A stretch of 64,000 nucleotides of DNA. Source: an uncultured Methanosarcinaceae archaeon (GTDB lineage Archaea; Halobacteriota; Methanosarcinia; Methanosarcinales; Methanosarcinaceae). This document shows, piece by piece, positions 1 through 64,000 of this stretch. The first letter of the stretch is position 1. The number at the start of each line of letters is the position of its first letter. Position numbers and translations under genes: made by a program. The stretch lies in contig CAWHXP010000008.1 of assembly GCA_963833425.1 (NCBI GenBank), forward strand, positions 372,578-436,577, in the 5' to 3' direction. The notes under the pieces are model-generated. The model made no database searches and was not told the origin of the DNA. It saw only the letters and a program-made list of their open reading frames with translations.

Positions 1-2
1 AT

Positions 3-1262
3 AAGGATGAAATTCTGGACATCTATACCCATGCATGTGAAGCCGAAGGTAAGACTGATATTGCAATCATAGAAGGGGTTCGTGGGCTTTATGAAGGTTT
101 CGAAAGCTTAAGCGACCTTGGAAGCACTGCACAGATCGCAAAGATACTAAATTGTCCAGTAATCCTAGTAATCAATGCACAGGGCATTACGCGTTCGAGT
201 GCTGCTCTGGTCAACGGATACAAAAACTTCGACTTAGACGTGAAAATTGCAGGAGTTATTCTCAACAACATCGGAAGCCGCCGTCATGCTGAAAAGGCAA
301 AAGAAGCGATCGAGTACTACACCGATATTTCTGTATTAGGTGTCCTCCCCAGAGATCCAGCAATGCAAATTTCCATGCGCCATCTAGGGCTTATGCCGGC
401 TCTTGAAGGCAGAAGAAGGCTAGGAGATGGAGTTTTTGAAGCCCGACTCATGGGCATTGAGGAGATTATTAGCGAGGGAATAGATGTTGACCGCATCCTG
501 AAAATTGCAAGCAGCGCAAAACCTTTGAAAATTTCAAAAAACACCATTTTTGCCTCTACTTTCATTGAAAGAAAATGTAAACCGAAAATAGGTGTTGCAA
601 TGGATGAAGCTTTCAATTTCTACTATCGCGATAACATAGACCTTCTGAAGCTTGCAGGAGCAGAAATTGTTTATTTCAGCCCTGTTAAAGATCCTGCGCT
701 CCCTGAAGTTGATGGGCTCTATATCGGGGGCGGCTATCCTGAGCTATTTGCAGCAGAACTTGAAGCTAATGAATCCATGCGATGGGATATCAAAAAAGCT
801 TCTTCTGAAGGCATGCCAATATATGCCGAGTGCGGAGGGCTGATGTACCTTACGAAAAAAATTAGCACAGGCATCCCTGGAATTGGCACTTACCACGATG
901 CATCAGTTCCAGAGTCCACGTACTCGATGGTTGGTGCACTACCGGGACATACAATCATGGGACAGACAAGGGTCGTCAGCTACAATATCGGGACTCTTGA
1001 GAGGGACTGTCTTATTGGTAAAAAGGGTAATAGCTTTAAAGGACACGAGTTCCATCACTCCGAAATAATGGAAATTCCTGATACTGCAGAATTTGCAATA
1101 ACACTTTCCAGAGGGACAGGGATAAAAAACGATAGAGATGGGCTCATTTCCCAAAATACTCTTGGATCTTACGCTCATCTGCATGGAGTTGCATACAGGG
1201 AGCTTGTGAGCACAATTGTAGAGGCTGCTAAAAAGTTCAAGGAGCGCAAAGTTTTTTCATAA
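3..1262 (+). CDS. cfbB: Ni-sirohydrochlorin/cobyrinate a,c-diamide synthase (CfbB/CbiA family), 5'-truncated by the window edge
   Basis: Frame is open from base 3 (IAIIEGVRGLYEG...STAQIAKILNCPVILVIN). Also AFNFYY, GGGYPEL, YAECGGLMYL and GHEFH glutamine amidotransferase motifs. cfbB versus cbiA is by resemblance only. Confidence 0.85.
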   Translation, partial: KDEILDIYTHACEAEGKTDIAIIEGVRGLYEGFESLSDLGSTAQIAKILNCPVILVINAQGITRSSAALVNGYKNFDLDVKIAGVILNNIGSRRHAEKAKEAIEYYTDISVLGVLPRDPAMQISMRHLGLMPALEGRRRLGDGVFEARLMGIEEIISEGIDVDRILKIASSAKPLKISKNTIFASTFIERKCKPKIGVAMDEAFNFYYRDNIDLLKLAGAEIVYFSPVKDPALPEVDGLYIGGGYPELFAAELEANESMRWDIKKASSEGMPIYAECGGLMYLTKKISTGIPGIGTYHDASVPESTYSMVGALPGHTIMGQTRVVSYNIGTLERDCLIGKKGNSFKGHEFHHSEIMEIPDTAEFAITLSRGTGIKNDRDGLISQNTLGSYAHLHGVAYRELVSTIVEAAKKFKERKVFS

Positions 1263-1485
1263 ACCTGGTCTATGCAAGCATTAAGGATTGCTTGTGAGCA
1301 ACAAGCTCATGTAAAAATGAATGGAAGAGTTATAAAACCCCAATAAAGTACAGGTCTTGGGTCTATAAAGGTAAGAAAAAATATTAGACCAATCCAGGTT
1401 ATGAAACAAGTCAGTTGGGATCAACCAGATTAATAATAAGCAAGGTTATTGAAAATAACCTGTTTTTGTTTTATTTTATTTTCAG

Positions 1486-2547
1486 GTGAACTTCTTGAGA
1501 ACACAACTTATAGGAGACAGAGTCCTTGCAGGAAAAGAAGCGTTAGATGAATTTTATAAAACTAATTATTTTGGGCATCCTAAAGACGATATACTCGAAC
1601 TCTCGCTTTTAGAAGCCGCTTTTCTATTGTCCAGAGGAAAGCTTGAGATTGAACTTGAAGGCAAAATAATCGATTTCAAAGATTTTTTTGAACAAGCTTC
1701 TTTGAAGCAGCAGAATTTTGAGCTGAAGTACATAGTTTATAGGGATTTAAAGGATAGGGGGTATTATGCCCAGCCATCGGCTGTGGATTTTAGAGTATAT
1801 CAAAGGGGCAGCCACCCCGGTAAAAGTGCAGCAAAAATTTTTGTGCGTGTCCAATCGGAGAGACAACCCCTGCCTGTAAAAATTCTTCAAGAATCTGTTG
1901 CAGCGTCAGAAAATGTGCACAAACAATTTATTCTTGCTGTGGTTGATGAAGAAGGAGACATAACTTTCTACGAAGTTAAAACCGAAGTCCCTAAAGGAGA
2001 AATGACTCTGCAACTTTCTACAATCAAAACAGATACGACTTTCCTGGAAGACAGGGTAATATCCTGGGACTCTAAGACCTCCGAAACTCTCCATCAAGGA
2101 GGTTTTTACGGGAAAATGCTTGACTCTGAAAGGCTGCAACTCTCCCTGGTTGAGTCCCTTTACCTTTTATCCAAAGGGATAATCACGGTTAGAAACAGGG
2201 AAGGTAAGGTGTTTTCGTTTGATAAATTTGTAGAAAAAGCTTCTGAAATTGAAAGTTCTTTTTTTAGGAAATTTAGAACGTATAAGAACCTCCGGGATTC
2301 TGGGCATGTTGTCAAAACCGGCTTTAAGTTTGGCACGCATTTCAGAGTCTACCGAAAAATCGAGTCAATAGAATGTATTCCGCATTCAGAATATCTCGTA
2401 AATACCATTCCTACTGATTTCGATTTCAGACTTCCAGTTATGTCAGGAGCAGTACGGCTTGCAAACAGCGTGCATAAGACACTCCTTTTTGCAGTAGAAA
2501 AAGGAGATGAGATAAAGTATCTGAATATCTGTAGAATTAAAATGTGA
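1486..2547 (+). CDS. endA: tRNA-splicing endonuclease (two-repeat, homodimeric type)
   Basis: Two repeated units (LSLLEAAFL / LSLVESLYL), KTGFKFGTHFRVY, PHSEY and VRLANSV motifs. Confidence 0.95.
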   Translation: MNFLRTQLIGDRVLAGKEALDEFYKTNYFGHPKDDILELSLLEAAFLLSRGKLEIELEGKIIDFKDFFEQASLKQQNFELKYIVYRDLKDRGYYAQPSAVDFRVYQRGSHPGKSAAKIFVRVQSERQPLPVKILQESVAASENVHKQFILAVVDEEGDITFYEVKTEVPKGEMTLQLSTIKTDTTFLEDRVISWDSKTSETLHQGGFYGKMLDSERLQLSLVESLYLLSKGIITVRNREGKVFSFDKFVEKASEIESSFFRKFRTYKNLRDSGHVVKTGFKFGTHFRVYRKIESIECIPHSEYLVNTIPTDFDFRLPVMSGAVRLANSVHKTLLFAVEKGDEIKYLNICRIKM

Positions 2548-2631
2548 TACATTAAAAGTGTTTTTTCGCGTTTTCCTTACCCTCTACCTATTATTCATAA
2601 AAATAAAATCTTCAGCCCGAGAGTGAAATAA

Positions 2632-3027
2632 ATGTGGGATATCATCGCAGTGGACATTTCTGGTAGACACAGGATTAAAAGAAATTATTATATGGTCTGT
2701 GCTGCAGCTGCCCTTAAGGTCTCAGCTAGTCATATAGAAAAAGTCAAACAAATCAAAATTCAGTCCCTCTGGATCAAAAGGGATCCTACTTTATTAGATA
2801 TCGTACAGCTTATTGAAGATACAGCTGACCAGCTTTCCTTCGAAGGCACGATTGTGGCAGAAAGGGGTGATATATACAATAAACCCCTATGGGTTCCAGA
2901 AGTGATGTTTTCCAGAGCTTTCAAATACCAGGAATCCATTGCGGAGAGAAGGGCGATTGAACTTGTGCACCATATATCTTTGAGCGTCCGTAATTTACTT
3001 ATCAATAAACTTGAAATAGAGATATGA
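2632..3027 (+). CDS. Conserved archaeal protein, DUF2209-like
   Basis: IIAVDISGRH N-terminus; stop overlaps the hflX start (ATGA). Confidence 0.7.
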   Translation: MWDIIAVDISGRHRIKRNYYMVCAAAALKVSASHIEKVKQIKIQSLWIKRDPTLLDIVQLIEDTADQLSFEGTIVAERGDIYNKPLWVPEVMFSRAFKYQESIAERRAIELVHHISLSVRNLLINKLEIEI

Positions 3028-4310
3028 CAATTTCAGACAAAAATAAAATAAGAAACGAGAACAAAGTAATTCTCGTTAAAAGAGCGAGCCCAAATTCAGA
3101 TCCTGAAAATGAATCGATTCTCTTCCAGGAACTTCAGGAACTAGCAAGAGCTGCGGGCTATCTTCCAGTTGGTAAACTTACTCAGACAAGGTTTCAGGAT
3201 TCAAGTTATCAACTTGGAAAAGGGAAAATAGAGGAACTTGCCGAATTAGTGAGAAGCTCAGACACAAAAAAAGTGATTTTCTACAACAGACTTTCTACAA
3301 AGCAACTATTCAACATTTCGAAAATTTGTCAATGCCATGTTATAGATAAATTCCAGCTTATTTTTGAAATATTTGCGAAAAGAGCAATCACCCATCGCTC
3401 CAAACTCCAGGTGGAACTTGCATGGCTAAAGTATGACGCTTCGAGAGCTAGAGTGGTTGTTTCCTTACTGAAAAAAGATGAAAGGCCAGGATTCATGGGG
3501 CTTGGAGATTATGAGAACTCTTATGAACAGGATCTGAAGAAAAGAATCTCAAGAATCGAAAGTGAGCTCGAATCGGCAGAAAAGGACGATGAAGCTCTGC
3601 GGACTTTCAGGCATAGGAAAGGATTTTCCGTAATTTCCCTTGCAGGGTACACAAATGCAGGAAAAAGTACTCTTTTCAATGCTATTGCAAATGAAAGTGT
3701 TGAAGTAAAGGATATGCTCTTTACAACACTAGTGCCTATGACCCGCGCCCTGGATCTTGGTGGAAGAAAAGCCCTTCTGACAGATACCGTAGGGTTTATC
3801 AAGGATCTTCCTCATTGGCTGGTAGATGCTTTCAAATCCACATTAAACGAAATTTATCTATCAGATCTTATTCTCCTTGTCGTAGATGTGAGCGAAAAGC
3901 CTGCGATAATCCTTCAAAAACTCTCGACATCCCATGATACTCTCTGGGATCAGATCCAGGGTGTCCCTGTCATCACAGTGCTTAACAAAACCGATCTACT
4001 TGAAAAATACGAGCTTGATAATATTATGGAACAGATAGAGTATATGGCCCCAAATCCAGTATTTGTCGCAGCAAAAGAAGAAACAGGTATCAATGCACTA
4101 AAAGCTGAAATCATAAGACATTTGCCATCCTGGTCTTTCTGCTCGCTCACTCTACCAAATTCAGAGGAAGGAATGTCAATTTTGTCATGGTTGTACGAAG
4201 AAGGAATAGTACATAAAATTGAGTATGGAAAATGGATTACTGTGGATTACGAAGCCAGGATAGAAATAATCAACAAGGCCCAAGCTTTGATAAATGTTGA
4301 AGAGAACTGA
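3024..4310 (+). CDS. hflX: GTPase HflX
   Basis: GKGKIEEL, KLQVELA, G1 GYTNAGKS, G3 DTVGF, G4 NKTD. Confidence 0.95.
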   Translation: MTISDKNKIRNENKVILVKRASPNSDPENESILFQELQELARAAGYLPVGKLTQTRFQDSSYQLGKGKIEELAELVRSSDTKKVIFYNRLSTKQLFNISKICQCHVIDKFQLIFEIFAKRAITHRSKLQVELAWLKYDASRARVVVSLLKKDERPGFMGLGDYENSYEQDLKKRISRIESELESAEKDDEALRTFRHRKGFSVISLAGYTNAGKSTLFNAIANESVEVKDMLFTTLVPMTRALDLGGRKALLTDTVGFIKDLPHWLVDAFKSTLNEIYLSDLILLVVDVSEKPAIILQKLSTSHDTLWDQIQGVPVITVLNKTDLLEKYELDNIMEQIEYMAPNPVFVAAKEETGINALKAEIIRHLPSWSFCSLTLPNSEEGMSILSWLYEEGIVHKIEYGKWITVDYEARIEIINKAQALINVEEN

Positions 4311-4429
4311 AGATTTATGGAGGATTTCCTGGATCTTCTAAATGGTAGCTTTGTGGTCCATCCTTTCTTATAGGAATGATTAACAAAGAAGAAGCAGAAA
4401 TTACATACATAATCAGGGTTGAAGTTAAA

Positions 4430-4629
4430 GCTTATATATTTTGGGCCGAAGACCCAGTAATTTTACACTTTGTACCGTAATATGCTCATTATACAATGAT
4501 ATATCCTTTATGCGTCCTCCTGAAGACATTCTATCCAATAAACTTACACGAATGCAGAGTTCAAGATATTGGATTGATAGAGCATTTCAGGACGGAAAAG
4601 TAAGCTTTGAGGGCACAATAAAAGATTAG
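4430..4629 (+). pseudogene. Short transposase remnant, IS701-like
   Basis: Translation KLTRMQSSRYWIDRAFQDGK resembles the RYWIERxFQDxK segment of IS701-family DDE transposases; no full ORF. Confidence 0.4.
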
Positions 4630-5286
4630 GATGCTAAGAATCATTGTAGCATCACGTAGCAGTGTTAATTTTTAAGGTGCTCATTCTGTTGCCTTACTAA
4701 AAATTTTGACTCAGATACCGTTCAAGAATAAGAAAAGGAATCTTCAGATTGAAATATCCAAAATAGTTTTCTGCTGGAAAAACTAGATTTTTACTTTTCG
4801 TATTGGTATGTAAGTGATTTTTATAAGAAAAATTCATGAAATTTAAAATGATAGAATTAATGAGTTTGACAAAAATGGAAAAAGTAAAAATGATAGAATA
4901 AAAGTTCAACTAATCTAAACTTTAGAAAAGTGAACTGAGAAACTGCAAAAATAAATTAATTTGAAAATGCAAACCAGGAAGTTTTGTAGAATATTTAAAA
5001 TGTATAAGCCGGATGAAATGGAAACGATTTCGATAAACTGCTGATTCTTACGAGTAATTTCGATACAATTTACAATCACATGACAAAATTAATGAGTGCG
5101 TCGGAATTATCGATCTAATCTGTTGAACTTTATTCTTCTGTTCTATCTATGTGCATTATTCTAGTTGATCAAAAAATATTCAATAAGATGTTTCCAGGTT
5201 TCATTGAATAGTTAAACGGCCTATATGGTAAAACGAAAGTGAGGATTAATGCTTTAAGGGAAAGTTCCATATATTCAAGAGAAAAT

Positions 5287-6303
5287 ATGGGCACAAACAT
5301 AAGCGATCTGCTTCAGAAAAGAAAAATTGAGCTTTCGAGCCTTTCAAACCAAGTGCTTGCCATCGATGCATCTAACATGTTGCACCAATTCTTAAGCAAT
5401 ATTCGCCAACGAGACGGTAGTCCGCTGGTTGACGCTGGAGGGAGAATAACCTCTCATATTTCAGGCCTGTTCTATCGAACAGTAAACTTTGTTGAAGCTG
5501 GTATCAAACCTATCTTCGTCTTTGACGGGAAACCTCCTGAATTGAAATCTGAAACTCTGAACCGGAGAAAAGAATTAAGGGAATCTGCAAGGGAAAAATG
5601 GGAGATTGCAAAAGCTGAGGGGGATCTTGAAACGGCTTATAAGTATGCTCAGGCTTCCTCGAGAATGACACCTGAGATCGTTGAAGATTCAAAATACCTT
5701 CTTAACATTATGGGAATCCCCTTTGTTCAAGCTCCCTGTGAGGGGGAAGCGCAAGCAGCACATATGATTCTCACAAAGGATGCGAACTGCATTGCTTCTC
5801 AAGACTATGATTCCTTACTTTTTGGAGCCCAAATGATTATCCGGAACCTTGCTGTTACTGGAAAGCGTAAACTTCCCGGAAAGGATGCTTATGTTAATGT
5901 TGAACCTGAAATAATTGAATTGGAAGAAACCCTTTTCACTCTCGGAATCAACAGAGAACAGCTTATAGATATCGCGATCTGTGTGGGCACAGATTATAAT
6001 AAAGGCCTGAAAAAAGTAGGCCCGAAAACAGCCCTTAGGCTTATCAAAAAATATGGTTGTATTCATGCTGTGCTCCGTGAGAGAGGGGAAGAGATTGAAG
6101 ATTTAGATAGAGTAAGGGAACTTTTTATCCACCCTGAAATAACTGAGGATTATAAGATCAAATGGAGAAAACCTGACTCTGAAAAACTTATCGAATTTCT
6201 ATGTGACAATCACGGCTTTTCGGTTGAAAGAATTGAAAAAGCTGTAGAGCGTCTTAAAACAGGTTCAACAACGAATCAGAAAACTTTAGAACAATGGTTT
6301 TAA
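5287..6303 (+). CDS. fen: Flap endonuclease 1
   Basis: MGTNI start, [39 protein letters not shown]-terminal PIP box QKTLEQWF. Confidence 0.97.
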
Positions 6304-6913
6304 CGGAATCGACTGTTCAACAGAAAGTTATTTGGATATCATATCCGTTCTGAACACAAATTTTTATTAAATACACGTGATTATTCAACCTGGGAAAACA
6401 ACATCAATAGCTATGTTAAGGGGAGTTTAAGGAAGAACTTTAAGCCAAATCAGGAAATTAGTCATTCAATAAACCAGCTAAGGTAAGCATTTAACAGATT
6501 GTGAATTAATAATTATAGCCGAACAAACAGTGTCTAGATATCTATATTAATAGGAAGTATATAGTAAATTCATAAATATATAACACCTAGTTGAAACAAT
6601 ATACTCATGTGTTCTTAAATATGGTTCTTGTAATTTTTCGTATATGCCAAGAGAGACTCTATAAGTGTATAAGTGGGAACGCGTCGCAGTTTTTCTCCGA
6701 AATTGGAGCTGTAACTATATTATTTAGAGCTGCCCATAAGCTTTGAAATCACTCTTTTTATCTACAGGAACGATCATTAATTCTATAATCCTATAAACTG
6801 CTCCGTGAGTTTAAAGAAAGATGCTATATTAAAAACAGAGTAAAAAAAGTAAAACAATTATATAGAATATATACATTATTAATTTAATGTAAAAGTTGAA
6901 TACGGAGATAAAT

Positions 6914-7687
6914 ATGAAAAAAATTCATGATATAAAAACACATTTGAATATACAAACAAGAATCTTGATTTTTATTGGACTCATTGTTTTGTTTTTAGTT
7001 CTAACTACAGCAGCAGTCGCCGGTCAGTCAGGTCCAGCTTTGAAAATAACAGAGCTAGCATTTCCTACAAGGTATACTGCTATAGAACAAAATATCACAT
7101 ACTTCTACATGGTAACTAACCCAGGAAATGTAAGTCTCACAGGAAATATAAATATTACAGATAATGTAACTGGAACAACTACCCTAAGCACCGATGGTCT
7201 TGACGTAGGCAGCATCCTTACGGGAACAAGTATCCACACAATAACGCAGGCAGATATTGATGCTGGTTCCGTAACCAATTTAGCATCTGCAACAGGTTCA
7301 TTCAACAATCAACCAGTAATTTCACCGAATGCTATTGCAACAGTTATCTATGAACATCCAACAAATAGCTCTGGGCCTACCAATGACGGCTATAGAGAAC
7401 CTGTTGTACCTGTAACTAAGATGCATGGCAGTGAACCTTATGGATATAACAGTGAACCTTATGGATATGGCAGTGAACCTTATGGATATATCAGCGAACC
7501 TAATGGATATAGCGATGTATGGGGTAGTAAACCTTCTAGAACAGCAGAAGTACCAAATTCAAACTCTCAGATATCCAAGGCAAAGGTTTCTATGAGTGAC
7601 CACAAGTATAAACACCACTCTAAACACCATAAAACAGAAAAAAATCATTCTAAACACCGCGAAGCAGAAAAAAATAACCAACTGTAA
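6914..7687 (+). CDS. Secreted/surface protein with DUF11/DUF7507-like Ig domain, SEPYGY repeats and His/Lys-rich tail
   Basis: GGAGA SD before ATG 6914; hydrophobic signal peptide; ITY-Y-VTN-GNV-L and ITQADIDAGSVTN-A-A motifs. Confidence 0.7.
   Translation: MKKIHDIKTHLNIQTRILIFIGLIVLFLVLTTAAVAGQSGPALKITELAFPTRYTAIEQNITYFYMVTNPGNVSLTGNINITDNVTGTTTLSTDGLDVGSILTGTSIHTITQADIDAGSVTNLASATGSFNNQPVISPNAIATVIYEHPTNSSGPTNDGYREPVVPVTKMHGSEPYGYNSEPYGYGSEPYGYISEPNGYSDVWGSKPSRTAEVPNSNSQISKAKVSMSDHKYKHHSKHHKTEKNHSKHREAEKNNQL
7427..7510 (+). repeat. Four tandem 21-bp repeats (NNCAGTGAACCTTATGGATAT) encoding xSEPYGY
   Basis: Read directly from the sequence; fourth copy is degenerate. Confidence 0.9.
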
Positions 7688-8400
7688 AGTAGATAAAAAA
7701 TAGTTGGAGTTCTGTTGCCATTAAATAGAAGTCACGAATGCGATAACAAACTAGAATCTCAGCTTCCAGTTTTATGGATAATAGACGCATACTGGCGAAA
7801 ACAAAAATGAGCAGAAGGATTTTAGATCCTTATTTGCTCAATCTTGTGACAATATGTTCCCGTTAAGACAATTACATTACAGTGGACCGCACTCATGTAG
7901 CGTCAGCGATTATAGAGCTCAATAACGCATTTTCTTGAGTCTTATATATATACTGCAGATTAAAGCATAAAGATCAAAAATATCTATTGCTGATATATAT
8001 CTTCAAACTAATTTTAGATAGGCTGAATAGTTACAAATGTACAGGCAATTAGACATAGATTAGCAAAAATAGGCCTGATCTTTTCTAAAGAACGCATAAA
8101 TATGCCTATACAAACAACTTTAAGAATCTGAGATTATTTCCATGGACAGGGATTCTATGGAACTTATTAGTCCCTTACATAACACAAAGCCACATGAATT
8201 TTTCAAATTTTTGCTTACTAACTCCAGGAAGTTCAGCCCTTTTCACAGATATGACCCATAATTTTAGGGATGCTAAAGACAGAATAAATATAGAAAGTTA
8301 TAACATTTCAAATTTTCTATCGTCATAGAATCAGAAATTAGTTCAGCTTAAAACCCCTTCTTCGAAATCTTGATATGAGATTATCAGAATCTACACAAAT

Positions 8401-9348
8401 ATGCTTTTACATGAACTATTTGACATCGAGGAAGATATCTATTTTGTGGAGGGAAGTTATCTCACCCAGCGAACTATTGAGCGTACACTACATTATCTCA
8501 AAGTAGTGGGGAACGTTTCTGAAGGACAGCAGATACATCTCTTGAGGGCCAGGGAAGGGGAGCACACCCTGGGACTGCTGATCTTTAATCCAGCAGATGA
8601 AGACGTTCCTGCAAATTTTTGGTCTGTGTTTACTGGAGCCCTTGCAGTAGCTCCAATGAAAAAAGAGTTTGAATCTATTGCGGATTCCCTTCTGGTCTCC
8701 AATATTCCTGAAAAAGATGTCGAGATTTCTTCCGAAAGGTGGAGAAATGCCGTGAATGAGTACTACTCCCTTATGCTTGTAAATCGGAACCTTTGTTCGG
8801 TTTGTACTTTCAAGCCTGAATCCTATGAAAGTGTTTTTTCCGAAGAGCGTGTGATTAGAGTGGCAAAAGTCTTGGATTTGCTTCAGACAAAGGGTTTTTA
8901 CTTTGGAGGAAGGCTCCTCGAAGTATGTTCTGGGAATGGAATGTCCACGCTCGCTCTCCACAGGCTTGGGCTAGACCCACTGGCAGTGGAAGTGAACAAA
9001 TGTGCGGTTTGTCAGGGACTTGAACATGGAGTCTTAGACCCGCAAAAAGTTATCGTAATGGATGCGACATCGATTTCCAAGTATTTCGATCCAGAAACCT
9101 TTGACGCAGTGATGGGATTTATGCTTGGGCTTATCTATGAATTTAATAAAGAACTCTGGACAGGTATAATAAGGGAGTCAGTCTCAGTTGCAAATAAAGG
9201 AGCTCTCTTGCTTTTCACAGTCAGTAGCAAGCCTGAAATTGAGATTCTGACCGAAGCTCTGAAAATGGCAGGAATCAAAGGGGAAATTATTGACAATACG
9301 CATTCGGAGGGAATCTATGATCAATGGGTCTTTGTCGGAAGAAAGTAA
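8401..9348 (+). CDS. Putative class I SAM-dependent methyltransferase
   Basis: Motif I-like LLEVCSGNG, then D-containing strands (VMDA, FDAV). Confidence 0.65.
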   Translation: MLLHELFDIEEDIYFVEGSYLTQRTIERTLHYLKVVGNVSEGQQIHLLRAREGEHTLGLLIFNPADEDVPANFWSVFTGALAVAPMKKEFESIADSLLVSNIPEKDVEISSERWRNAVNEYYSLMLVNRNLCSVCTFKPESYESVFSEERVIRVAKVLDLLQTKGFYFGGRLLEVCSGNGMSTLALHRLGLDPLAVEVNKCAVCQGLEHGVLDPQKVIVMDATSISKYFDPETFDAVMGFMLGLIYEFNKELWTGIIRESVSVANKGALLLFTVSSKPEIEILTEALKMAGIKGEIIDNTHSEGIYDQWVFVGRK

Positions 9349-9375
9349 TGAACTTAATTTGCAAGTTATAAATAC

Positions 9376-9918
9376 TCAATCCATACATACTGTATGCAGT
9401 GTTTCGTATATGGGAGATTCTGGAGTCAGTATGCTTTTCTTTAAAAGAATTTTATTCACTTTCATGTTACCCACTTGCACATCTTTGCATTCTTTAACGG
9501 TATTTATAAAAGCTTTTTTCTGGTCTCTATTGAGGGATTTCACCCTGGCAAGAGTAGCATGGGCTTTAAATTCTCTATTATCTTTTTCAAATTTAAAAGG
9601 TTTCAGTAGATTTTCAACATCTTCATGCAAAATTTTGAATTTTCCGGCTGCTTTCAACCAGAGAACTTTAGGGTTTGAAGGATTAGGAAAAACCCCCAAT
9701 CCCCCAATTATCGCTTCGAAAGGTTCACAAGTAATGGAATCAAGCGCTGAAGAAATTATTGAAATCCTTGATTCATCCACATCCCCCAAGAACTTCAAAG
9801 TGATGTGAACGATTTCAGGCTCAACAAACTTAAGATTAAAGCAAGAGAATCGGTCCTGGAGTTCCCTGATCTTTTCCCTAAAACTAGGATCTAGTTCAAC
9901 TGCTATGAATGTTCTCAT
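9376..9918 (-). CDS. thpR: RNA 2',3'-cyclic phosphodiesterase (2H family, LigT/ThpR)
   Basis: MRTFIAVE start; two HxT motifs (HITLKFLG, HATLAR). Confidence 0.93.
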   Translation of the reverse strand: MRTFIAVELDPSFREKIRELQDRFSCFNLKFVEPEIVHITLKFLGDVDESRISIISSALDSITCEPFEAIIGGLGVFPNPSNPKVLWLKAAGKFKILHEDVENLLKPFKFEKDNREFKAHATLARVKSLNRDQKKAFINTVKECKDVQVGNMKVNKILLKKSILTPESPIYETLHTVCMD

Positions 9919-9978
9919 CAAAATTTTCACCAATTTAAATAATAAAATCATCAGAAAAATCTTCCTATAAGGTACTTT

Positions 9979-10044
9979 TTGAACTACCTCTCCTCATCGG
10001 GTTGATACCTTCCGAAGGAGGAGCTTACACGCCTCAGGGTTCAA
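9979..10044 (-). mobile_element. Minimal non-autonomous IS200/IS605-type palindromic element
   Basis: TTGAACTACC...hairpin (CTCCT/AGGAG, TCGG/CCGA)...ACGCCTCAGGGTTCAA; ends resemble the IS605-type ends at 12183 and 54253-54268. Confidence 0.55.
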
Positions 10045-10153
10045 AATAATGAGGCAAAAAAGATAAATGTCTCAAGAAAATAGATCCCAAAAAAATACCC
10101 GTTTAAACCTTGATCAAAAAGCCATTAATATTTTTTTTCAAGATGAGTAATTG

Positions 10154-10834
10154 CTATATTTTTATCAACTCACCAAATAGCCTCTTTAGTTTTTGCTTCA
10201 TACTACCTGACATCTGTTTCAGGATGATAGGTAGTGGTGTAATTTTTCCTGCAGGTGCTACTGCTCCTTCCTTTATTGCCCTGAGCACAGCTTCTGTGGT
10301 ATTTTCGGAGGCTTCGATTTCGGTATATGCCTGACCCACCATTTCTGGAACATGGGAGTCGCTCCCTCCGACACCTGGGATTCCAAGCCTTCTTGCCTCT
10401 TTTTTGGCTTTAAGGTTGGCATTATTAAAAACGCAGCGGGAATTTAATACTTCAACCGCGTCAATATCAAGTCCTTCAAAACTTCCTATCCCATGAGAAC
10501 TTTGCTTGAAAGGATGGGGTATAATAACCGTGCCTCCAAGTCTCCTGGCCATCTCTATCGTTTCTTCCGGGCTTAAAAAAGATTCTATATTTTTCCTGAT
10601 TCCTAATACCAAAATATGTCCTTTTGAAGACGTCACCTCTACTCCGGGAATTACTGTGATGTCAAGACCAAGTTCTAAGGCTCTTTTTTCACAGGCAAGC
10701 CCTCCTTCCACGGTATCATGGTCACATATAGCAAAACCGTCAAGGTCCCTTTTAAGGACGACTTCAAGGATATCATCATGACTCGAGTTGCTATCTTTTG
10801 AATGATCGGAATGCACGTGAAGATCGAATTTCAT
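10154..10834 (-). CDS. PHP-domain metal-dependent phosphoesterase
   Basis: DLHVHS, ICDHD, PGVEV, GHIL, PHPF and GGSDSH motifs. Confidence 0.92.
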   Translation of the reverse strand: MKFDLHVHSDHSKDSNSSHDDILEVVLKRDLDGFAICDHDTVEGGLACEKRALELGLDITVIPGVEVTSSKGHILVLGIRKNIESFLSPEETIEMARRLGGTVIIPHPFKQSSHGIGSFEGLDIDAVEVLNSRCVFNNANLKAKKEARRLGIPGVGGSDSHVPEMVGQAYTEIEASENTTEAVLRAIKEGAVAPAGKITPLPIILKQMSGSMKQKLKRLFGELIKI

Positions 10835-11773
10835 GTTGATATAAAGATGGGAATTGAATTTATATAAAGAAGTCTAAGAAAGCTGTAGTTAGATTGTAGT
10901 AGCTCTAAATGACTTCTAGTATTCGGTTACAATTCTGAGGCTCAATATCTCAAAAGAAAATGGTTTCATTTTTTGTAATCTCCTTTAGAGAATTCGATAT
11001 TTGAAGTTTTAAAGTAAAAATTAGGTATAGTTCCAACTAAAACTATTTTGTATTTTTTTGCTAATACTTTTGAGCCTAGATAGCCATTAACCGAAAGTTA
11101 AGTCTCTTATTTTTTTTTCATTAATTTTGTTAAATGATTCAGAGTAATTTTGCAGGAATATCGTACCAGCCTCAATTATGTCTTTGACTGCATATTTGAT
11201 AAAGGACAGTTCTATCATTTTTTTCAAGCTTCGTCTTGAATTGGTAAAACGATATAGAGGTGAAAGTCTAAGGAAAGGGTCAAGTTCCATTTATCCTTTG
11301 GAAATGTGACATCTTAAGCAATAAGACATTATGTCCAGAAATTAGGTAGGAAGCTGTAAGCGCAGTTTTAATCATGTAGATTAAAAATGTGGCCAAACAA
11401 AAATAAGGGATTTTTGAGTATGATAAACAGAGAGAGGAACAGTAGAATACTTACTTTCGGAGACGGATTACCGCAAGAATTTGGCTTAAAAAAATGAGAA
11501 TGTTATTGCTTTACAAGATTAATATATAAAAATCTAATAGTGAGCTTGAGTTGTTGTAAAAATATCAACAAAAAGACTACATACATTCTCCCAAATATGA
11601 TAGACTACTCGTTTTTTCGAAATCGTTAAATTACTCGTGGACCTGACCAAAATAGAAAGACTAGAAAAATATAAAAACTTGCTAATTATGCATCTTGTAT
11701 ATTTTCAATGTGAAACTTTATATAGATCCAGGTAATCTGTTTCAGAAATGTATTATTTAGGCCTGGGGTTCTT

Positions 11774-12142
11774 ATGACAAAAGTCGAAAAAGTATTATTG
11801 CTACTCAAAAATATGGTGTATGAAAGCACCAGCCCACAGGAAACTCTTAAATTTGCAAGATATTACAGGAGTAAGGGACTTAAAGTACTGGTCATCCTGT
11901 GGGGACCTATGGGAGTGTTACTTGCAAAGAGAGATAAATCAAGAGGCTCACCTAAGTACGATACCTCTGTTCAAGAATGCATAGATATGGGAGTGGAGTT
12001 TCGATGCTGTCAGCTTGCTTCTGATATGATCGGGCTTAAGAAGGAAGAACTAATCCCAGGAATTGAATTTATCTGTTCAAAAGATGTGGCTGACCTTTTT
12101 CTAGCATATACAGAGCAAAACCAACTAATTATTAATTTCTGA
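11774..12142 (+). CDS. DsrE-family protein
   Basis: Size, GVLLAK segment, GVEFRCCQLA and ELIPGIE typical of DsrE/F-like proteins. Confidence 0.7.
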   Translation: MTKVEKVLLLLKNMVYESTSPQETLKFARYYRSKGLKVLVILWGPMGVLLAKRDKSRGSPKYDTSVQECIDMGVEFRCCQLASDMIGLKKEELIPGIEFICSKDVADLFLAYTEQNQLIINF

Positions 12143-12182
12143 ATATGAGGAATTTAAAAAAAATTCCATAAAAATTGATGAT

Positions 12183-13095
12183 GTGAACTATCTTTCAGCT
12201 GAAGAGAAAGTGGATTCTTGATTCATTGCTTTCCCTTTTGAGAACAAGTTCCTAAGCATCTTCCCATCATTTCATAAGTTTCAGATTCCGATTGGATTTT
12301 TATCAATGATAGCGAATTTTTTGATGTTAATTGCAGCATTAATGTCTCTATCATATTTAGTATTGCAATCAGGACATTTCCAGTCTCCATCTTTAAGCGT
12401 TAGCTCAGAGTTGTGGTATCCACAAACATAGTAGTTATTAGACGATGGTTCAAATTTCTATATCTTAACAAGGATTTTTGCGGATCATTCGAATTTATAT
12501 TTTAATTTTGTCATAAAAGTGCCCCACCCAAATCTCCAATAGTCTGTGCTAAATGGTAATTTGTAATCACGTCCTTAACATTCAGAGTTTCAACAGCTAT
12601 TGCTTGATTCTAGCTAACAAGTTTAAAGGAGAGTTTATGTTGAAAATTAATTCTCTGATTTGACATTTTATCATGAAGCACCGCAATTTTTTGTTTGGCT
12701 TTTCTCCGTTTTTAGAACCGTCCTGTTTCGACTAATTTTTTAGAGCACTTGAGGTCTTTTCAAAGGTTTTTTTAAGTACTTGGGATTTTAACCTTTTCTC
12801 TAGTTGACATAACAGCAAAATCCTTTGTCCCAAGGTCTACTTCAATGTGGTAGATTCGTTTTCCAACTTCCACTAAAATGTTGCTATAGACTTTCCGTGC
12901 AAGAATTAGAAATTGTAACGATTTTTAATTCCACTTCAAGGAAGCTTAACAGTATTGTTTTCAAAATCTACATTGTAGCTTGTGGCATCGGGAATAACGG
13001 AATTGAATTCTTCTTTCATTTGAATTTAGGAAAGCTATTCTTTTCTCTAAAAAATCTAGTGAATGCAGATTCTATCTGCCAGATTACATCCTAAA
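12183..13095 (-). mobile_element. tnpB: IS200/IS605-family relic: tnpB pseudogene with right end
   Basis: Minus-strand fragments VDLGTKDFA, HKLSFKLV, AIAVETLNVK, CGYHNSELTLKDGDWKCPDCNTKYDRDINAAINIK with many stops and frameshifts; right end ...AGCTGAAAGATAGTTCAC. Confidence 0.85.
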
Positions 13096-13290
13096 TTTAT
13101 TTTAATCTACTTTTCCTAACCTCATACTTTACTTTCTAGATTCGGAATTAGTTCGTTCAAGTCAAACCTAGAAATTGATTTCCCGATTTGTTCAGATGTT
13201 TTTACTCTCTGATCAAGAACTCAATTACGGACTAAAACTACAACTACCAATATTGTTCAAGTTGGTTAGATTAATCAATTGTTGAATATA

Positions 13291-14423
13291 GAGGATTTCG
13301 ATAAACTTCGGATTTTATTTCTTAGCAGTAATTTCTCATATCTTCCCCTCAATTTCTCTATTTAATCCCTCTTTTTGGCTTTACTTATCCTCAATTCTTT
13401 GATTTTAAAGATAGCTTCCGCTATCTTCAATATACTTTTTTTATTTTCAATGTCCTCAATTGATGGAGATTATAACAAAAAGCCGTACACAACATTTTTA
13501 GATTTACTATTTTAACAGTAGTAACAAAAACTCTTCCTGCTTTGAAAATTTCTTTCGTTACTGAATAAACTCCTTCTACTGGAACTCTTTTTGAGCTAAT
13601 TCTCTTATTTCTTAATATATCCTTTATTCCCAGCGTATGTCCTTTGACCGCTCTTTTCATTGTTGCATTATACCCTTTCGTTTTTGCTCCAAAGTATCCT
13701 CTGTCCTTATAAACCACTTCATTTTCCTCTGTCAAATCTACATACGAATCATGTACTGACGCAGTTGTTGTTTGAATCTTCTGATCAGCTCATAATCTCT
13801 GTCTATTATATTATGAAGCTTATATCCAAAGTGAGACTTACCTCCCTTCTTTGTCCATGTTCCTTCTCTGCTTCTTCTTGTTTTTGCCTCATCTCTCTGC
13901 TTTTGCATGTCCTGGATCTGAATGGATAAAAGTAGCATCCTGAATCATTCCCTGCTTTATCTGTAAACCCAGAGCAGCAAGTTGGCTTTGCAACTTTCCC
14001 CATATTTTCTTTGAAATTCTCGATAATTTTCTCCCTAAATAGCCATACAGTAGTACTGTCAGATACGTATTCCAGAAATCCAAGGAATTTCCTAAAAGAA
14101 ATTCGATCTATACACTGTTTCTCAAGTTCAAAATCAGAGAGCCCATGCCATTGTTGTAAAACAAGCATTTTGAACATCACAATGACATCAGTTTCAGGTC
14201 TCCCTCATGAAACGGTTTTGTTAATACACATAGACTCAAGAATAATACGAAACGTTTTCCAATCAATTAAGGAAGCAATTTCAGCAAGCTTATCTCCAAC
14301 AGATTCAAGACGTTTATACTCTTCTTTAAGAGCAAAATCAATAAGAGTTTTCATGAATATAAATAAATATTTACAAATTTAAAGTCAACCATGCTCAAGA
14401 GAATGGAATTTATCTAAATTCTC
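13291..14423 (-). mobile_element. IS5-family insertion sequence, frameshifted transposase (copy 1)
   Basis: Terminal IR GAGGATTTCGATAAAC / ATTTATCTAAATTCTC, flanks TATA/TAGA; MFKMLVLQQWHGLSD, QDATFI, KSHFGYKLH and DRGYFG spread over several frames. Confidence 0.9.
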
Positions 14424-14470
14424 TAGATGAAAATTGAAAATAATTATTCGACTTACGGATCGGATTTACT

Positions 14471-14602
14471 TTATTTATTTAAAGCTGCTTTCTTATTGTT
14501 CCAAGCTTTGGAGTTTTGTGGGTTGATTTCAATTGCTTTGTCATACGCTTTTATTGCTTCATCGGATTTATATAAATTATCAAGAGCAAGTCCTTGATTA
14601 AC
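14471..14602 (-). pseudogene. TPR-protein fragment
   Basis: NQGLALDNLYKSDEAIKAYDKAIEINPQNSKAWNNK; upstream part of the ORF is not TPR-like. Confidence 0.65.
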
Positions 14603-15455
14603 TAAAGTCTGTGAATCTGTCAATCGCCTACGAGACTCAATATATGGGAAGTATAGAATAGGAATCTGTTCACGGAAAATAAAAGATTTTCTAACAACTA
14701 AAATCCAATCAGGATATAGAGTCGGGAATTTTAGTAATTTTAGAAAAGTTAAGAGAGACGCATTAACAACACTAAAAAATAGGCTTCCGGAAAACATTTT
14801 GTTGGATAAAAAAGATATGGACGGCGAAAATCCGAGTGGTACATAGTACGTAACCAAGATATAACCATGTTACGGACAATACGAAAAAAGTTATGTTGAA
14901 ATTATCTGGATCTCATAAAATTCAGTATATGCAAAGAAAACGATTACTATAAAAGAAGAAAGTATAGGCTTAAACAGATTGTACTTCTATGAATATATAT
15001 GATAGATGAATGTGATTAATAGTTAATATAAAATAAATTGTGTATTACTGTTAAAAATACCTATCCTGCTCACGAATTTTTTGGATCGTATGTAACTGGT
15101 TACGGACTGGTTACGTTTTCTGATGATGGTATATAAATAAAATTTGGAAATGCTTGAATTGTTATAAATATTAGACAGATTTGTAAAAATAATATATATC
15201 AAGAGCTTATAGGCTTTTGTATATACATCTTATAAGAATTAAATCGATAAATAAATATTATAAGGTGCTTATGACTAGTTTATAGAAGACTCGTGAAATC
15301 AATGATTCATTAAAATGTTCTATAGTAATGTAGTCATTTTTTTAGTAATAACATCTGAATAAACATTGGAAAGCTAAAAACATACAATGATCAATTAGTA
15401 AATTATTTATCCTTAATTAACTGGTAACTGAATTTTTAGTCGTGAGGAGATCAGA

Positions 15456-16040
15456 GTGAATTGGAATAAAGCATACATAGGCACACCACCATGGGACATC
15501 GGTCATTCCCAACCGGTTTTCGAAGCTCTTATAAATGACGGAGAAATTAAGCCTGGCCGAGCTCTGGATATCGGATGTGGCCGGGGTGATAATGCAATAA
15601 TGTTAGCCATAAATGGGTGCGATGTCGCAGGTATAGACATTGTTGAAGATGCTATCAAAGATGCAAAAGCAAAAGCCATAAAGCATCATGTTAAGGTGAA
15701 TTTTGTAGTCGGAAGTGTGTTACAGATGGACCGACTTTTCATGGAGGCTGAATTTGATTTCATTATAGATTCGGGTTTATTTGATGCGATGATGGACGAG
15801 GAAAGACCCGTTTTTGCACAGCAAGTCAGTAGAGTGCTAAAACCAGGCGGCAAATATTTCATGCTCTGTTTCTCTGAGAAAGAGTACAAAGTCTACGGGC
15901 TCAGGCGGATTTCAATAGCTGAAATAGAACTTACTTTCAAATCATTGTTTGACATTATTTATATAAAAGACTCAGCTTTCGATACGGGACTCGGACCGAG
16001 TAGCATTAAAGCCTACCTTATGTTGGCTATGAGAAATTAA
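15456..16040 (+). CDS. Class I SAM-dependent methyltransferase (TPMT/TehB-like)
   Basis: PPWDIG, LDIGCGRG, GIDI, FDFIIDSGLF, VLKPGG; GAGGAG SD before GTG. Confidence 0.88.
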   Translation: MNWNKAYIGTPPWDIGHSQPVFEALINDGEIKPGRALDIGCGRGDNAIMLAINGCDVAGIDIVEDAIKDAKAKAIKHHVKVNFVVGSVLQMDRLFMEAEFDFIIDSGLFDAMMDEERPVFAQQVSRVLKPGGKYFMLCFSEKEYKVYGLRRISIAEIELTFKSLFDIIYIKDSAFDTGLGPSSIKAYLMLAMRN

Positions 16041-16088
16041 TTAAATTAATCTTGATATTTGAAGCACTCTCTTTGAAGCTCCATCAAA

Positions 16089-16218
16089 GGGTGTGGTGCA
16101 AAAATTATATTTACGCAATTTGATACTATAATTATTGCTTTGTGTACCAGTTTCCCGATGATAAGAATAATTAACTTCCCTAATTGTAAAGATTTACACT
16201 GATTTTGCAAAAAAAACC
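16089..16218. mobile_element. ~130-bp MITE-like element (GGGTGTGGTGCAAAAA...TTTTGCAAAAAAAACC)
   Basis: Imperfect terminal IR; internal sequence recurs at about 59450-59554. Confidence 0.6.
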
Positions 16219-16398
16219 AAAAACCACAGTTATCTCAACAAACGAAAGCCCAAATGGAGTCGCTGAGCTTATCTTTTTCGCAGCTATATTGGCACACTGA
16301 GGTGAAGACCCTGGCAGCGTGACTCGCTGCCACCTGAAGAACCCTCTCTAGATATCTCCATCTTCCCGGGCACTACTATAGAAGGAGCTAATTATATA

Positions 16399-17625
16399 AT
16401 GTTTCCACTTAAAGTTCCACTTATATTTCAAAACACATCCTTAATACTCTTATTGGCTGCCCGTATATCAACCAGCATTGCTTTCCAAATATTAAGTGTT
16501 GCTGTAGGTTGGCAAATTTATTCACTTACTCAAATGCCTTTTTATCTTGGACTTGTTGGATTAGTCCAGTTTTTACCTATGTTTCTACTTACTCTTGTAG
16601 TCGGCTATGTGGCAGATCGTTATGATCGAAAGTGGATAATTTGTTTCAGTCAAATTGTAGAAAGCATAGGGATTTTCTTTCTTGCTTACGAAAGTCATAA
16701 CGGATGGATTACCAAAGAGGGAATCCTCGTTACTATCTTTTTTATAGGTATTGCCAATGCTTTTCAAGGCCCTTCAATGAAATCTTTGTTACCTAATGTT
16801 GTCAGCAAGGAACTTTTCCCAGAGGCTGCTGCTTTAGCAACCTCTACAGCTCAGTTTGCAATCATTCTAGGCCCAGCAATTGGAGGAGTCCTTTATGCAT
16901 TAAATCCCGGAGTTGCGTACTCTATAGCTGGTATATTGCCATTGGCGACAAGTGTAATTATTCTCTTCATTTCAATAAAGGAGGAGCAACAAAACTCTGA
17001 ACCACTGACCATAAATTCGATATTCGGGGGAATATCGTTCATTAAAAGCAAGCCTGTTATACTTGGGGCAATATCCCTTGATCTTTTTGCAGTATTATTT
17101 GGAGGTGCTCCAGCCTTATTACCTGTTTACGCTAGCAATATTTTAAAAATTGGACCTTTAGGTTTAGGATTGTTGCGTTCAGCACCTGCCATAGGTGCAT
17201 TGATACTATCCGTTATTTTGGCACTAAAGCCATTAAAGAGAAATGTAGGGCATATTATGTTTATTGCAGTAATATTTTTTGGAATATTTACCATAATTTT
17301 CGCTTTATCAAGTTCTTTTGTATTATCATTCACATCACTAGTGATGTTAGGAGCATCTGATGTGGTAAGTGTAGTCATCCGTTCAACATTGATACCAATG
17401 GAAACCCCAGATAATATGAGAGGTAGAGTAAATGCCGTAAATACAATGTTTATAGGTACATCAAATCAACTTGGCGAATTTGAGTCCGGATTAACTGCTT
17501 CCTTGTTTGGGGTTATACCTGCTGTATTGCTTGGTGGAATTGGTACAATAATCATTGCAATTCTATGGATGATGCTGTTCCCAGAACTTTTGCAACGGAA
17601 CCAAATTTCGGGAATAGTTCAGTAA
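16399..17625 (+). CDS. MFS transporter (bacterial-type, 12-TM efflux-like)
   Basis: Motif A GYVADRYDRK, AISLDLFAVLFGG, MRGRVNAVN-MFIG-SNQLGEFESG; AAGGAG SD. Confidence 0.92.
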   Translation: MFPLKVPLIFQNTSLILLLAARISTSIAFQILSVAVGWQIYSLTQMPFYLGLVGLVQFLPMFLLTLVVGYVADRYDRKWIICFSQIVESIGIFFLAYESHNGWITKEGILVTIFFIGIANAFQGPSMKSLLPNVVSKELFPEAAALATSTAQFAIILGPAIGGVLYALNPGVAYSIAGILPLATSVIILFISIKEEQQNSEPLTINSIFGGISFIKSKPVILGAISLDLFAVLFGGAPALLPVYASNILKIGPLGLGLLRSAPAIGALILSVILALKPLKRNVGHIMFIAVIFFGIFTIIFALSSSFVLSFTSLVMLGASDVVSVVIRSTLIPMETPDNMRGRVNAVNTMFIGTSNQLGEFESGLTASLFGVIPAVLLGGIGTIIIAILWMMLFPELLQRNQISGIVQ

Positions 17626-17814
17626 TATTAATACATTTTCCTCGGATATTTTGACTTTTGTTTATCATCCATATATTTACGTGCTTATTCTGATATTTTT
17701 GCAACGGAACTATCTACTGAGCTTAATTTCACTGATTATAGATCATTGATTTTACCCAAATCGAGTTATATTTATCTATGAAATCTCCATATTCATTGTT
17801 GTCGGTAAGGAAAC

Positions 17815-17945
17815 ACTGCAAATTCTAGAAGCAAAAATCGGAGCTGAACACCAAATGTTGCAACAACCCTAAACAACATAGCTGAAATCTATTGTCCAAT
17901 TGGAGATTACGAAAAAGCGCTCCCACTTTATCAAAGAATAGGAAA
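17815..17945 (+). pseudogene. TPR-protein remnant (kinesin-light-chain type repeat)
   Basis: Translation VATTLNNIAEIYCPIGDYEKALPLYQR. Confidence 0.6.
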
Positions 17946-18267
17946 AAAATTTTAATAACCCAACACATCATATACTTTTTCTGCTTCGTTGTTGCATAGA
18001 TTTTATAATAAAAACTGTGCATCGATGAAACCAAAAAACTGCAGAATATTTATCAATATGCTCACTAACGATGTGCCCTTTTAATCATACACAGCGTTCT
18101 TTTAAAACTTTTCAAGAATTTACAGTATAATTTTTCTTATCCGTTCAATCCTGTAAAATTTATATCGATATACTTATAATAAAATTAATATTCAATTGAT
18201 GTTTACTTTTAAAATATTTAAGCTGAAAGCATTTTTTAAAAATTGTTTTATAGTATGATTAATTTAA

Positions 18268-18355
18268 GAGGATTTCGATAAACCTCTAATTTCAACAAAT
18301 TGCATATATACCCTTATAAACTATCTAGTAAAAAGTGGGGTTTATCGAAATCGTC
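18268..18355. mobile_element. 88-bp MITE with IS5-type ends (copy 1)
   Basis: GAGGATTTCGATAAACC...GGTTTATCGAAATCGTC with TTAA target duplication; near-identical copy at 47801. Confidence 0.9.
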
Positions 18356-18665
18356 TTAAAATAAAGTAAGTGAATGTAGTATTAAAATGTGATACTTGTA
18401 GATAATTTCAATAACCAGTTAATTTCAATAAATTGCTTACATTTGATTCAAAACAATATGAATTCAGACCATCATATAGGGGCATATAACTATGTTGGAT
18501 GAAAGAAATCGGAAAAAACTGAGTTACTGAAGATGATAAAACTGCTAGAAATCAAATAAATATATTTTTCAATATAATTTTTTGAAAAGTGAAGCGTTAA
18601 ATACAACTTTGTTTTTGCAGTTGTTTTTCATTATTAGTATCTAAATAGATATCCTGAGCCTGAAA

Positions 18666-19560
18666 GTGAAAAAAACAACATATGACAAAGCAAATCGAAA
18701 ACTTGCCATCATAACGGTTTTAGGAATTACTGTGGTGATGCTTTTTGCGGTAATGGTTATCGAAGGCGCAGCTCAATCTCCATGTGATGATTCGATCAAC
18801 CAAGGACTCGGTCTAATGCAATCACACAATTATACTGAAGCACTAAAACTGTTTGACAAAGCAATTGAAGTTAATCCGCAGGATGCATATGCTTGGTGGC
18901 TTAAAGGAAATGCTCTAAGAAGATTAATGAGACCAAGTGACGCAATTGACGCGTATAACGCCGCAATTGTTCGTGATTCGAATGATTCAAAAGCTTTGAA
19001 CAAAGGAGTTGATTTGGCTTATTTAGATAGGCCAGATGAAGCACTAAAAGAATTTGACAAATCAATTGAAATTAACTCAACATCTTCAAATGCTTGGAAC
19101 AATCGTGGGTTTCTCTAAAAAATTTAGGCAAATACGATGAAGCACTAGCAGCATATAACAAATCAATTGAAATTAAATCAACAGCAGCAAAAACTTGGAC
19201 CAATAAGGGAATTGCTTTTTATAATTTAGGTAAATATGATGAAGCCTTAGCAGCATTTGAGAACGAAACTAGTATTGATCCGCGGTATCCAAACGCTTGG
19301 CACAATAAAGGACTTGCTCTAACTAAATTAAATAAACCCGATGAAGCAATAACAGCTTATCAAAAAGAAGCTGAAAGCCAGGTAATTGGTCCGATTGGGA
19401 ACAAGATGAAACTCCTCTTCCTTGCCCTCCTCCCTCTCTATCATTTATTAGGGAATGGTTTAATTTTGTGTCCCAAAACCCACTACTTACTGGTATTTTT
19501 CTTTTAGTGATTGGTGGCATTGGTACCCTTATTAGAAATTTCATCAAGAAAAAGCCTTAA
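18666..19560 (+). pseudogene. Secreted/membrane-anchored TPR protein, frameshifted
   Basis: Signal peptide and TPRs split over ORFs 18666-19118 and 19094-19507 (1-nt loss near 19108); second shift near 19430 before a TM tail. Confidence 0.8.
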
Positions 19561-19882
19561 ATCTCCTTGCATTCAATCATTTTTTTCTTTACTTAGTTAT
19601 TCTTCTATGATGTTTAAATTCGAATATTCCAAACTAAATTAGAATATATTTGTTATGCCTTATTAGCCCAATAAGGCAAAAAGTAATAGAAACATATCGT
19701 AATATGAATAAAGTAGTTATGAAAATTTGACGTAAACATATATTTTATAGCAAAAAACTATGCATCATTTAAATAGTGAATTATTATTTGGTAAATAATG
19801 TTTACTTCATGCATGTGAAGTGGCTTGAAAATCCAGTCTTAAAATCATATATGATTATCAAAAAATTAGAAGAGTAGGTATC

Positions 19883-20875
19883 ATGGGAATGCCAAATTTT
19901 GACAGAATACAAAATACAGTTTTCATTTTACTTGTTGTTTTTTTTGTAGTGTCAGTGACAGTTGCAGGTTGCTTTTCATTGCTACCAAGAGTTAAAAATG
20001 AATTCCCTGATATTGCTTATGCTACTAAATCAAAGACACAAAAACTTGATATATATTTGCCAAATGAAGAAAAAGGTCCTTTTCCTACGATTATAGCATT
20101 TCATGGTGGGGGATTTTATGAGGGCAACAAGAGTAGACAATATACAGCTTCTATGCTTCAGGGCTTAAATCATGGTTATGCAGTGGTAACTGTTGATTAT
20201 CGTTTGAGTGACGAAGCTAAATTCCCAGCAGCGATAAATGATGCAAAAGCAGCTATTCGTTTTATTAAAGTTAATGCTGCTAAATATGATTTAAATCCTA
20301 ATAAAATTGCTCTATGGGGCAGTTCAGCAGGTGGAAATCTTGCTGCCCTTGCAGGCACAACAGGTGGCACAAACAATTGCTATGATGCATCTCTTGGCAA
20401 TGCAAACGTTTTGGATAATGTAACAGCAGTAGTTGATTGGTACGGGCCCACAAATTTCTGTATTATGGATAAACAATTCACAGAAAGTAGACTTAGAGAG
20501 AAAATACAGGGGGTTCCCATTTATAATACCGAATGTTCTTTCCCATCTCGATATTTAAGGCAAAATATCTCAAAGGTACCGGACCTGTGTAGACAGGCAG
20601 ACCCTATGACTTATATAAATTCAAAGTGCCCCCCATTTTTAATTCAGCACGGCACCCTTGATCCACTAGTTCCAACGCAGCAATCTGTTGATCTTGCAGC
20701 TGCAATAACAAAAGAAATAGGAAAGGATAAAGTAACCCTTACATTACTTGATGGAGCAGGTCACGGGGGTGTACCCATTACTTTTCTTAATGGAACAGTC
20801 CATTATGGATACCCGTTCGGAACTGCTGAAAATATGGATAAGGTGTTCGCATTCCTAAATAAGTATATGAAATAA
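19883..20875 (+). CDS. Alpha/beta hydrolase (HSL/BD-FAE-like esterase), exported
   Basis: HGGG oxyanion motif, GSSAG nucleophile elbow, HGTLDPLVP, GAGHG; N-terminal hydrophobic segment ending VAGC. Confidence 0.9.
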   Translation: MGMPNFDRIQNTVFILLVVFFVVSVTVAGCFSLLPRVKNEFPDIAYATKSKTQKLDIYLPNEEKGPFPTIIAFHGGGFYEGNKSRQYTASMLQGLNHGYAVVTVDYRLSDEAKFPAAINDAKAAIRFIKVNAAKYDLNPNKIALWGSSAGGNLAALAGTTGGTNNCYDASLGNANVLDNVTAVVDWYGPTNFCIMDKQFTESRLREKIQGVPIYNTECSFPSRYLRQNISKVPDLCRQADPMTYINSKCPPFLIQHGTLDPLVPTQQSVDLAAAITKEIGKDKVTLTLLDGAGHGGVPITFLNGTVHYGYPFGTAENMDKVFAFLNKYMK

Positions 20876-23656
20876 CTATGTGTGTTTGAAAATCCCTGAA
20901 TTGTACTTGCAAAAACTTACAAAAAAGCTGTTTAGGGGCCGGAAGTAGAAATCAGAATAATAGTGATTTTCCAGCATCCATTAATTGAGCTGATTTCAAA
21001 ACTAATATTGTAATAGAATAATGAAATTACTATTTTTAGAAATTCATATTTTTAGTGAATTTAGATATGTAATATTATAATTAGTAAAAAATATATAATT
21101 AATCGATTTTAAGATACAGAGTTTTTATAGCAAAGTCTATGCAAGCAGTAATCATATATTGAATAGGGCTCATACGAGTGAAATCAAAACATCATATTTA
21201 TAGATATATTTATATTAAAATAGAAAAATTTGTCTAATACTAACTTAAAATAAAAGTGCACTCAGTATTTGATTTTTAATTCAAGCTGTCCGCTCAAAAA
21301 TTAAAAGTATAGGAAAGTATGAAAATCTACACCATTTTACTCTTGTCTTTCTTTTTATAACGAGTATAGTATTCTTTCAACTTGTAAGCTGCAGCTGCTG
21401 TCACTGCTGTCGAAGCGCTACTGTTGCTATAACCACTAACGTTAGAGGACCATTAACTCCTTACTTTTAATTTTTTGAAAAATAGAGTTCAAAAAAATAA
21501 ATGGGTATCTGTTTTTTGAATAATTAGTGGGGGTGCATTAATTGGGGGAAACAAAAAAAGCTATATCTGATGCTCTCTAGTATAATATCATTTATTATTA
21601 TATAAATCAATGTTTATAGAGATAAATTATTAAGCTTTTCAGAAGTACTGTGAAAAAACGCACATAATAAACAGTACAGCATTAAAATATTTCTTTTTTT
21701 ATGTTTAAATTTTCAGGTAGATTTTTCCTTTTCTATGAATCATTAAACTTGCTTTGAGCCCAGTTTTCGTTGAAGTTACAAATGTTTCATCTTTTTTCTC
21801 AATACAGCATTGGCTTAAAAAATTCATTTCACCCTTAACGATTAAACTTTTAATATCTTATAGGATTGTAAAAATTTCCCATTAATATACTAACAATTGA
21901 CTTCAATCAATCAAAAATCCAAAAGAATAATAAACAGTAATAGATTTTCAAGCTCTCCAAATTTACCGAAACTTCCATGTAGCTTATTATTTCTCATCAA
22001 TACTTAATAATCACGCTTAACTTATCTTTTTTCCATGTCAGCGGTTGAATATTAACAGCGTTCTTACAAGCATCGTACCTAGCTTATAACAAAAAGTATC
22101 TTGGGAAAAAATATTATAGTATTTTCCAATAGAAATAAAGGGGTTTTGAATTTACTATATTCTAAATATTTAGATTTTAGTTATTTGTAGTGCTTGTATA
22201 TTATTACATATATTTAGTTAAATTTTCATTAAAATGTTGAGACTATACTCAATTGCTTTCTATAATTTGAGATTTTCCATAAAATTTTAAATTTGCCACA
22301 GCAGACGCATTAAAAAAGATTGTATGAAAGTTTGGAAGAGTTGTCTCTACTGCAAACACAAATACAGTCACTTCGAATATATACCAGTACATGTATATTT
22401 AATTCGAAATAAAACAAACACCTTCCAAGCAATTCTATTCTACCGGATGCAAATTTTTTTAGTCTATTTACTGATGTTTTTGTGGTACAATATACAGTTA
22501 TCTCCGTAGTTATTTTAAATTAATCATACGAAAAATCGTTTCTAAACAAAAAATAATTCCACATAAGATTTTTCACAACCAAAAAACAATTAAATATTAA
22601 AATGATTTTTTATTATTTCCTAATTCTTCAGAGTTTTAAAAGTGGGTAAAACTTAGATTATTCTGGCAGTGATTTTTACAGTATTCACCTAGAGCCAACA
22701 ACAAGTCGAATAGTCACCTTTTGATGAATCTTGCCTGCGAAACTGTTGATTGTTAATAGTCAAACATGATATCAATATTTTTATTTTTTTAATTGTATTA
22801 TTCATTAATTTCTTCTTAAGATAATACCATAATTAATATGAGTATTGAGCCTTTTAATCCAAATTCCGGGGTATTGTGCATGTGTTTCTGCGTTTGTTGT
22901 GTGATAGTTGAAGATTGTGTAACATCAAATGAACTATCTTGACTCAATGTACTCAAGTCATTTTTATTTTATTTGGCCAATAATTTATATTGAGAATTTA
23001 CGTAGGTTTAGTCACAAAGACTGTGTATATTATATTTATTGATACAGATTTATTTTTTCTGTCGTGGACTTAATAACGAGTTCCAGCTCCAATGTATGGG
23101 CTTATTGTAGCTTCAGCGAGCAAATAGACTTTTATTCCAAAAAAAATTTGACGGTTACATGTCAATCCTTAAAGGTAAGCATGATTCTCATGTTGGAAAA
23201 TTCTGCAAGAATACTTATACACTGTTCTAGTTTTTCTCCTTCGATTTTATAATAACCTAATGATAGAAAATGACCAATTTTTCAGATCAATTATTATTTC
23301 CAAAAAATATGGTGTGGGATTCTAGCAGCAATGTTAAAACTTTTTATGTAATTGTGACCTAACAAGATTATTTCGCTGATGCTGTGATCCTACTACTCAG
23401 AAGCAAACAGAACTAAGGCAAAGTATAATATCTAAACATTCAAAAACTGAATTAAACTTTATTGAGAAAACAACTATAAAAAGGTAATTTGGTACTCATA
23501 ATCTCACTTACTTTTTCTTCTATTTCTTAAATGAAAACAGGTTAAAAGTCTCATCAATCAGAAAATAATTAAAGTGCAATGACTTGGAATTTATTACTAA
23601 ATCAGCTATCTAAAACTGAAACAATTGATGATATAAATTCAGGAGAATAATCATTT

Positions 23657-24427
23657 ATGCAAATTAAGGGAATAGCCAGTGATACTCTCAATTTTATACT
23701 CGAAACCAGCAAGTCCGTGGCCCCGGAGGAGTTTGCCGGTCTTTTACAGGAAAATAACGGCATTATCACTGAAGTGCTTGTATTGCCTGGTACCGAATCC
23801 AGTGAACAAAACGCAGTTCTAAAGCTTTTCATGATGCCGAATATCAAAGCTGTAGGCTCGATTCACAGCCATCCAGGTCCAAACCGCAAACCTTCAAAAG
23901 TAGATCTACACCTTTTTTCAAAATCTGGGAATTGCCACATAATAGTGGGTTATCCTTATAATAAGCAGAGCTGGACATGTTACGATAATGAAGGAAATAT
24001 TAGGGAACTCCAAGTGCTTGATGTGAAGTTTGATAATTTCGAAGAAGCTAACCTTGACGGGGCTAACTTTGAAGGAGCTAACCTTAAAGGAACTGATTTT
24101 AAGAAAGCTAATCTTGAAGAAGCTGACCTTGAAGGAACTGATCTTGTAGGGGCTAACCTTGAAGGAACTGATCTTATAGGAGCTAACCTTTCAGGAGCTA
24201 ACCTTTCAGGAGCTAACCTTAAAAGGGCTAACCTTAAAAGAGCTAACCTTTTAGGAGCTAACCTTAAAGGAGCTGATTTTGAAGGGGCTAACCTTAAAGG
24301 AGTCAAAGAATTAACAATTGACCAACTTTCAAAAGTTAAAACACTTTATAACGCAAAATTGAACGACGGGCTTCTCATGTCCCTGACAGAAAAATATCCT
24401 ATCCTTTTTGAAAAACCAAAGCTATAG
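23657..24427 (+). CDS. JAB/MPN+ (JAMM) metalloprotease fused to a pentapeptide-repeat domain
   Basis: EEFAG...HSHPGPNRKPSKVD JAMM motif, followed by about 18 A(N/D)LxG/x pentapeptides and an LTIDQLSKVKTLYNAKL cap. Confidence 0.88.
   Translation: MQIKGIASDTLNFILETSKSVAPEEFAGLLQENNGIITEVLVLPGTESSEQNAVLKLFMMPNIKAVGSIHSHPGPNRKPSKVDLHLFSKSGNCHIIVGYPYNKQSWTCYDNEGNIRELQVLDVKFDNFEEANLDGANFEGANLKGTDFKKANLEEADLEGTDLVGANLEGTDLIGANLSGANLSGANLKRANLKRANLLGANLKGADFEGANLKGVKELTIDQLSKVKTLYNAKLNDGLLMSLTEKYPILFEKPKL
24042..24302 (+). repeat. 15-bp tandem repeats (GCTAACCTTNNNGGA) coding pentapeptide repeats
   Basis: Read directly from the sequence. Confidence 0.9.
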
Positions 24428-24561
24428 GTTTTCAAGGATCAAGCTTTTATATGACTTAAGGTTCCGTGTGGAATAAAGAGAAACAAAATATATGTTGTAG
24501 GTTCAAACGCTCATTAATCAGAAGCTTATAGAGTGTTACTTAGCATAAATAGAAAAATGAA

Positions 24562-26334
24562 TTAAAAATCAAAAAGTGTTTTTTGAGATTTAGACTCTAA
24601 TTTTTTAGGAAATTCTCCTGTTTCCGTATCAAAATTAACAGATTTAAGCTCTGTGACTTCCTCTAAAGAAGGTTCTTTTTTTGCAGGGTTTTCTTGTCTT
24701 GAGGGCTCAGTAGAGATCTTGTTGTCTACAGGTTCAGACCGGGAAAAGACGTTCTTTTCTAAATACTCTGAATTTTCAGCTAAAAAGTTATCATGTACTA
24801 AGCCATCAGGTTTATTACTTTCACAAGGTTTCTTTTCTTCAGAAATCTGAGATGAGAAATTAAAGCCTAGGTTGACAATTTTTTGCTCGTCGTCAGAAAC
24901 TCGGAATTCGGCAATTTCGAATTTCGCAGAAGATTTTTTTTCTTTTTTCTCTTGATTTTTAGTTCTGCAACTAGAGGAAATCTGCTTATTATTTTTTGAA
25001 GAGACTGGAGTTTTGAAAAATTCCGTTTTTTTTGCTTCCCTGTTTTCTTCATGGCGAAATTCCTGTGCCTCATCATATATTTTCTGCATCTTTCGACTAA
25101 CTTTTGTGCTTCCTGAAAGGTACATAAATTCCTCAAGTTCAAGCTTTAGGCATCCAATAATTTCAACAGAAGATGTTTCATCTTTTACCATGTGAGAGTA
25201 AATGTTTAGCAGATTTTTTCTGGAATAACGCATAGATTCAAAGCTGTGTTCTCCAATTTTTGAAACTATATTGTCTCGAATCTCTCTTTTTGAATGGATT
25301 TGTCCGAGTCTTCTCCAGAGAGAGGGCTGCGTGAACTTAATAAATCCTGGGTAGGATCTTGTCTTTGATATTACAGCTCCGCAGACCATAAGCATGCTGG
25401 CATATCTCCACATCCTATAATTCTGATGCTTCTTCACGCGGCCAAGATAGAGGTCAGCCCTTGAGAGATAACCAAAGCCAGTTCTGATGTCTCCAATTTT
25501 ACCGTCTTTGCAGAAATATTGAATAGGAAGATTCTCATCGATCCATTGTACAAGATCTTCAGGACTTTCATCGAGACCGCGTGTGACATCAAGGGCCTTT
25601 TTACAGTCTGTACTCTTAAATATTGTCTGCATTGCCTTGAAAATATTTTTTTTGTTTTCCCTTCCTGAAGTGCTGATGTCTTTTGCCTCCAGCACTTTTT
25701 TCCCAATAGCTGCAGCTTGAAGATCATTTATCGCACTTCGGAAGTCTCCTCCAGCATTTTCCGCAATCTTTAGGGCTACATCCGGGGCGCATGAGATTCC
25801 CTCACTCTCACACACTTTATTCAAAACAGACACCAATGAACGGCTCTGTACGGATCCGAACTTTATTTCAAGACAGAGGTTCCTGATAGTAGGGGTTAAC
25901 CCGTAAACATCGTTCGCAATCAGCACTATTGGCTGGAGCGTAGATTTTATAATCCCTGCAATAGCTCGAAGGCCCCCTCTATCTGCACTCCCATGAATAT
26001 TGTCTGCCTCATCCAGGATGATTAAGCGTTTTCCTCCAAAGAGAGTATCCATATACGCTGCTGATCCTGCAATCTTTTCGATCACAGCTGCTGTCCTCTG
26101 GTCACTTGCGTTGAGCTCGATTACTTCCCAAGCCAGATCCCGGGCAAGTGCATGAGCACTTGAAGTCTTACCTATTCCTGGGGGTCCGTGGAGGATCACT
26201 GCCCTTTTCTCAGGGATCCCCAAAAGCCACTCATCAGCCCATGTCCTCAAATATTGCACTGCCCTATTGTTCCCCACGATCTCTTTGAGGCTCTGGGGGC
26301 GGTATTCTTCAGCCCATTCAATTGCCGATGTCAT
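24562..26334 (-). CDS. rfcL: Replication factor C large subunit
   Basis: WAEEYRP, Walker [39 protein letters not shown] box QKTLFDF. Confidence 0.96.
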
Positions 26335-26840
26335 CTTAAACCCTATCGATAAGAACTGAACTCATTATTAACTGTATATGTTTTAATTTTTTGATATACA
26401 GTAACTATTTGACCGGGGTAAAACATTATCAACAGCCGTATTAAAAAATTTCAATAAGCCAGTTTCAGTGGGTTGACTTTAACTCCGTCAAGTATCCAAC
26501 ATCTTCTTGCGGGGATGTAAACTCTCCAGGGAACCGTTATCAACTAACTTATTTATATTTTATTTACTTCTGCACTATGAATTGGAACTACGTCATGAAA
26601 AGCTCAGTGTGCCCCTAAAATAAGATCTCATATTAATTTAAGTGTAAAATATATGAAAAATTTCCTCTTAGACAAAGATATTACCAACTATTTGAAATAA
26701 GTATGTTTCGAAATTGGTAGAACTTACTGTTTTGGGTTCGATGAAACGATAATGATGTTGATTAAATACAGTTTTTAGTTGATTCTAAACTAACATAAAT
26801 AACTATATTGTTCATCTAGGATCAATTCTATTAAGTTAGT

Positions 26841-27976
26841 ATGAGTAATTCAAAGATCTTGAAAGATTACTTAAGGAAGTGTCAAGCAGATGGACTGACG
26901 GAAGAGACAATTGCAACTGCTGAATATACACTTATAAAGTTCATAGAATGGTGTGGAGATCGAGAATTAAAGGATTTTACTACAGACGATGTTTACGATT
27001 ATCTGGATTTTATAAATGCCTATACATACATCAAAGCTGGTAAGGCTGTTAAATACTCCCCTGGTACACAGCAACGAATTAGAACTGTTTTGAAAAAATT
27101 CTTGACCTTTATTAATAGTGATCTTGGAGCCGTAATAAAGTTGCGGAAGCTAAAAAATGGGAAAATCCCCGAAGATATTTTGACTCGCGAAGAAATTGAA
27201 AAATTAATTGATTCATGTCGAAGTAACAGAGATCGGGCTATAATTGCTACGTTTTATGAAAGCGGAGCTAGAAGGGGGGATTACTAACAGTTCAACTTAA
27301 ACATGTGACTTTTGACGAGAATGGGGCAATCCTCAAGATCCAAAAAGGGAAAACAGGAAGTCGAAGCGTTAGGCTTGTATTAGCTTCATCTTATCTAAAA
27401 CAGTGAATTGACACGCATCCATTAAAGAATGATCTTGATGCTTACTTATTCTGTTCGACAAATTCTCCTTTTGGAGTCATCACATTTGTAGGACTTGCAG
27501 ATCAACTACACAAAATAGCAAGTAGAGCAGGTATCCAACAAAAAAGGGTTTACCCACATGCTTTTAGACATGCCAGAGCAACTCACTTAGCAGAACAATT
27601 GCCTGAACAACTTTTAAAAGAATATTTAGGTTGGACTAAATCAAGTAATAAGGCGAGTGTATATGTGCATATGTCAGGGCGAGATGTGGATAATGCTATA
27701 CTTAAATTGCATGGAATCGAGACTGAAGAATCTCACAAAAAATTCGCTGTTAATAAATGCCCACGTTGTAAGGAAATCAATCCAGAAAATGCTTTATTTT
27801 GCTTTAAATGTGGACTGCCACTTACGCAGGAAGCTTCAACAACTGTAGAATCTATAAAAACTGATTACTTACAGCTTGCAGATCTGGATGAAATCAGGGA
27901 AATGAAAAATACATTAAAGCAAGAGCTTGAAGAAATCTCAAAACTTAAGGAGACGATGCTCAAAGCTGGAAAATAA
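26841..27976 (+). pseudogene. Tyrosine integrase with C-terminal zinc ribbon; frameshift near 27280 and TGA at 27404
   Basis: RDRAIIATFYESGARRG(E)L, KGKTG, YPHAFRHARAT, YLGW, ASVYVH, CPRC...CFKCG. Confidence 0.9.
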
Positions 27977-28006
27977 ATTATATCTAATTGATAAGGGATT
28001 ATAATT

Positions 28007-29197
28007 TTAAAGAGTCCCTACTTTTGCTATACATTTTTCAAAGAAATGATCTAAAAAAACGTCATAATCTTCTGCTAGAGGCGACCAGTATTTGTCCGAC
28101 TTCTCATTCATTATATTAAAAAATTTACTATTTTCTTGCACGAATTCTTTTTCTTCGGTGGAAGCAGTTCCGTCTAGAATATCGCTCTGAAAGCAGTGGT
28201 CGAAAAGAAGCTCAATACTTATTATTTTCCTGTTCTGCTCAAAAGTTATTATTTGCAGTATTTCACGATACGTCTCTTTCCAATTTTCATCCACTAAGAT
28301 TCTGTTAAGTATCTCTTCAGATATCTTTTTTACCAAATTAGCCTGTTCGACTAGCATATCATTAGGTCTTTTCAATAACTCCAGATGCATTTCTTTAGGC
28401 ATGTTCAGAGCCATTACTTCAGATGCCATTTTAAATGAGATATTTTCTATCATTAATTTATAAAGTTCTTCAACTGATATTTCTTCGTATTCTATTGGCA
28501 ATGACCCTTCTACTATTTTCTGAAATGTTTCTTCCAACATTTCAATGTCTGCGGGTAATTTTAGAGATTTTTGACAAATCTCTGATTTCAGCGAATTGTT
28601 TATGCACTCACTATAAACCTCCAGCCAAATATTTGGGTTTGCTAAAATTCTTTTCATGAATTCAGTGTAAAGTTTACTAGTTGGACTTGCAATAGGTAAT
28701 AGGTGTGTCCAGAAAGTACCGCTTAGGGACATTTTATAAATTTCATCGGCTTTTGCATATAATGTTCCAACTTCATTTTTTAAGCACATGTCGAAAAAGG
28801 AAACGGATAGATACAACTGAATAAAGAATCTATTGGCATTAAGAGCTCCTGGAATCCAAGCTAACTGATCGCTGATCATATTTAAAGATTTTTTATATCG
28901 GTTTAATCGTATCTCAGGGAAATGAATTCTGATATTTTTTAAATTTTCAATTCTTTTTATGTCCCACCTATTAGCTAAGCCAGGCTTCCCTTGAATTTTT
29001 TCTATACTTGAATAAGGGCGGTATTGCAAGTCTTTCAGGTGTTTCTTTATATTCCCGTAATCTTTTATATCATATTCTCTCGCCAAAAATTCTCTTATTT
29101 TTGGCTCTGGGACAGCTCCATCACTGCTTATAATAAATTCAATTATCCCAGCTTTAACCTCATTCCATTTTAGATGATCTCCATGACTTCTTAGCAT
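28007..29197 (-). CDS. Hypothetical protein with probable N-terminal winged-helix domain (putative repressor)
   Basis: IIEFII...EPKIREFL...NIKKHLKDL N-terminus looks like a wHTH; divergent from the replication operon. Confidence 0.6.
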   Translation of the reverse strand: MLRSHGDHLKWNEVKAGIIEFIISSDGAVPEPKIREFLAREYDIKDYGNIKKHLKDLQYRPYSSIEKIQGKPGLANRWDIKRIENLKNIRIHFPEIRLNRYKKSLNMISDQLAWIPGALNANRFFIQLYLSVSFFDMCLKNEVGTLYAKADEIYKMSLSGTFWTHLLPIASPTSKLYTEFMKRILANPNIWLEVYSECINNSLKSEICQKSLKLPADIEMLEETFQKIVEGSLPIEYEEISVEELYKLMIENISFKMASEVMALNMPKEMHLELLKRPNDMLVEQANLVKKISEEILNRILVDENWKETYREILQIITFEQNRKIISIELLFDHCFQSDILDGTASTEEKEFVQENSKFFNIMNEKSDKYWSPLAEDYDVFLDHFFEKCIAKVGTL

Positions 29198-29337
29198 ATG
29201 CTATAAGATATGCTATAGGGTATAAAAAATTTATCTATCAATTTTTTTTTTAGGAAATATTTATCATTTTTTAAAATAACCATATGGTATTATTTTTTCT
29301 AAATCCTACATCCTTATATACAAAGTTAGCATATGCT
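29191..29337. promoter_or_regulatory. Divergent promoter region with palindromic CATATG-core boxes
   Basis: TAGCATATGCTA 29192-29203, half-site GATATGCTA 29207-29215, ACCATATGGT 29279-29288, TTAGCATATGCT 29326-29337. Confidence 0.6.
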
Positions 29338-29339
29338 TG

Positions 29340-29522
29340 ATGGTGACGAAAAGAAATTTTAATTTTGGAAAAAGAAAACTTCAGAAAGTAAGGTATTCCT
29401 TTTTAATTCCTTTGCCTGTTGATTGGGTCAACAGCATGGAAATTGGTAAAGGTAATTTGCTGGGAATTGAAATGCAAGAGGACTCTAGTTTAAAGATAAC
29501 CCCGGTTCCACAGGCCTGGTAA
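29340..29522 (+). CDS. AbrB/MazE/SpoVT-type small DNA-binding protein
   Basis: RKLQKV-YSFLIPLPVDWV-SMEI-KG-LL-IE-SSLKITP swapped-hairpin pattern. Confidence 0.75.
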   Translation: MVTKRNFNFGKRKLQKVRYSFLIPLPVDWVNSMEIGKGNLLGIEMQEDSSLKITPVPQAW

Positions 29523-29577
29523 GACTCTAAGGAACCAGGAGCGCAACACCAACCAACTAAAATAAGGAGATGTCGGC

Positions 29578-29739
29578 ATGAATAATATGACACCAAAAGA
29601 TATATCTTTTATCTCATGGGCGAAACAAACCTACACAAAACACCCTGAAATTTTGGACCACATGAGGAAGAGTACTGACCCATTAAAAAGGGCAATAGCA
29701 GTCCGAATTCTGAATAACGCAGGAGTAATTGAGCTTTAA
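29578..29739 (+). CDS. Small hypothetical protein (53 aa)
   Basis: AAGGAG SD upstream; open frame MNNMTPKDISF...NAGVIEL*; below the ORF-track cutoff. Confidence 0.5.
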   Translation: MNNMTPKDISFISWAKQTYTKHPEILDHMRKSTDPLKRAIAVRILNNAGVIEL

Positions 29740-29890
29740 AAAGAGAAACTGGGTATTGAAATTACCCGGAATCACACAAAGGGAAGGAAACCGACTGGAA
29801 AAGTCTTACTGTAGGTAATATCACTGTATCTTATTTTAATCCTTCTGTATGTGATTCTCTCTTCTTTTTGCCACTACGGGAGTTGAAAAC

Positions 29891-30091
29891 ATGTCATTCA
29901 ACCCGGTTGAGTTCTCCTGTCCACTTCGGTATACTTTATTTTATGTTTGGATGAAAGGAAAACAAATCCAGCTTGATCGAGATTACTATTACAAATCCAT
30001 TCTTTATGAAGCTTTCAATGATGTAAACCGGTTAATGTCCATATATGGGTTACACATTCTGCGTTTTCGAGGCTCAGGTGGTTCTAAATGA
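29891..30091 (+). CDS. Small hypothetical protein
   Basis: GGAG SD upstream; position in the operon between regulator and primase. Confidence 0.45.
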   Translation: MSFNPVEFSCPLRYTLFYVWMKGKQIQLDRDYYYKSILYEAFNDVNRLMSIYGLHILRFRGSGGSK

Positions 30092-30271
30092 CTGCTAGAA
30101 CTTTCATTAAACCTTGCAAAAAATAGCCTTCTACCTGTAGGATAAAACTTTGTTCAGAATATTACGAAGCTCGGGAAAATAATAATCTGCTTCTTAATAA
30201 CATTTAGGAGGGGATAACATACCCTCTTTTTATCCTGAAAATATTCCACAGGAAATGAAAGATATTCCTCA

Positions 30272-32647
30272 ATGGTTTTGTGGAAACTAGAAAAGAGAGA
30301 TGCGAATTTAACCAAAGTTCCTTGTCAAGTTGACGGCAAAAAAGCTGATACCACAAAATCTGAGACTTGGACCACTTATGAACTGGTATTCACATCGTAT
30401 GATTCTTCTATCTATGCAGGATTAGGGTTTGTTTTGACCAAAGAAACAGGATTCGTAGCAATCGATTTGGATCATGTGTTGCAGAATTCTATTTCCTCCG
30501 TAGACGGATGCACATCCAAAGAATGGGACAACGAAATTTTTGCTGAAATCCAAGACTTCAATTCATACGCTGAATTTTCACAGTCAGGAGAAGGAGTACA
30601 TATTTTCTGTAAAGGGACTATGCCAAAAGCAGGCCGAAAAAAGGGGACGCACGAAATGTACTGTGAAAACCGATTCTTTGCAATTACAGGTGATCACATA
30701 GATAAAATTCCCAAAACAGTAAACGAAGCCCAAGAATGTATTGATGATTACTATCAATTATGGTTTGAAGAATATGAGACCCCTAAAAATGGTGTGGATC
30801 TCAAATCTCCATCAATGACTGATGAAAAAATAATTCAACTGATAAGTTCTGCACAAAATAGTGAAAAATTCAGGAAGCTGCACTCAGGTGATACCAGTAA
30901 TTATCCTTCCACTTCGGAGGCAGACTTTGCTTACTGTCGACTATTGGCTTTCTATACACAGGACAAGAAACAAATTGACAAAATATACAGAACCTCGAAA
31001 CTTTACACTAAAAAATGGAATAGACGAGGAAAATATACCTTGGATAAAGTTGTGACAGGGCTGACTGAAGTTTACCTAAAAACAGAAACTGAAGACGAAA
31101 TTTTTTCTGCTGAAGAAATCAGTCTAGCAGAACTCAAAAATCTTAAAATGGATCCAAACAGTCGTAAAATGCCTAATTTAATGGACATACTGCCTGCTAA
31201 TCATTTCATTAACACAGTAACCGATTGGATGTCAGGACTTTCAGATACCTATTACGAGTATCAAGTCAGTACAGCGCTTTGGTTGCTCTCGGACCTGATT
31301 CAAGGAAAAGGGGCGCTCGTCATAAAGCAAGGCAAAATAAGACCTAATTTATACGTTCTACTTTTAGGATTATCAACTAAAAGCAGAAAATCCACTGCAG
31401 TAAACAAAATTGAACAAATTAGAGAAGCAGCTACATATACAGAATTGTACAATGACGAGCCAACTATAGAAGGTTATCTCGAAATGCTGGCTAGTAATCC
31501 AGTTCAGAGTTTTGTTTGTGACGAAGTGAGTGGACTTTTTGCAAAATATCACAAGAAGTATAATGAAGGAATTTTCGATCTAGATTGCAAAATTTATGAC
31601 GGAGCTTCGATCAGAAAAATTAAAGCTTCAGGTCGGAATAAAAGCCCAAAAGAGTATGTTATAAAGGATCCATACGTTACCCATCTTTACGCGACGACTC
31701 CTGACAAATTCACAACGGTAGTAGAGCTAGAAGATTTCTCTTGCGGGTGGGGATACAGATTCCTTTACGCATTTCCTACATATGCTAAAGATAGAATGGA
31801 TATCGAATTAGAAGATAATGAGAATATAGAGGCCTGGGGAAAAGTTCTAACTGCAGTTAAAACTCTTTATAACAGGTATTCAGAAACCGCTGATTTCAAA
31901 TTTGCAATCACAAAAGAAGCCTTAAAACTGTTCAATAAAATAAGTGCAGAACTAGAAGATGAAGGCGAAAAGATACAAAATGAATCATTAGATTCAGCTA
32001 TTGCAAGGGCAGAAGACAATATTTTAAAAATATCTATGCTTCTTGAAATTGGCAAAAAAGAGCCTTCTCATGAGATCACAGAGGATAGTATATCTATCGC
32101 TTCTCTTTTAGCCCTTGACTTTTTTCTGCCTTCATTTTCTCAAGTCATGGATAGAATACTCTCCGATATTAAAACTAACAAGATCGAGAAAGCAATCTCA
32201 GTAATTCGTAAAATGGGAGAAACATGTAATAGAGGCACACTTATTAAAAACGGCCATTTTACAGCAAAAGAAGGCGATGAAATTATTGAAGCAATGGTTA
32301 TAGGTTCAATTGTAGATGTAAAAAAAGTAAAAGAAACAAAATTAATTACATATATCTTAAAAAGTGATGCAAAAGTTGTCAATGTTCAATCCACAGAGCT
32401 CACAGGTTTGTTTATCAATCTTCGCAATGTTCGCAATCTTCGCAATCTTCGCACATACACTGTAGGTACAACTACCCTTGCGAAGATTGCGAAGATAGAT
32501 AATATACCTACATGTAGCGCGTTGCCGGAAGGATCTTCTAGTGTATGTGCGAACATTGCGAATATTGCGAACATCGAACAAAGCTTGTGTTCCAGTGTAG
32601 TCTCTGTAGAAGAAGCCGCTAGAATTCTAGAAGAGGAAGGGTTTTGA
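30272..32647 (+). CDS. NrS-1-type primase-polymerase (AEP) fused to a DUF3987-like P-loop helicase; N-terminal ~20 aa lost by a 1-nt deletion near 30273
   Basis: (PENIPQEMKDIPQW)VLWK...KVP, GLGFVL, AIDLD, YAEFSQSGEGVHI, EMY-ENRFF-ITG, STSEADF helical domain; PNLYVLLLG-ST-SRKST Walker A and DEVSG Walker B. Confidence 0.85.
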   Translation: MVLWKLEKRDANLTKVPCQVDGKKADTTKSETWTTYELVFTSYDSSIYAGLGFVLTKETGFVAIDLDHVLQNSISSVDGCTSKEWDNEIFAEIQDFNSYAEFSQSGEGVHIFCKGTMPKAGRKKGTHEMYCENRFFAITGDHIDKIPKTVNEAQECIDDYYQLWFEEYETPKNGVDLKSPSMTDEKIIQLISSAQNSEKFRKLHSGDTSNYPSTSEADFAYCRLLAFYTQDKKQIDKIYRTSKLYTKKWNRRGKYTLDKVVTGLTEVYLKTETEDEIFSAEEISLAELKNLKMDPNSRKMPNLMDILPANHFINTVTDWMSGLSDTYYEYQVSTALWLLSDLIQGKGALVIKQGKIRPNLYVLLLGLSTKSRKSTAVNKIEQIREAATYTELYNDEPTIEGYLEMLASNPVQSFVCDEVSGLFAKYHKKYNEGIFDLDCKIYDGASIRKIKASGRNKSPKEYVIKDPYVTHLYATTPDKFTTVVELEDFSCGWGYRFLYAFPTYAKDRMDIELEDNENIEAWGKVLTAVKTLYNRYSETADFKFAITKEALKLFNKISAELEDEGEKIQNESLDSAIARAEDNILKISMLLEIGKKEPSHEITEDSISIASLLALDFFLPSFSQVMDRILSDIKTNKIEKAISVIRKMGETCNRGTLIKNGHFTAKEGDEIIEAMVIGSIVDVKKVKETKLITYILKSDAKVVNVQSTELTGLFINLRNVRNLRNLRTYTVGTTTLAKIAKIDNIPTCSALPEGSSSVCANIANIANIEQSLCSSVVSVEEAARILEEEGF
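32416..32576. repeat. Iteron-like array: 9-bp CAAT(C/G)TTCG x4 forward, 2+3 inverted copies, ~37-bp inverted arms; candidate replication origin
   Basis: Arm 32425-32461 matches the reverse complement of 32540-32576 at 34/37 positions; internal palindrome CTACATGTAG. Confidence 0.8.
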
Positions 32648-34325
32648 ATGTCTCTTCTTTTCCTTGACATTGAAACCACAGGTTTAAATCCTCTCACTTC
32701 AGAACTTGTGACTTTGCAGTTATCGACTCTTTCCGGTAAGTCGATGATAATTAAAGATCCTGTGACCTTAGAAGCTCTTAAACCTAAACTTGAGAAAAAT
32801 TTAGTCGTAGGCCATAACATAAAATTCGACTCTAAATTCCTGAAATATCAGTATGGAATAACTCTGTACAATATTTACGATACCTTTATAGTAGAAATAG
32901 CAATCTCGGGGGGAAACTTGCTCGACGAAAAGGAGCATCACTCAAAGATCTAGTTTTTAAGTACTGTAGTGTCACTCTCGATAAGTCTGAACAGTGCAGA
33001 TTCAAGAAAGGTGAACAACTAACTGCCGAGCAGGAAAAGTATGCCCTTAATGACTTGAAATATCTTCCTGAAATTATGAAACAACAGCAAGCAAAAATAA
33101 CCTTGCTCGGCTTAGAAAATATAATTGATATTGAGATGAAATGTCTTCCTGCAGTAGTATGGTTAGAGCTTTCCGGTTTCCATGTGGACTTTGAGAAATT
33201 AGAAGAAATAAAAGCTACAATTCAAAATAAGTACCAAGAGACTGGAGCCTTCCTCCAAAAAGAACTTATTACTTTTGATAAACAATGTCAGTTAGATGGC
33301 ACGTTTGTTTCTAATGAATTGAATTTAAGCAGTCCTGAACAGCTGAAACAGGCTCTAAGGAACAAAGGTTATGACATTAATGGAACAGACGTAAAAACAA
33401 GAGCAAAGTATGTTAATGATTCTATATTTCAGAATTTATCAGATTTTAAAGAAGCTGAGACACTTCTGAAAATGTTCATTAAACCTTTACCTTCTTACAT
33501 CAATTCTAAAACTCAGCGGATATATTCTGATTTTTGGCAATATGGTGCTACATCCGGGCGGTTCACTTGCGGAAAACCTAACTTACAACAGCAGCCAAGT
33601 AAATTTAAAGATTGGAGAAAGATTTTTACTCCTGAACGTGGAAACAAGCTAATAGTAGCTGATTATTCCCAAATCGAGCTCAGAATTATAGTTCAACTAG
33701 CTAAAGATAAAAAATATATTCGTGCTTATAATGAAGACCTTGGCCTGCACAAAAATACAGCTGCAGTCATGTTTAAAGTGCCTGTGGATCAGGTTACTAA
33801 ACAGCAAAGAGGGATAGCAAAATCAGTTAATTTTGGTTTGAATTATGGTTATGGGTAAAAGGTCTTTAAAAGAGAAACTGAAACTAGAAACGGGTATCGA
33901 TTATACGGAAGATGAGGTAGCAAAGCTTATCGAAAACTTCAAAAACTTATACCCTGATGTAACAAATTATCTTAAAACAATAAGTCAAAAAGGCTTCAAT
34001 CGACTCGAAGTTAGAAATAAAGCAGGAAGACTTTTCAAATTTGATTAAACCTTCGGCAGAAACAGAAGAGAAATACAATGTGCAGAAAGGTAACATTGAG
34101 CGTGAATGCAAGAATTTTCCGGTTCAAGGTCTTTGTGCTGATATGCTGAAAATAGCAATGGGTAACCTTTTCTTAATCCTTGAGCCTAGAGGGGTGAAAC
34201 TCGTTAATTGTGTCCATGATGAACTTGTTTTTGAGTGCAAGACAGAAGAAGCGGAAGAAGTAGCAACAATTGTAAAAACTGAAATGGAGAAAGCTGGAGC
34301 ACTATTTTTGAAAGACCTACCATGA
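32648..34325 (+). pseudogene. Family A DNA polymerase (3'-5' exonuclease + polymerase, no 5' nuclease), split by 3 frameshifts and truncated
   Basis: ExoI LDIETTG, ExoII GHNIKFD, ExoIII YALND, TSGRF...PNLQQQP, motif A ADYSQIELR, motif B R-IAKSVNFGLNYG, NFPVQG-CAD, motif C VHDEL. Confidence 0.92.
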
Positions 34326-34653
34326 AACAAGAAAGCGATCCAGAAATTAGTTGAGCCAAAAAGAGCACAAAAGCGAAAAATTAGATTTAATATAAGTTGA
34401 AGGAAAATAAAGATAGTTAGAACAATTAAATGCAAAATAATGAATAGAGGTATCCGACAGGTTGCGTCAACAACCTGCCGGTGCCCAAGTCACCAAAAAT
34501 TAAAAATGTTATTTGATGAAAACAGGCATTGTATTCAATATATTGATTACTGTTTTCATTGAAATAGATTCCCCTTCGGGGGCTATTTGAGTCTCCTGGG
34601 CTATTCTGACCGACTTAATTTATATTTTAAAAAAATAATTAAGAGGTAATTAG

Positions 34654-34971
34654 ATGATAATTCAAAAATATTTTAATGATATGGCAACGGAAGATCAAAA
34701 AGATTTAACTGTTCAATTCGAAGAAAAGTTAAAATCGCTGTCGGATGAGTATAACCTTACAATAATTAATATAAATCTCGAATACATAGTAAACTTGCTT
34801 GATTATTTACCAGAAATATTAGACAGTTTTAAGCCTGAAACGAATCCAAAACTTCAGTCTGCATTGATGAAAGTGAGCATGTTAAAGGAGTTAATTCCGA
34901 AAAGCGCAGAGGAATTTGAATCTTTGGATATTTTAAAAGTGTTGCTCGAATGTCACACAGATATATTCTAA
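34654..34971 (+). CDS. Hypothetical protein
   Basis: GAGGT SD, 105-aa ORF, no motif recognised. Confidence 0.5.
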   Translation: MIIQKYFNDMATEDQKDLTVQFEEKLKSLSDEYNLTIININLEYIVNLLDYLPEILDSFKPETNPKLQSALMKVSMLKELIPKSAEEFESLDILKVLLECHTDIF

Positions 34972-35399
34972 GATGGGAAATCTGTGGAAATCGAGACGTT
35001 GGAAGATGGTACATTGAGAATCTCGGCAGCGGATAATTAAAAGAATTTAATAAAATACAACAAAAATTGAGATATATGATCCCAGGACAGCATGGTCCTT
35101 GTCCTAGGCGATTAGGGCCGTTATTTTGAATAATGATATCAGTATCAATAGCTATCTCCTTCAGAATATATTATTGATAATGATTCTAGTGTTTATGGGT
35201 TCTTTTTGTCTCTTATAATTCAAGAGAGGTCATTTATATGATATATTTTAAATACATTCAAAGTGGTATTAATAATTTCTCCCACGGTTTTGGCAGCACG
35301 AGGTCTCATATTGCCGACACTTCATTTGTCACATCTATAGATGGTTACAAAGACAATGGACCTTGTCAAATGAATATTTTTTAATATACGATAAATCTA

Positions 35400-36590
35400 T
35401 TGGGGGATTTCTTGTTGGATCTGATTATTGATGACGAATTTCAGGTATTGATTCCACCATTGTCTTCCAACGAATACCAAACTCTTAAAGAAAATATTCT
35501 AAAGGATGGTTGTAGGGATTCACTTGTATTATGGAATAAAATCCTGGTAGATGGGTATAACCGTTATAAAATATGCACAGAACATAATCTCAAATTTAAT
35601 GTTGTTGAAAAGCCTTTTGATTCACGGAATGATGTTTGTATCTGGATTATCCAAAATCAACTCGGGAAACGCAATTTACAGTATTTCGCTAGGGCAGAAT
35701 TAGGAGTAACATTAAAACATTTTTTCCAAGAAAAAGGTTTAGAAAACAAAAGAAATGCTGGGAAATTTTATGGTATAAGTGATCTGAACTCTGTAAAAAA
35801 GCTTTTGCCGAATTCAGCAAAACCTATTTTAGACAGTGGTACAAAAATAAATGCACGAGAAGAAGTAGCAAAGATTGCGGGTGTAGGTCATGATACCATT
35901 TCAAAAGTAGAAAAAATTTTAGAAATAGCATCACCCGAAGAAATCGAGAAAGCAAGATCTGGGGAAGTTAGTGTCAATCAAATGTATAGTACAATTAAAC
36001 GAAAAGAAAAAGAAGAGCAAAGGGATCAACATGTAAAAGAAAATATTGAAAAAGTTAAGAATGGAAAGCCCATGGGGGAAATCGATGGTCTATTTCAAAC
36101 TATTGTAATTGATCCACCTTGGGATTGGGGAGATGAGAACGACAATAATCAATTTGGAAGAGCAAAACCAGATTATGCAACCATGCCATTTGAAGAAATA
36201 CTAAAATTTCCTGTAATTAGATTGGCAGATGAAAATTGTCATTTGTATTTGTGGATTACAAATCGGAGTTTTCCGAAGGGATTTGAATTAATTGAAGCAT
36301 GGGGATTCAGATATATAACCTGCCTTACTTGGGTAAAACCGAGTATCGGGCTGGGAAACTATTTTAGGGGAAGTACTGAGCAAGTACTCTTTGCAATAAA
36401 AGTGCATATGCCATTAAAAAGGCATGATGTAGGTACTCATTTTGAAGCTCCAAGAGGAGAAAAACATAGCGATAAACCTAATAAAGTTTATGATCTGATT
36501 GAAAATTGTAGTTATGGGCCTTATTTAGAAATCTTCAGTCGGCATCAACGAGATGGTTGGATTATGTGGGGGGCTGATGCCCAATGTTAA
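35400..36590 (+). CDS. ParB/Spo0J-like N-terminal domain fused to an MT-A70-family N6-adenine methyltransferase
   Basis: IPPLS-EY-L-ENIL-DG-RD, LVDGYNRY, NQLGKRNL, HTH (VAKIAGVGHDT); MT-A70 IVIDPPW, HLYLWITN, WGFRY...TWVK, HSDKP, YLEIFSR. Confidence 0.88.
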   Translation: MGDFLLDLIIDDEFQVLIPPLSSNEYQTLKENILKDGCRDSLVLWNKILVDGYNRYKICTEHNLKFNVVEKPFDSRNDVCIWIIQNQLGKRNLQYFARAELGVTLKHFFQEKGLENKRNAGKFYGISDLNSVKKLLPNSAKPILDSGTKINAREEVAKIAGVGHDTISKVEKILEIASPEEIEKARSGEVSVNQMYSTIKRKEKEEQRDQHVKENIEKVKNGKPMGEIDGLFQTIVIDPPWDWGDENDNNQFGRAKPDYATMPFEEILKFPVIRLADENCHLYLWITNRSFPKGFELIEAWGFRYITCLTWVKPSIGLGNYFRGSTEQVLFAIKVHMPLKRHDVGTHFEAPRGEKHSDKPNKVYDLIENCSYGPYLEIFSRHQRDGWIMWGADAQC

Positions 36591-37191
36591 TGATTTCAAA
36601 ACTAAATAAGAATTCAGGCATGATCAATTGTCTAACAAAATCAGAGATGATCAAAGGCAAAAATGGTAAAACTATTTTTAACAACAAATGGCGAAAGTTC
36701 GATGAGCAAACGAATGCTGCTGGCGTGAAGTGTCTAGGTTTTGCAAAGTAAAGGGAAGAATACTAATTTCTTCTTTCTATTTTTTGGAAATTATTATTAT
36801 GGGCATCATAGTTCAGATATTCCAACATATGCGTGATCTACGCAGTGCGTACAATATTATAAAGAATAAGCTGCCAGGGTCTAGTGTTCTCTCTACTGGA
36901 ATCTCACTTATTTAAAGCATTATACAATCACGTTTGAACTTGAGATGCCCATATAACTTTTCATTAGAGTTATCCTGAAGCTGCCATTTTCCTGTGAGTT
37001 CAAATTCGTCTACTAAGCTGAACTCCCCGCTTATATCGATTGAAAAAGTCAATACTGTATAATTTCATTTGGATATGGAGAGTTGTATCAAATCTATTAT
37101 ATTTTATAGGATAACCTAAAGCTCATGAGTACTCCTAAGCATAGATATCTTAAAGCTTTTGTGTTATTGCCCTTTTTATTTTATCTTTTTA

Positions 37192-37899
37192 TCACACAAG
37201 CAGCACTGCTATAAGACCGCTCAAGAAGACGCCATCGAAGGTTCCAGCGCCGCCGATACTTACAATAGGTGCTCCAAGATCGCGAATCTTATTTAGGTTC
37301 ATTAGGTCGGAGTCTATCAATGTCCCAAGAGTTCCTCCTACATAGGCCAGGATGAAAAGGTACTGATTGGGCGCATTGAACATATCGGTCATGGTAAGAG
37401 CTGCCAAGGCTGCCGTAAGAGGTGGGAGCAAAGCTGGAGTTACTATTCCAAGGCCCTTGACTAACTTTGCAGTCCTATTCATCACTATAGCCACGAAAAT
37501 CACACATGCGATTACGTAAGGCAGCGCTGCCGAAAACTTGTAGAGAAGTGCAATTGATATCAGAGTAGGTATCACAGCCCCTCCCAAGTTGATTGCCAGG
37601 ACTGTATCTCTACTCATTTCTCCAACTACAGGTATCCTGTAGGTTACACCGAGGACATGGATATATTCCCCCTGAGCAATAGGCTCTCTAGATTTCAGGT
37701 TTGTGGCTGGCATGTTGATAGCACTACCAACGAGAGAGTCAAGCAGCACAATAAGAGCATGCTCCCAGGAGAAGCCAATTCTGGTAAAAGCAGTCCTTGC
37801 CAGGTCCAAGAACAGTAGGCTCACTTCGATAAATAGCAGAAATGCCATAAACAGCATGAATAACAGGCTTACTGGAATGTAGAACAACCGACGATCCAT
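37192..37899 (-). CDS. DUF1614 membrane protein
   Basis: LAINLGGAVIP, GTLGTLI-DL-NL, SIGGAGTFDGVFLSG. Confidence 0.85.
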   Translation of the reverse strand: MDRRLFYIPVSLLFMLFMAFLLFIEVSLLFLDLARTAFTRIGFSWEHALIVLLDSLVGSAINMPATNLKSREPIAQGEYIHVLGVTYRIPVVGEMSRDTVLAINLGGAVIPTLISIALLYKFSAALPYVIACVIFVAIVMNRTAKLVKGLGIVTPALLPPLTAALAALTMTDMFNAPNQYLFILAYVGGTLGTLIDSDLMNLNKIRDLGAPIVSIGGAGTFDGVFLSGLIAVLLV

Positions 37900-38054
37900 A
37901 AGGCATTTTCCGTTTTTATAGTATAAAATTATTGTAATGGAAAGACTAGAATTTATTGATAATGATTATTCGTTAGTACATTATTATATGATTGATGTTT
38001 TGAAACATTTAAATGTTAGAAAATTTCTTAGTGTCTATTTAGTCTACTAAACTT

Positions 38055-38400
38055 TCTTTTATCTGTTATTTTGTTTATAAAAACCCGGATCTTGGAAGGC
38101 TCTAGCGTATATTAATTACTCCCAGAAGGATTTCTTCATAGCTGCTATCTTTCAATGATCAGGACATGAGAGATGCCTATGACTCTGGTATCTTATCTTG
38201 CTTTTGCTAAACAGGCAGATGCAGTGTTACCGGAAGCTACTAAAACCAGTAATATAGAAATAAAGAATCTCTTCAAGACTTGTGTTTTTGGTGTTCAGCA
38301 TGGACTAGGGCGGAGTCTCTTGCGTTAAAAATTGATAAATCAACTCCATACGCAATCGAACTATTGAGCCATTATAAGCAGAATTATAAAAAATATAGAG
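38055..38400 (+). pseudogene. Relic of a second, distinct family A DNA polymerase
   Basis: Spliced reading KALAYINYSQKDFFIAA...NDQDMRDAYDSG..YLAFAKQADAVLPEATKT...NLFKTCVFGVQHGLG.ESLA spans PolA motifs A to B. Confidence 0.7.
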
Positions 38401-38851
38401 CATGTTCTGAAGCGAAGTGGATATCTAACAGCTCGATCGAATATCTCATTTAAAATACAGGAAAATTTAGTAATCATAATTAAATTTAATGTATTATTAT
38501 GAATTATAACATCTGAAACCGTTTCATGCCAATAAATAAATTACCAAATTTATATTATTCTAATGTAATAAAAGTATATAAAAAATATCTCAGACTAACT
38601 TACCGTGTTGTGTAGGTCAAAACATGGAGGTTTAAAATAGGTCCAAAACTGAATGATCCTGGGCTACCAGGTAGACTTTTATAAAAAGTTTGATGAATAT
38701 ACCTTACTAAAAACAATAGCTCAAAGTGGCTGAATGGCTCTTATTTGATTCGACGCATATAAATCCACTTGCATGCCGAACAAAAATAACTTAATATTAA
38801 ATAAAAGCTTAGCTAATATTAAGTATAAAAAATAAAAAAACGGTGTTATCG

Positions 38852-39273
38852 ATGGCAAGACCTAGTAAATTAACTCCAAAAATACAAAAAAGAATCGGTG
38901 AAAATATTGCGCTCGGATTGACTTATAGCTTGCTGCTTCGGCAGCCGGCATAACATACAAGACATTTAATGAATGGATGAACAAGGGGAAGACAGAGAAA
39001 TCTGGTAAACATTATCAATTTTTTAACTATATCCAAAAATGCAATGCAGACGGAGCTAGGAAACTTCTTGAGCGGTTAAATGATGCAGCTGCAACTGGAA
39101 ATTGTCAAGTTTGTATGTGGGTGCTCGAACGGCGTTTCAGTGACGAATTTGGAAAGCGGGTCTATAGGAAAACAAATGTTATTTCAGAGAGTATAAGTGA
39201 AAATGTTGAACTAACAATCAAGGACGGAGATCAAATTAGAAAACAAATTTTAGCGAAGTTTGATGGGAGTTAG
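38852..39273 (+). pseudogene. Terminase small subunit-like HTH protein, frameshift near 38930
   Basis: MARPSKLTP...AGITYKTFNEWM...WVLERRFSDEFG pattern of phage TerS-like proteins. Confidence 0.65.
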
Positions 39274-40174
39274 GAAAGTTACGAGTTATCAGCTGATTAT
39301 GATTTTTATCTGAAACTGAGGTATTTTTAACAGAAAGTTCTTCACTACTAATTTGATCCTATGGTCAATTGTAGTCAGAGTTACCAATATCGCCACCAAA
39401 GCTTACTTTTTTCTGCATTCTCCTGAAGCAGTTTAATGTTTAGCATGCTATTTTTCTGGATTAAACTTTGAATATGCAAAGCCTATTTGTGCATATTTTC
39501 ATTTAACTTTTCTATCTTCTTATCCTTTGTATGTAGCTCTCGTCCTTAATGCTTATCGAACAAAAAAGTTATTGGATCCAAATTTTTAGCTTGCCTATTC
39601 TGGCCTGTTGCAGTTCATCATTATCTTTGACTTCATAACTTGAATTCTCACTATAATGCTACTCGGCATGTAAGAGAAGAGTGATTCTTTCTGCTCCGAT
39701 CAAATTTTATGAGCAAAAAAAGCCTTTTTACTCTTCTTTACTAAAATTAATCCAAGTAATCTATTTTTGTGCCTAGATTTTATTATAATCTATTTATTTA
39801 GATCTGTAAATTAACAAAAATCATAACAGCTGTGGGAACACTAACTAAATGACGATTTTTTAATTTTCTTATTTAATTTCTATTTTTTGAAAGAGGGCAT
39901 ACCCTCTCCATTGCTATCGAATGAAAAAACCTGCCTTACGACTTTCCGTATCTTATAAATGATTTATATTCACGATTATACGATTAGATTTTGATCAGAA
40001 ATTAATCGATGTTAAAAAGCTAACAACTTTTGTGATTATAAATCTATAACTATAATAATTTATACAAAAAGTTTAAATCGTTACTACCCTCTAAAAATGT
40101 AGATAAACATTCCAGATCTTGGGAATAATGGTCAAATTTTACTGGCTAATAATATAGAAAAGGAATTGAAATAC

Positions 40175-40300
40175 ATGATCAATAAACATAAATTGTATTC
40201 GATAGCTTTAATTTCAGCAACTACGATTTTTATGCTTGTAAGTATAGCAACCTCAGCACCATTTGCATATATTACAAACTATGGCTACAATGTTGCTTGA
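40175..40300 (+). pseudogene. N-terminal remnant of a YVTN-type beta-propeller surface protein
   Basis: Signal peptide followed by APFAYITN, then a stop. Confidence 0.6.
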
Positions 40301-40390
40301 TTTTAGACATCAACTGTGTAAATTTCAGAAGTGTTTTTGCGAAAAAATTCACATATGAAAGTCATTAGAAAAAAATCAAGAATTTTAGTG

Positions 40391-42088
40391 TTAGTTTTCA
40401 CTGTCAGCCAAACTCTTGTACGCAACTATAACATCTTGGACTGACTCGAAGATATAGTCTTTACCAATCATTTTTATGATGCCATCTTTATTCAGTTCAT
40501 TCATTACAGGCACAACTACATCACTTAGTACTAAAGTAATATCCCATTTTTTCAGTTGAGTATATACCTTTTTGAGTGCCTCTGCCGAGGTGAAATCCAC
40601 ATCGCCGATATTCGAGGCAGAAATACAAAACCATTTAAGTGCACGAGTATTTTCTGCAAGTGCAATTATTTCTTCTGTGAAGTTATTTTCGTTAGCAAAG
40701 TAGAGATTTGAGCCAAAACGATAGATAATCAAACCTTCAACAGCTTGCTGCTGTTCCGCGAGTGAAATTGTCCTCATACCACCTCCGGCATTTGGAACGA
40801 GCAGTAAGTTAAGCGGTCGGTAACTGTGGCGCAAGTGAGCGATGATCGAGAGCATAATAGCTATCTCAATGCCCTGTTCAACTCCAATAAATATAACCGT
40901 CATAGCTGTTATCAAGGCGACGACGAATTCGACAGGCCGTTGTCTGTGAAGAGCAGTCATACCTTTGATATCGACAAGGTGCAAACCAATGAGTAATACC
41001 ACTGATGAAAGTACACATGTGGGTAAATAGGCTAATGGCTGGGTAAGAAATACCAAAACTATCAAAACAGTGAAGACTGTTGTAAGCTGGGTAAGTTGAG
41101 TATACCCTCCGACACTTTTAACCATTTCTGTTTTAGTTGGACTCCCATTAACCACGAAAGTACCTGATATACCTGCTGCTACATTAGCAAAGCTCAATCC
41201 AATGAGATCTAAATTTTCATTATAAGTGTCTGAGAACTTCATAGCATAAGCCCGAGAAGTTGCAGCACTCTGGGCAAGGATGACAATAAAACAAGCCACT
41301 GATGTGTTAAGGATCTTCGGGATATCAGACAATGAAACTTGGGGAAAAGAAAGATGTGGCAAACCACCTGGTACTGTGCCAAGTATGGTGATACCATAAG
41401 AAGAAAGATCTAATGCCCAGTTTACAGCGATTGCACCAATCATTGCTAATAGTGCACCTGGTACTTTGCTGTGGATCTTTCCACTAAGAGTAATTATCCC
41501 AATCACAGATAAAGAGACCGAGAGTGTGGGAATATTTGTAAGATACAGATATTTGAACAAATATGTGATCTGCATAAGTGTTCCATATGAACCGTGAGGA
41601 ATCCCGAGTACTTCACTAAGCTCTGAGATTGAGATTTGAATGCCGATGCCTGTGAGAAGTCCTATTAGAACTGTGTGAGAAAGAAAATCAGCGAGAAAAC
41701 CGAATTGAAGTAGGCCTCCGAAGAGTAACAAGGCGGCTACAAGAAGGGCGATCATACCAGCATATGCAACATATTTTGTTGATTCGGGAGTAGCTATTGT
41801 CACCAATAAACTTGCCATAATAGCTGCCGTTGCGGAATCAGCTCCAACGGCGAGATGACGGGATGAACCAAAAATAGCAAAAGCTAACATCGGCAGCAGG
41901 ATTGTATATATTCCAGTAACTAAAGGCATGCCTGCAATCTTAGTGTACCCCATGACCTCTGGGATAGCAAGTGCTGCGAATGCGATCCCTGCAGTGATTT
42001 CCCAGGGTACTTGTGCAGGTTTAAGCGGCAAAACTCCCTGAAAAAGGGGGAATTTAAGGGATCTTTTAGGATTTTGTGTAGGTGACAT
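40391..42088 (-). CDS. SulP/SLC26 anion transporter with STAS domain
   Basis: AIPEVMGY, FGSSR, FLS-TVL-G-TG-G, GTVPGGLP, LYFAN STAS segment, DVDFTSA. Confidence 0.95.
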   Translation of the reverse strand: MSPTQNPKRSLKFPLFQGVLPLKPAQVPWEITAGIAFAALAIPEVMGYTKIAGMPLVTGIYTILLPMLAFAIFGSSRHLAVGADSATAAIMASLLVTIATPESTKYVAYAGMIALLVAALLLFGGLLQFGFLADFLSHTVLIGLLTGIGIQISISELSEVLGIPHGSYGTLMQITYLFKYLYLTNIPTLSVSLSVIGIITLSGKIHSKVPGALLAMIGAIAVNWALDLSSYGITILGTVPGGLPHLSFPQVSLSDIPKILNTSVACFIVILAQSAATSRAYAMKFSDTYNENLDLIGLSFANVAAGISGTFVVNGSPTKTEMVKSVGGYTQLTQLTTVFTVLIVLVFLTQPLAYLPTCVLSSVVLLIGLHLVDIKGMTALHRQRPVEFVVALITAMTVIFIGVEQGIEIAIMLSIIAHLRHSYRPLNLLLVPNAGGGMRTISLAEQQQAVEGLIIYRFGSNLYFANENNFTEEIIALAENTRALKWFCISASNIGDVDFTSAEALKKVYTQLKKWDITLVLSDVVVPVMNELNKDGIIKMIGKDYIFESVQDVIVAYKSLADSEN

Positions 42089-42571
42089 ATTCGATATAAT
42101 CTAGTCATATAGTGAATCAAGATTTCCAAGATAAGGATCAAAATTTAATTAATTTAAGTCGAATTTTATTGTTTTTTTAAATTTGAAAAGAAGCCGAAAA
42201 AATTAAAAGGACTTCGATTTTAGTTTTTTTCTCAAGTGTTTCTGTAATTGTTTTCAGGATTTTTATTCTGGAATAGTGCTTGTCATTTGATCCCACAACA
42301 GTCCATTGAGTATTGAATGGTGCTTGTTTTATGAAGCATCTCATCAATAGCAATATTATATTCTTCTCATTTGCTCCGATTTAGCCAGTCTTCATCCATT
42401 ATTTTCCAGCTTTTTTCAGGATCATTTTGCCCCCTTCTTTCATTCTTTCTGCGTTAAACGAAGCGAGGCCGCCGTCGATATCAAGAACTTTGCGTTATGG
42501 AGACAGACTTTCCAAAGCTCACATGACATATATTCAGCCTTATTCCATCCCATGAAAACACTTCTATTATT

Positions 42572-43465
42572 TTAAATTTCTAGGCCGTTGTTCTTCCTAT
42601 CTGGTTTGAATCTGGAGTGCTGCAAGTCCAAAATTTCTCTCAAAACTGCAGGTATTCCCTCTACAATATCCTCGGCAATCAATCCGGGGCCGTTCAGTGT
42701 GGCAATCCGCCCGTGTATCCATGCGGAGGCAGCAGCAGCCTGAAAAATCGGCATTTTTTGCGCGACAAGGCCGAGAATCATCCCCGCCAGAACATCACCC
42801 GCGCCTGCCGTTGCAAGCCACGGCGGAGCGTTATGGTTAACTTGGGCGTCACCATTGGGAGAAGCGATAACTGTTTTGGCCCCCTTCAACAAAACAATGC
42901 ATCCGGCGCGTTGAGCGGCGGCAAAGGCCCGCGAAGGTTTATCTCCATCTATCTCGCCGAACAATCGCATAAACTCGCCCTCGTGCGGAGTCAGCACGCA
43001 ATCGGTGTGCAAGGCTTGAAATAATATTTCCGGCGTGTCCGCAAAATTGGTCAATCCGTCCGCATCCACCACCGTCGGACGCTTGGCTGCCAAAGCCATC
43101 ATAACTTCTGCTTTTTGCGCGGAACCAAGGCCCAGACCAGGGCCTATTAGAAGAGCGGGCTTACGCTCATTGTCGACCAATAACTGCCACTCTTGCGCCG
43201 TGTCGCAGAGACGAACGATTACACTTTCCAGCGCCTCGGTGTAGATCGACAAAGCGACTGCTGGAGAGGCTAGCGTCACGAGTCCAGCGCCAACGCGTTG
43301 CGCTTTGCGGGCTGCTAAACGCGCCGCTCCTGTCATAACCGCTCCCCCGCGGATTAATGCTGTGCCTCGGCTGTACTTATGGCTGTCGGCTTGAGGAAAA
43401 GGAAAAAGACTTTTCCAGACTTCTGGCGTGTTTTCATAGACCCTGCTCGGCGAACGGGCATTCAT
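42572..43465 (-). CDS. nnrD: ADP/ATP-dependent NAD(P)H-hydrate dehydratase (stand-alone YjeF C-domain), GC-rich
   Basis: HKYSRG, MTGAARL, GAGLV, IGPGLG, VVDAD, LTPHEGEF, LLKG, LATAGAGDVLAG. Confidence 0.92.
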   Translation of the reverse strand: MNARSPSRVYENTPEVWKSLFPFPQADSHKYSRGTALIRGGAVMTGAARLAARKAQRVGAGLVTLASPAVALSIYTEALESVIVRLCDTAQEWQLLVDNERKPALLIGPGLGLGSAQKAEVMMALAAKRPTVVDADGLTNFADTPEILFQALHTDCVLTPHEGEFMRLFGEIDGDKPSRAFAAAQRAGCIVLLKGAKTVIASPNGDAQVNHNAPPWLATAGAGDVLAGMILGLVAQKMPIFQAAAASAWIHGRIATLNGPGLIAEDIVEGIPAVLREILDLQHSRFKPDRKNNGLEI

Positions 43466-43559
43466 TTTTCTCGTCAGATTTTTCTTCAGCTTTTGGTCTG
43501 CCTCATAAAACTATTTTGTTTAAATAATGAACTTAAAAATGATACGGAAAAATTTTCAA

Positions 43560-43720
43560 TCAATTGAGATATCAATTTCAGTAAGTTTGTCTCCAGCTTA
43601 CTAAAGAGATTTCATTCTTCTTTAAGAACAAAATCAGGAAGAGTTTTCATTAGTATAAATTATTTTTAAGATATTACAGCTTTCAAATACTTAAATACGT
43701 AGGAATTTATCGGAATTCTC
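43560..43720 (-). mobile_element. Truncated IS5 left end with start of the transposase
   Basis: IR ATTTATCGGAATTCTC followed by TATA; MKTLPDFVLKEE is homologous to MKTLIDFALKEE of IS5 copy 1. Confidence 0.65.
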
Positions 43721-44272
43721 TATAGTATGTAGATGCATCTCTTTAACTTTTTTATTTTCCCCATGTCTTCAGTTTCTTTTTGATTATCGTTGTCAAATTC
43801 GTTCATGCCTAAACTTAATCATTGTAATACTTTTAGATATGCACTTATTTATTATAGATAGTAGCCACAGATTTTCGCACAAAAACGGTGCATTTTTTCA
43901 GTTTTAGTCGAAATTATAAGACATTTTTGATTAAATTTGAGAAATTTATATTTAACTTTTGATAAAAAAATTAGTATTAGTTCCCGTCTTTTAAAATCAA
44001 TATCTTGAGGATTTATTAATATTTGCTTACGTTTTTCCTTCTAAAGTTTGCAATCCGAAACTGTGGACTCCGCATGGAAAACGCTCAATATATAGGGATT
44101 ATTATTAGTTATTAAATTCTTGAAGTGAAGCTTTGAAAAAAACTAGGTATTATACGCGTTTTATTGTTGATTACATTTGTCTTCGTATCCATCTGCATAG
44201 CCAATAAAGAAAGCGCATCCACTAGTAAAAGTGAAGCTTGAAAATCATCTGTTGGATCAGTACATTTAGAGC

Positions 44273-46801
44273 TCAAAATTTTGTTCTTTTGTAAAAAAAT
44301 GTCTTTATTATTTCAGCTGCAAGAATGTATAGCCCTACTATAATCCCAATTATTAAGATAACTGAAATTGGAAGTGGTTTGAAGCCAAGCGGGGCTGCAA
44401 AAGAAGTAAATGGAATGCAAAGTGTCAAGACACATGTCAGGAGGGTGGCTACTAGTAGGTATTTCCCAGGTTTGCTTCTGAAGAAAGGTTTTCTGCTCCT
44501 AATTACCAGAACTATCATGGATGCTGAAATAACGGATTCAACAAACCAGCCAGTTCTGAATTGCTCTGTCATACCTGGTAGGAGGAAGAGTAGAACACCG
44601 AAAGTCAAATAGTCAAATACAGAACTTGTAATGCCAAATACCATCATAAACTTGCGGATGAAACCTATATCCCAGCGGTGTGGCTCTTCGATCAATTCCT
44701 TATCCACAGAATCCGTAGCTATAGTCATCTCCGGAAAATCAGTTAATAAATTGGTTAGTAGAATCTGCGTGGGCAACAGAGGTAGAAAAGGCAGGAAAAG
44801 TGATGCTCCTGCCATGCTGAACATGTTCCCAAAATTGGCACTGGTAGCCATGAAGACATACTTCAGGGTGTTGGCAAAGGTTTTTCGTCCGCCCTTTACC
44901 CCCGCAACAAGAGCATCCAGGCTTTTTTCTAGCAGCACAATATCTGCAGCTTCTTTTGCAACGTCTGCAGCACTATCAACAGAGATTCCTACATCTGCTG
45001 CATGAAGAGCAGATGCATCATTGATGCCGTCTCCTATAAATCCAACGACATTTCCGCTTTTCTTGAGAGCAAGAATAATATGCTCTTTCTGATTAGGCTC
45101 TACCTCAGCAAAGATATCAGTATCTTTTGTCTGCTTTATCAAGGCTTCACTGCTCATCTTATCAAGTTCGCTTCCGGTTATAACTCTGGAGTTCTTAAGC
45201 CCGATCTCCCTGCTGATACTGGCAGCTACATATTTATTGTCTCCGGTGATCACTTTCAGAGAAATTCCAAGTTTTTCCATGTTTTCTATCGTATTCATAA
45301 TCCCCTGCTTAGGGGGATCAGAAAAGAAAAGAAATCCCAGAAAAGTCATATCGATTTCATTCTCCTTTCCTATAACCTTCTGCTGTCCCATTTCCCTGTA
45401 CGAAATCCCAAGAGTACGAAGCCCTTTTTCACTGAACTCTTCAAATTGCTGCTCAATTGTTTTCTTCAAATCTGAAATTTCTACGATCTCTCCAGGTTCA
45501 ACCTCTGCTGAGGAGCAAATTTCAAGAATATTCTTGAGAGCGCCTTTAGTAATCATAAGATTCATATTGCTTTTCGAGACAAGGATGCTCAATCTTTTGC
45601 GCAAGAAATCATAAGGGATTTCATCCAGTTTCTCATACTGGGCCAGATCAAATTTATTCTGTTCGAGAATTGCCCTATCGATTGAGTTTTCAAAGCCTTT
45701 CTGGTAAGAGGCATTAAGGCTGGCATAAAGGAGGACTTTTTCATTCTGATTTCCTTTGAGATCCTGAGAAGAGTGAAGTTGCAGCTCTCCTTCGGTCAGA
45801 GTGCCGGTCTTGTCGGAGCAGAGCAAATTCATGCTTCCAAGGTTTTCAATGGAAGCTAGTCTCTTGACGATAACTTTCTTTTTCGCCATCTCTCTTGCTC
45901 CGTGGGAAAGATTAACGCTGATGATTGCAGGAAGGAGTTGAGGAGTCAGTCCAACTGCAAGAGCAAGCGAGAAGAGAAAAGATTCCAGAATCGGGCGCTT
46001 AAGATATACATTGATCACAAATACAGCTAATACCATCAGCATCGTAACGTCCATCAGGAAATGTCCAAAATTTGAAATTCCTTTTTCAAATTCTGTTTCC
46101 GGGGGTCTGAGTTTTAATCTCTCTGATATTTTTCCAAACTCAGTTTCCTTCCCTGTGGAAACTGCCAGCACTTTTCCGCTACCACTGACTACACTGGTCC
46201 CCATCCAGAGAGAATTTGTGCGCTTCGCGAGAGGGGTTTCTGCGTTCAGCACTCCGGCTACTTTTTCTACTGGATAGGTCTCTCCTGTGAGAGTCGCTTC
46301 ACTAACAAACAGATCTTTTGATTCTAGAATTAGACAATCTGCAGGTATAATATCTCCAGCGTTGAAGATTATTATATCTCCAGGAACAATCTCGTCCACA
46401 GAAATTTCTTTCTCTTCCCCATCTCTAAGCACAGCAGCCTTTATCTGCACCTGAGCCAGCAGTTTTTCAAAAGCGTCAGCAGCTCCTTTTTCCTGCCAGA
46501 AACTCAGCAGACCACTGATCAGGATAATAATTACAATAATTACAGTATCTGTGACATCTCCGAGAAAAAAAGAAAGTCCAGATGCAAAAATAAGGATAAG
46601 AGTAATTGGACTCTTAAATTGGGACAGCAGAAGTGTGAGGGTATCTGATCGTTTTTTTGGTTTAAGAATATTAGCTCCATACCTATTAAGACGTTCACGG
46701 ACTTCTGAACTTTTCAGACCATCAGTTGTTGTTTGGAGTTTTTTCAACATATCGGATGTAGAAATACTCCAGAATTCGAGCTTTTTCTCATCATTGACCA
46801 A
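44273..46801 (-). CDS. mgtA: Magnesium-transporting P-type ATPase
   Basis: LTGE, AVGLTPQLLP, CSDKTGTLT, TGD, GDGIND, SANFGNMFS, FRTGWFVES. Confidence 0.92.
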   Translation of the reverse strand: MVNDEKKLEFWSISTSDMLKKLQTTTDGLKSSEVRERLNRYGANILKPKKRSDTLTLLLSQFKSPITLILIFASGLSFFLGDVTDTVIIVIIILISGLLSFWQEKGAADAFEKLLAQVQIKAAVLRDGEEKEISVDEIVPGDIIIFNAGDIIPADCLILESKDLFVSEATLTGETYPVEKVAGVLNAETPLAKRTNSLWMGTSVVSGSGKVLAVSTGKETEFGKISERLKLRPPETEFEKGISNFGHFLMDVTMLMVLAVFVINVYLKRPILESFLFSLALAVGLTPQLLPAIISVNLSHGAREMAKKKVIVKRLASIENLGSMNLLCSDKTGTLTEGELQLHSSQDLKGNQNEKVLLYASLNASYQKGFENSIDRAILEQNKFDLAQYEKLDEIPYDFLRKRLSILVSKSNMNLMITKGALKNILEICSSAEVEPGEIVEISDLKKTIEQQFEEFSEKGLRTLGISYREMGQQKVIGKENEIDMTFLGFLFFSDPPKQGIMNTIENMEKLGISLKVITGDNKYVAASISREIGLKNSRVITGSELDKMSSEALIKQTKDTDIFAEVEPNQKEHIILALKKSGNVVGFIGDGINDASALHAADVGISVDSAADVAKEAADIVLLEKSLDALVAGVKGGRKTFANTLKYVFMATSANFGNMFSMAGASLFLPFLPLLPTQILLTNLLTDFPEMTIATDSVDKELIEEPHRWDIGFIRKFMMVFGITSSVFDYLTFGVLLFLLPGMTEQFRTGWFVESVISASMIVLVIRSRKPFFRSKPGKYLLVATLLTCVLTLCIPFTSFAAPLGFKPLPISVILIIGIIVGLYILAAEIIKTFFYKRTKF

Positions 46802-47031
46802 TAAGCTGTCTCCTTATTTCTACTCGGTTACCGGTATATAGATAAGTTGCATTTTAGCATAGTGATCATTACTTTCACAAGCCTTTTGGATATTGACTGC
46901 ATTGAATTGAGGACTTTTTTACTTTTACAGAAAACTATGTGCATTGCCATTATTATCAATTTTAAAAAAAATAAAATATTTTACTAAAGAGTTTACTCCC
47001 TAGTAAAGCCTAATTTTGTTTTGGTCTAACT

Positions 47032-47520
47032 TCATTCTTCAGCAAAAGTTGCACGCAGCTTATCTTCTTCTTCCTTTGACAGGTTAGAGGCAATGAGTTC
47101 GAACTTTGTTTGTTTCATAGCTTCTACTACCTTATCTTCAACAGCGTCGCTAGTCATTAGAAACAAAGCTGAAGTGCCTTCAGTTACTTTGCTACGAATA
47201 GATTTTATGAAATCTTCATCAATTCCAATATGTTTCATTGAACCCACTACCGCACCTAACGCAGCCCCAGCGACCAAGCCTAATAAAGGAATGAAAAATA
47301 TCAAGCCAAATAACATACCCCAAAAAGCACCACTCAGTGCACCTATACCGGCTAAATCAGTCAAATGTTTTGTTTTTGGTTTCTTTTTTCCCACAGGCCA
47401 GGTGACTATAGCTGCATCTTGTAGTTCAATCAGTTGTTTCTTACTTAAATTTTCAATTATTTCAAGTTCATTTTCGGCACCTTTAGTGGTGTCAAACTTA
47501 AGAACTGTTAAAGTTGTCAT
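47032..47520 (-). CDS. DUF1269 membrane protein
   Basis: DAAIV-WP, GAFWGMLFGLIFF-P, GIDEDFI, GTSALFL. Confidence 0.88.
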   Translation of the reverse strand: MTTLTVLKFDTTKGAENELEIIENLSKKQLIELQDAAIVTWPVGKKKPKTKHLTDLAGIGALSGAFWGMLFGLIFFIPLLGLVAGAALGAVVGSMKHIGIDEDFIKSIRSKVTEGTSALFLMTSDAVEDKVVEAMKQTKFELIASNLSKEEEDKLRATFAEE

Positions 47521-47729
47521 TACACAATCTCCTTTTCTGCTTCACATTTATTTCTAGGTTGGTTTACCGTACCATCCGTTGTATAGATTTTCTTACTAGA
47601 TATTATTTAAAAATAATTACTTGCCTAATTGTATATTGTGACTTTTACCGAATTAACTAAATAAAGTGAGCAATATTGGTTGGAGGACACATAAACAGAA
47701 AAATAAATGTGAACTCAGAAAAGGAGATT

Positions 47730-48122
47730 AAGAATTGCAATTTTAAGTTCTTAAATTTGACGCCACTTATGGTGCCGAAAATGAACTTGGATTAATTGAG
47801 GAGGATTTCGATAAACCTCTGATTTCAACAAATTGCTTATATACCTTTTATAAACTATTGCCAAAAAGTGGGGTTTATCTAAATAGTCTGAGAATTTAAG
47901 TAACAACAAATGATAAATGACCCATTTGGGTATTAATAAAGATTTCATAAAATGTATCCGCAGCAAGGTAACTGAAGGCACATAAGCTCTCTTTCTTATG
48001 ATAAGTGATGCCGTAGAGGATAGAGTAGTAGAAGCTGTGAAACAATCCAAGTTTGAACTCATCGCTTCTAATCTGTCAAAGGAAAAAGAAGAAAAGTTGC
48101 GTGTAACTTTTGCAGAATATAA
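47730..48122 (+). pseudogene. Inverted paralog of the DUF1269 gene, disrupted by a MITE, an internal deletion and a stop
   Basis: VLKFDATYGAENELGLIE|NLS and GINKDFIKCIRSKVTEGT*ALFL...ELIASNLSKEKEEKLR. Confidence 0.8.
47801..47888. mobile_element. 88-bp MITE with IS5-type ends (copy 2)
   Basis: Near-identical to 18268-18355; TGAG target duplication. Confidence 0.9.
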
Positions 48123-48307
48123 AGTTCGCTAAATGAATAATGGTTATATCAGGGAATGAACTATTTGAAATCATTTTAGATTTTTTAGAATTGATGCTAA
48201 AGGTAATGCGCATATTTTTCTGTATTATCGCAATTTGAATCCCGAATGACGGGAACAACTCTTTTTTAAAAAATATCCGTAGCACGATCAAATTGGAGAA
48301 AACAAAG

Positions 48308-49057
48308 ATGTATGTACCACGGAAACCATGGCATGTTTCACTGGTAATATTTGCATTTTGGATGAGTTTCATAGTTGTAGGAGGACTTTTAGAGATTAAG
48401 GGGCATCACATTCAACTTGAAAAATTGGTTGAAAGACAAATCATGCTTGGGGAGCTAGTTGAAATTGTCTTTTTGACTGGATTTATTACTTATTTGAGAT
48501 GGTGGCCTAAAGTTGGGTGGAAAAGGCAAAATAATTTGCGAGATTTACGCTTGTTGTGGCCACCGACCCTATCGCTTCTATTCATGCTACTGATCGTATT
48601 ATATGCAAATCTACCCTCAACAAGGGTTCTTTTGATTGTAATCACCAATACATTGATGGTAGGAATCAGCGAGGAATTGATGTTTCGTGGCATCTTGTTC
48701 TATGGAGCTTCATCATCATTCGGGATCTGGCGTGCAGTATGGATCACAGCAATTATTTTTGGTTTAGTCCATATATTGAACAGCTTAATCACCGGAGATT
48801 TTGGAGCGAGCATACTACAGGCTTTTTTTGCAGGTACGTTTGGTATCTGGACTGCAGCTTTGCGAATCCGTCTAAACACAATTATTCCGGTAATCATAAT
48901 TCATTGGTAGTGGGATTGTCTGTCATTCCTGGCAAATTCCATCTGGGATCTAGCATTGCTTCCTCTCTCTCTGTTGCTTTTCATTTATGGTCTCTGGTTA
49001 TTACAAAATTATCAACGCGGAGAAATCGAATTTCTAAGCAATCAGGAAGCTAGTTAG
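48308..49057 (+). CDS. CPBP (CAAX/Abi) intramembrane protease with in-frame TAG at 48908-48910
   Basis: EELMFRG, FGLVH, IIIHW(TAG)WD; frame stays open for 48 codons after the TAG and includes a hydrophobic helix. Confidence 0.75.
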
Positions 49058-49323
49058 TCATTATCTGAGTGCTCACCAACCCGGCCAGTAAATGTTGTTA
49101 TTGTTGGTCACGCCGTGCAACAGTTGATGCAAACGGCGTCACCAACTGGTATTCAACTATATCAGAAGACTTCACGCTAATCTATCACGTTACTCGACAT
49201 ATTGTACCGATTAAGGATGACAAGCTCTTATAAGCGCGGAAACAATTTTCCCCCTCTGTGACAAACGGAACATGAGAAATTCAACTGACTGAATAAGATA
49301 AACGATTGCATAAAGAGAAAATC

Positions 49324-50160
49324 ATGGACACCACAACGGAAATCCAGCCACCTATACCACGGGCTCGGCAAAATGCCTGGCTAAAAGTTTTAGCCATTGC
49401 GGTAGATTTCTATATTCTCTTGCTGGCAGCCTTGCTACTACCGGATAATTCAAATCTGTTCCCAAACTTGGTGATGGTCTGCGCTTTACGGTTCCCGTAG
49501 CCTACGTAGCGTTTTTTTACGAGCGCAGGTATTTAAGCCAACTGACATTGTTAACGGTCGCACAGGTTTTCATGCTTGGAGGACTGCTAGGGATCTTAGC
49601 CGATTCTCTTCTGGAACCATTTTTATCCGCCACTTGGATTCTATCTCTATTCTAAAAGTAGGGTCGATATAGGAATTTGCCAAATTCCTAGGAGTACTGC
49701 TGATTACACGCTACTTGAGGAGTGAGTCGGAAATGGACGGTTTGATCTTGGACGCAGCGGTTTGAATGGGATTTGCGGCCCTGGAAAGCAACGGTTATGC
49801 CTTTACAGCCTTCTTGATAAGCAATGGAAGTATTTCAACAACAGTGATAATGACCTTGATCCGCGGTCTGCTTTCCCCACTCTGGCAAGGAACCTGGACG
49901 GCGATTTTATTAAACGTGCTGTTCAGGGAAAGCAGGAATTGGCGATTCCGGATTAATCTACAAGTAATTGCCGCTTACATTTTCGTTTCAGTTCTGCATG
50001 CAATGTGGGATTGGCTGCCGCAGATAATTACTCCCATATTTGGTCATGGTTAGATGTGATCATTGCCGAGAGCGTAGTCGGTATTGTTGGATTAGTTGTT
50101 CTCTGGTTGCGCCGGAGAGAAGCGATCAGGTTGCAAATTTTTTTCCATCAGAAACAGAAC
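49324..50160 (+). pseudogene. PrsW-family intramembrane metalloprotease, fragmented
   Basis: I*EFAK, MDGLIL-AAV*MGFAALES-GY, R-LLSP, VLHAMWD over several frames. Confidence 0.75.
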
Positions 50161-51343
50161 ACATTAGTACCTAAAAGAAAAAATATAGGAAGTTGGAACA
50201 TCAACACAAAATTGTTATAAATATACATAAGGTTCAGGATATAAAGTCAAATATGACAAATCGCATTATTGTCGAGGGCAAGATTAGCAGAATGCTAATA
50301 CTTCTTTAACTTGGATAGACCTTGATGGATGCAGTCTAAACTGCGTGTTTCTACAGACTAAGACATTAAAAAATAATGATTTAAATGGGCAGAAGAACCG
50401 TCTAGTATTAAATCATAATTTTACAAATCAGATCTTAATTTTGGTAATCTTGTGATTCAATAAAGATTGCCTTTGGAATTATAGTAATGCTTAGTCTATT
50501 AATTTTTACACAAACTATATCTAATTAGGCTTGCCTTTCCAAAAAAGCATATCCATTTAGCAGCCAGTAATTTAGAGCCTCCGAAAAGTCACTAATGTTG
50601 TATATCTAAATTATGGTAGACTCATGATATTGAGTAGCTGCACTGATTGTGCAAATTGTCGTTTGTGAAAGCTACAGTAAGTCACAACACTTGCTGATAA
50701 TATTTTAACAGGAATTGAATATGTTTTCGAAGTCTGATCCCAAATGAAAAAAGAGCAGGGCAAATTACTCATTTTAGGATGCTAATATGCAATTACCATC
50801 ATTTCCGTATCTTTAATAAGTAAATATTTTATTGAATCGTTTGCTAAAGGAACAAAGATAAAATAATGAGCTACTGTACCAAGGTATAATCAAGTGGTAA
50901 AAATGCAAGACCCGACTACCAACAATGGAGATTACACCTACAAATATTATATCCATTATTATGGTCATTAAAAGTATTCTGCTCAGTAAAGTTCAAAAAA
51001 AAATGACCTTTTTCTCTCACCATGAACGTAGCAAGAACTCCAGAGAAAATAGCGTCTCAAAAACAAAATTATTAAATTATGGTATTGTATTGGAATCCAA
51101 AATAAGGTAAGTAGAGATATTTTCGACAATTAAAGTTTTTTAAAATATAACAGGCTCTTTGTCTTTTCCTTTCATTGCAAAAAAACAGATAACGAACCTA
51201 TAGTCATGCTAACAAAGAAACTTATCAAAATTAAATGTAAAATTTGAAAAATAGAAATATTTTATGACAAATGTTGTTATCTCAGTAAAGGATGGTATTT
51301 ATTGATATTCTTGTGATGTTTTTAGAAATAATTATAAATTATA

Positions 51344-52472
51344 GAGGATTTCGATAAACTTCGGATTTTATTTCTTAGCAGGAATTTCTCAGATTTTCCC
51401 TCAATTTCTCTATTTAATTCCTCTTTTTGGCTTTACTTATTCTCAATTCTTTGATTTTAAAGATAGCTTCCGCTATTTTCAACATACTTTTTTTATTTTC
51501 AATTTCCTCAATTGATGGAGATTATAACAAAAAGCCGTACACAACATTTTTAGATTTACTCTTTTAACAGTAGTAACAAAAACTCTTCCTGCTTTGAAAA
51601 TTTCTTTCGTTACTGAATTGATTCTTTCCCGTTGAACTCTTTTTGAGCTAATTCTCTTATTTTTTAATATATCCTTTATTCCCAGCGAATGTCCTTTGAC
51701 TGCTCTTTTCATTGTTGCATTATACCTTTCGTTTTTGCTCCAAAGTATCCTCTGTCCCTATAAACCACTTCATTTTCCTCTGTCACATCTACATACGAAT
51801 CATGTACTGACGCAGTTGTTGTTTTGAATCTTCTGATTAGCTCATAATCTCTGTCTATTATATTATGAAGCTTATATCCAAAATGAGACTTACCTCCCTT
51901 TTTTGTCCATGTTCCGTCTCTGCTTCTTCTTGTTTTTGCCTCATCTCTCTGCTTTCGCATGTCCTGGATCTGAATGGATAAAAGTAGCATCCTGAATCAT
52001 TCCCTGCTTTATCTGTAAACCCAGAGTATCAAGTTGGCCTTGCAACTTTCCCCATATTTTCTTTGAAATTTTCGATAATTCTCTCCCTAAATAGCTATAC
52101 AGTAGTACTGTCAGGTATGTATTCAGGAAATCCAAGGAATTTCCTAAAAAAATTCGATCTATACACACTTTCTCAAGTTCAAAATCAGAGAGCCCATGCC
52201 ATTGTTGTAAAACAAGCATTTTGAACATCACAATGACATCAGTTTCAGGGCCCCCTCCTGAAACTGTTTTGTTAATATACATAGACTCAAGAATAACACG
52301 AAACGTTTTCCATCAATTAAGGAATCAATTTCAGCAAGCTTATCTCCAATAGATTCAAGACGTTTATACTCTTCTTTAATAGCAAAATCAGTAAGAGTTT
52401 TCATGAATATACATAAATATTGACAAATTTAAAGTCAACCATGCTCAAGAGCATGAGTTTATCGAAATTCTC
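51344..52472 (-). mobile_element. IS5-family insertion sequence, frameshifted transposase (copy 2)
   Basis: GAGGATTTCGATAAAC...GTTTATCGAAATTCTC with TATA duplication; high identity to 13291-14423. Confidence 0.92.
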
Positions 52473-52550
52473 TATAGCTTAAAATTAAGTACTTTCATCA
52501 TGGAATATTTAATATTATTTAAAGAAGTGGATACTTTTGGGCGAGGAGTT

Positions 52551-52935
52551 ATATAAATAAGAATCATAGCAAATTTTTGTTAATGTATCACATCATCTTT
52601 GCGTGTAAGTATCGGAAATAGATACTGGAACCAAGTGATTAAGAACTCAACCAGATAATTTATGACATCGAAATGGATGAGATTTTGAAATACTAGAAGT
52701 GGGAACGAACAAAGAACGCATCCATCTACTCGTTAAGAGCAGGCTAAAAGTCAGCAATCTTGCGATCATTCAAAAACAGAAACAAGGGACTACAATTTGT
52801 CTATGAAATATTTTAAAAAAATTTAAAAAATCCTAATGAATAAGACATATACCATGGAGCGATGTATATTTCGCATGTTAGATCGGCAATGTAAGCAAAG
52901 AGGTAGCAGAAAATTACATACTGAACCGGAATTAG
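52551..52935 (+). pseudogene. tnpA: IS200-type Y1 transposase (tnpA) relic
   Basis: NHSKFLLMYHIIFACKYRK, RIHLLV (degenerate HUH), WSDVYF...IGNVSKE-AENYI with stops. Confidence 0.8.
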
Positions 52936-53116
52936 AGTCTACTCTTTTCTTTATATCTATAGATCTGAAGATTTAGCATTTTTACGTATTGTCTTCTAAG
53001 CGTAGGTAACCATGAAAACCGGAAGAACTTTTAGGTAGAAAGTGGTGTTTTTTGGTAATGCATCGCAAAGCCTCATAATTCAGACTGAAGTATTTATTGA
53101 ACAGTAGGTATAGACA

Positions 53117-53320
53117 ATGACCACTAATAAGACGGATGAAAAAACACAGTTCATAGTAATGGGCTATGTTTTGCAAGCTGTAATGAATGATCTCAAGGAT
53201 GCAGGTATTCATTTTGACCTTGGAGATAAATCAGATGGAATAAATGACTTTTTGCAGATTGTAATTATAGCGAAAAAAGATATGATTAGGACCGATGAGC
53301 TTCTGGCAAAGTACCAGTAA
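53117..53320 (+). CDS. Small hypothetical protein
   Basis: AGGT SD, 67-aa ORF with plausible composition. Confidence 0.4.
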   Translation: MTTNKTDEKTQFIVMGYVLQAVMNDLKDAGIHFDLGDKSDGINDFLQIVIIAKKDMIRTDELLAKYQ

Positions 53321-53379
53321 GCTACCAATCCCTGCCACCAATGAGTCGAGCAATAACTTACGCAGAGGGCATATGCCAG

Positions 53380-54268
53380 TTGATTAGAAACACAGCTATT
53401 TTTAATCATGATCAAGCATTTTTGTTAAGATTATAAATAAATATTGACAGGTATACACAACGATTATCTGAGAGAAAACTTTTCCTGCTATTACTTGAAC
53501 TATTTTTATCTCGATCAATAACATTTCCATAGTCGCACTTATAGTTCTTTCAAAGAGAGGTATTTAGTTCTAGTTCAACAAATAAAACACTATTCGAAAT
53601 TATAACTTTCATTGATATAAAATTTTTACATATGGGTTTCAATCATGAGCTAACAATTCGAAAAATGGGAAAGATCACTTTGATACTGAGTTGATGTGTT
53701 TCTGAGAACGCTTTCTCTTCCCTTTTTGTTGCATAGATTAAGCCCTTTTTGACTTTCAAATCCCCTATAATCAGAGTATTGGCTTTGGTATTAACAACAA
53801 TAATTCTGGAGAGTTTATGTTGTAAATCCTTTAACTGATAGTATTTTATTTTTCGTCTTTCTATAAGTCTCATGAAATGTAAGTTGCCTTATACTTTTTA
53901 ATAATCTTTTTTTATCCTTTACAATATCCCTTTGAAGCTTTATAGAACCTAATTTTGGTCGTCAATAATGATCTTATAAAAGTTTTTATTTCAAAGAATT
54001 TACCGTCGATATTTACAGCAGTTACTTCTTCGTAATGCCCAAATAGCTTAATAAATCATATTTATGTATTGAACAAAATGTTAGTTAATACGCACATTAA
54101 TTGCTCTGTTGATCTAGATTAGATTTCATATTTATGATATTAAATTTAGAACTATAATTATTTATATATATCCTACCTTATAAAAAAAATGGAAAATTGA
54201 CGATTCTCGTCTCTCGCTTACTACGTTGATTCGTATCGAGGAAATGGACTCTACGCCTCAGAGTTAAA
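53380..54268 (-). mobile_element. tnpB: IS200/IS605 relic: degraded tnpB plus left-end hairpin
   Basis: YLGITK...VTAVN, DLQHKLSRIIVVNTKANTLIIGDLKVK, LDHD-NS; end sequence ACGCCTCAGAGTTAAA. Confidence 0.65.
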
Positions 54269-54275
54269 GTCGGAA

Positions 54276-55586
54276 TCATTTGTTGACAATTCGACCGAGA
54301 AAATAACCAGGCTTTGACGCAACGATCTCCACATCGGCACATTGACCGGGGCTCAGCTCCGAACTGCTTATTATAACCGGACGGTATGAGTCTGTGCGTG
54401 TAAGAATATCTCCCATTTCAGTATACTTCGAGGCAAAAGCTTTGCCTCTCCAGCCAATTATTCCCTGTTTAGACTCGAGCTTAATCTGTTCACAGACTTT
54501 GTGCAAGTAGTGAGAACGCTGAACCGAAATCCGTGAGTCTAGGTTCCTGAAGGAAAAAGCTTTTGTGTGCTTTCGAGGAGAGTAACGTGAGATGTTTACT
54601 TTTTCCGGGCGGTATTTTTTTACCCATTCGACTGTTTCTATGAAGTCTTCATCAGTTTCACTGCAAAAACCTACGATTACGTCAGTGAAAAGGGATAGAT
54701 CTCTGAAGCGGGAACGAAATTTTGCAATGATCATTTCCACAGTATCCATTTTATGCATACGATTCATCGTTTTAAGCACAGAGTGGGAGGCTGACTGAAT
54801 CGGGAGATGGAGAAATTTAAAGATTTTTTCGGAATCAAAGGCATCTACTATGTCATCAAGGATTGATTGAACAGAAAGAGGATTCATCATCCCGACTCTT
54901 ATTCTAAAGTCGCCAGGAATTTTAGAGATCATGCGCAAGAGTTCGGGTAGTTTGAAGCCGGTATCCATTCCGTACTGACTGTCATCCTGGGAAGTGAGCC
55001 AAATTTCCTTGCAGCCATCCGCAACTGCAGCTCGGATATCCGCAATAATTTCATTCGGTGGAAATGAGTTAAGTTTGCCTCTCGCATACTTTACAACGCA
55101 ATAGGAACAAGCGAAGTTACATCCCTGGGAAATCTGGCAAATATGAATATTGGAATTTGAGCGCTCACGCGGAACATTAAGAAAGCCCAATGGTTCAAGG
55201 GTGTGGATTTCAAGGTGATTTTTTCGATAAATGCCCTGCTTTTGTCTTTGTTCGATTGAGAAAAGAAGATCTCCAAGACTTGAAATAGCATTTACACCCA
55301 GAATATGAGCTTCGGGATTTGCATGGAGGACATCTTCAAGCTGAACTTCGGGCAGGCAGCCTGAGACAATCACCTCTACATTTTTCTCACCCAAGCTACG
55401 GATTTTGTGGAGAATCTTTTGTTCTGTAGTATATTTTACAGTACAAGAGTTGCAGATATAGACCTCTGCCTGATCAGCGGTATCGAGACCCAGTAGTTCG
55501 TGCCCAAGCTTCTTTACAAGTGCTTTCATGATCTCGGCTGATGCCTGGTTTGCAGAACAGCCAAAACTTTCAAGATAGATCCTCAT
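54276..55586 (-). CDS. Radical SAM tRNA methylthiotransferase (archaeal MtaB/e-MtaB, MiaB-like)
   Basis: UPF0004 GCSAN/NSCTVK/GCLP, CNFACSYC radical SAM motif, HLPIQS, TDVIVGF, TRAM-like C-terminus. Confidence 0.93.
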   Translation of the reverse strand: MRIYLESFGCSANQASAEIMKALVKKLGHELLGLDTADQAEVYICNSCTVKYTTEQKILHKIRSLGEKNVEVIVSGCLPEVQLEDVLHANPEAHILGVNAISSLGDLLFSIEQRQKQGIYRKNHLEIHTLEPLGFLNVPRERSNSNIHICQISQGCNFACSYCVVKYARGKLNSFPPNEIIADIRAAVADGCKEIWLTSQDDSQYGMDTGFKLPELLRMISKIPGDFRIRVGMMNPLSVQSILDDIVDAFDSEKIFKFLHLPIQSASHSVLKTMNRMHKMDTVEMIIAKFRSRFRDLSLFTDVIVGFCSETDEDFIETVEWVKKYRPEKVNISRYSPRKHTKAFSFRNLDSRISVQRSHYLHKVCEQIKLESKQGIIGWRGKAFASKYTEMGDILTRTDSYRPVIISSSELSPGQCADVEIVASKPGYFLGRIVNK

Positions 55587-55748
55587 ATTTTAACTCTTAA
55601 CTCTGCATTTTACCCTTTAATTTTTAATTACTTTTATTCAGTTTGTCGTTTAGGACTTAAGTCTCAATTTAATAATCTGCAATTAAATTGATCATTACTT
55701 AGTTAGTTTTTCAAAAAAATTAAAATAAAAGGATGAAGCAAAAATGGT

Positions 55749-56819
55749 TTACAGGTACAGAGGAGTTTCTTGCTTATCCTTTATGTAAATGCTATCCGTG
55801 AACCTGACAATTCCTGAAGCGCCCATCGAGATCGTGTGTACCCTAGCATCCCCGCTACCAAATAGGTTTACTTCGCGAAGGAAGTGGCCAGGAGTAACAG
55901 CTGTTGCCGAGAAAATCACGTCATTGCCCGGCACAAGTTTGTCTGTATCAAGAACATCTTTAAGGTTCTCCAAGGTAATCCCCATCTTCTCAAGCCTCGG
56001 CATCTTTTCCTCAATTTCTTCATCGATTTTGTTCCTTGTGTGCCCATTTGCAACCGTAGGCAGAACGAGCCTTGCAAGGATCTCCCCCCCCAGGATTTTG
56101 ATTGCAGCAGCTGTCAAGACAGCTTCGCCTGAGCCCCCTGCACCAACAACCATGTGAATGCCAGACCCGCGGATTGCGGTTGCGATACCCGGCATGAGGT
56201 CTCCGTCAGCAACTAGCCTTATACGGGCTCCAGCTTCCCGAATCTCGATTATTTTCTGCTCATGCCTGGGCCTATCTAGAATTACGACCACAAGCTCCCC
56301 AATTTTCCTCCCAAGAGCTTTTGCAACTATTGCAAGATTGTGCTCGGCAGAAGCATCTAAATCGATCTTTTCATCTGGATGCTCCCTTTCGTAACGTACC
56401 ACATCTGGCCCTACAACGATCTTATCCATATAGATATCAGGGCCATGGAAAATTCCGCCCCTTTCAGCCATGGCCATAACCGCAACTGAACCTGGACCAC
56501 CGTTTGCCGTAAGGTTTGTTCCTTCTAGAGGGTCAACTGCTATATCAACTTCAAGATGGCTCTTCCATGTTCCTACTTTTTCTCCTATGTATAGCATAGG
56601 GGCTTTATCCCTTTCCCCTTCTCCGATCTTGATTAGGCCTTTCATATCAAGCTTATTCAGCATCCTCCGCATGGAGGCAACAGCTACCTGGTCAGCAAAA
56701 ATCTTATTACCACGCCCCATTTGATAAGCTGCGGCAATGGCGGCAGTCTCAGTCACCTGAATAAGCTTGGGTAGTAGGTCACACTCTATAGGCCCAGCAC
56801 ACTCAATCATTTCTTCCAC
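55749..56819 (-). CDS. glpX: Fructose-1,6-bisphosphatase class II
   Basis: IGEGERDKAPML, DIAVDPLEGT, YMDK, LDRPRH, DGDL; true start may be at 56837. Confidence 0.95.
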   Translation of the reverse strand: MEEMIECAGPIECDLLPKLIQVTETAAIAAAYQMGRGNKIFADQVAVASMRRMLNKLDMKGLIKIGEGERDKAPMLYIGEKVGTWKSHLEVDIAVDPLEGTNLTANGGPGSVAVMAMAERGGIFHGPDIYMDKIVVGPDVVRYEREHPDEKIDLDASAEHNLAIVAKALGRKIGELVVVILDRPRHEQKIIEIREAGARIRLVADGDLMPGIATAIRGSGIHMVVGAGGSGEAVLTAAAIKILGGEILARLVLPTVANGHTRNKIDEEIEEKMPRLEKMGITLENLKDVLDTDKLVPGNDVIFSATAVTPGHFLREVNLFGSGDARVHTISMGASGIVRFTDSIYIKDKQETPLYL

Positions 56820-57444
56820 TGTCTTCGGATGAGGTATAGAATCAACTCCAAATTACTGCTTTCTGATGATTAAACTTTTTTATGGTTTATTTTTTTAATT
56901 GCTCATGTGAACTTTTAACACAATGGTACATTAATTAAACCTAATGGATTTAGTGGTTCAAATATGCTGTACCACCGAATGAACGTTCTCATTATTTTAC
57001 AATTTTTCTACAATGATTTATACGAAAAATTTTATCCATTCATCTTAATTTTATTTTTCGTGATCGGCTCAAAAAATTCAATCTCGTAGCCTCTTAAGTA
57101 GAAATTATGCCTAATCTCCACCAAAATTTTTCTAATTTAGAAGTATATTTTTCGATTTATGCATGCAGGCTACTCGAGCATTAATGCAAGATTTATTTCT
57201 CTATCAAATTTCATTAATTGCTTCAAGAGTAATTTAACTAAAATATTGACTTAATGCTTCAATGCTGTTTATTACTAGCTCAATAATGTTCGAACTGATT
57301 ACTGAATATCCTAAAGCCAGATCTTGATAATTAGAGAGAATTTCGAAGCCATATTCTCTAAAGCATGCCATCTCTCTACCTTTTATGCCCCCTTCTTTAG
57401 ATCAATCCACAAAAAATTCTGTAAACTAAAGTGACTGGTAATTG

Positions 57445-58443
57445 GGCTCTGTAGAAATTCTTAATTTGACGCAAATTATTTCTATAATTTTTTTGTTTAT
57501 GTTGTATACTATAATTTAATTTTAATCTCTTTTACTTGACAACGAAATTCCCTTGCCCTAATTGTTTCTCCTAATTTACTTTAACTACAGAAAACATTGT
57601 CTACACAATATTTCTTTGATTATATCTAATTTTGTCAAAGACCAGGTTCAATTGTTTTCTATATTTCCCCCTTATTTTCTTCCTTTTTCTCTCTCTTACA
57701 GGTACAATTGAATCTGCTTTGATTTATTTTCTAATTATAGAATGTATTTTATTCTGAATCTTATCCTTTATCCATTTCATAACAATTAGACTTTCTCATC
57801 TTGTTTAATCGCCTTATCAGAGCATTTGAATGTTTGATTTCGTGGTCTGTTTTTTGACTAATTTTCTATCCCAATATTACCTCTTTAATTATGTCTATTG
57901 ATATTGAAGTTCTCAGAAAGCTTAGAAGAAGTTTCCCTGTTCTTCTGGAATAATAATAGATTGCATATGAACTCGTAAATCCTGTTCATCAATCGCTGCA
58001 ACATAGACATTTTCTCCATATGACTATAACAGCTTTAGAATCCTTGACAGAAGAAGGCTAAACAGAGAAGATGGAATCCTGGTTACAAACTTTTGAAGGG
58101 TAGTAAAATGTGGAATCTTATCAAGAGCAAGTTTTTCTTTTATATCGCTCATAAGGTCAATAAGTTCTACAAAATCTCGATAGGCTGTACTAATATACTT
58201 TTTCAATAAAACCAGTACAAGAAGCGGATGCTGAATATAAATGTGTTTTGAATACTTGCAGGAATAAAGCTTCAGTCTGAAGATTGAACAATTTCAAGGC
58301 TGGTATCAACAAATTTAATGTACGTACTAAATTTCAATATCGAATGTTCCTTCGTTTTTAGCGAAAAAATAAGAAAAATATTAGAACGGAATAGTTATAA
58401 TACTATAGTGTAAAAGTTCAATTTAGAGCATTTCTACAGAGCC
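57445..58443 (-). mobile_element. Degenerate IS (IS5/IS4-like DDE transposase)
   Basis: Perfect 14-bp terminal IR GGCTCTGTAGAAAT / ATTTCTACAGAGCC; YSCKYSKH, YRDFVEL, IPHFTTLQKF, AIDE-GFTS fragments with many stops. Confidence 0.85.
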
Positions 58444-59449
58444 GATAATTGATCTTAATTTAAGGTCATGTCTTGTATATTGAAATGATTTGGCACATTT
58501 AAATTTGGGAAATTTTAGTACTTGAATACAATAGCATTTAGCGCAAAAGATCAAATTATCGATAAAAATACATTGGCTATATCGAGAAAGATAGTTACGT
58601 AAAAATTATCTTCAAATGGACAATAGTTTCGACCAAAAACTAGTATATAGATTACTACCATAAATACCCATATTATTTACAATTATCACTTGCAATTATT
58701 TGGAAATAATCAATATTTATCTCTTAAAATAATGAATAGGTAATCCTTTCTGTGACTCTGCAAGGTGCCACAGGAATTTTATGAAAGAGCTGTAATTTTC
58801 CGGATCAGATATACAAATATTGAGTTTTTTGGTTCTTTGTAGTTTCCGATTGATATTATATTTTGTTTTTGAAGGATGAGAAATCCAAGTCTCTTGGGCA
58901 AGTTCAGGTTCAATTTAGCGACAATTTTTTATCGACCAACCATATACAATTGCTATCTGAAAATCCAAATTTTTGTTCAAAGCACCTTTCATTTTCAATA
59001 CCTTAGATTTTCCTAATATAAGCCGTGATCGATTAAAGTTTCAATATTCCAATTTAAAAAAGACATCAACTCGCTTAGTATCTAGGCCTTTCCATCCAAC
59101 TTGTGGCCACAATTTTAATAGGTGATGGCTACTAAAATAATCAAAGGATAGGTCACTTTTTGACATAACAGTAATCTGACTTAAAATGAACTGGACTTTA
59201 GATAAATAGTCAAATATCTAGATAATTCAGATTGGATGCAAATATATCAGAGGAACAAATTAGTTAGCTCCAAAATTTCTACACTATCAAACCCAACCAT
59301 AATTTTATGCTCGTTAACTGTAAAAGCCGTCCAATAGTAGGGATTATGGAAAGGCTTCTAGTTTTGTGATTCTTCGGCTATTTTGAATTAGTAATCCATG
59401 TATTTTTCTATAAATTCTTCGCTTTTACTTTCCAATTTGCCCGAAAGGT

Positions 59450-59730
59450 AGCATTTTGATATCATAATTCTTACCTCTTGGTGCTATTCACTCGGGGATG
59501 AGAATGATTAACTTTCCTAATTGTAAAAGTTTACACTGATTTTGCAACAAAGCCAGATTTTTTGCACCGCAACCAGTTTAAGGAACGAATTTCCAAAGTA
59601 CTTAGAAAAACATAATCTTGGATAGCGATATCATAAAATTATTTGGGCTTCAATTAATCTACAACTGGATAAACACAGAGAAAAAAAATACTTTTTTATT
59701 CACCCTAATAAATGGGTTGTGGTGAAAAAA
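59450..59730. mobile_element. Cluster of MITE/IS ends
   Basis: Partial copy of the 16089 MITE ending TTTTGCAACAAAGCC (59554), plus ends GATTTTTTGCACCGCAACC (59556-59574) and GGTTGTGGTGAAAAAATC (59713-59730). Confidence 0.6.
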
Positions 59731-59859
59731 TCTCTTTATAAATCTCCAAAACACAGGTGATATGCTCGTCTTTTAATATTTGATCAATGACTCACAGACA
59801 CGATCATTTTATGGTAAATTTGAAATGTTTTTTGATAAGGTTAATCACCCATATCTTTT

Positions 59860-60795
59860 TCCATTCTTCTGGTGTGAGGCCTCGTCGTAAAAGATAGAAA
59901 GTTCCAATTCTACATTGCCATAGGTTTTCAGGTACTGAGACGTGATTTGCTTTTCATCTGATGGTAACTTCCATTAGAGATTCTGGCATACTACCTGAAG
60001 TTGCACAGCCTCTATGAATTCTCCTGTTAACTCAGTAGTCTCGCCTGGTATTGTCTCAACTTGAATCGTCAGCAAATCATCGACAAGTTTTTCTGCCACG
60101 CCTTCTGCAAAAGAGCGACCAGCTTTTTTCACCGGCTCTCTGATTGCCAGCAGTTCAGCCTCACGGCACAGGCGCTCCATGTGAAAATGTATCCACATTC
60201 TTTCTGGCAGAGGATCTTCATAAGGGTCTAGCTGAGCTATGAATTTCTCCCGTATGACAAAAATCACCCTTAAAAGGGGGTCTGCTTCCAGAGCAATGTT
60301 TACTTGCTCAAAGAATCCCTCTCTATCTTTCCAGCGGTCTTGATACGAAGTGAATATTTCCTCAAACTGATCGAAGATGATGACACGGAGTAATGCCATA
60401 CCATTGTCATCATGCATATGCTTCTGTTCTTTCATAAACTCAACAAGTTTAATTTTAGCAAGGCGCTCAACATCATACCCTCCTTCAGCCCAGCTTGTGA
60501 GAGCATTAAAGACATATATGTTCGATATCTTTTCAGTTTTAATCTTTTTCAAATTTGTGCCTTTAACTCGTGCCACCGGGAAAATTTCAAACTGTTTTCT
60601 CTTCAGGAGAGGAATAATTCTGGCATTGATAAGTGAACTCTTACCTGCACCCGACTGGGCATAGACGAGAACCAAACGATGCGCAATGACTGTGGACATG
60701 AGACCTCGAACTTCATGGTCTCTTCCGAAAAAAATGGCTTCATCATTCTCTTCAAAAGGTTGAGGGCCCACATAAGCCTGGAGTTCACGTACCAC
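59860..60795 (-). pseudogene. nSTAND1-type NTPase, stop at 59974 and C-terminal sensor lost
   Basis: YVGPQPF...FFGRD-E, Walker A AQSGAGKSSL, Walker B IIFDQFEEIFT, IRE, AIREP, QLQVVC. Confidence 0.8.
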
Positions 60796-61636
60796 GATTG
60801 AAAGCCTCCCATCGTGTTCTCAATTCTGCGGCAAATTCGCGGCAATCGTTCAATTGTACCTGGATATGAAGCTCCTCAAAATAGCTATCCAGATATTCCT
60901 GAGCTTTTTCTTTTTAGGCCTCAGGAACATTCCCTGGCACGAGTTTCACGGAATAGTGCACTCTGTTACTTATTTCTTAGTATTCAGCAAGAATCCGGAA
61001 AAGAACATGGGAACCCAAATCAGCTATCCTGTAGCCTAGAAAAAGAAGAGATGGATCTGTAAATGCCTCCTGAATACTGGGCGGGAGAAGGTTTTGTTTC
61101 CTTGATGTGGCAGTCCTTGATATGGCAGCAAGAAAGTCCAGATAGTCAAATTCTGTTAGAACCAGCGACCCTGGTACTTCATATTTGTCATGGAGATGAA
61201 ATACCAAAGGTTTTTCTGGAGTAGGAACATAGTCTGATGACGTTCGTTTGGATTGTATGATGCATTTATTCCATCGACAATATTCCAGGATTGATGTTTT
61301 GCCACGGCTTTTAAGAGCTTGCACCATAAGGTCATAGTAATTTGTGGTAATATAAACTGGCAATGGAAGATCGGCTAGCATTCAGTGAGGTTCATCAGGA
61401 ATTTCAAAGTATTTTTGGGAGACTTCTTTTAACATTTCTTTGATTTTGTTACACATTTCTTCTTTTGGAGTCATATGGTCTTGGGTCACACCCACATACT
61501 GCGCCACCCGTTTCAAGTCATCAGAGTCTTCCATTGGGTATTTGTATTTTTTTGCCCATTCATTTGCAATCTGAGAACTAAACAGGAATCTTTCCAGCAC
61601 TACCAGTGTATTATCTGGATCATTAAGAAGAGCCAT
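60785..61636 (-). pseudogene. SIR2-like (SIR2_2) domain protein with in-frame stops
   Basis: LP-YITTNYYDL, VFHLH, LVLTEFDY, LLFLGY; stops at 61382 and 60977; ends overlapping the STAND start. Confidence 0.8.
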
Positions 61637-61639
61637 TTA

Positions 61640-62099
61640 ACCAGCTCCCCTTTTACGACTGAAAAGATCACAAGTGCGATTGCTCGTTCAATCGGTGGGC
61701 TTGCAATTGTAGTTTTTGGTATTCTTACGGTTAAAGAAGCCAGAACGGTTGCTTTTTCCCCAAGGATCTCTCAGGATTCTTCAAGCTTTAAATTTAAATC
61801 TGGCCCTGCTTTAAAGGGCTTTGTCACCACCATTTCAAATCCTTACTTATATATGGTGGTTGACTGCCGGTGGTGCCCTATTACTCAGGGAATACGAACT
61901 TGGAATTATTATTGCAGTGGCTTTCATTATTGGACATTGGATATCGGATCTTATTTGGTTCACCGTCGTATCGTGGTCATGCAGCCGTGGAAAATTCCTG
62001 CTTTCTCAGAGAGTGCACAAGCATATTCTTTATGCTTGCGGAGCATTTTTGGTAGTTTTCGGTTTTACTTTCATGCTTAATTTAACAATGTCACGGTAG
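61640..62099 (+). pseudogene. LysE-family exporter, C-terminal fragment with frameshift
   Basis: GFVTTISNPY-IWW-TAG and GHWISDLIWF. Confidence 0.7.
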
Positions 62100-63083
62100 A
62101 GTCAAAATAACTCAATCCCTTCCCAAACATTTCAGGACTTTCGAATGGAAGAAATTGAAGATAAAAGAATTTTTTAAAAGCATTCAAAATGCTAAATCCG
62201 TCTTTCAATAATATTTGATGGAATTTAAATATAAGATAAGCTTCTATTAATTTTTGTGAGTCACTCGTAAATATCCAAACAGTAATTAAAGAATTAAGAA
62301 GTGAAATAATCCTAAAAGCTCATCGTAAAATTATGCTTGATCGTACGTCTGAGCGAAAAGTTTCAAATTATCGAAAGGCGAGAGTAGGGATAAAAGAAAC
62401 GACCTGTCAGTGAAGCACAACTTTATCTCAAGGCCCTCCTACAGGATAGCGCTATAGATACCTTTTCTCCGCAATAATCTACAACTGCCTTATAATTGGT
62501 ACCTGCATCGATTTTCATCGTCTATAAACAATTATAGAGCCTAAAATATAATACATTCTCATAAGTAGAACCAAAAGGTAAATGGTTTTCTGCACAAGTG
62601 GCATCTAAAAAGATTAAATGCTTAGTAGGAAATGTATCTAGTAGATTAAGATTTCATTACCTATTCTCAAATACTTTCCAAATATAGTCTTTCTCGTCTG
62701 TTCTACTGCTTAAATTCGTACTTGTACAGAGCACCACCACCGATTACTCGAACCTCTAATCAATAATCCAGTATAATAATGATGTAACTCTCAGCTGTAA
62801 AAAGTTTTTTTCACTTTTCATTATTATGACAAAAAAAAGAGGTTAAGGACCTTTAAGAGTTGAAATAAATCTGTCTATAATTACTAACAATATCTTCACC
62901 CTTACATACGAGCTCAAGATCAGGGCCCCATTATTTACCAGCTCTGTGTGTTTTCGTTCATATTAATTGTAAATAATGCTTTTGGCAAGTTGTCGAGTGC
63001 TTTTATCCTATATTCCTAAAATTTAAACCCTGTGGATTTGCTTGATTGTAGGATACAGGATTCCAAAAACAAGGCTGTTAAGA

Positions 63084-64000
63084 TTAAGTTCTATTGAAAT
63101 GACGCGCTAAAAGCGGGAGATAGTCAAAGTCACTTCCATTAACTCTGTAAGGCTGATCCCTAATTCCGTTTGAATTCGAATCGTCAACAATTTGAGAAAA
63201 TCCTGTACCATTCGGATTTGCCCATAAGTTTCCACCTAGATATGGGCCCTTTATAATATTCGTTCTTTTCGTTTTTGTAGTGTTCCAAAAATTACCTGCA
63301 CTATTTTCTACTCTCACATTTAAAGTGTTATTAAAATAATTATTGTAGATGTGATTATCAGTTATTTCATCCCGCAAATCGATACCCGATTCTTTACTGT
63401 AGATGACCATATTGTTTGATAGCTCATTTTCATGGCAGTTATCCCTCAAAAAGATGCCTATGCTACTGTTGGAAATAGTATTGTTGTAGACTCTGGATTT
63501 AAAGACGAAGGTAAGATCGATGCCGTAATTACAGTCTATTATTTTGTTATCACAAAGCACATTTTTCGCTTGAACATCATAAATTTCTATCCCAGTGCTG
63601 CAATTTAGGATATTATTTGTTGAAACAATATTATTTCCACCACAACAGCCAATGATTATTCCTCCACCATTTGAGACTCGATTCCGGAATACTGTATTAT
63701 TCCAGCACTGTGCACCCAGAGTAAGATCTCCTTTCACAATTGTATTACCTAGTAACTTGTTCTGGCTGCATCCTTCATCAAGCCATATGCTGTTATTGGA
63801 AAATTTATTATGTAAGAGTGTATTATTTATTGATTCCTGAAGGTAAACCCCATATCGATTTTCATAAAGGCTATTCCCCTCAATTATGCAGTTGTTAGCG
63901 TGTTCGAGGAAAATCCTTGCTGGAGGACCATAAACTCCATTCCATATCCCAAGTGTATTGGCAGTTTCCCCTGATCCAGTTATATTTAAACTCTTAATTG
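63084..64000 (-). CDS. NosD/CASH parallel beta-helix surface protein, 5' end beyond the window
   Basis: N-rich beta-helix repeats; IYNNYFNN...NFWN...NIIKGPYLGGNLWANPNGTGFSQ...DYLPL tail; frame open to the window end. Confidence 0.85.
   Translation of the reverse strand, partial: IKSLNITGSGETANTLGIWNGVYGPPARIFLEHANNCIIEGNSLYENRYGVYLQESINNTLLHNKFSNNSIWLDEGCSQNKLLGNTIVKGDLTLGAQCWNNTVFRNRVSNGGGIIIGCCGGNNIVSTNNILNCSTGIEIYDVQAKNVLCDNKIIDCNYGIDLTFVFKSRVYNNTISNSSIGIFLRDNCHENELSNNMVIYSKESGIDLRDEITDNHIYNNYFNNTLNVRVENSAGNFWNTTKTKRTNIIKGPYLGGNLWANPNGTGFSQIVDDSNSNGIRDQPYRVNGSDFDYLPLLARHFNRT

Follow-up and report, generated by a model that had tools for sequence, protein, structure and literature searches.

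Does a run of virus-like genes in the genome of an uncultured Methanosarcinaceae archaeon represent a satellite of tailed viruses, comparable to the phage-inducible chromosomal islands (PICIs) of bacteria? PICIs, including the SaPIs, carry a terminal integrase, divergent regulators, a primase-helicase with an iteron origin and terS near the far end, lack structural genes and measure roughly 7–15 kb. The genes in question occupy positions 26841..39273 of the 64,000-nucleotide stretch analyzed here (the window) and were read in the initial annotation as one decaying PICI-like element. Its gene list and order proved correct throughout, and its statement that structural genes are lacking agrees with our searches, in which no capsid, portal, terminase large subunit (TerL) or tail family was matched among 22 ORFs (Pfam) or 14 ORFs (PHROGs). 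The part of that reading that stands is the recurrent layout of integrase, regulators, replication gene with iterons and terminase small subunit (TerS) without structural genes; the part that falls is the unity of the interval, which is mosaic and ends in a broken TerS gene. Members of a single family of small integrative elements from Methanosarcina-group archaea have piled up and recombined here into a dead locus, and we lean toward regarding it as the wreck of a family of ~7–12 kb elements with a PICI-like satellite lifestyle, in which a helper virus would provide the packaging. Four items had previously escaped notice: a DUF1614 gene, scraps of a second polA, the frameshifted start of TerS and wider limits of homology, which extend from 26621 to about 39630–39808 in blastn against other copies and relatives.

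The left edge of family homology (26621..26840) lies upstream of the integrase gene and was located by blastn against the same-genome copies C6, C1 and C18, whose matches begin at 26621 with 88% identity. The integrase gene (26841..27976, + strand) is a pseudogene for an integrase of the tyrosine type, with a zinc ribbon and a coiled coil toward its C-terminus; Phage_int_SAM_4 (PF13495) and phrog_1 match its N-terminal half and the zinc ribbon lies in its C-terminal half. Translation reveals a frameshift near 27279, where peat-metagenome contigs have one extra base, and an in-frame TGA at 27404–27406, the remaining product being 90–97% identical in amino acids to those of other same-genome copies. 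A 396-aa ORF on the opposite strand (28007..29197) may encode the master regulator, with a winged helix at the N-terminus and a large C-terminal portion not assigned to any family. It matched nothing in Pfam or PHROG, the sole family signal being a weak LexA_DNA_bind winged helix-turn-helix (wHTH) match in a 226-aa paralog, and an atlas search yielded leads only; nevertheless, both other copies and other species have homologs of 29–42% identity in this place. Divergent from it is the open frame of a 61-aa AbrB/SpoVT (MazE-fold) regulator (29337..29522, + strand), recognized from its translation and its 43% identity in tblastn to an 82-aa protein of the C18 copy that matches PF04014 (2.3e-6). 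Two small ORFs of 53 aa (29578..29739, + strand) and 66 aa (29891..30091, + strand) follow, and in other copies, in other species and in metagenome loci this position is likewise occupied by homologs (50–83%).

The replication module begins with a 791-aa open frame (30272..32647, + strand) in which an NrS-1-type PrimPol is fused to a DUF3987 helicase-like domain (PF22763, NrS-1 HBD domain, 1.9e-13; PF13148, DUF3987, 3.2e-16; phrog_1829, 1.3e-60). It starts ~18 codons later than an 899-aa homolog and is present as a single copy in the genome. Its product is 48% identical to that of L080, an 8.3-kb metagenome contig that carries the regulators, PrimPol, an intact polymerase, small ORFs and TerS, and 40% identical to a viral PrimPol located upstream of TerS-TerL. 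Inside the 3' end of the gene lies an iteron cluster (32412..32574), in which the 9-nt unit CAATCTTCG occurs in 4.2 repeats at 32416–32453, with inverted copies at 32478–32496 and 32548–32574 and 35-nt arms that are 94% complementary; this cluster is the putative replication origin. Immediately downstream is a pseudogene for a family A DNA polymerase with 3'–5' exonuclease and polymerase domains (32648..34325, + strand; PF01612 and PF00476 on pieces). Compared with the intact 571-aa L080 protein it comprises four frame segments of 84–85% amino acid identity (88.8% in nucleotides), and at 32907, 33849 and 34045 metagenome contigs show single-base indels relative to it.

At the right end, the TerS pseudogene (38852..39273, + strand) consists of 27 N-terminal codons, a frameshift or deletion near 38932 revealed by translation, and a 98-aa ORF (38977..39273) that forms the tail of the gene. 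A profile match to this gene covers positions 1–49 and 24–144, with stops inside, and in metagenome contigs the residues missing from the window continue at 38932; the region is 88% identical in nucleotides to the L080 TerS region. The window ORF matches phrog_4102 at 1.2e-9 and the TerS of the family does so at 4.9e-25 over nearly its full length. The top solved structure for it is Sf6 gp1 (profile match E 0.006, residues 2–112), and the five best Foldseek matches to its AF2 model (pLDDT 88) are all Sf6 TerS, with probability 0.89–0.97 but E 0.14–0.5. Homologs on viral contigs stand directly upstream of genes for TerL, portal, MuF, protease and HK97 capsid proteins. The identification is therefore sound, and genuine tailed viruses employ TerS proteins of this family. 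It resembles Sf6 gp1-type TerS in full-length profile, fold and the position of its viral homologs, and differs in that the gene stands without TerL in the elements and the element clade is tight, forming essentially one cluster at 50% identity; representatives number 14 at E≤1e-30 versus 8260 at E≤1e-3. Beyond TerS, on the opposite strand, are the last 52 codons of a convergent gene (39384..39539; tblastn 67% over 52 aa), which in most relatives lies 3' of TerS and encodes a protein with a ribbon-helix-helix (RHH)-like N-terminus, a coiled coil and a C-terminal end of the form IEAPGxKKPWWRFW. No direct repeat of at least 12 nt that might serve as an att site is common to the left and right ends.

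The interval is not one element, because the polymerase-to-TerS gap of 4.46 kb, compared with 1.56 kb in intact L080, holds foreign pieces: the 34.3–38.8 kb stretch is a mosaic of pieces of two other element types and a divergent gene for a DUF1614 membrane protein. From the first type derives a 105-aa ORF (34654..34971, + strand), 41–49% identical in tblastn to ORFs of the C5, C9, C10 and C20 copies and seen, in the C5 element, to belong to the early region of an element whose integrase is only 29% identical. Nucleotide homology to other same-genome copies is also found at 34879–35382. The second type, the 7.3-kb element described below, is represented by scraps of its different, 584-aa family A polymerase (38066..38402, + strand), in which residues 327–440 of the C18 polymerase are recovered by tblastn in three pieces of 56–67% identity. 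Between the two, and part of the same early-region piece as the 105-aa ORF, lies the open frame of a 396-aa ParB-like/MT-A70 DNA methyltransferase (35400..36590, + strand; PF05063, 1.1e-21; phrog_359, 2.3e-50; ParB-like PHROGs weakly), with two small ORFs on its 3' side (36584..36915, + strand). It is 87% identical in nucleotides to a homolog on metagenome contig L092, which there sits between the regulators and a Prim-Pol gene. The gene order now seen in this mosaic copy is no functional design, and since its integrase, polymerase and TerS genes are all broken, in accord with the decay first noted, it is no longer capable of excision, replication or packaging.

Intact relatives, whose existence had been predicted, are found in the same genome. 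A 7.3-kb copy (C18:595-7914) comprises genes for an integrase, a wHTH protein (− strand), AbrB, a 190-aa protein, the 584-aa PolA, a second wHTH protein, a 96-aa protein and TerS, and a 10-kb type (C5:151003-161065) comprises a 403-aa integrase, Prim-Pol, a P-loop protein, wHTH proteins and TerS. Other copies of the 10-kb type are 90–98% identical in nucleotides over kilobases, and this unit has therefore spread recently. Altogether the genome has 32 TerS-like matches at ~27 separate places, most of the solo copies being broken by stops or frameshifts, compared with 1–3 matches in the 14 other positive genomes among 121 searched. Searches of the genome (80% complete) for Terminase_6N and HK97 capsid families were negative, its sole TerL trace being a C-terminal scrap at C2:103862-104417.

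A metagenome scan returned 483 relatives, 80 of which were fetched. No TerL-sized gene lies 3' of TerS in any of the 29 metagenome loci with at least 2 kb downstream, where the large ORFs are host-type genes, and queries with viral TerL, portal, MuF, protease and capsid proteins matched none of 38 metagenome loci of at least 5 kb. Upstream of TerS, structural families are absent from 24 metagenome loci, ~16 of which have a primase, helicase or polymerase there, of at least six kinds (NrS-1 PrimPol with PolA, PolA alone, Prim-Pol, D5_N/DUF5906, DUF927 and DnaG-type Toprim). The order integrase, replication gene, TerS likewise occurs in further species of this genus and in a second one: TerL is absent from all five fetched loci, four of which have a same-strand integrase no more than 8 kb upstream of TerS, whereas in the fifth the integrase lies downstream on the opposite strand. 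The element adjoins pyrF in three species, and three other species have no insertion there; one species has a pyrF-adjacent element with the same integrase type and no TerS of this family. The layout expected from the initial annotation thus recurs without structural genes in the 7.3-kb and 10-kb copies, in L080 and in other species, so that homologous loci neither always include capsid, terL or tail genes nor lack synteny with the interval. No circular or particle-borne form was seen in the data examined. One contig labeled circular was rejected as a tandem-repeat artifact.

From these comparisons, an intact member encodes at one end a zinc-ribbon tyrosine integrase followed by the divergent large wHTH and AbrB-type regulators, then an exchangeable replication module, represented here by the family A polymerase and the NrS-1-type PrimPol-helicase whose gene bears the iterons near its 3' end, and at the far end the Sf6-type TerS, usually followed by the convergent RHH/coiled-coil gene; it lacks capsid, portal and tail genes, and usually TerL. 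Such an element would remain integrated and repressed until infection or induction of a tailed helper led to integrase-driven excision. Replication would then start at the element's origin and rely on the primase-helicase (and polymerase) that it encodes, its TerS would recruit the helper's large terminase to element DNA, and it would exit in helper-made particles, as bacterial PICIs do.

It is conceivable, if unlikely, that the elements are instead helper-free and plasmid-like, persisting by integration and spreading by other routes, with a TerS homolog co-opted to bind DNA, for example in the control of excision, in partition or in transcription. Complete self-replication modules together with an integrase would suit such a life, as would the lack of a recognized excisionase, the position of TerS at the element end beside an RHH-type gene and the name 'transposase' given to some members by one source; neither a helper virus for any member nor particle evidence was found. 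The C-terminal part of TerS contacts TerL in known systems, and the C-terminal third of the element protein does not resemble the corresponding part of the nearest viral TerS (L026/L027), which is only 41–44% identical and over residues 2–91 alone. Against this, the viral match extends beyond the HTH to the oligomerization helices, and conservation across elements with differing integrases and replication modules is highest for TerS (65–88% in amino acids among the 80 fetched loci). Relatives that carry TerS with TerL, namely the four viral-collection contigs L150 and L152–L154, in which the pair stands beside the same kinds of replication genes, also tie the module to packaging.

The same contigs bear on a further, rather improbable explanation, that each locus is a tailed provirus minus its structural half and the window a chance heap of relics. 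L152 joins TerS-TerL to the window polymerase type (85% amino acid identity on the visible part), PrimPol, ParB-methylase and TerS modules are common to viral contigs and elements, the genome is decaying, with many pseudogenes and broken TerS copies, and the window copy can be shown to be a jumble of pieces. Together with the TerS-TerL contigs, TerL scraps in the genome and in locus L111 imply that reduction from proviruses is part of the family's history, and simple relics may be among the TerS-only loci. Independent deletions are nevertheless unlikely as a general account, because one right end (TerS, ~115 nt, the convergent RHH/coiled-coil gene, then host genes) recurs in 18 of 19 cases, the IEAPGxKKPWWRFW-type motif being present in 18 of the 19 ORFs extracted downstream of TerS. 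The near-identical 10-kb units with open integrase, replication and TerS frames at several places, the metagenome and other-species loci free of TerL, and the TerL-bearing relatives themselves, in which no portal or capsid gene occurs within the 1.3–6 kb that these short contigs offer after TerL, also speak against it. Very improbable is the domestication of these elements as anti-virus islands, in which TerS decoys, perhaps together with the RHH/coiled-coil protein, would be retained by the host to sabotage tailed-virus packaging, since although bacterial satellites interfere with helper packaging, TerS copies are so numerous in this genome and defense-type genes stand beside some elements (TIR, L069; BrxB, near L065; STAND NTPase, L097), most solo copies are broken and so not maintained, and the intact ones are those still linked to integrase and replication genes.

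Taken as satellites, the elements match PICIs in their integrase, divergent regulators, primase-helicase with iterons, distal terS and absence of structural genes. They differ in their archaeal host, in the family A polymerase that some members add, and in replication modules of archaeal-virus types (NrS-1 PrimPol, D5_N/DUF5906, DUF927); their proteins showed no kinship to those of PICIs, and helper induction and packaging are predicted by analogy with the bacterial islands treated in PMC6092414. Capsid-forming PICIs (cf-PICI) and similar satellites carry more of the packaging machinery. The TerS-TerL relatives recall these, but over the 1.3–6 kb that their short contigs offer after TerL they show no capsid, portal or connector genes; cf-PICI are described in 10.1101/2025.02.15.638363. 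The archaeal satellites described so far are pSSVx/pSSVi and the haloarchaeal SRCEs, parasites of spindle-shaped viruses that carry an AAA+ ATPase and/or the spindle capsid protein; according to the same source, they combine a plasmid-type replication module with one or two helper morphogenesis genes. As there outlined, these share with the present family an archaeal host and the pairing of a replication module with a gene of a morphogenesis set, and differ from it in that the family carries TerS and is integrative; TerS implies tailed (HK97-type) helpers. Marine virion-encapsidated integrative elements and tycheposon-type elements are likewise described as small integrative elements discovered in metagenomes, which carry an integrase along with replication genes and in some cases terS; their hosts are bacteria. 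We found no published archaeal counterpart in the literature searched, and the family may be the first known parasites, or satellites, of tailed archaeal viruses.

Two minor observations concern the window copy. RNA-library contigs that are 90–95% identical span the integrase, PrimPol, methyltransferase and TerS regions, a hint only. The DUF1614 gene (37192..37899, − strand; PF07758, 1.2e-52), which lies between the methyltransferase and TerS genes, is single copy in this genome. Of 18 further genomes from the genus, 17 have homologs of it, which adjoin homologs of window genes 8401–9951. The window protein is 49–54% identical to these homologs, which are 69–94% identical to each other, and two neighboring host genes, unlike it, show no outlier identity. 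Its GC content is 0.41, versus 0.32–0.36 in the flanks, and the gene is cargo or else a host gene caught up in a rearrangement.

The locus is a decayed mosaic from a family of integrative elements, 7-12 kb in size, in which a terminase small subunit (TerS) gene is present and structural genes are lacking, a description that is well supported; coupled with a satellite function, the same description is favoured with some reserve. Homology of the window to other copies sets in at 26621 and fades at about 39630-39808, and Pfam and PHROG scans of ORFs recovered every gene that the initial annotation had placed between 26.8 and 39.3 kb, in the same order. A tyrosine integrase (26841-27976, + strand), matched by Pfam and PHROG in two adjoining pieces (26841-27287 and 27599-27976), is followed by a 396-aa regulator ORF on the opposite strand (28007-29197, -) that is divergent from an AbrB/MazE-fold ORF (29337-29522, +). 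Small conserved ORFs separate the latter from a 791-aa PrimPol (30272-32647) with an NrS-1 helix-bundle domain and a DUF3987 helicase-like part, and beyond it lie a fragmented family A polymerase (32648-34325), an MT-A70 methyltransferase whose ParB-like matches are weak (35400-36590) and a TerS-like ORF of 98 aa (38977-39273) that matches the terminase-small-subunit family phrog_4102. The integrase-end layout with an adjoining divergent regulator pair is found in the window, on contig C18 of the same genome (G000) and in the fetched loci L065, L067 and L139. Primase PHROGs span residues 2-320 of the PrimPol and PF22763 matches residues 215-268 (1.9e-13), which is the order of AEP primase-polymerase and helix bundle that characterizes NrS-1-type PrimPols. 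The iteron array predicted within this gene is present as a 9-nt unit repeated 4.2 times at 32416-32453, in the 3' end of the frame, with inverted copies at 32478-32496 and 32548-32574; the iterons (32412-32574) are the putative replication origin. The reported absence of structural genes also held, as no TerL (terminase large subunit), portal, capsid or tail family was matched by Pfam or PHROG in the interval, or in 30 further window ORFs, and the TerL, portal and HK97 capsid genes that identify a tailed (Caudoviricetes) provirus are missing from the window copy. No tRNA genes were found within the 64-kb window and no Rfam match across 20000-44000; NCBIfam returned nothing for TerS, the 396-aa ORF, PrimPol or the methyltransferase, and scores of 0.85 for the 396-aa ORF in an atlas search are leads only.

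The copy had been described as decaying, and its integrase, polymerase and TerS genes are indeed all broken. The integrase halves adjoin and are parted by point damage, with a frameshift near 27279 and a TGA at 27404-27406 replacing a residue found in intact paralogues. Relative to the window, contigs from four public peat runs (90-95% identical) carry one extra base at 27279, and the same contigs show single-base indels relative to the window polymerase at 32907, 33849 and 34045; this polymerase consists of four frame segments with 84-85% amino acid identity to an intact 571-aa homologue. The TerS gene starts at 38852, continues for 27 good codons and loses its frame near 38932, the 98-aa ORF being its tail, while the segment at 38547-38857, upstream of TerS, is conserved yet has no open frame in the window. 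PrimPol and the methyltransferase remain open, although the PrimPol start is about 18 codons downstream of that in an 899-aa homologue.

Intact relatives had been anticipated and were found in L080, an 8255-nt metagenome contig, and in compact elements on contigs C18 and C5 of G000. L080 carries the regulator pair, PrimPol, an intact polymerase, three small ORFs and TerS, and the window is identical to it at 82% of nucleotides over 29349-31074, 88.8% over 32600-34324 and 88% over 38783-39808. The polymerase and the TerS region are separated by 4.46 kb in the window compared with 1.56 kb in L080. This longer stretch holds a 105-aa ORF and flank with homologues in the early part of a second G000 element type, whose integrase is just 29% identical to that of the window; a ParB-like/MT-A70 gene and small ORF with 87% nucleotide identity to locus L092, where the gene is placed between the regulators and a Prim-Pol gene; a minus-strand DUF1614 gene; and three scraps (residues 327-440) of a different 584-aa polymerase A, that of a third element type. 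The comparison with L080 and these foreign pieces indicate that the locus is a recombined heap on one L080-type element, and the earlier reading of the interval as a single element has to be given up, since pieces of two other element types and the DUF1614 gene lie inside it.

The DUF1614 gene (37192-37899, -) is the sole copy in G000 and is present in 17 of 18 other genomes of the genus. In the four genomes examined it lies 1.5-3 kb from homologues of the window genes at 8401-9951; its place in the window is about 27 kb from that neighbourhood, and the native position beside 8401-9951 is empty. The window protein is 49-54% identical to its genus homologues, which are 69-94% identical among themselves; by comparison, two neighbouring host proteins of the window share 66-73% with the others, which share 69-79% mutually. 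With a host-like GC of 0.41, the gene may be either a foreign cargo copy that replaced the native one or a fast-diverging host gene moved by inter-element recombination.

Within the 4.07-Mb G000 assembly the TerS-like ORF has 32 matches in about 27 separate places. Seven are full-length and open (C18, C21, C5:159740, C10:94992, C10:36169, C9:52793 and C6:142762), and most others contain stops. Three element types end in TerS: the window type, a 7.3-kb type and a 10-kb type. The 7.3-kb type (C18:595-7914) comprises an integrase, a 226-aa wHTH-like protein (-), AbrB (PF04014), a 190-aa ORF, a 584-aa polymerase A, a 106-aa wHTH-like protein, a 96-aa ORF and a 140-aa TerS. Flanks on C1 and C6 are 98-99% identical to that of the C18 element, so these three may be one locus assembled repeatedly, and C21 holds a separate copy. 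The 10-kb type (C5:151003-161065) has a 403-aa integrase, small ORFs, a 204-aa ORF judged by eye to be a Prim-Pol, a 387-aa ORF with a P-loop motif, further small ORFs and a 149-aa TerS; its 132-aa ORF has no match in the family libraries. Additional copies of this type on C10, C9 and C20 show 90-98% nucleotide identity over 5-kb blocks. Directly left of the C5 element are four short consecutive ORFs (C5:150040-150954, -), one with a GTGKT motif, which by eye might be pieces of one P-loop ATPase gene, a disrupted integration target, although this is a guess. Neither Terminase_6N (PF03237) nor HK97 capsid (PF05065) was matched in G000, which is 80% complete, with positive controls, and tblastn with viral TerL, portal, MuF, protease and capsid queries returned only a C-terminal TerL scrap (C2:103862-104417).

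Beyond this genome, TerS matches at E<=1e-5 occur in 15 of 121 family genomes, G000 included, and all but G000 have one to three. In genomes G110 and G140 an integrase (47-49% identical), large regulator, AbrB, 53-aa ORF, DUF927 primase-helicase and TerS fall within about 8 kb, inserted just 3' of pyrF. In G136 this integrase module again stands at pyrF, accompanied by an oppositely oriented PrimPol-TerS pair; G129 has an archaeal-type integrase 2 kb 5' of TerS; and in G076, from another genus, host genes resume after an integrase, a DUF5906 helicase, TerS, small ORFs and a TIR gene. This TIR-domain gene (L069:12702-13268), between TerS and the host genes, is possibly defence cargo. TerL, portal and capsid families are absent from the scanned ORFs of all five other-species loci. 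Three other species have pyrF with no element genes after it, and at pyrF in G129 stands an element with a 91%-identical integrase that lacks a TerS of the element family; the post-pyrF region is a variable hot spot in all genomes compared. In two species the elements adjoining pyrF are followed by genes with a BrxB match and by a 1143-aa ATPase (L065:13063-17947, L067:14514-19400).

A metagenome scan yielded 483 relatives, the best 80 of which were fetched (65-88% amino acid identity). Viral TerL, portal and capsid queries found no match in the 38 listed loci of at least 5 kb. The expected synteny without structural genes was largely upheld: a TerL-sized gene starts after TerS in none of the 29 metagenome loci with at least 2 kb beyond it, and TerL follows TerS in none of the five other-species loci, the exceptions being the viral-collection contigs L150 and L152-L154. 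The largest ORFs beyond TerS in the metagenome loci encode a glycoside hydrolase, TPP enzyme, histidine kinases, STAND NTPase, helicase and similar proteins. Upstream, a replication gene lies 5' of TerS in the same orientation in about 16 of the 24 loci with at least 5 kb there, of at least six kinds, and structural families are absent upstream of TerS in those 24. Elements equipped in this way might be helper-independent integrative plasmids with an exapted TerS, a reading that appears unlikely; the satellite reading is favoured over it.

Full-length element TerS proteins hit phrog_4102, the terminase-small-subunit family, at 4.9e-25 across positions 9-139 of 166. A profile built from 78 diverse members matched the Sf6 gp1 small terminase (4dyc, 3hef; E 0.006, residues 2-112), and an AlphaFold model from this diverse alignment reached a pLDDT of 88, replacing an earlier model from a shallow alignment that was discarded at pLDDT 57. 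All five best Foldseek matches of the model are Sf6 small terminase, with probabilities of 0.89-0.97 but E values of 0.14-0.5 and TM scores of 0.39-0.45. Profile and fold thus agree on the N-terminal HTH and helical oligomerization core of Sf6 gp1-like proteins, the fold scores being weak. Viral gene context was decisive in settling the identity. Homologues in the viral collection (30-43% identity) lie directly 5' of Terminase_6N/6C genes; TerS immediately precedes terL in the viral loci L027, L028, L030 and L040 but not in the window or the element clade. Downstream of the viral TerS-TerL pair come portal, MuF, prohead protease and HK97 capsid genes in L030, a portal-MuF fusion in L028 and a Mu-type portal in L040. 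An NrS-1-type PrimPol is found just 5' of TerS-TerL in the L026/L027 virus and a ParB-methylase in that place in L028, layouts which indicate that the elements and real tailed viruses have replication and TerS modules in common. Element TerS proteins form a tight clade: of 1.84 billion representatives searched by profile, 8260 matched at E<=1e-3 and only 14 at E<=1e-30. Since its TerS, the nearest viral one, resembles that of the elements over residues 2-91 only, the L026/L027 virus is an unlikely cognate helper.

Convergent to TerS in most relatives is a gene whose product has a ribbon-helix-helix (RHH)-like N-terminus, a coiled coil of variable length and a near-invariant C-terminus (...QTLINQKAIEAPGxKKPWWRFW). 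Eighteen of the 19 extracted ORFs downstream of TerS encode a convergent protein ending in ...IEAPGxKKPWWRFW; family members occur in L081 (10534-11160), L086 (9362-9850) and 16 more loci, and the window retains the last third of the gene 3' of TerS (39384-39539, -). The protein has no family match beyond coiled-coil noise, and a sub-threshold Phage_scaffold match was treated as a coiled-coil artefact. The PWWRFW motif was absent from 39 viral loci and the five other-species loci, and a scan of the viral collection with the family profile found one contig, L150, where the gene is convergent to TerS-TerL. The L150 TerL, used as a query, led to L152, L153 and L154. L152 encodes a polymerase end 85% identical in protein sequence to that of the window, two ORFs, a TerS with 36% identity to the element clade and TerL; in L153 and L154, TerS and TerL come after primase-type genes. 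No portal or capsid genes lie in the 1.3-6 kb after TerL of L150, L152 and L154, where a reversed ParB-methylase fragment, integrase fragment, acyltransferase and RHH/coiled-coil gene are found, and L111 holds a 72-aa scrap of this L150/L152-type TerL. A TerS+TerL grade therefore exists among the relatives and, together with the TerL scrap, suggests that the TerS-only elements are probably virus-like ancestors reduced by loss. That they are plain provirus relics, as the broken window copy and such scraps might suggest, is improbable.

No direct repeat of at least 12 nt was found between the ends of the window, C18, C5 or C10 copies. At the pyrF site, compared in seven genomes, homology ends about 170 nt after pyrF in all pairs, unoccupied ones included, so the comparison fixes the left junction alone and leaves the right end undefined. 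In SSV-type archaeal elements integration splits the integrase gene into two halves at the element ends; here a whole integrase stands at one end (403 aa in C5, 395 aa in L065). An apparent circular form of L126 was rejected, its 94-nt terminal overlap lying within a tandem repeat of a repetitive protein gene. Public runs with shares of 0.12 or less, all assembled contigs, came from peat or wetland samples; contigs at 90% likeness are relatives of the window strain with no excision joint or excised form, and uncovered parts of the window were left uninterpreted in this comparison. A joint of 36401 to 38783 in one public contig was set aside, with 25 letters on one side only. A simple repeat scan found no CRISPR arrays in the G000 assembly.

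Bacterial phage-inducible chromosomal islands (PICIs) have an end integrase with a divergent regulator pair, their own primase-helicase and iteron origin, and terS without capsid, portal, tail or lysis genes, and are excised, replicated and packaged upon induction by a helper. The element is alike in its end integrase with divergent regulators, its primase-helicase with iterons as the putative origin and its terS without structural genes. It is unlike them by descent, its host being archaeal (G000 groups with methanogen genomes) and its genes of archaeal-virus types; its replication genes and TerS find their best matches in archaeal-type viral contigs and PHROGs, none of them a named PICI protein. 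The element works like a PICI in layout but is not one by descent. Judging from this layout, the identity of TerS and the PICI analogy, the regulator pair would control the element, the PrimPol-helicase would replicate it from the iterons and helper-dependent packaging would proceed through its TerS. The analysis turned up neither a helper virus nor a particle-borne form. It is possible, and proposed only tentatively, that these are true satellites of tailed archaeal viruses and, as such, the first archaeal system of the PICI kind, a large modular peat-methanogen family whose TerS-only and TerS+TerL grades record stepwise reduction from viruses and whose PWWRFW protein interferes with or reshapes helper assembly. 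That the elements are domesticated decoys is very improbable.

Satellites of tailed viruses shape bacterial gene flow and virus defence. According to a February 2025 preprint (10.1101/2025.02.15.638363), pSSVi and pSSVx are the only archaeal satellites preceding the spindle-virus satellites of that preprint itself, so that all those described belong to spindle-shaped viruses. No tailed-virus satellite of archaea was found in the literature covered, including PMC4158269, PMC9796341, PMC13573593 and PMC12934983; subscription papers, supplements and the 2023 methanogen-virus compendium lie outside this scope, and an earlier description is possible. Provirus-mining pipelines that require hallmark genes (TerL, capsid, portal), as in the method given in PMC13573593, would likely discard these elements. 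A family of hundreds in methane-producing peat archaea would offer a testable entry to virus-satellite-host conflict in methanogens, and compact self-replicating, integrating modules are a potential set for Methanosarcina genetics; though a wreck itself, the window copy leads to a family that is large, coherent and testable.

The surroundings of the locus hold further features. In an RNA-library contig 39563 is followed at once by 40159; the shorter side of this joint spans 173 letters and differences are few, which indicates that the 595 bases at 39564-40158 are missing in a close relative. Overlapping their end, a short repeat at 40136-40297 (about 100-160 nt) has more than 25 copies at 72-85% identity across G000 contigs and is possibly a miniature transposable element, and some 250 nt just left of the element edge (26487-26733) recur on C15, C9 and C6 at 67-73% identity. 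Fragments of DUF772-type transposase genes lie at 13806-14180 (-) and 51941-52282 (-); taken with long gaps free of coding sequence, they suggest that decayed mobile DNA is abundant in the genome. A prokaryotic JAB/MPN domain is fused to pentapeptide repeats at 23657-24427 (+), and a pentapeptide-repeat protein also adjoins TerS of G129 (L066:8599-9741). At 59974-61381 (-), neighbouring STAND NTPase (nSTAND1) and SIR2-like ORFs form a defence-type pair, both apparently short.
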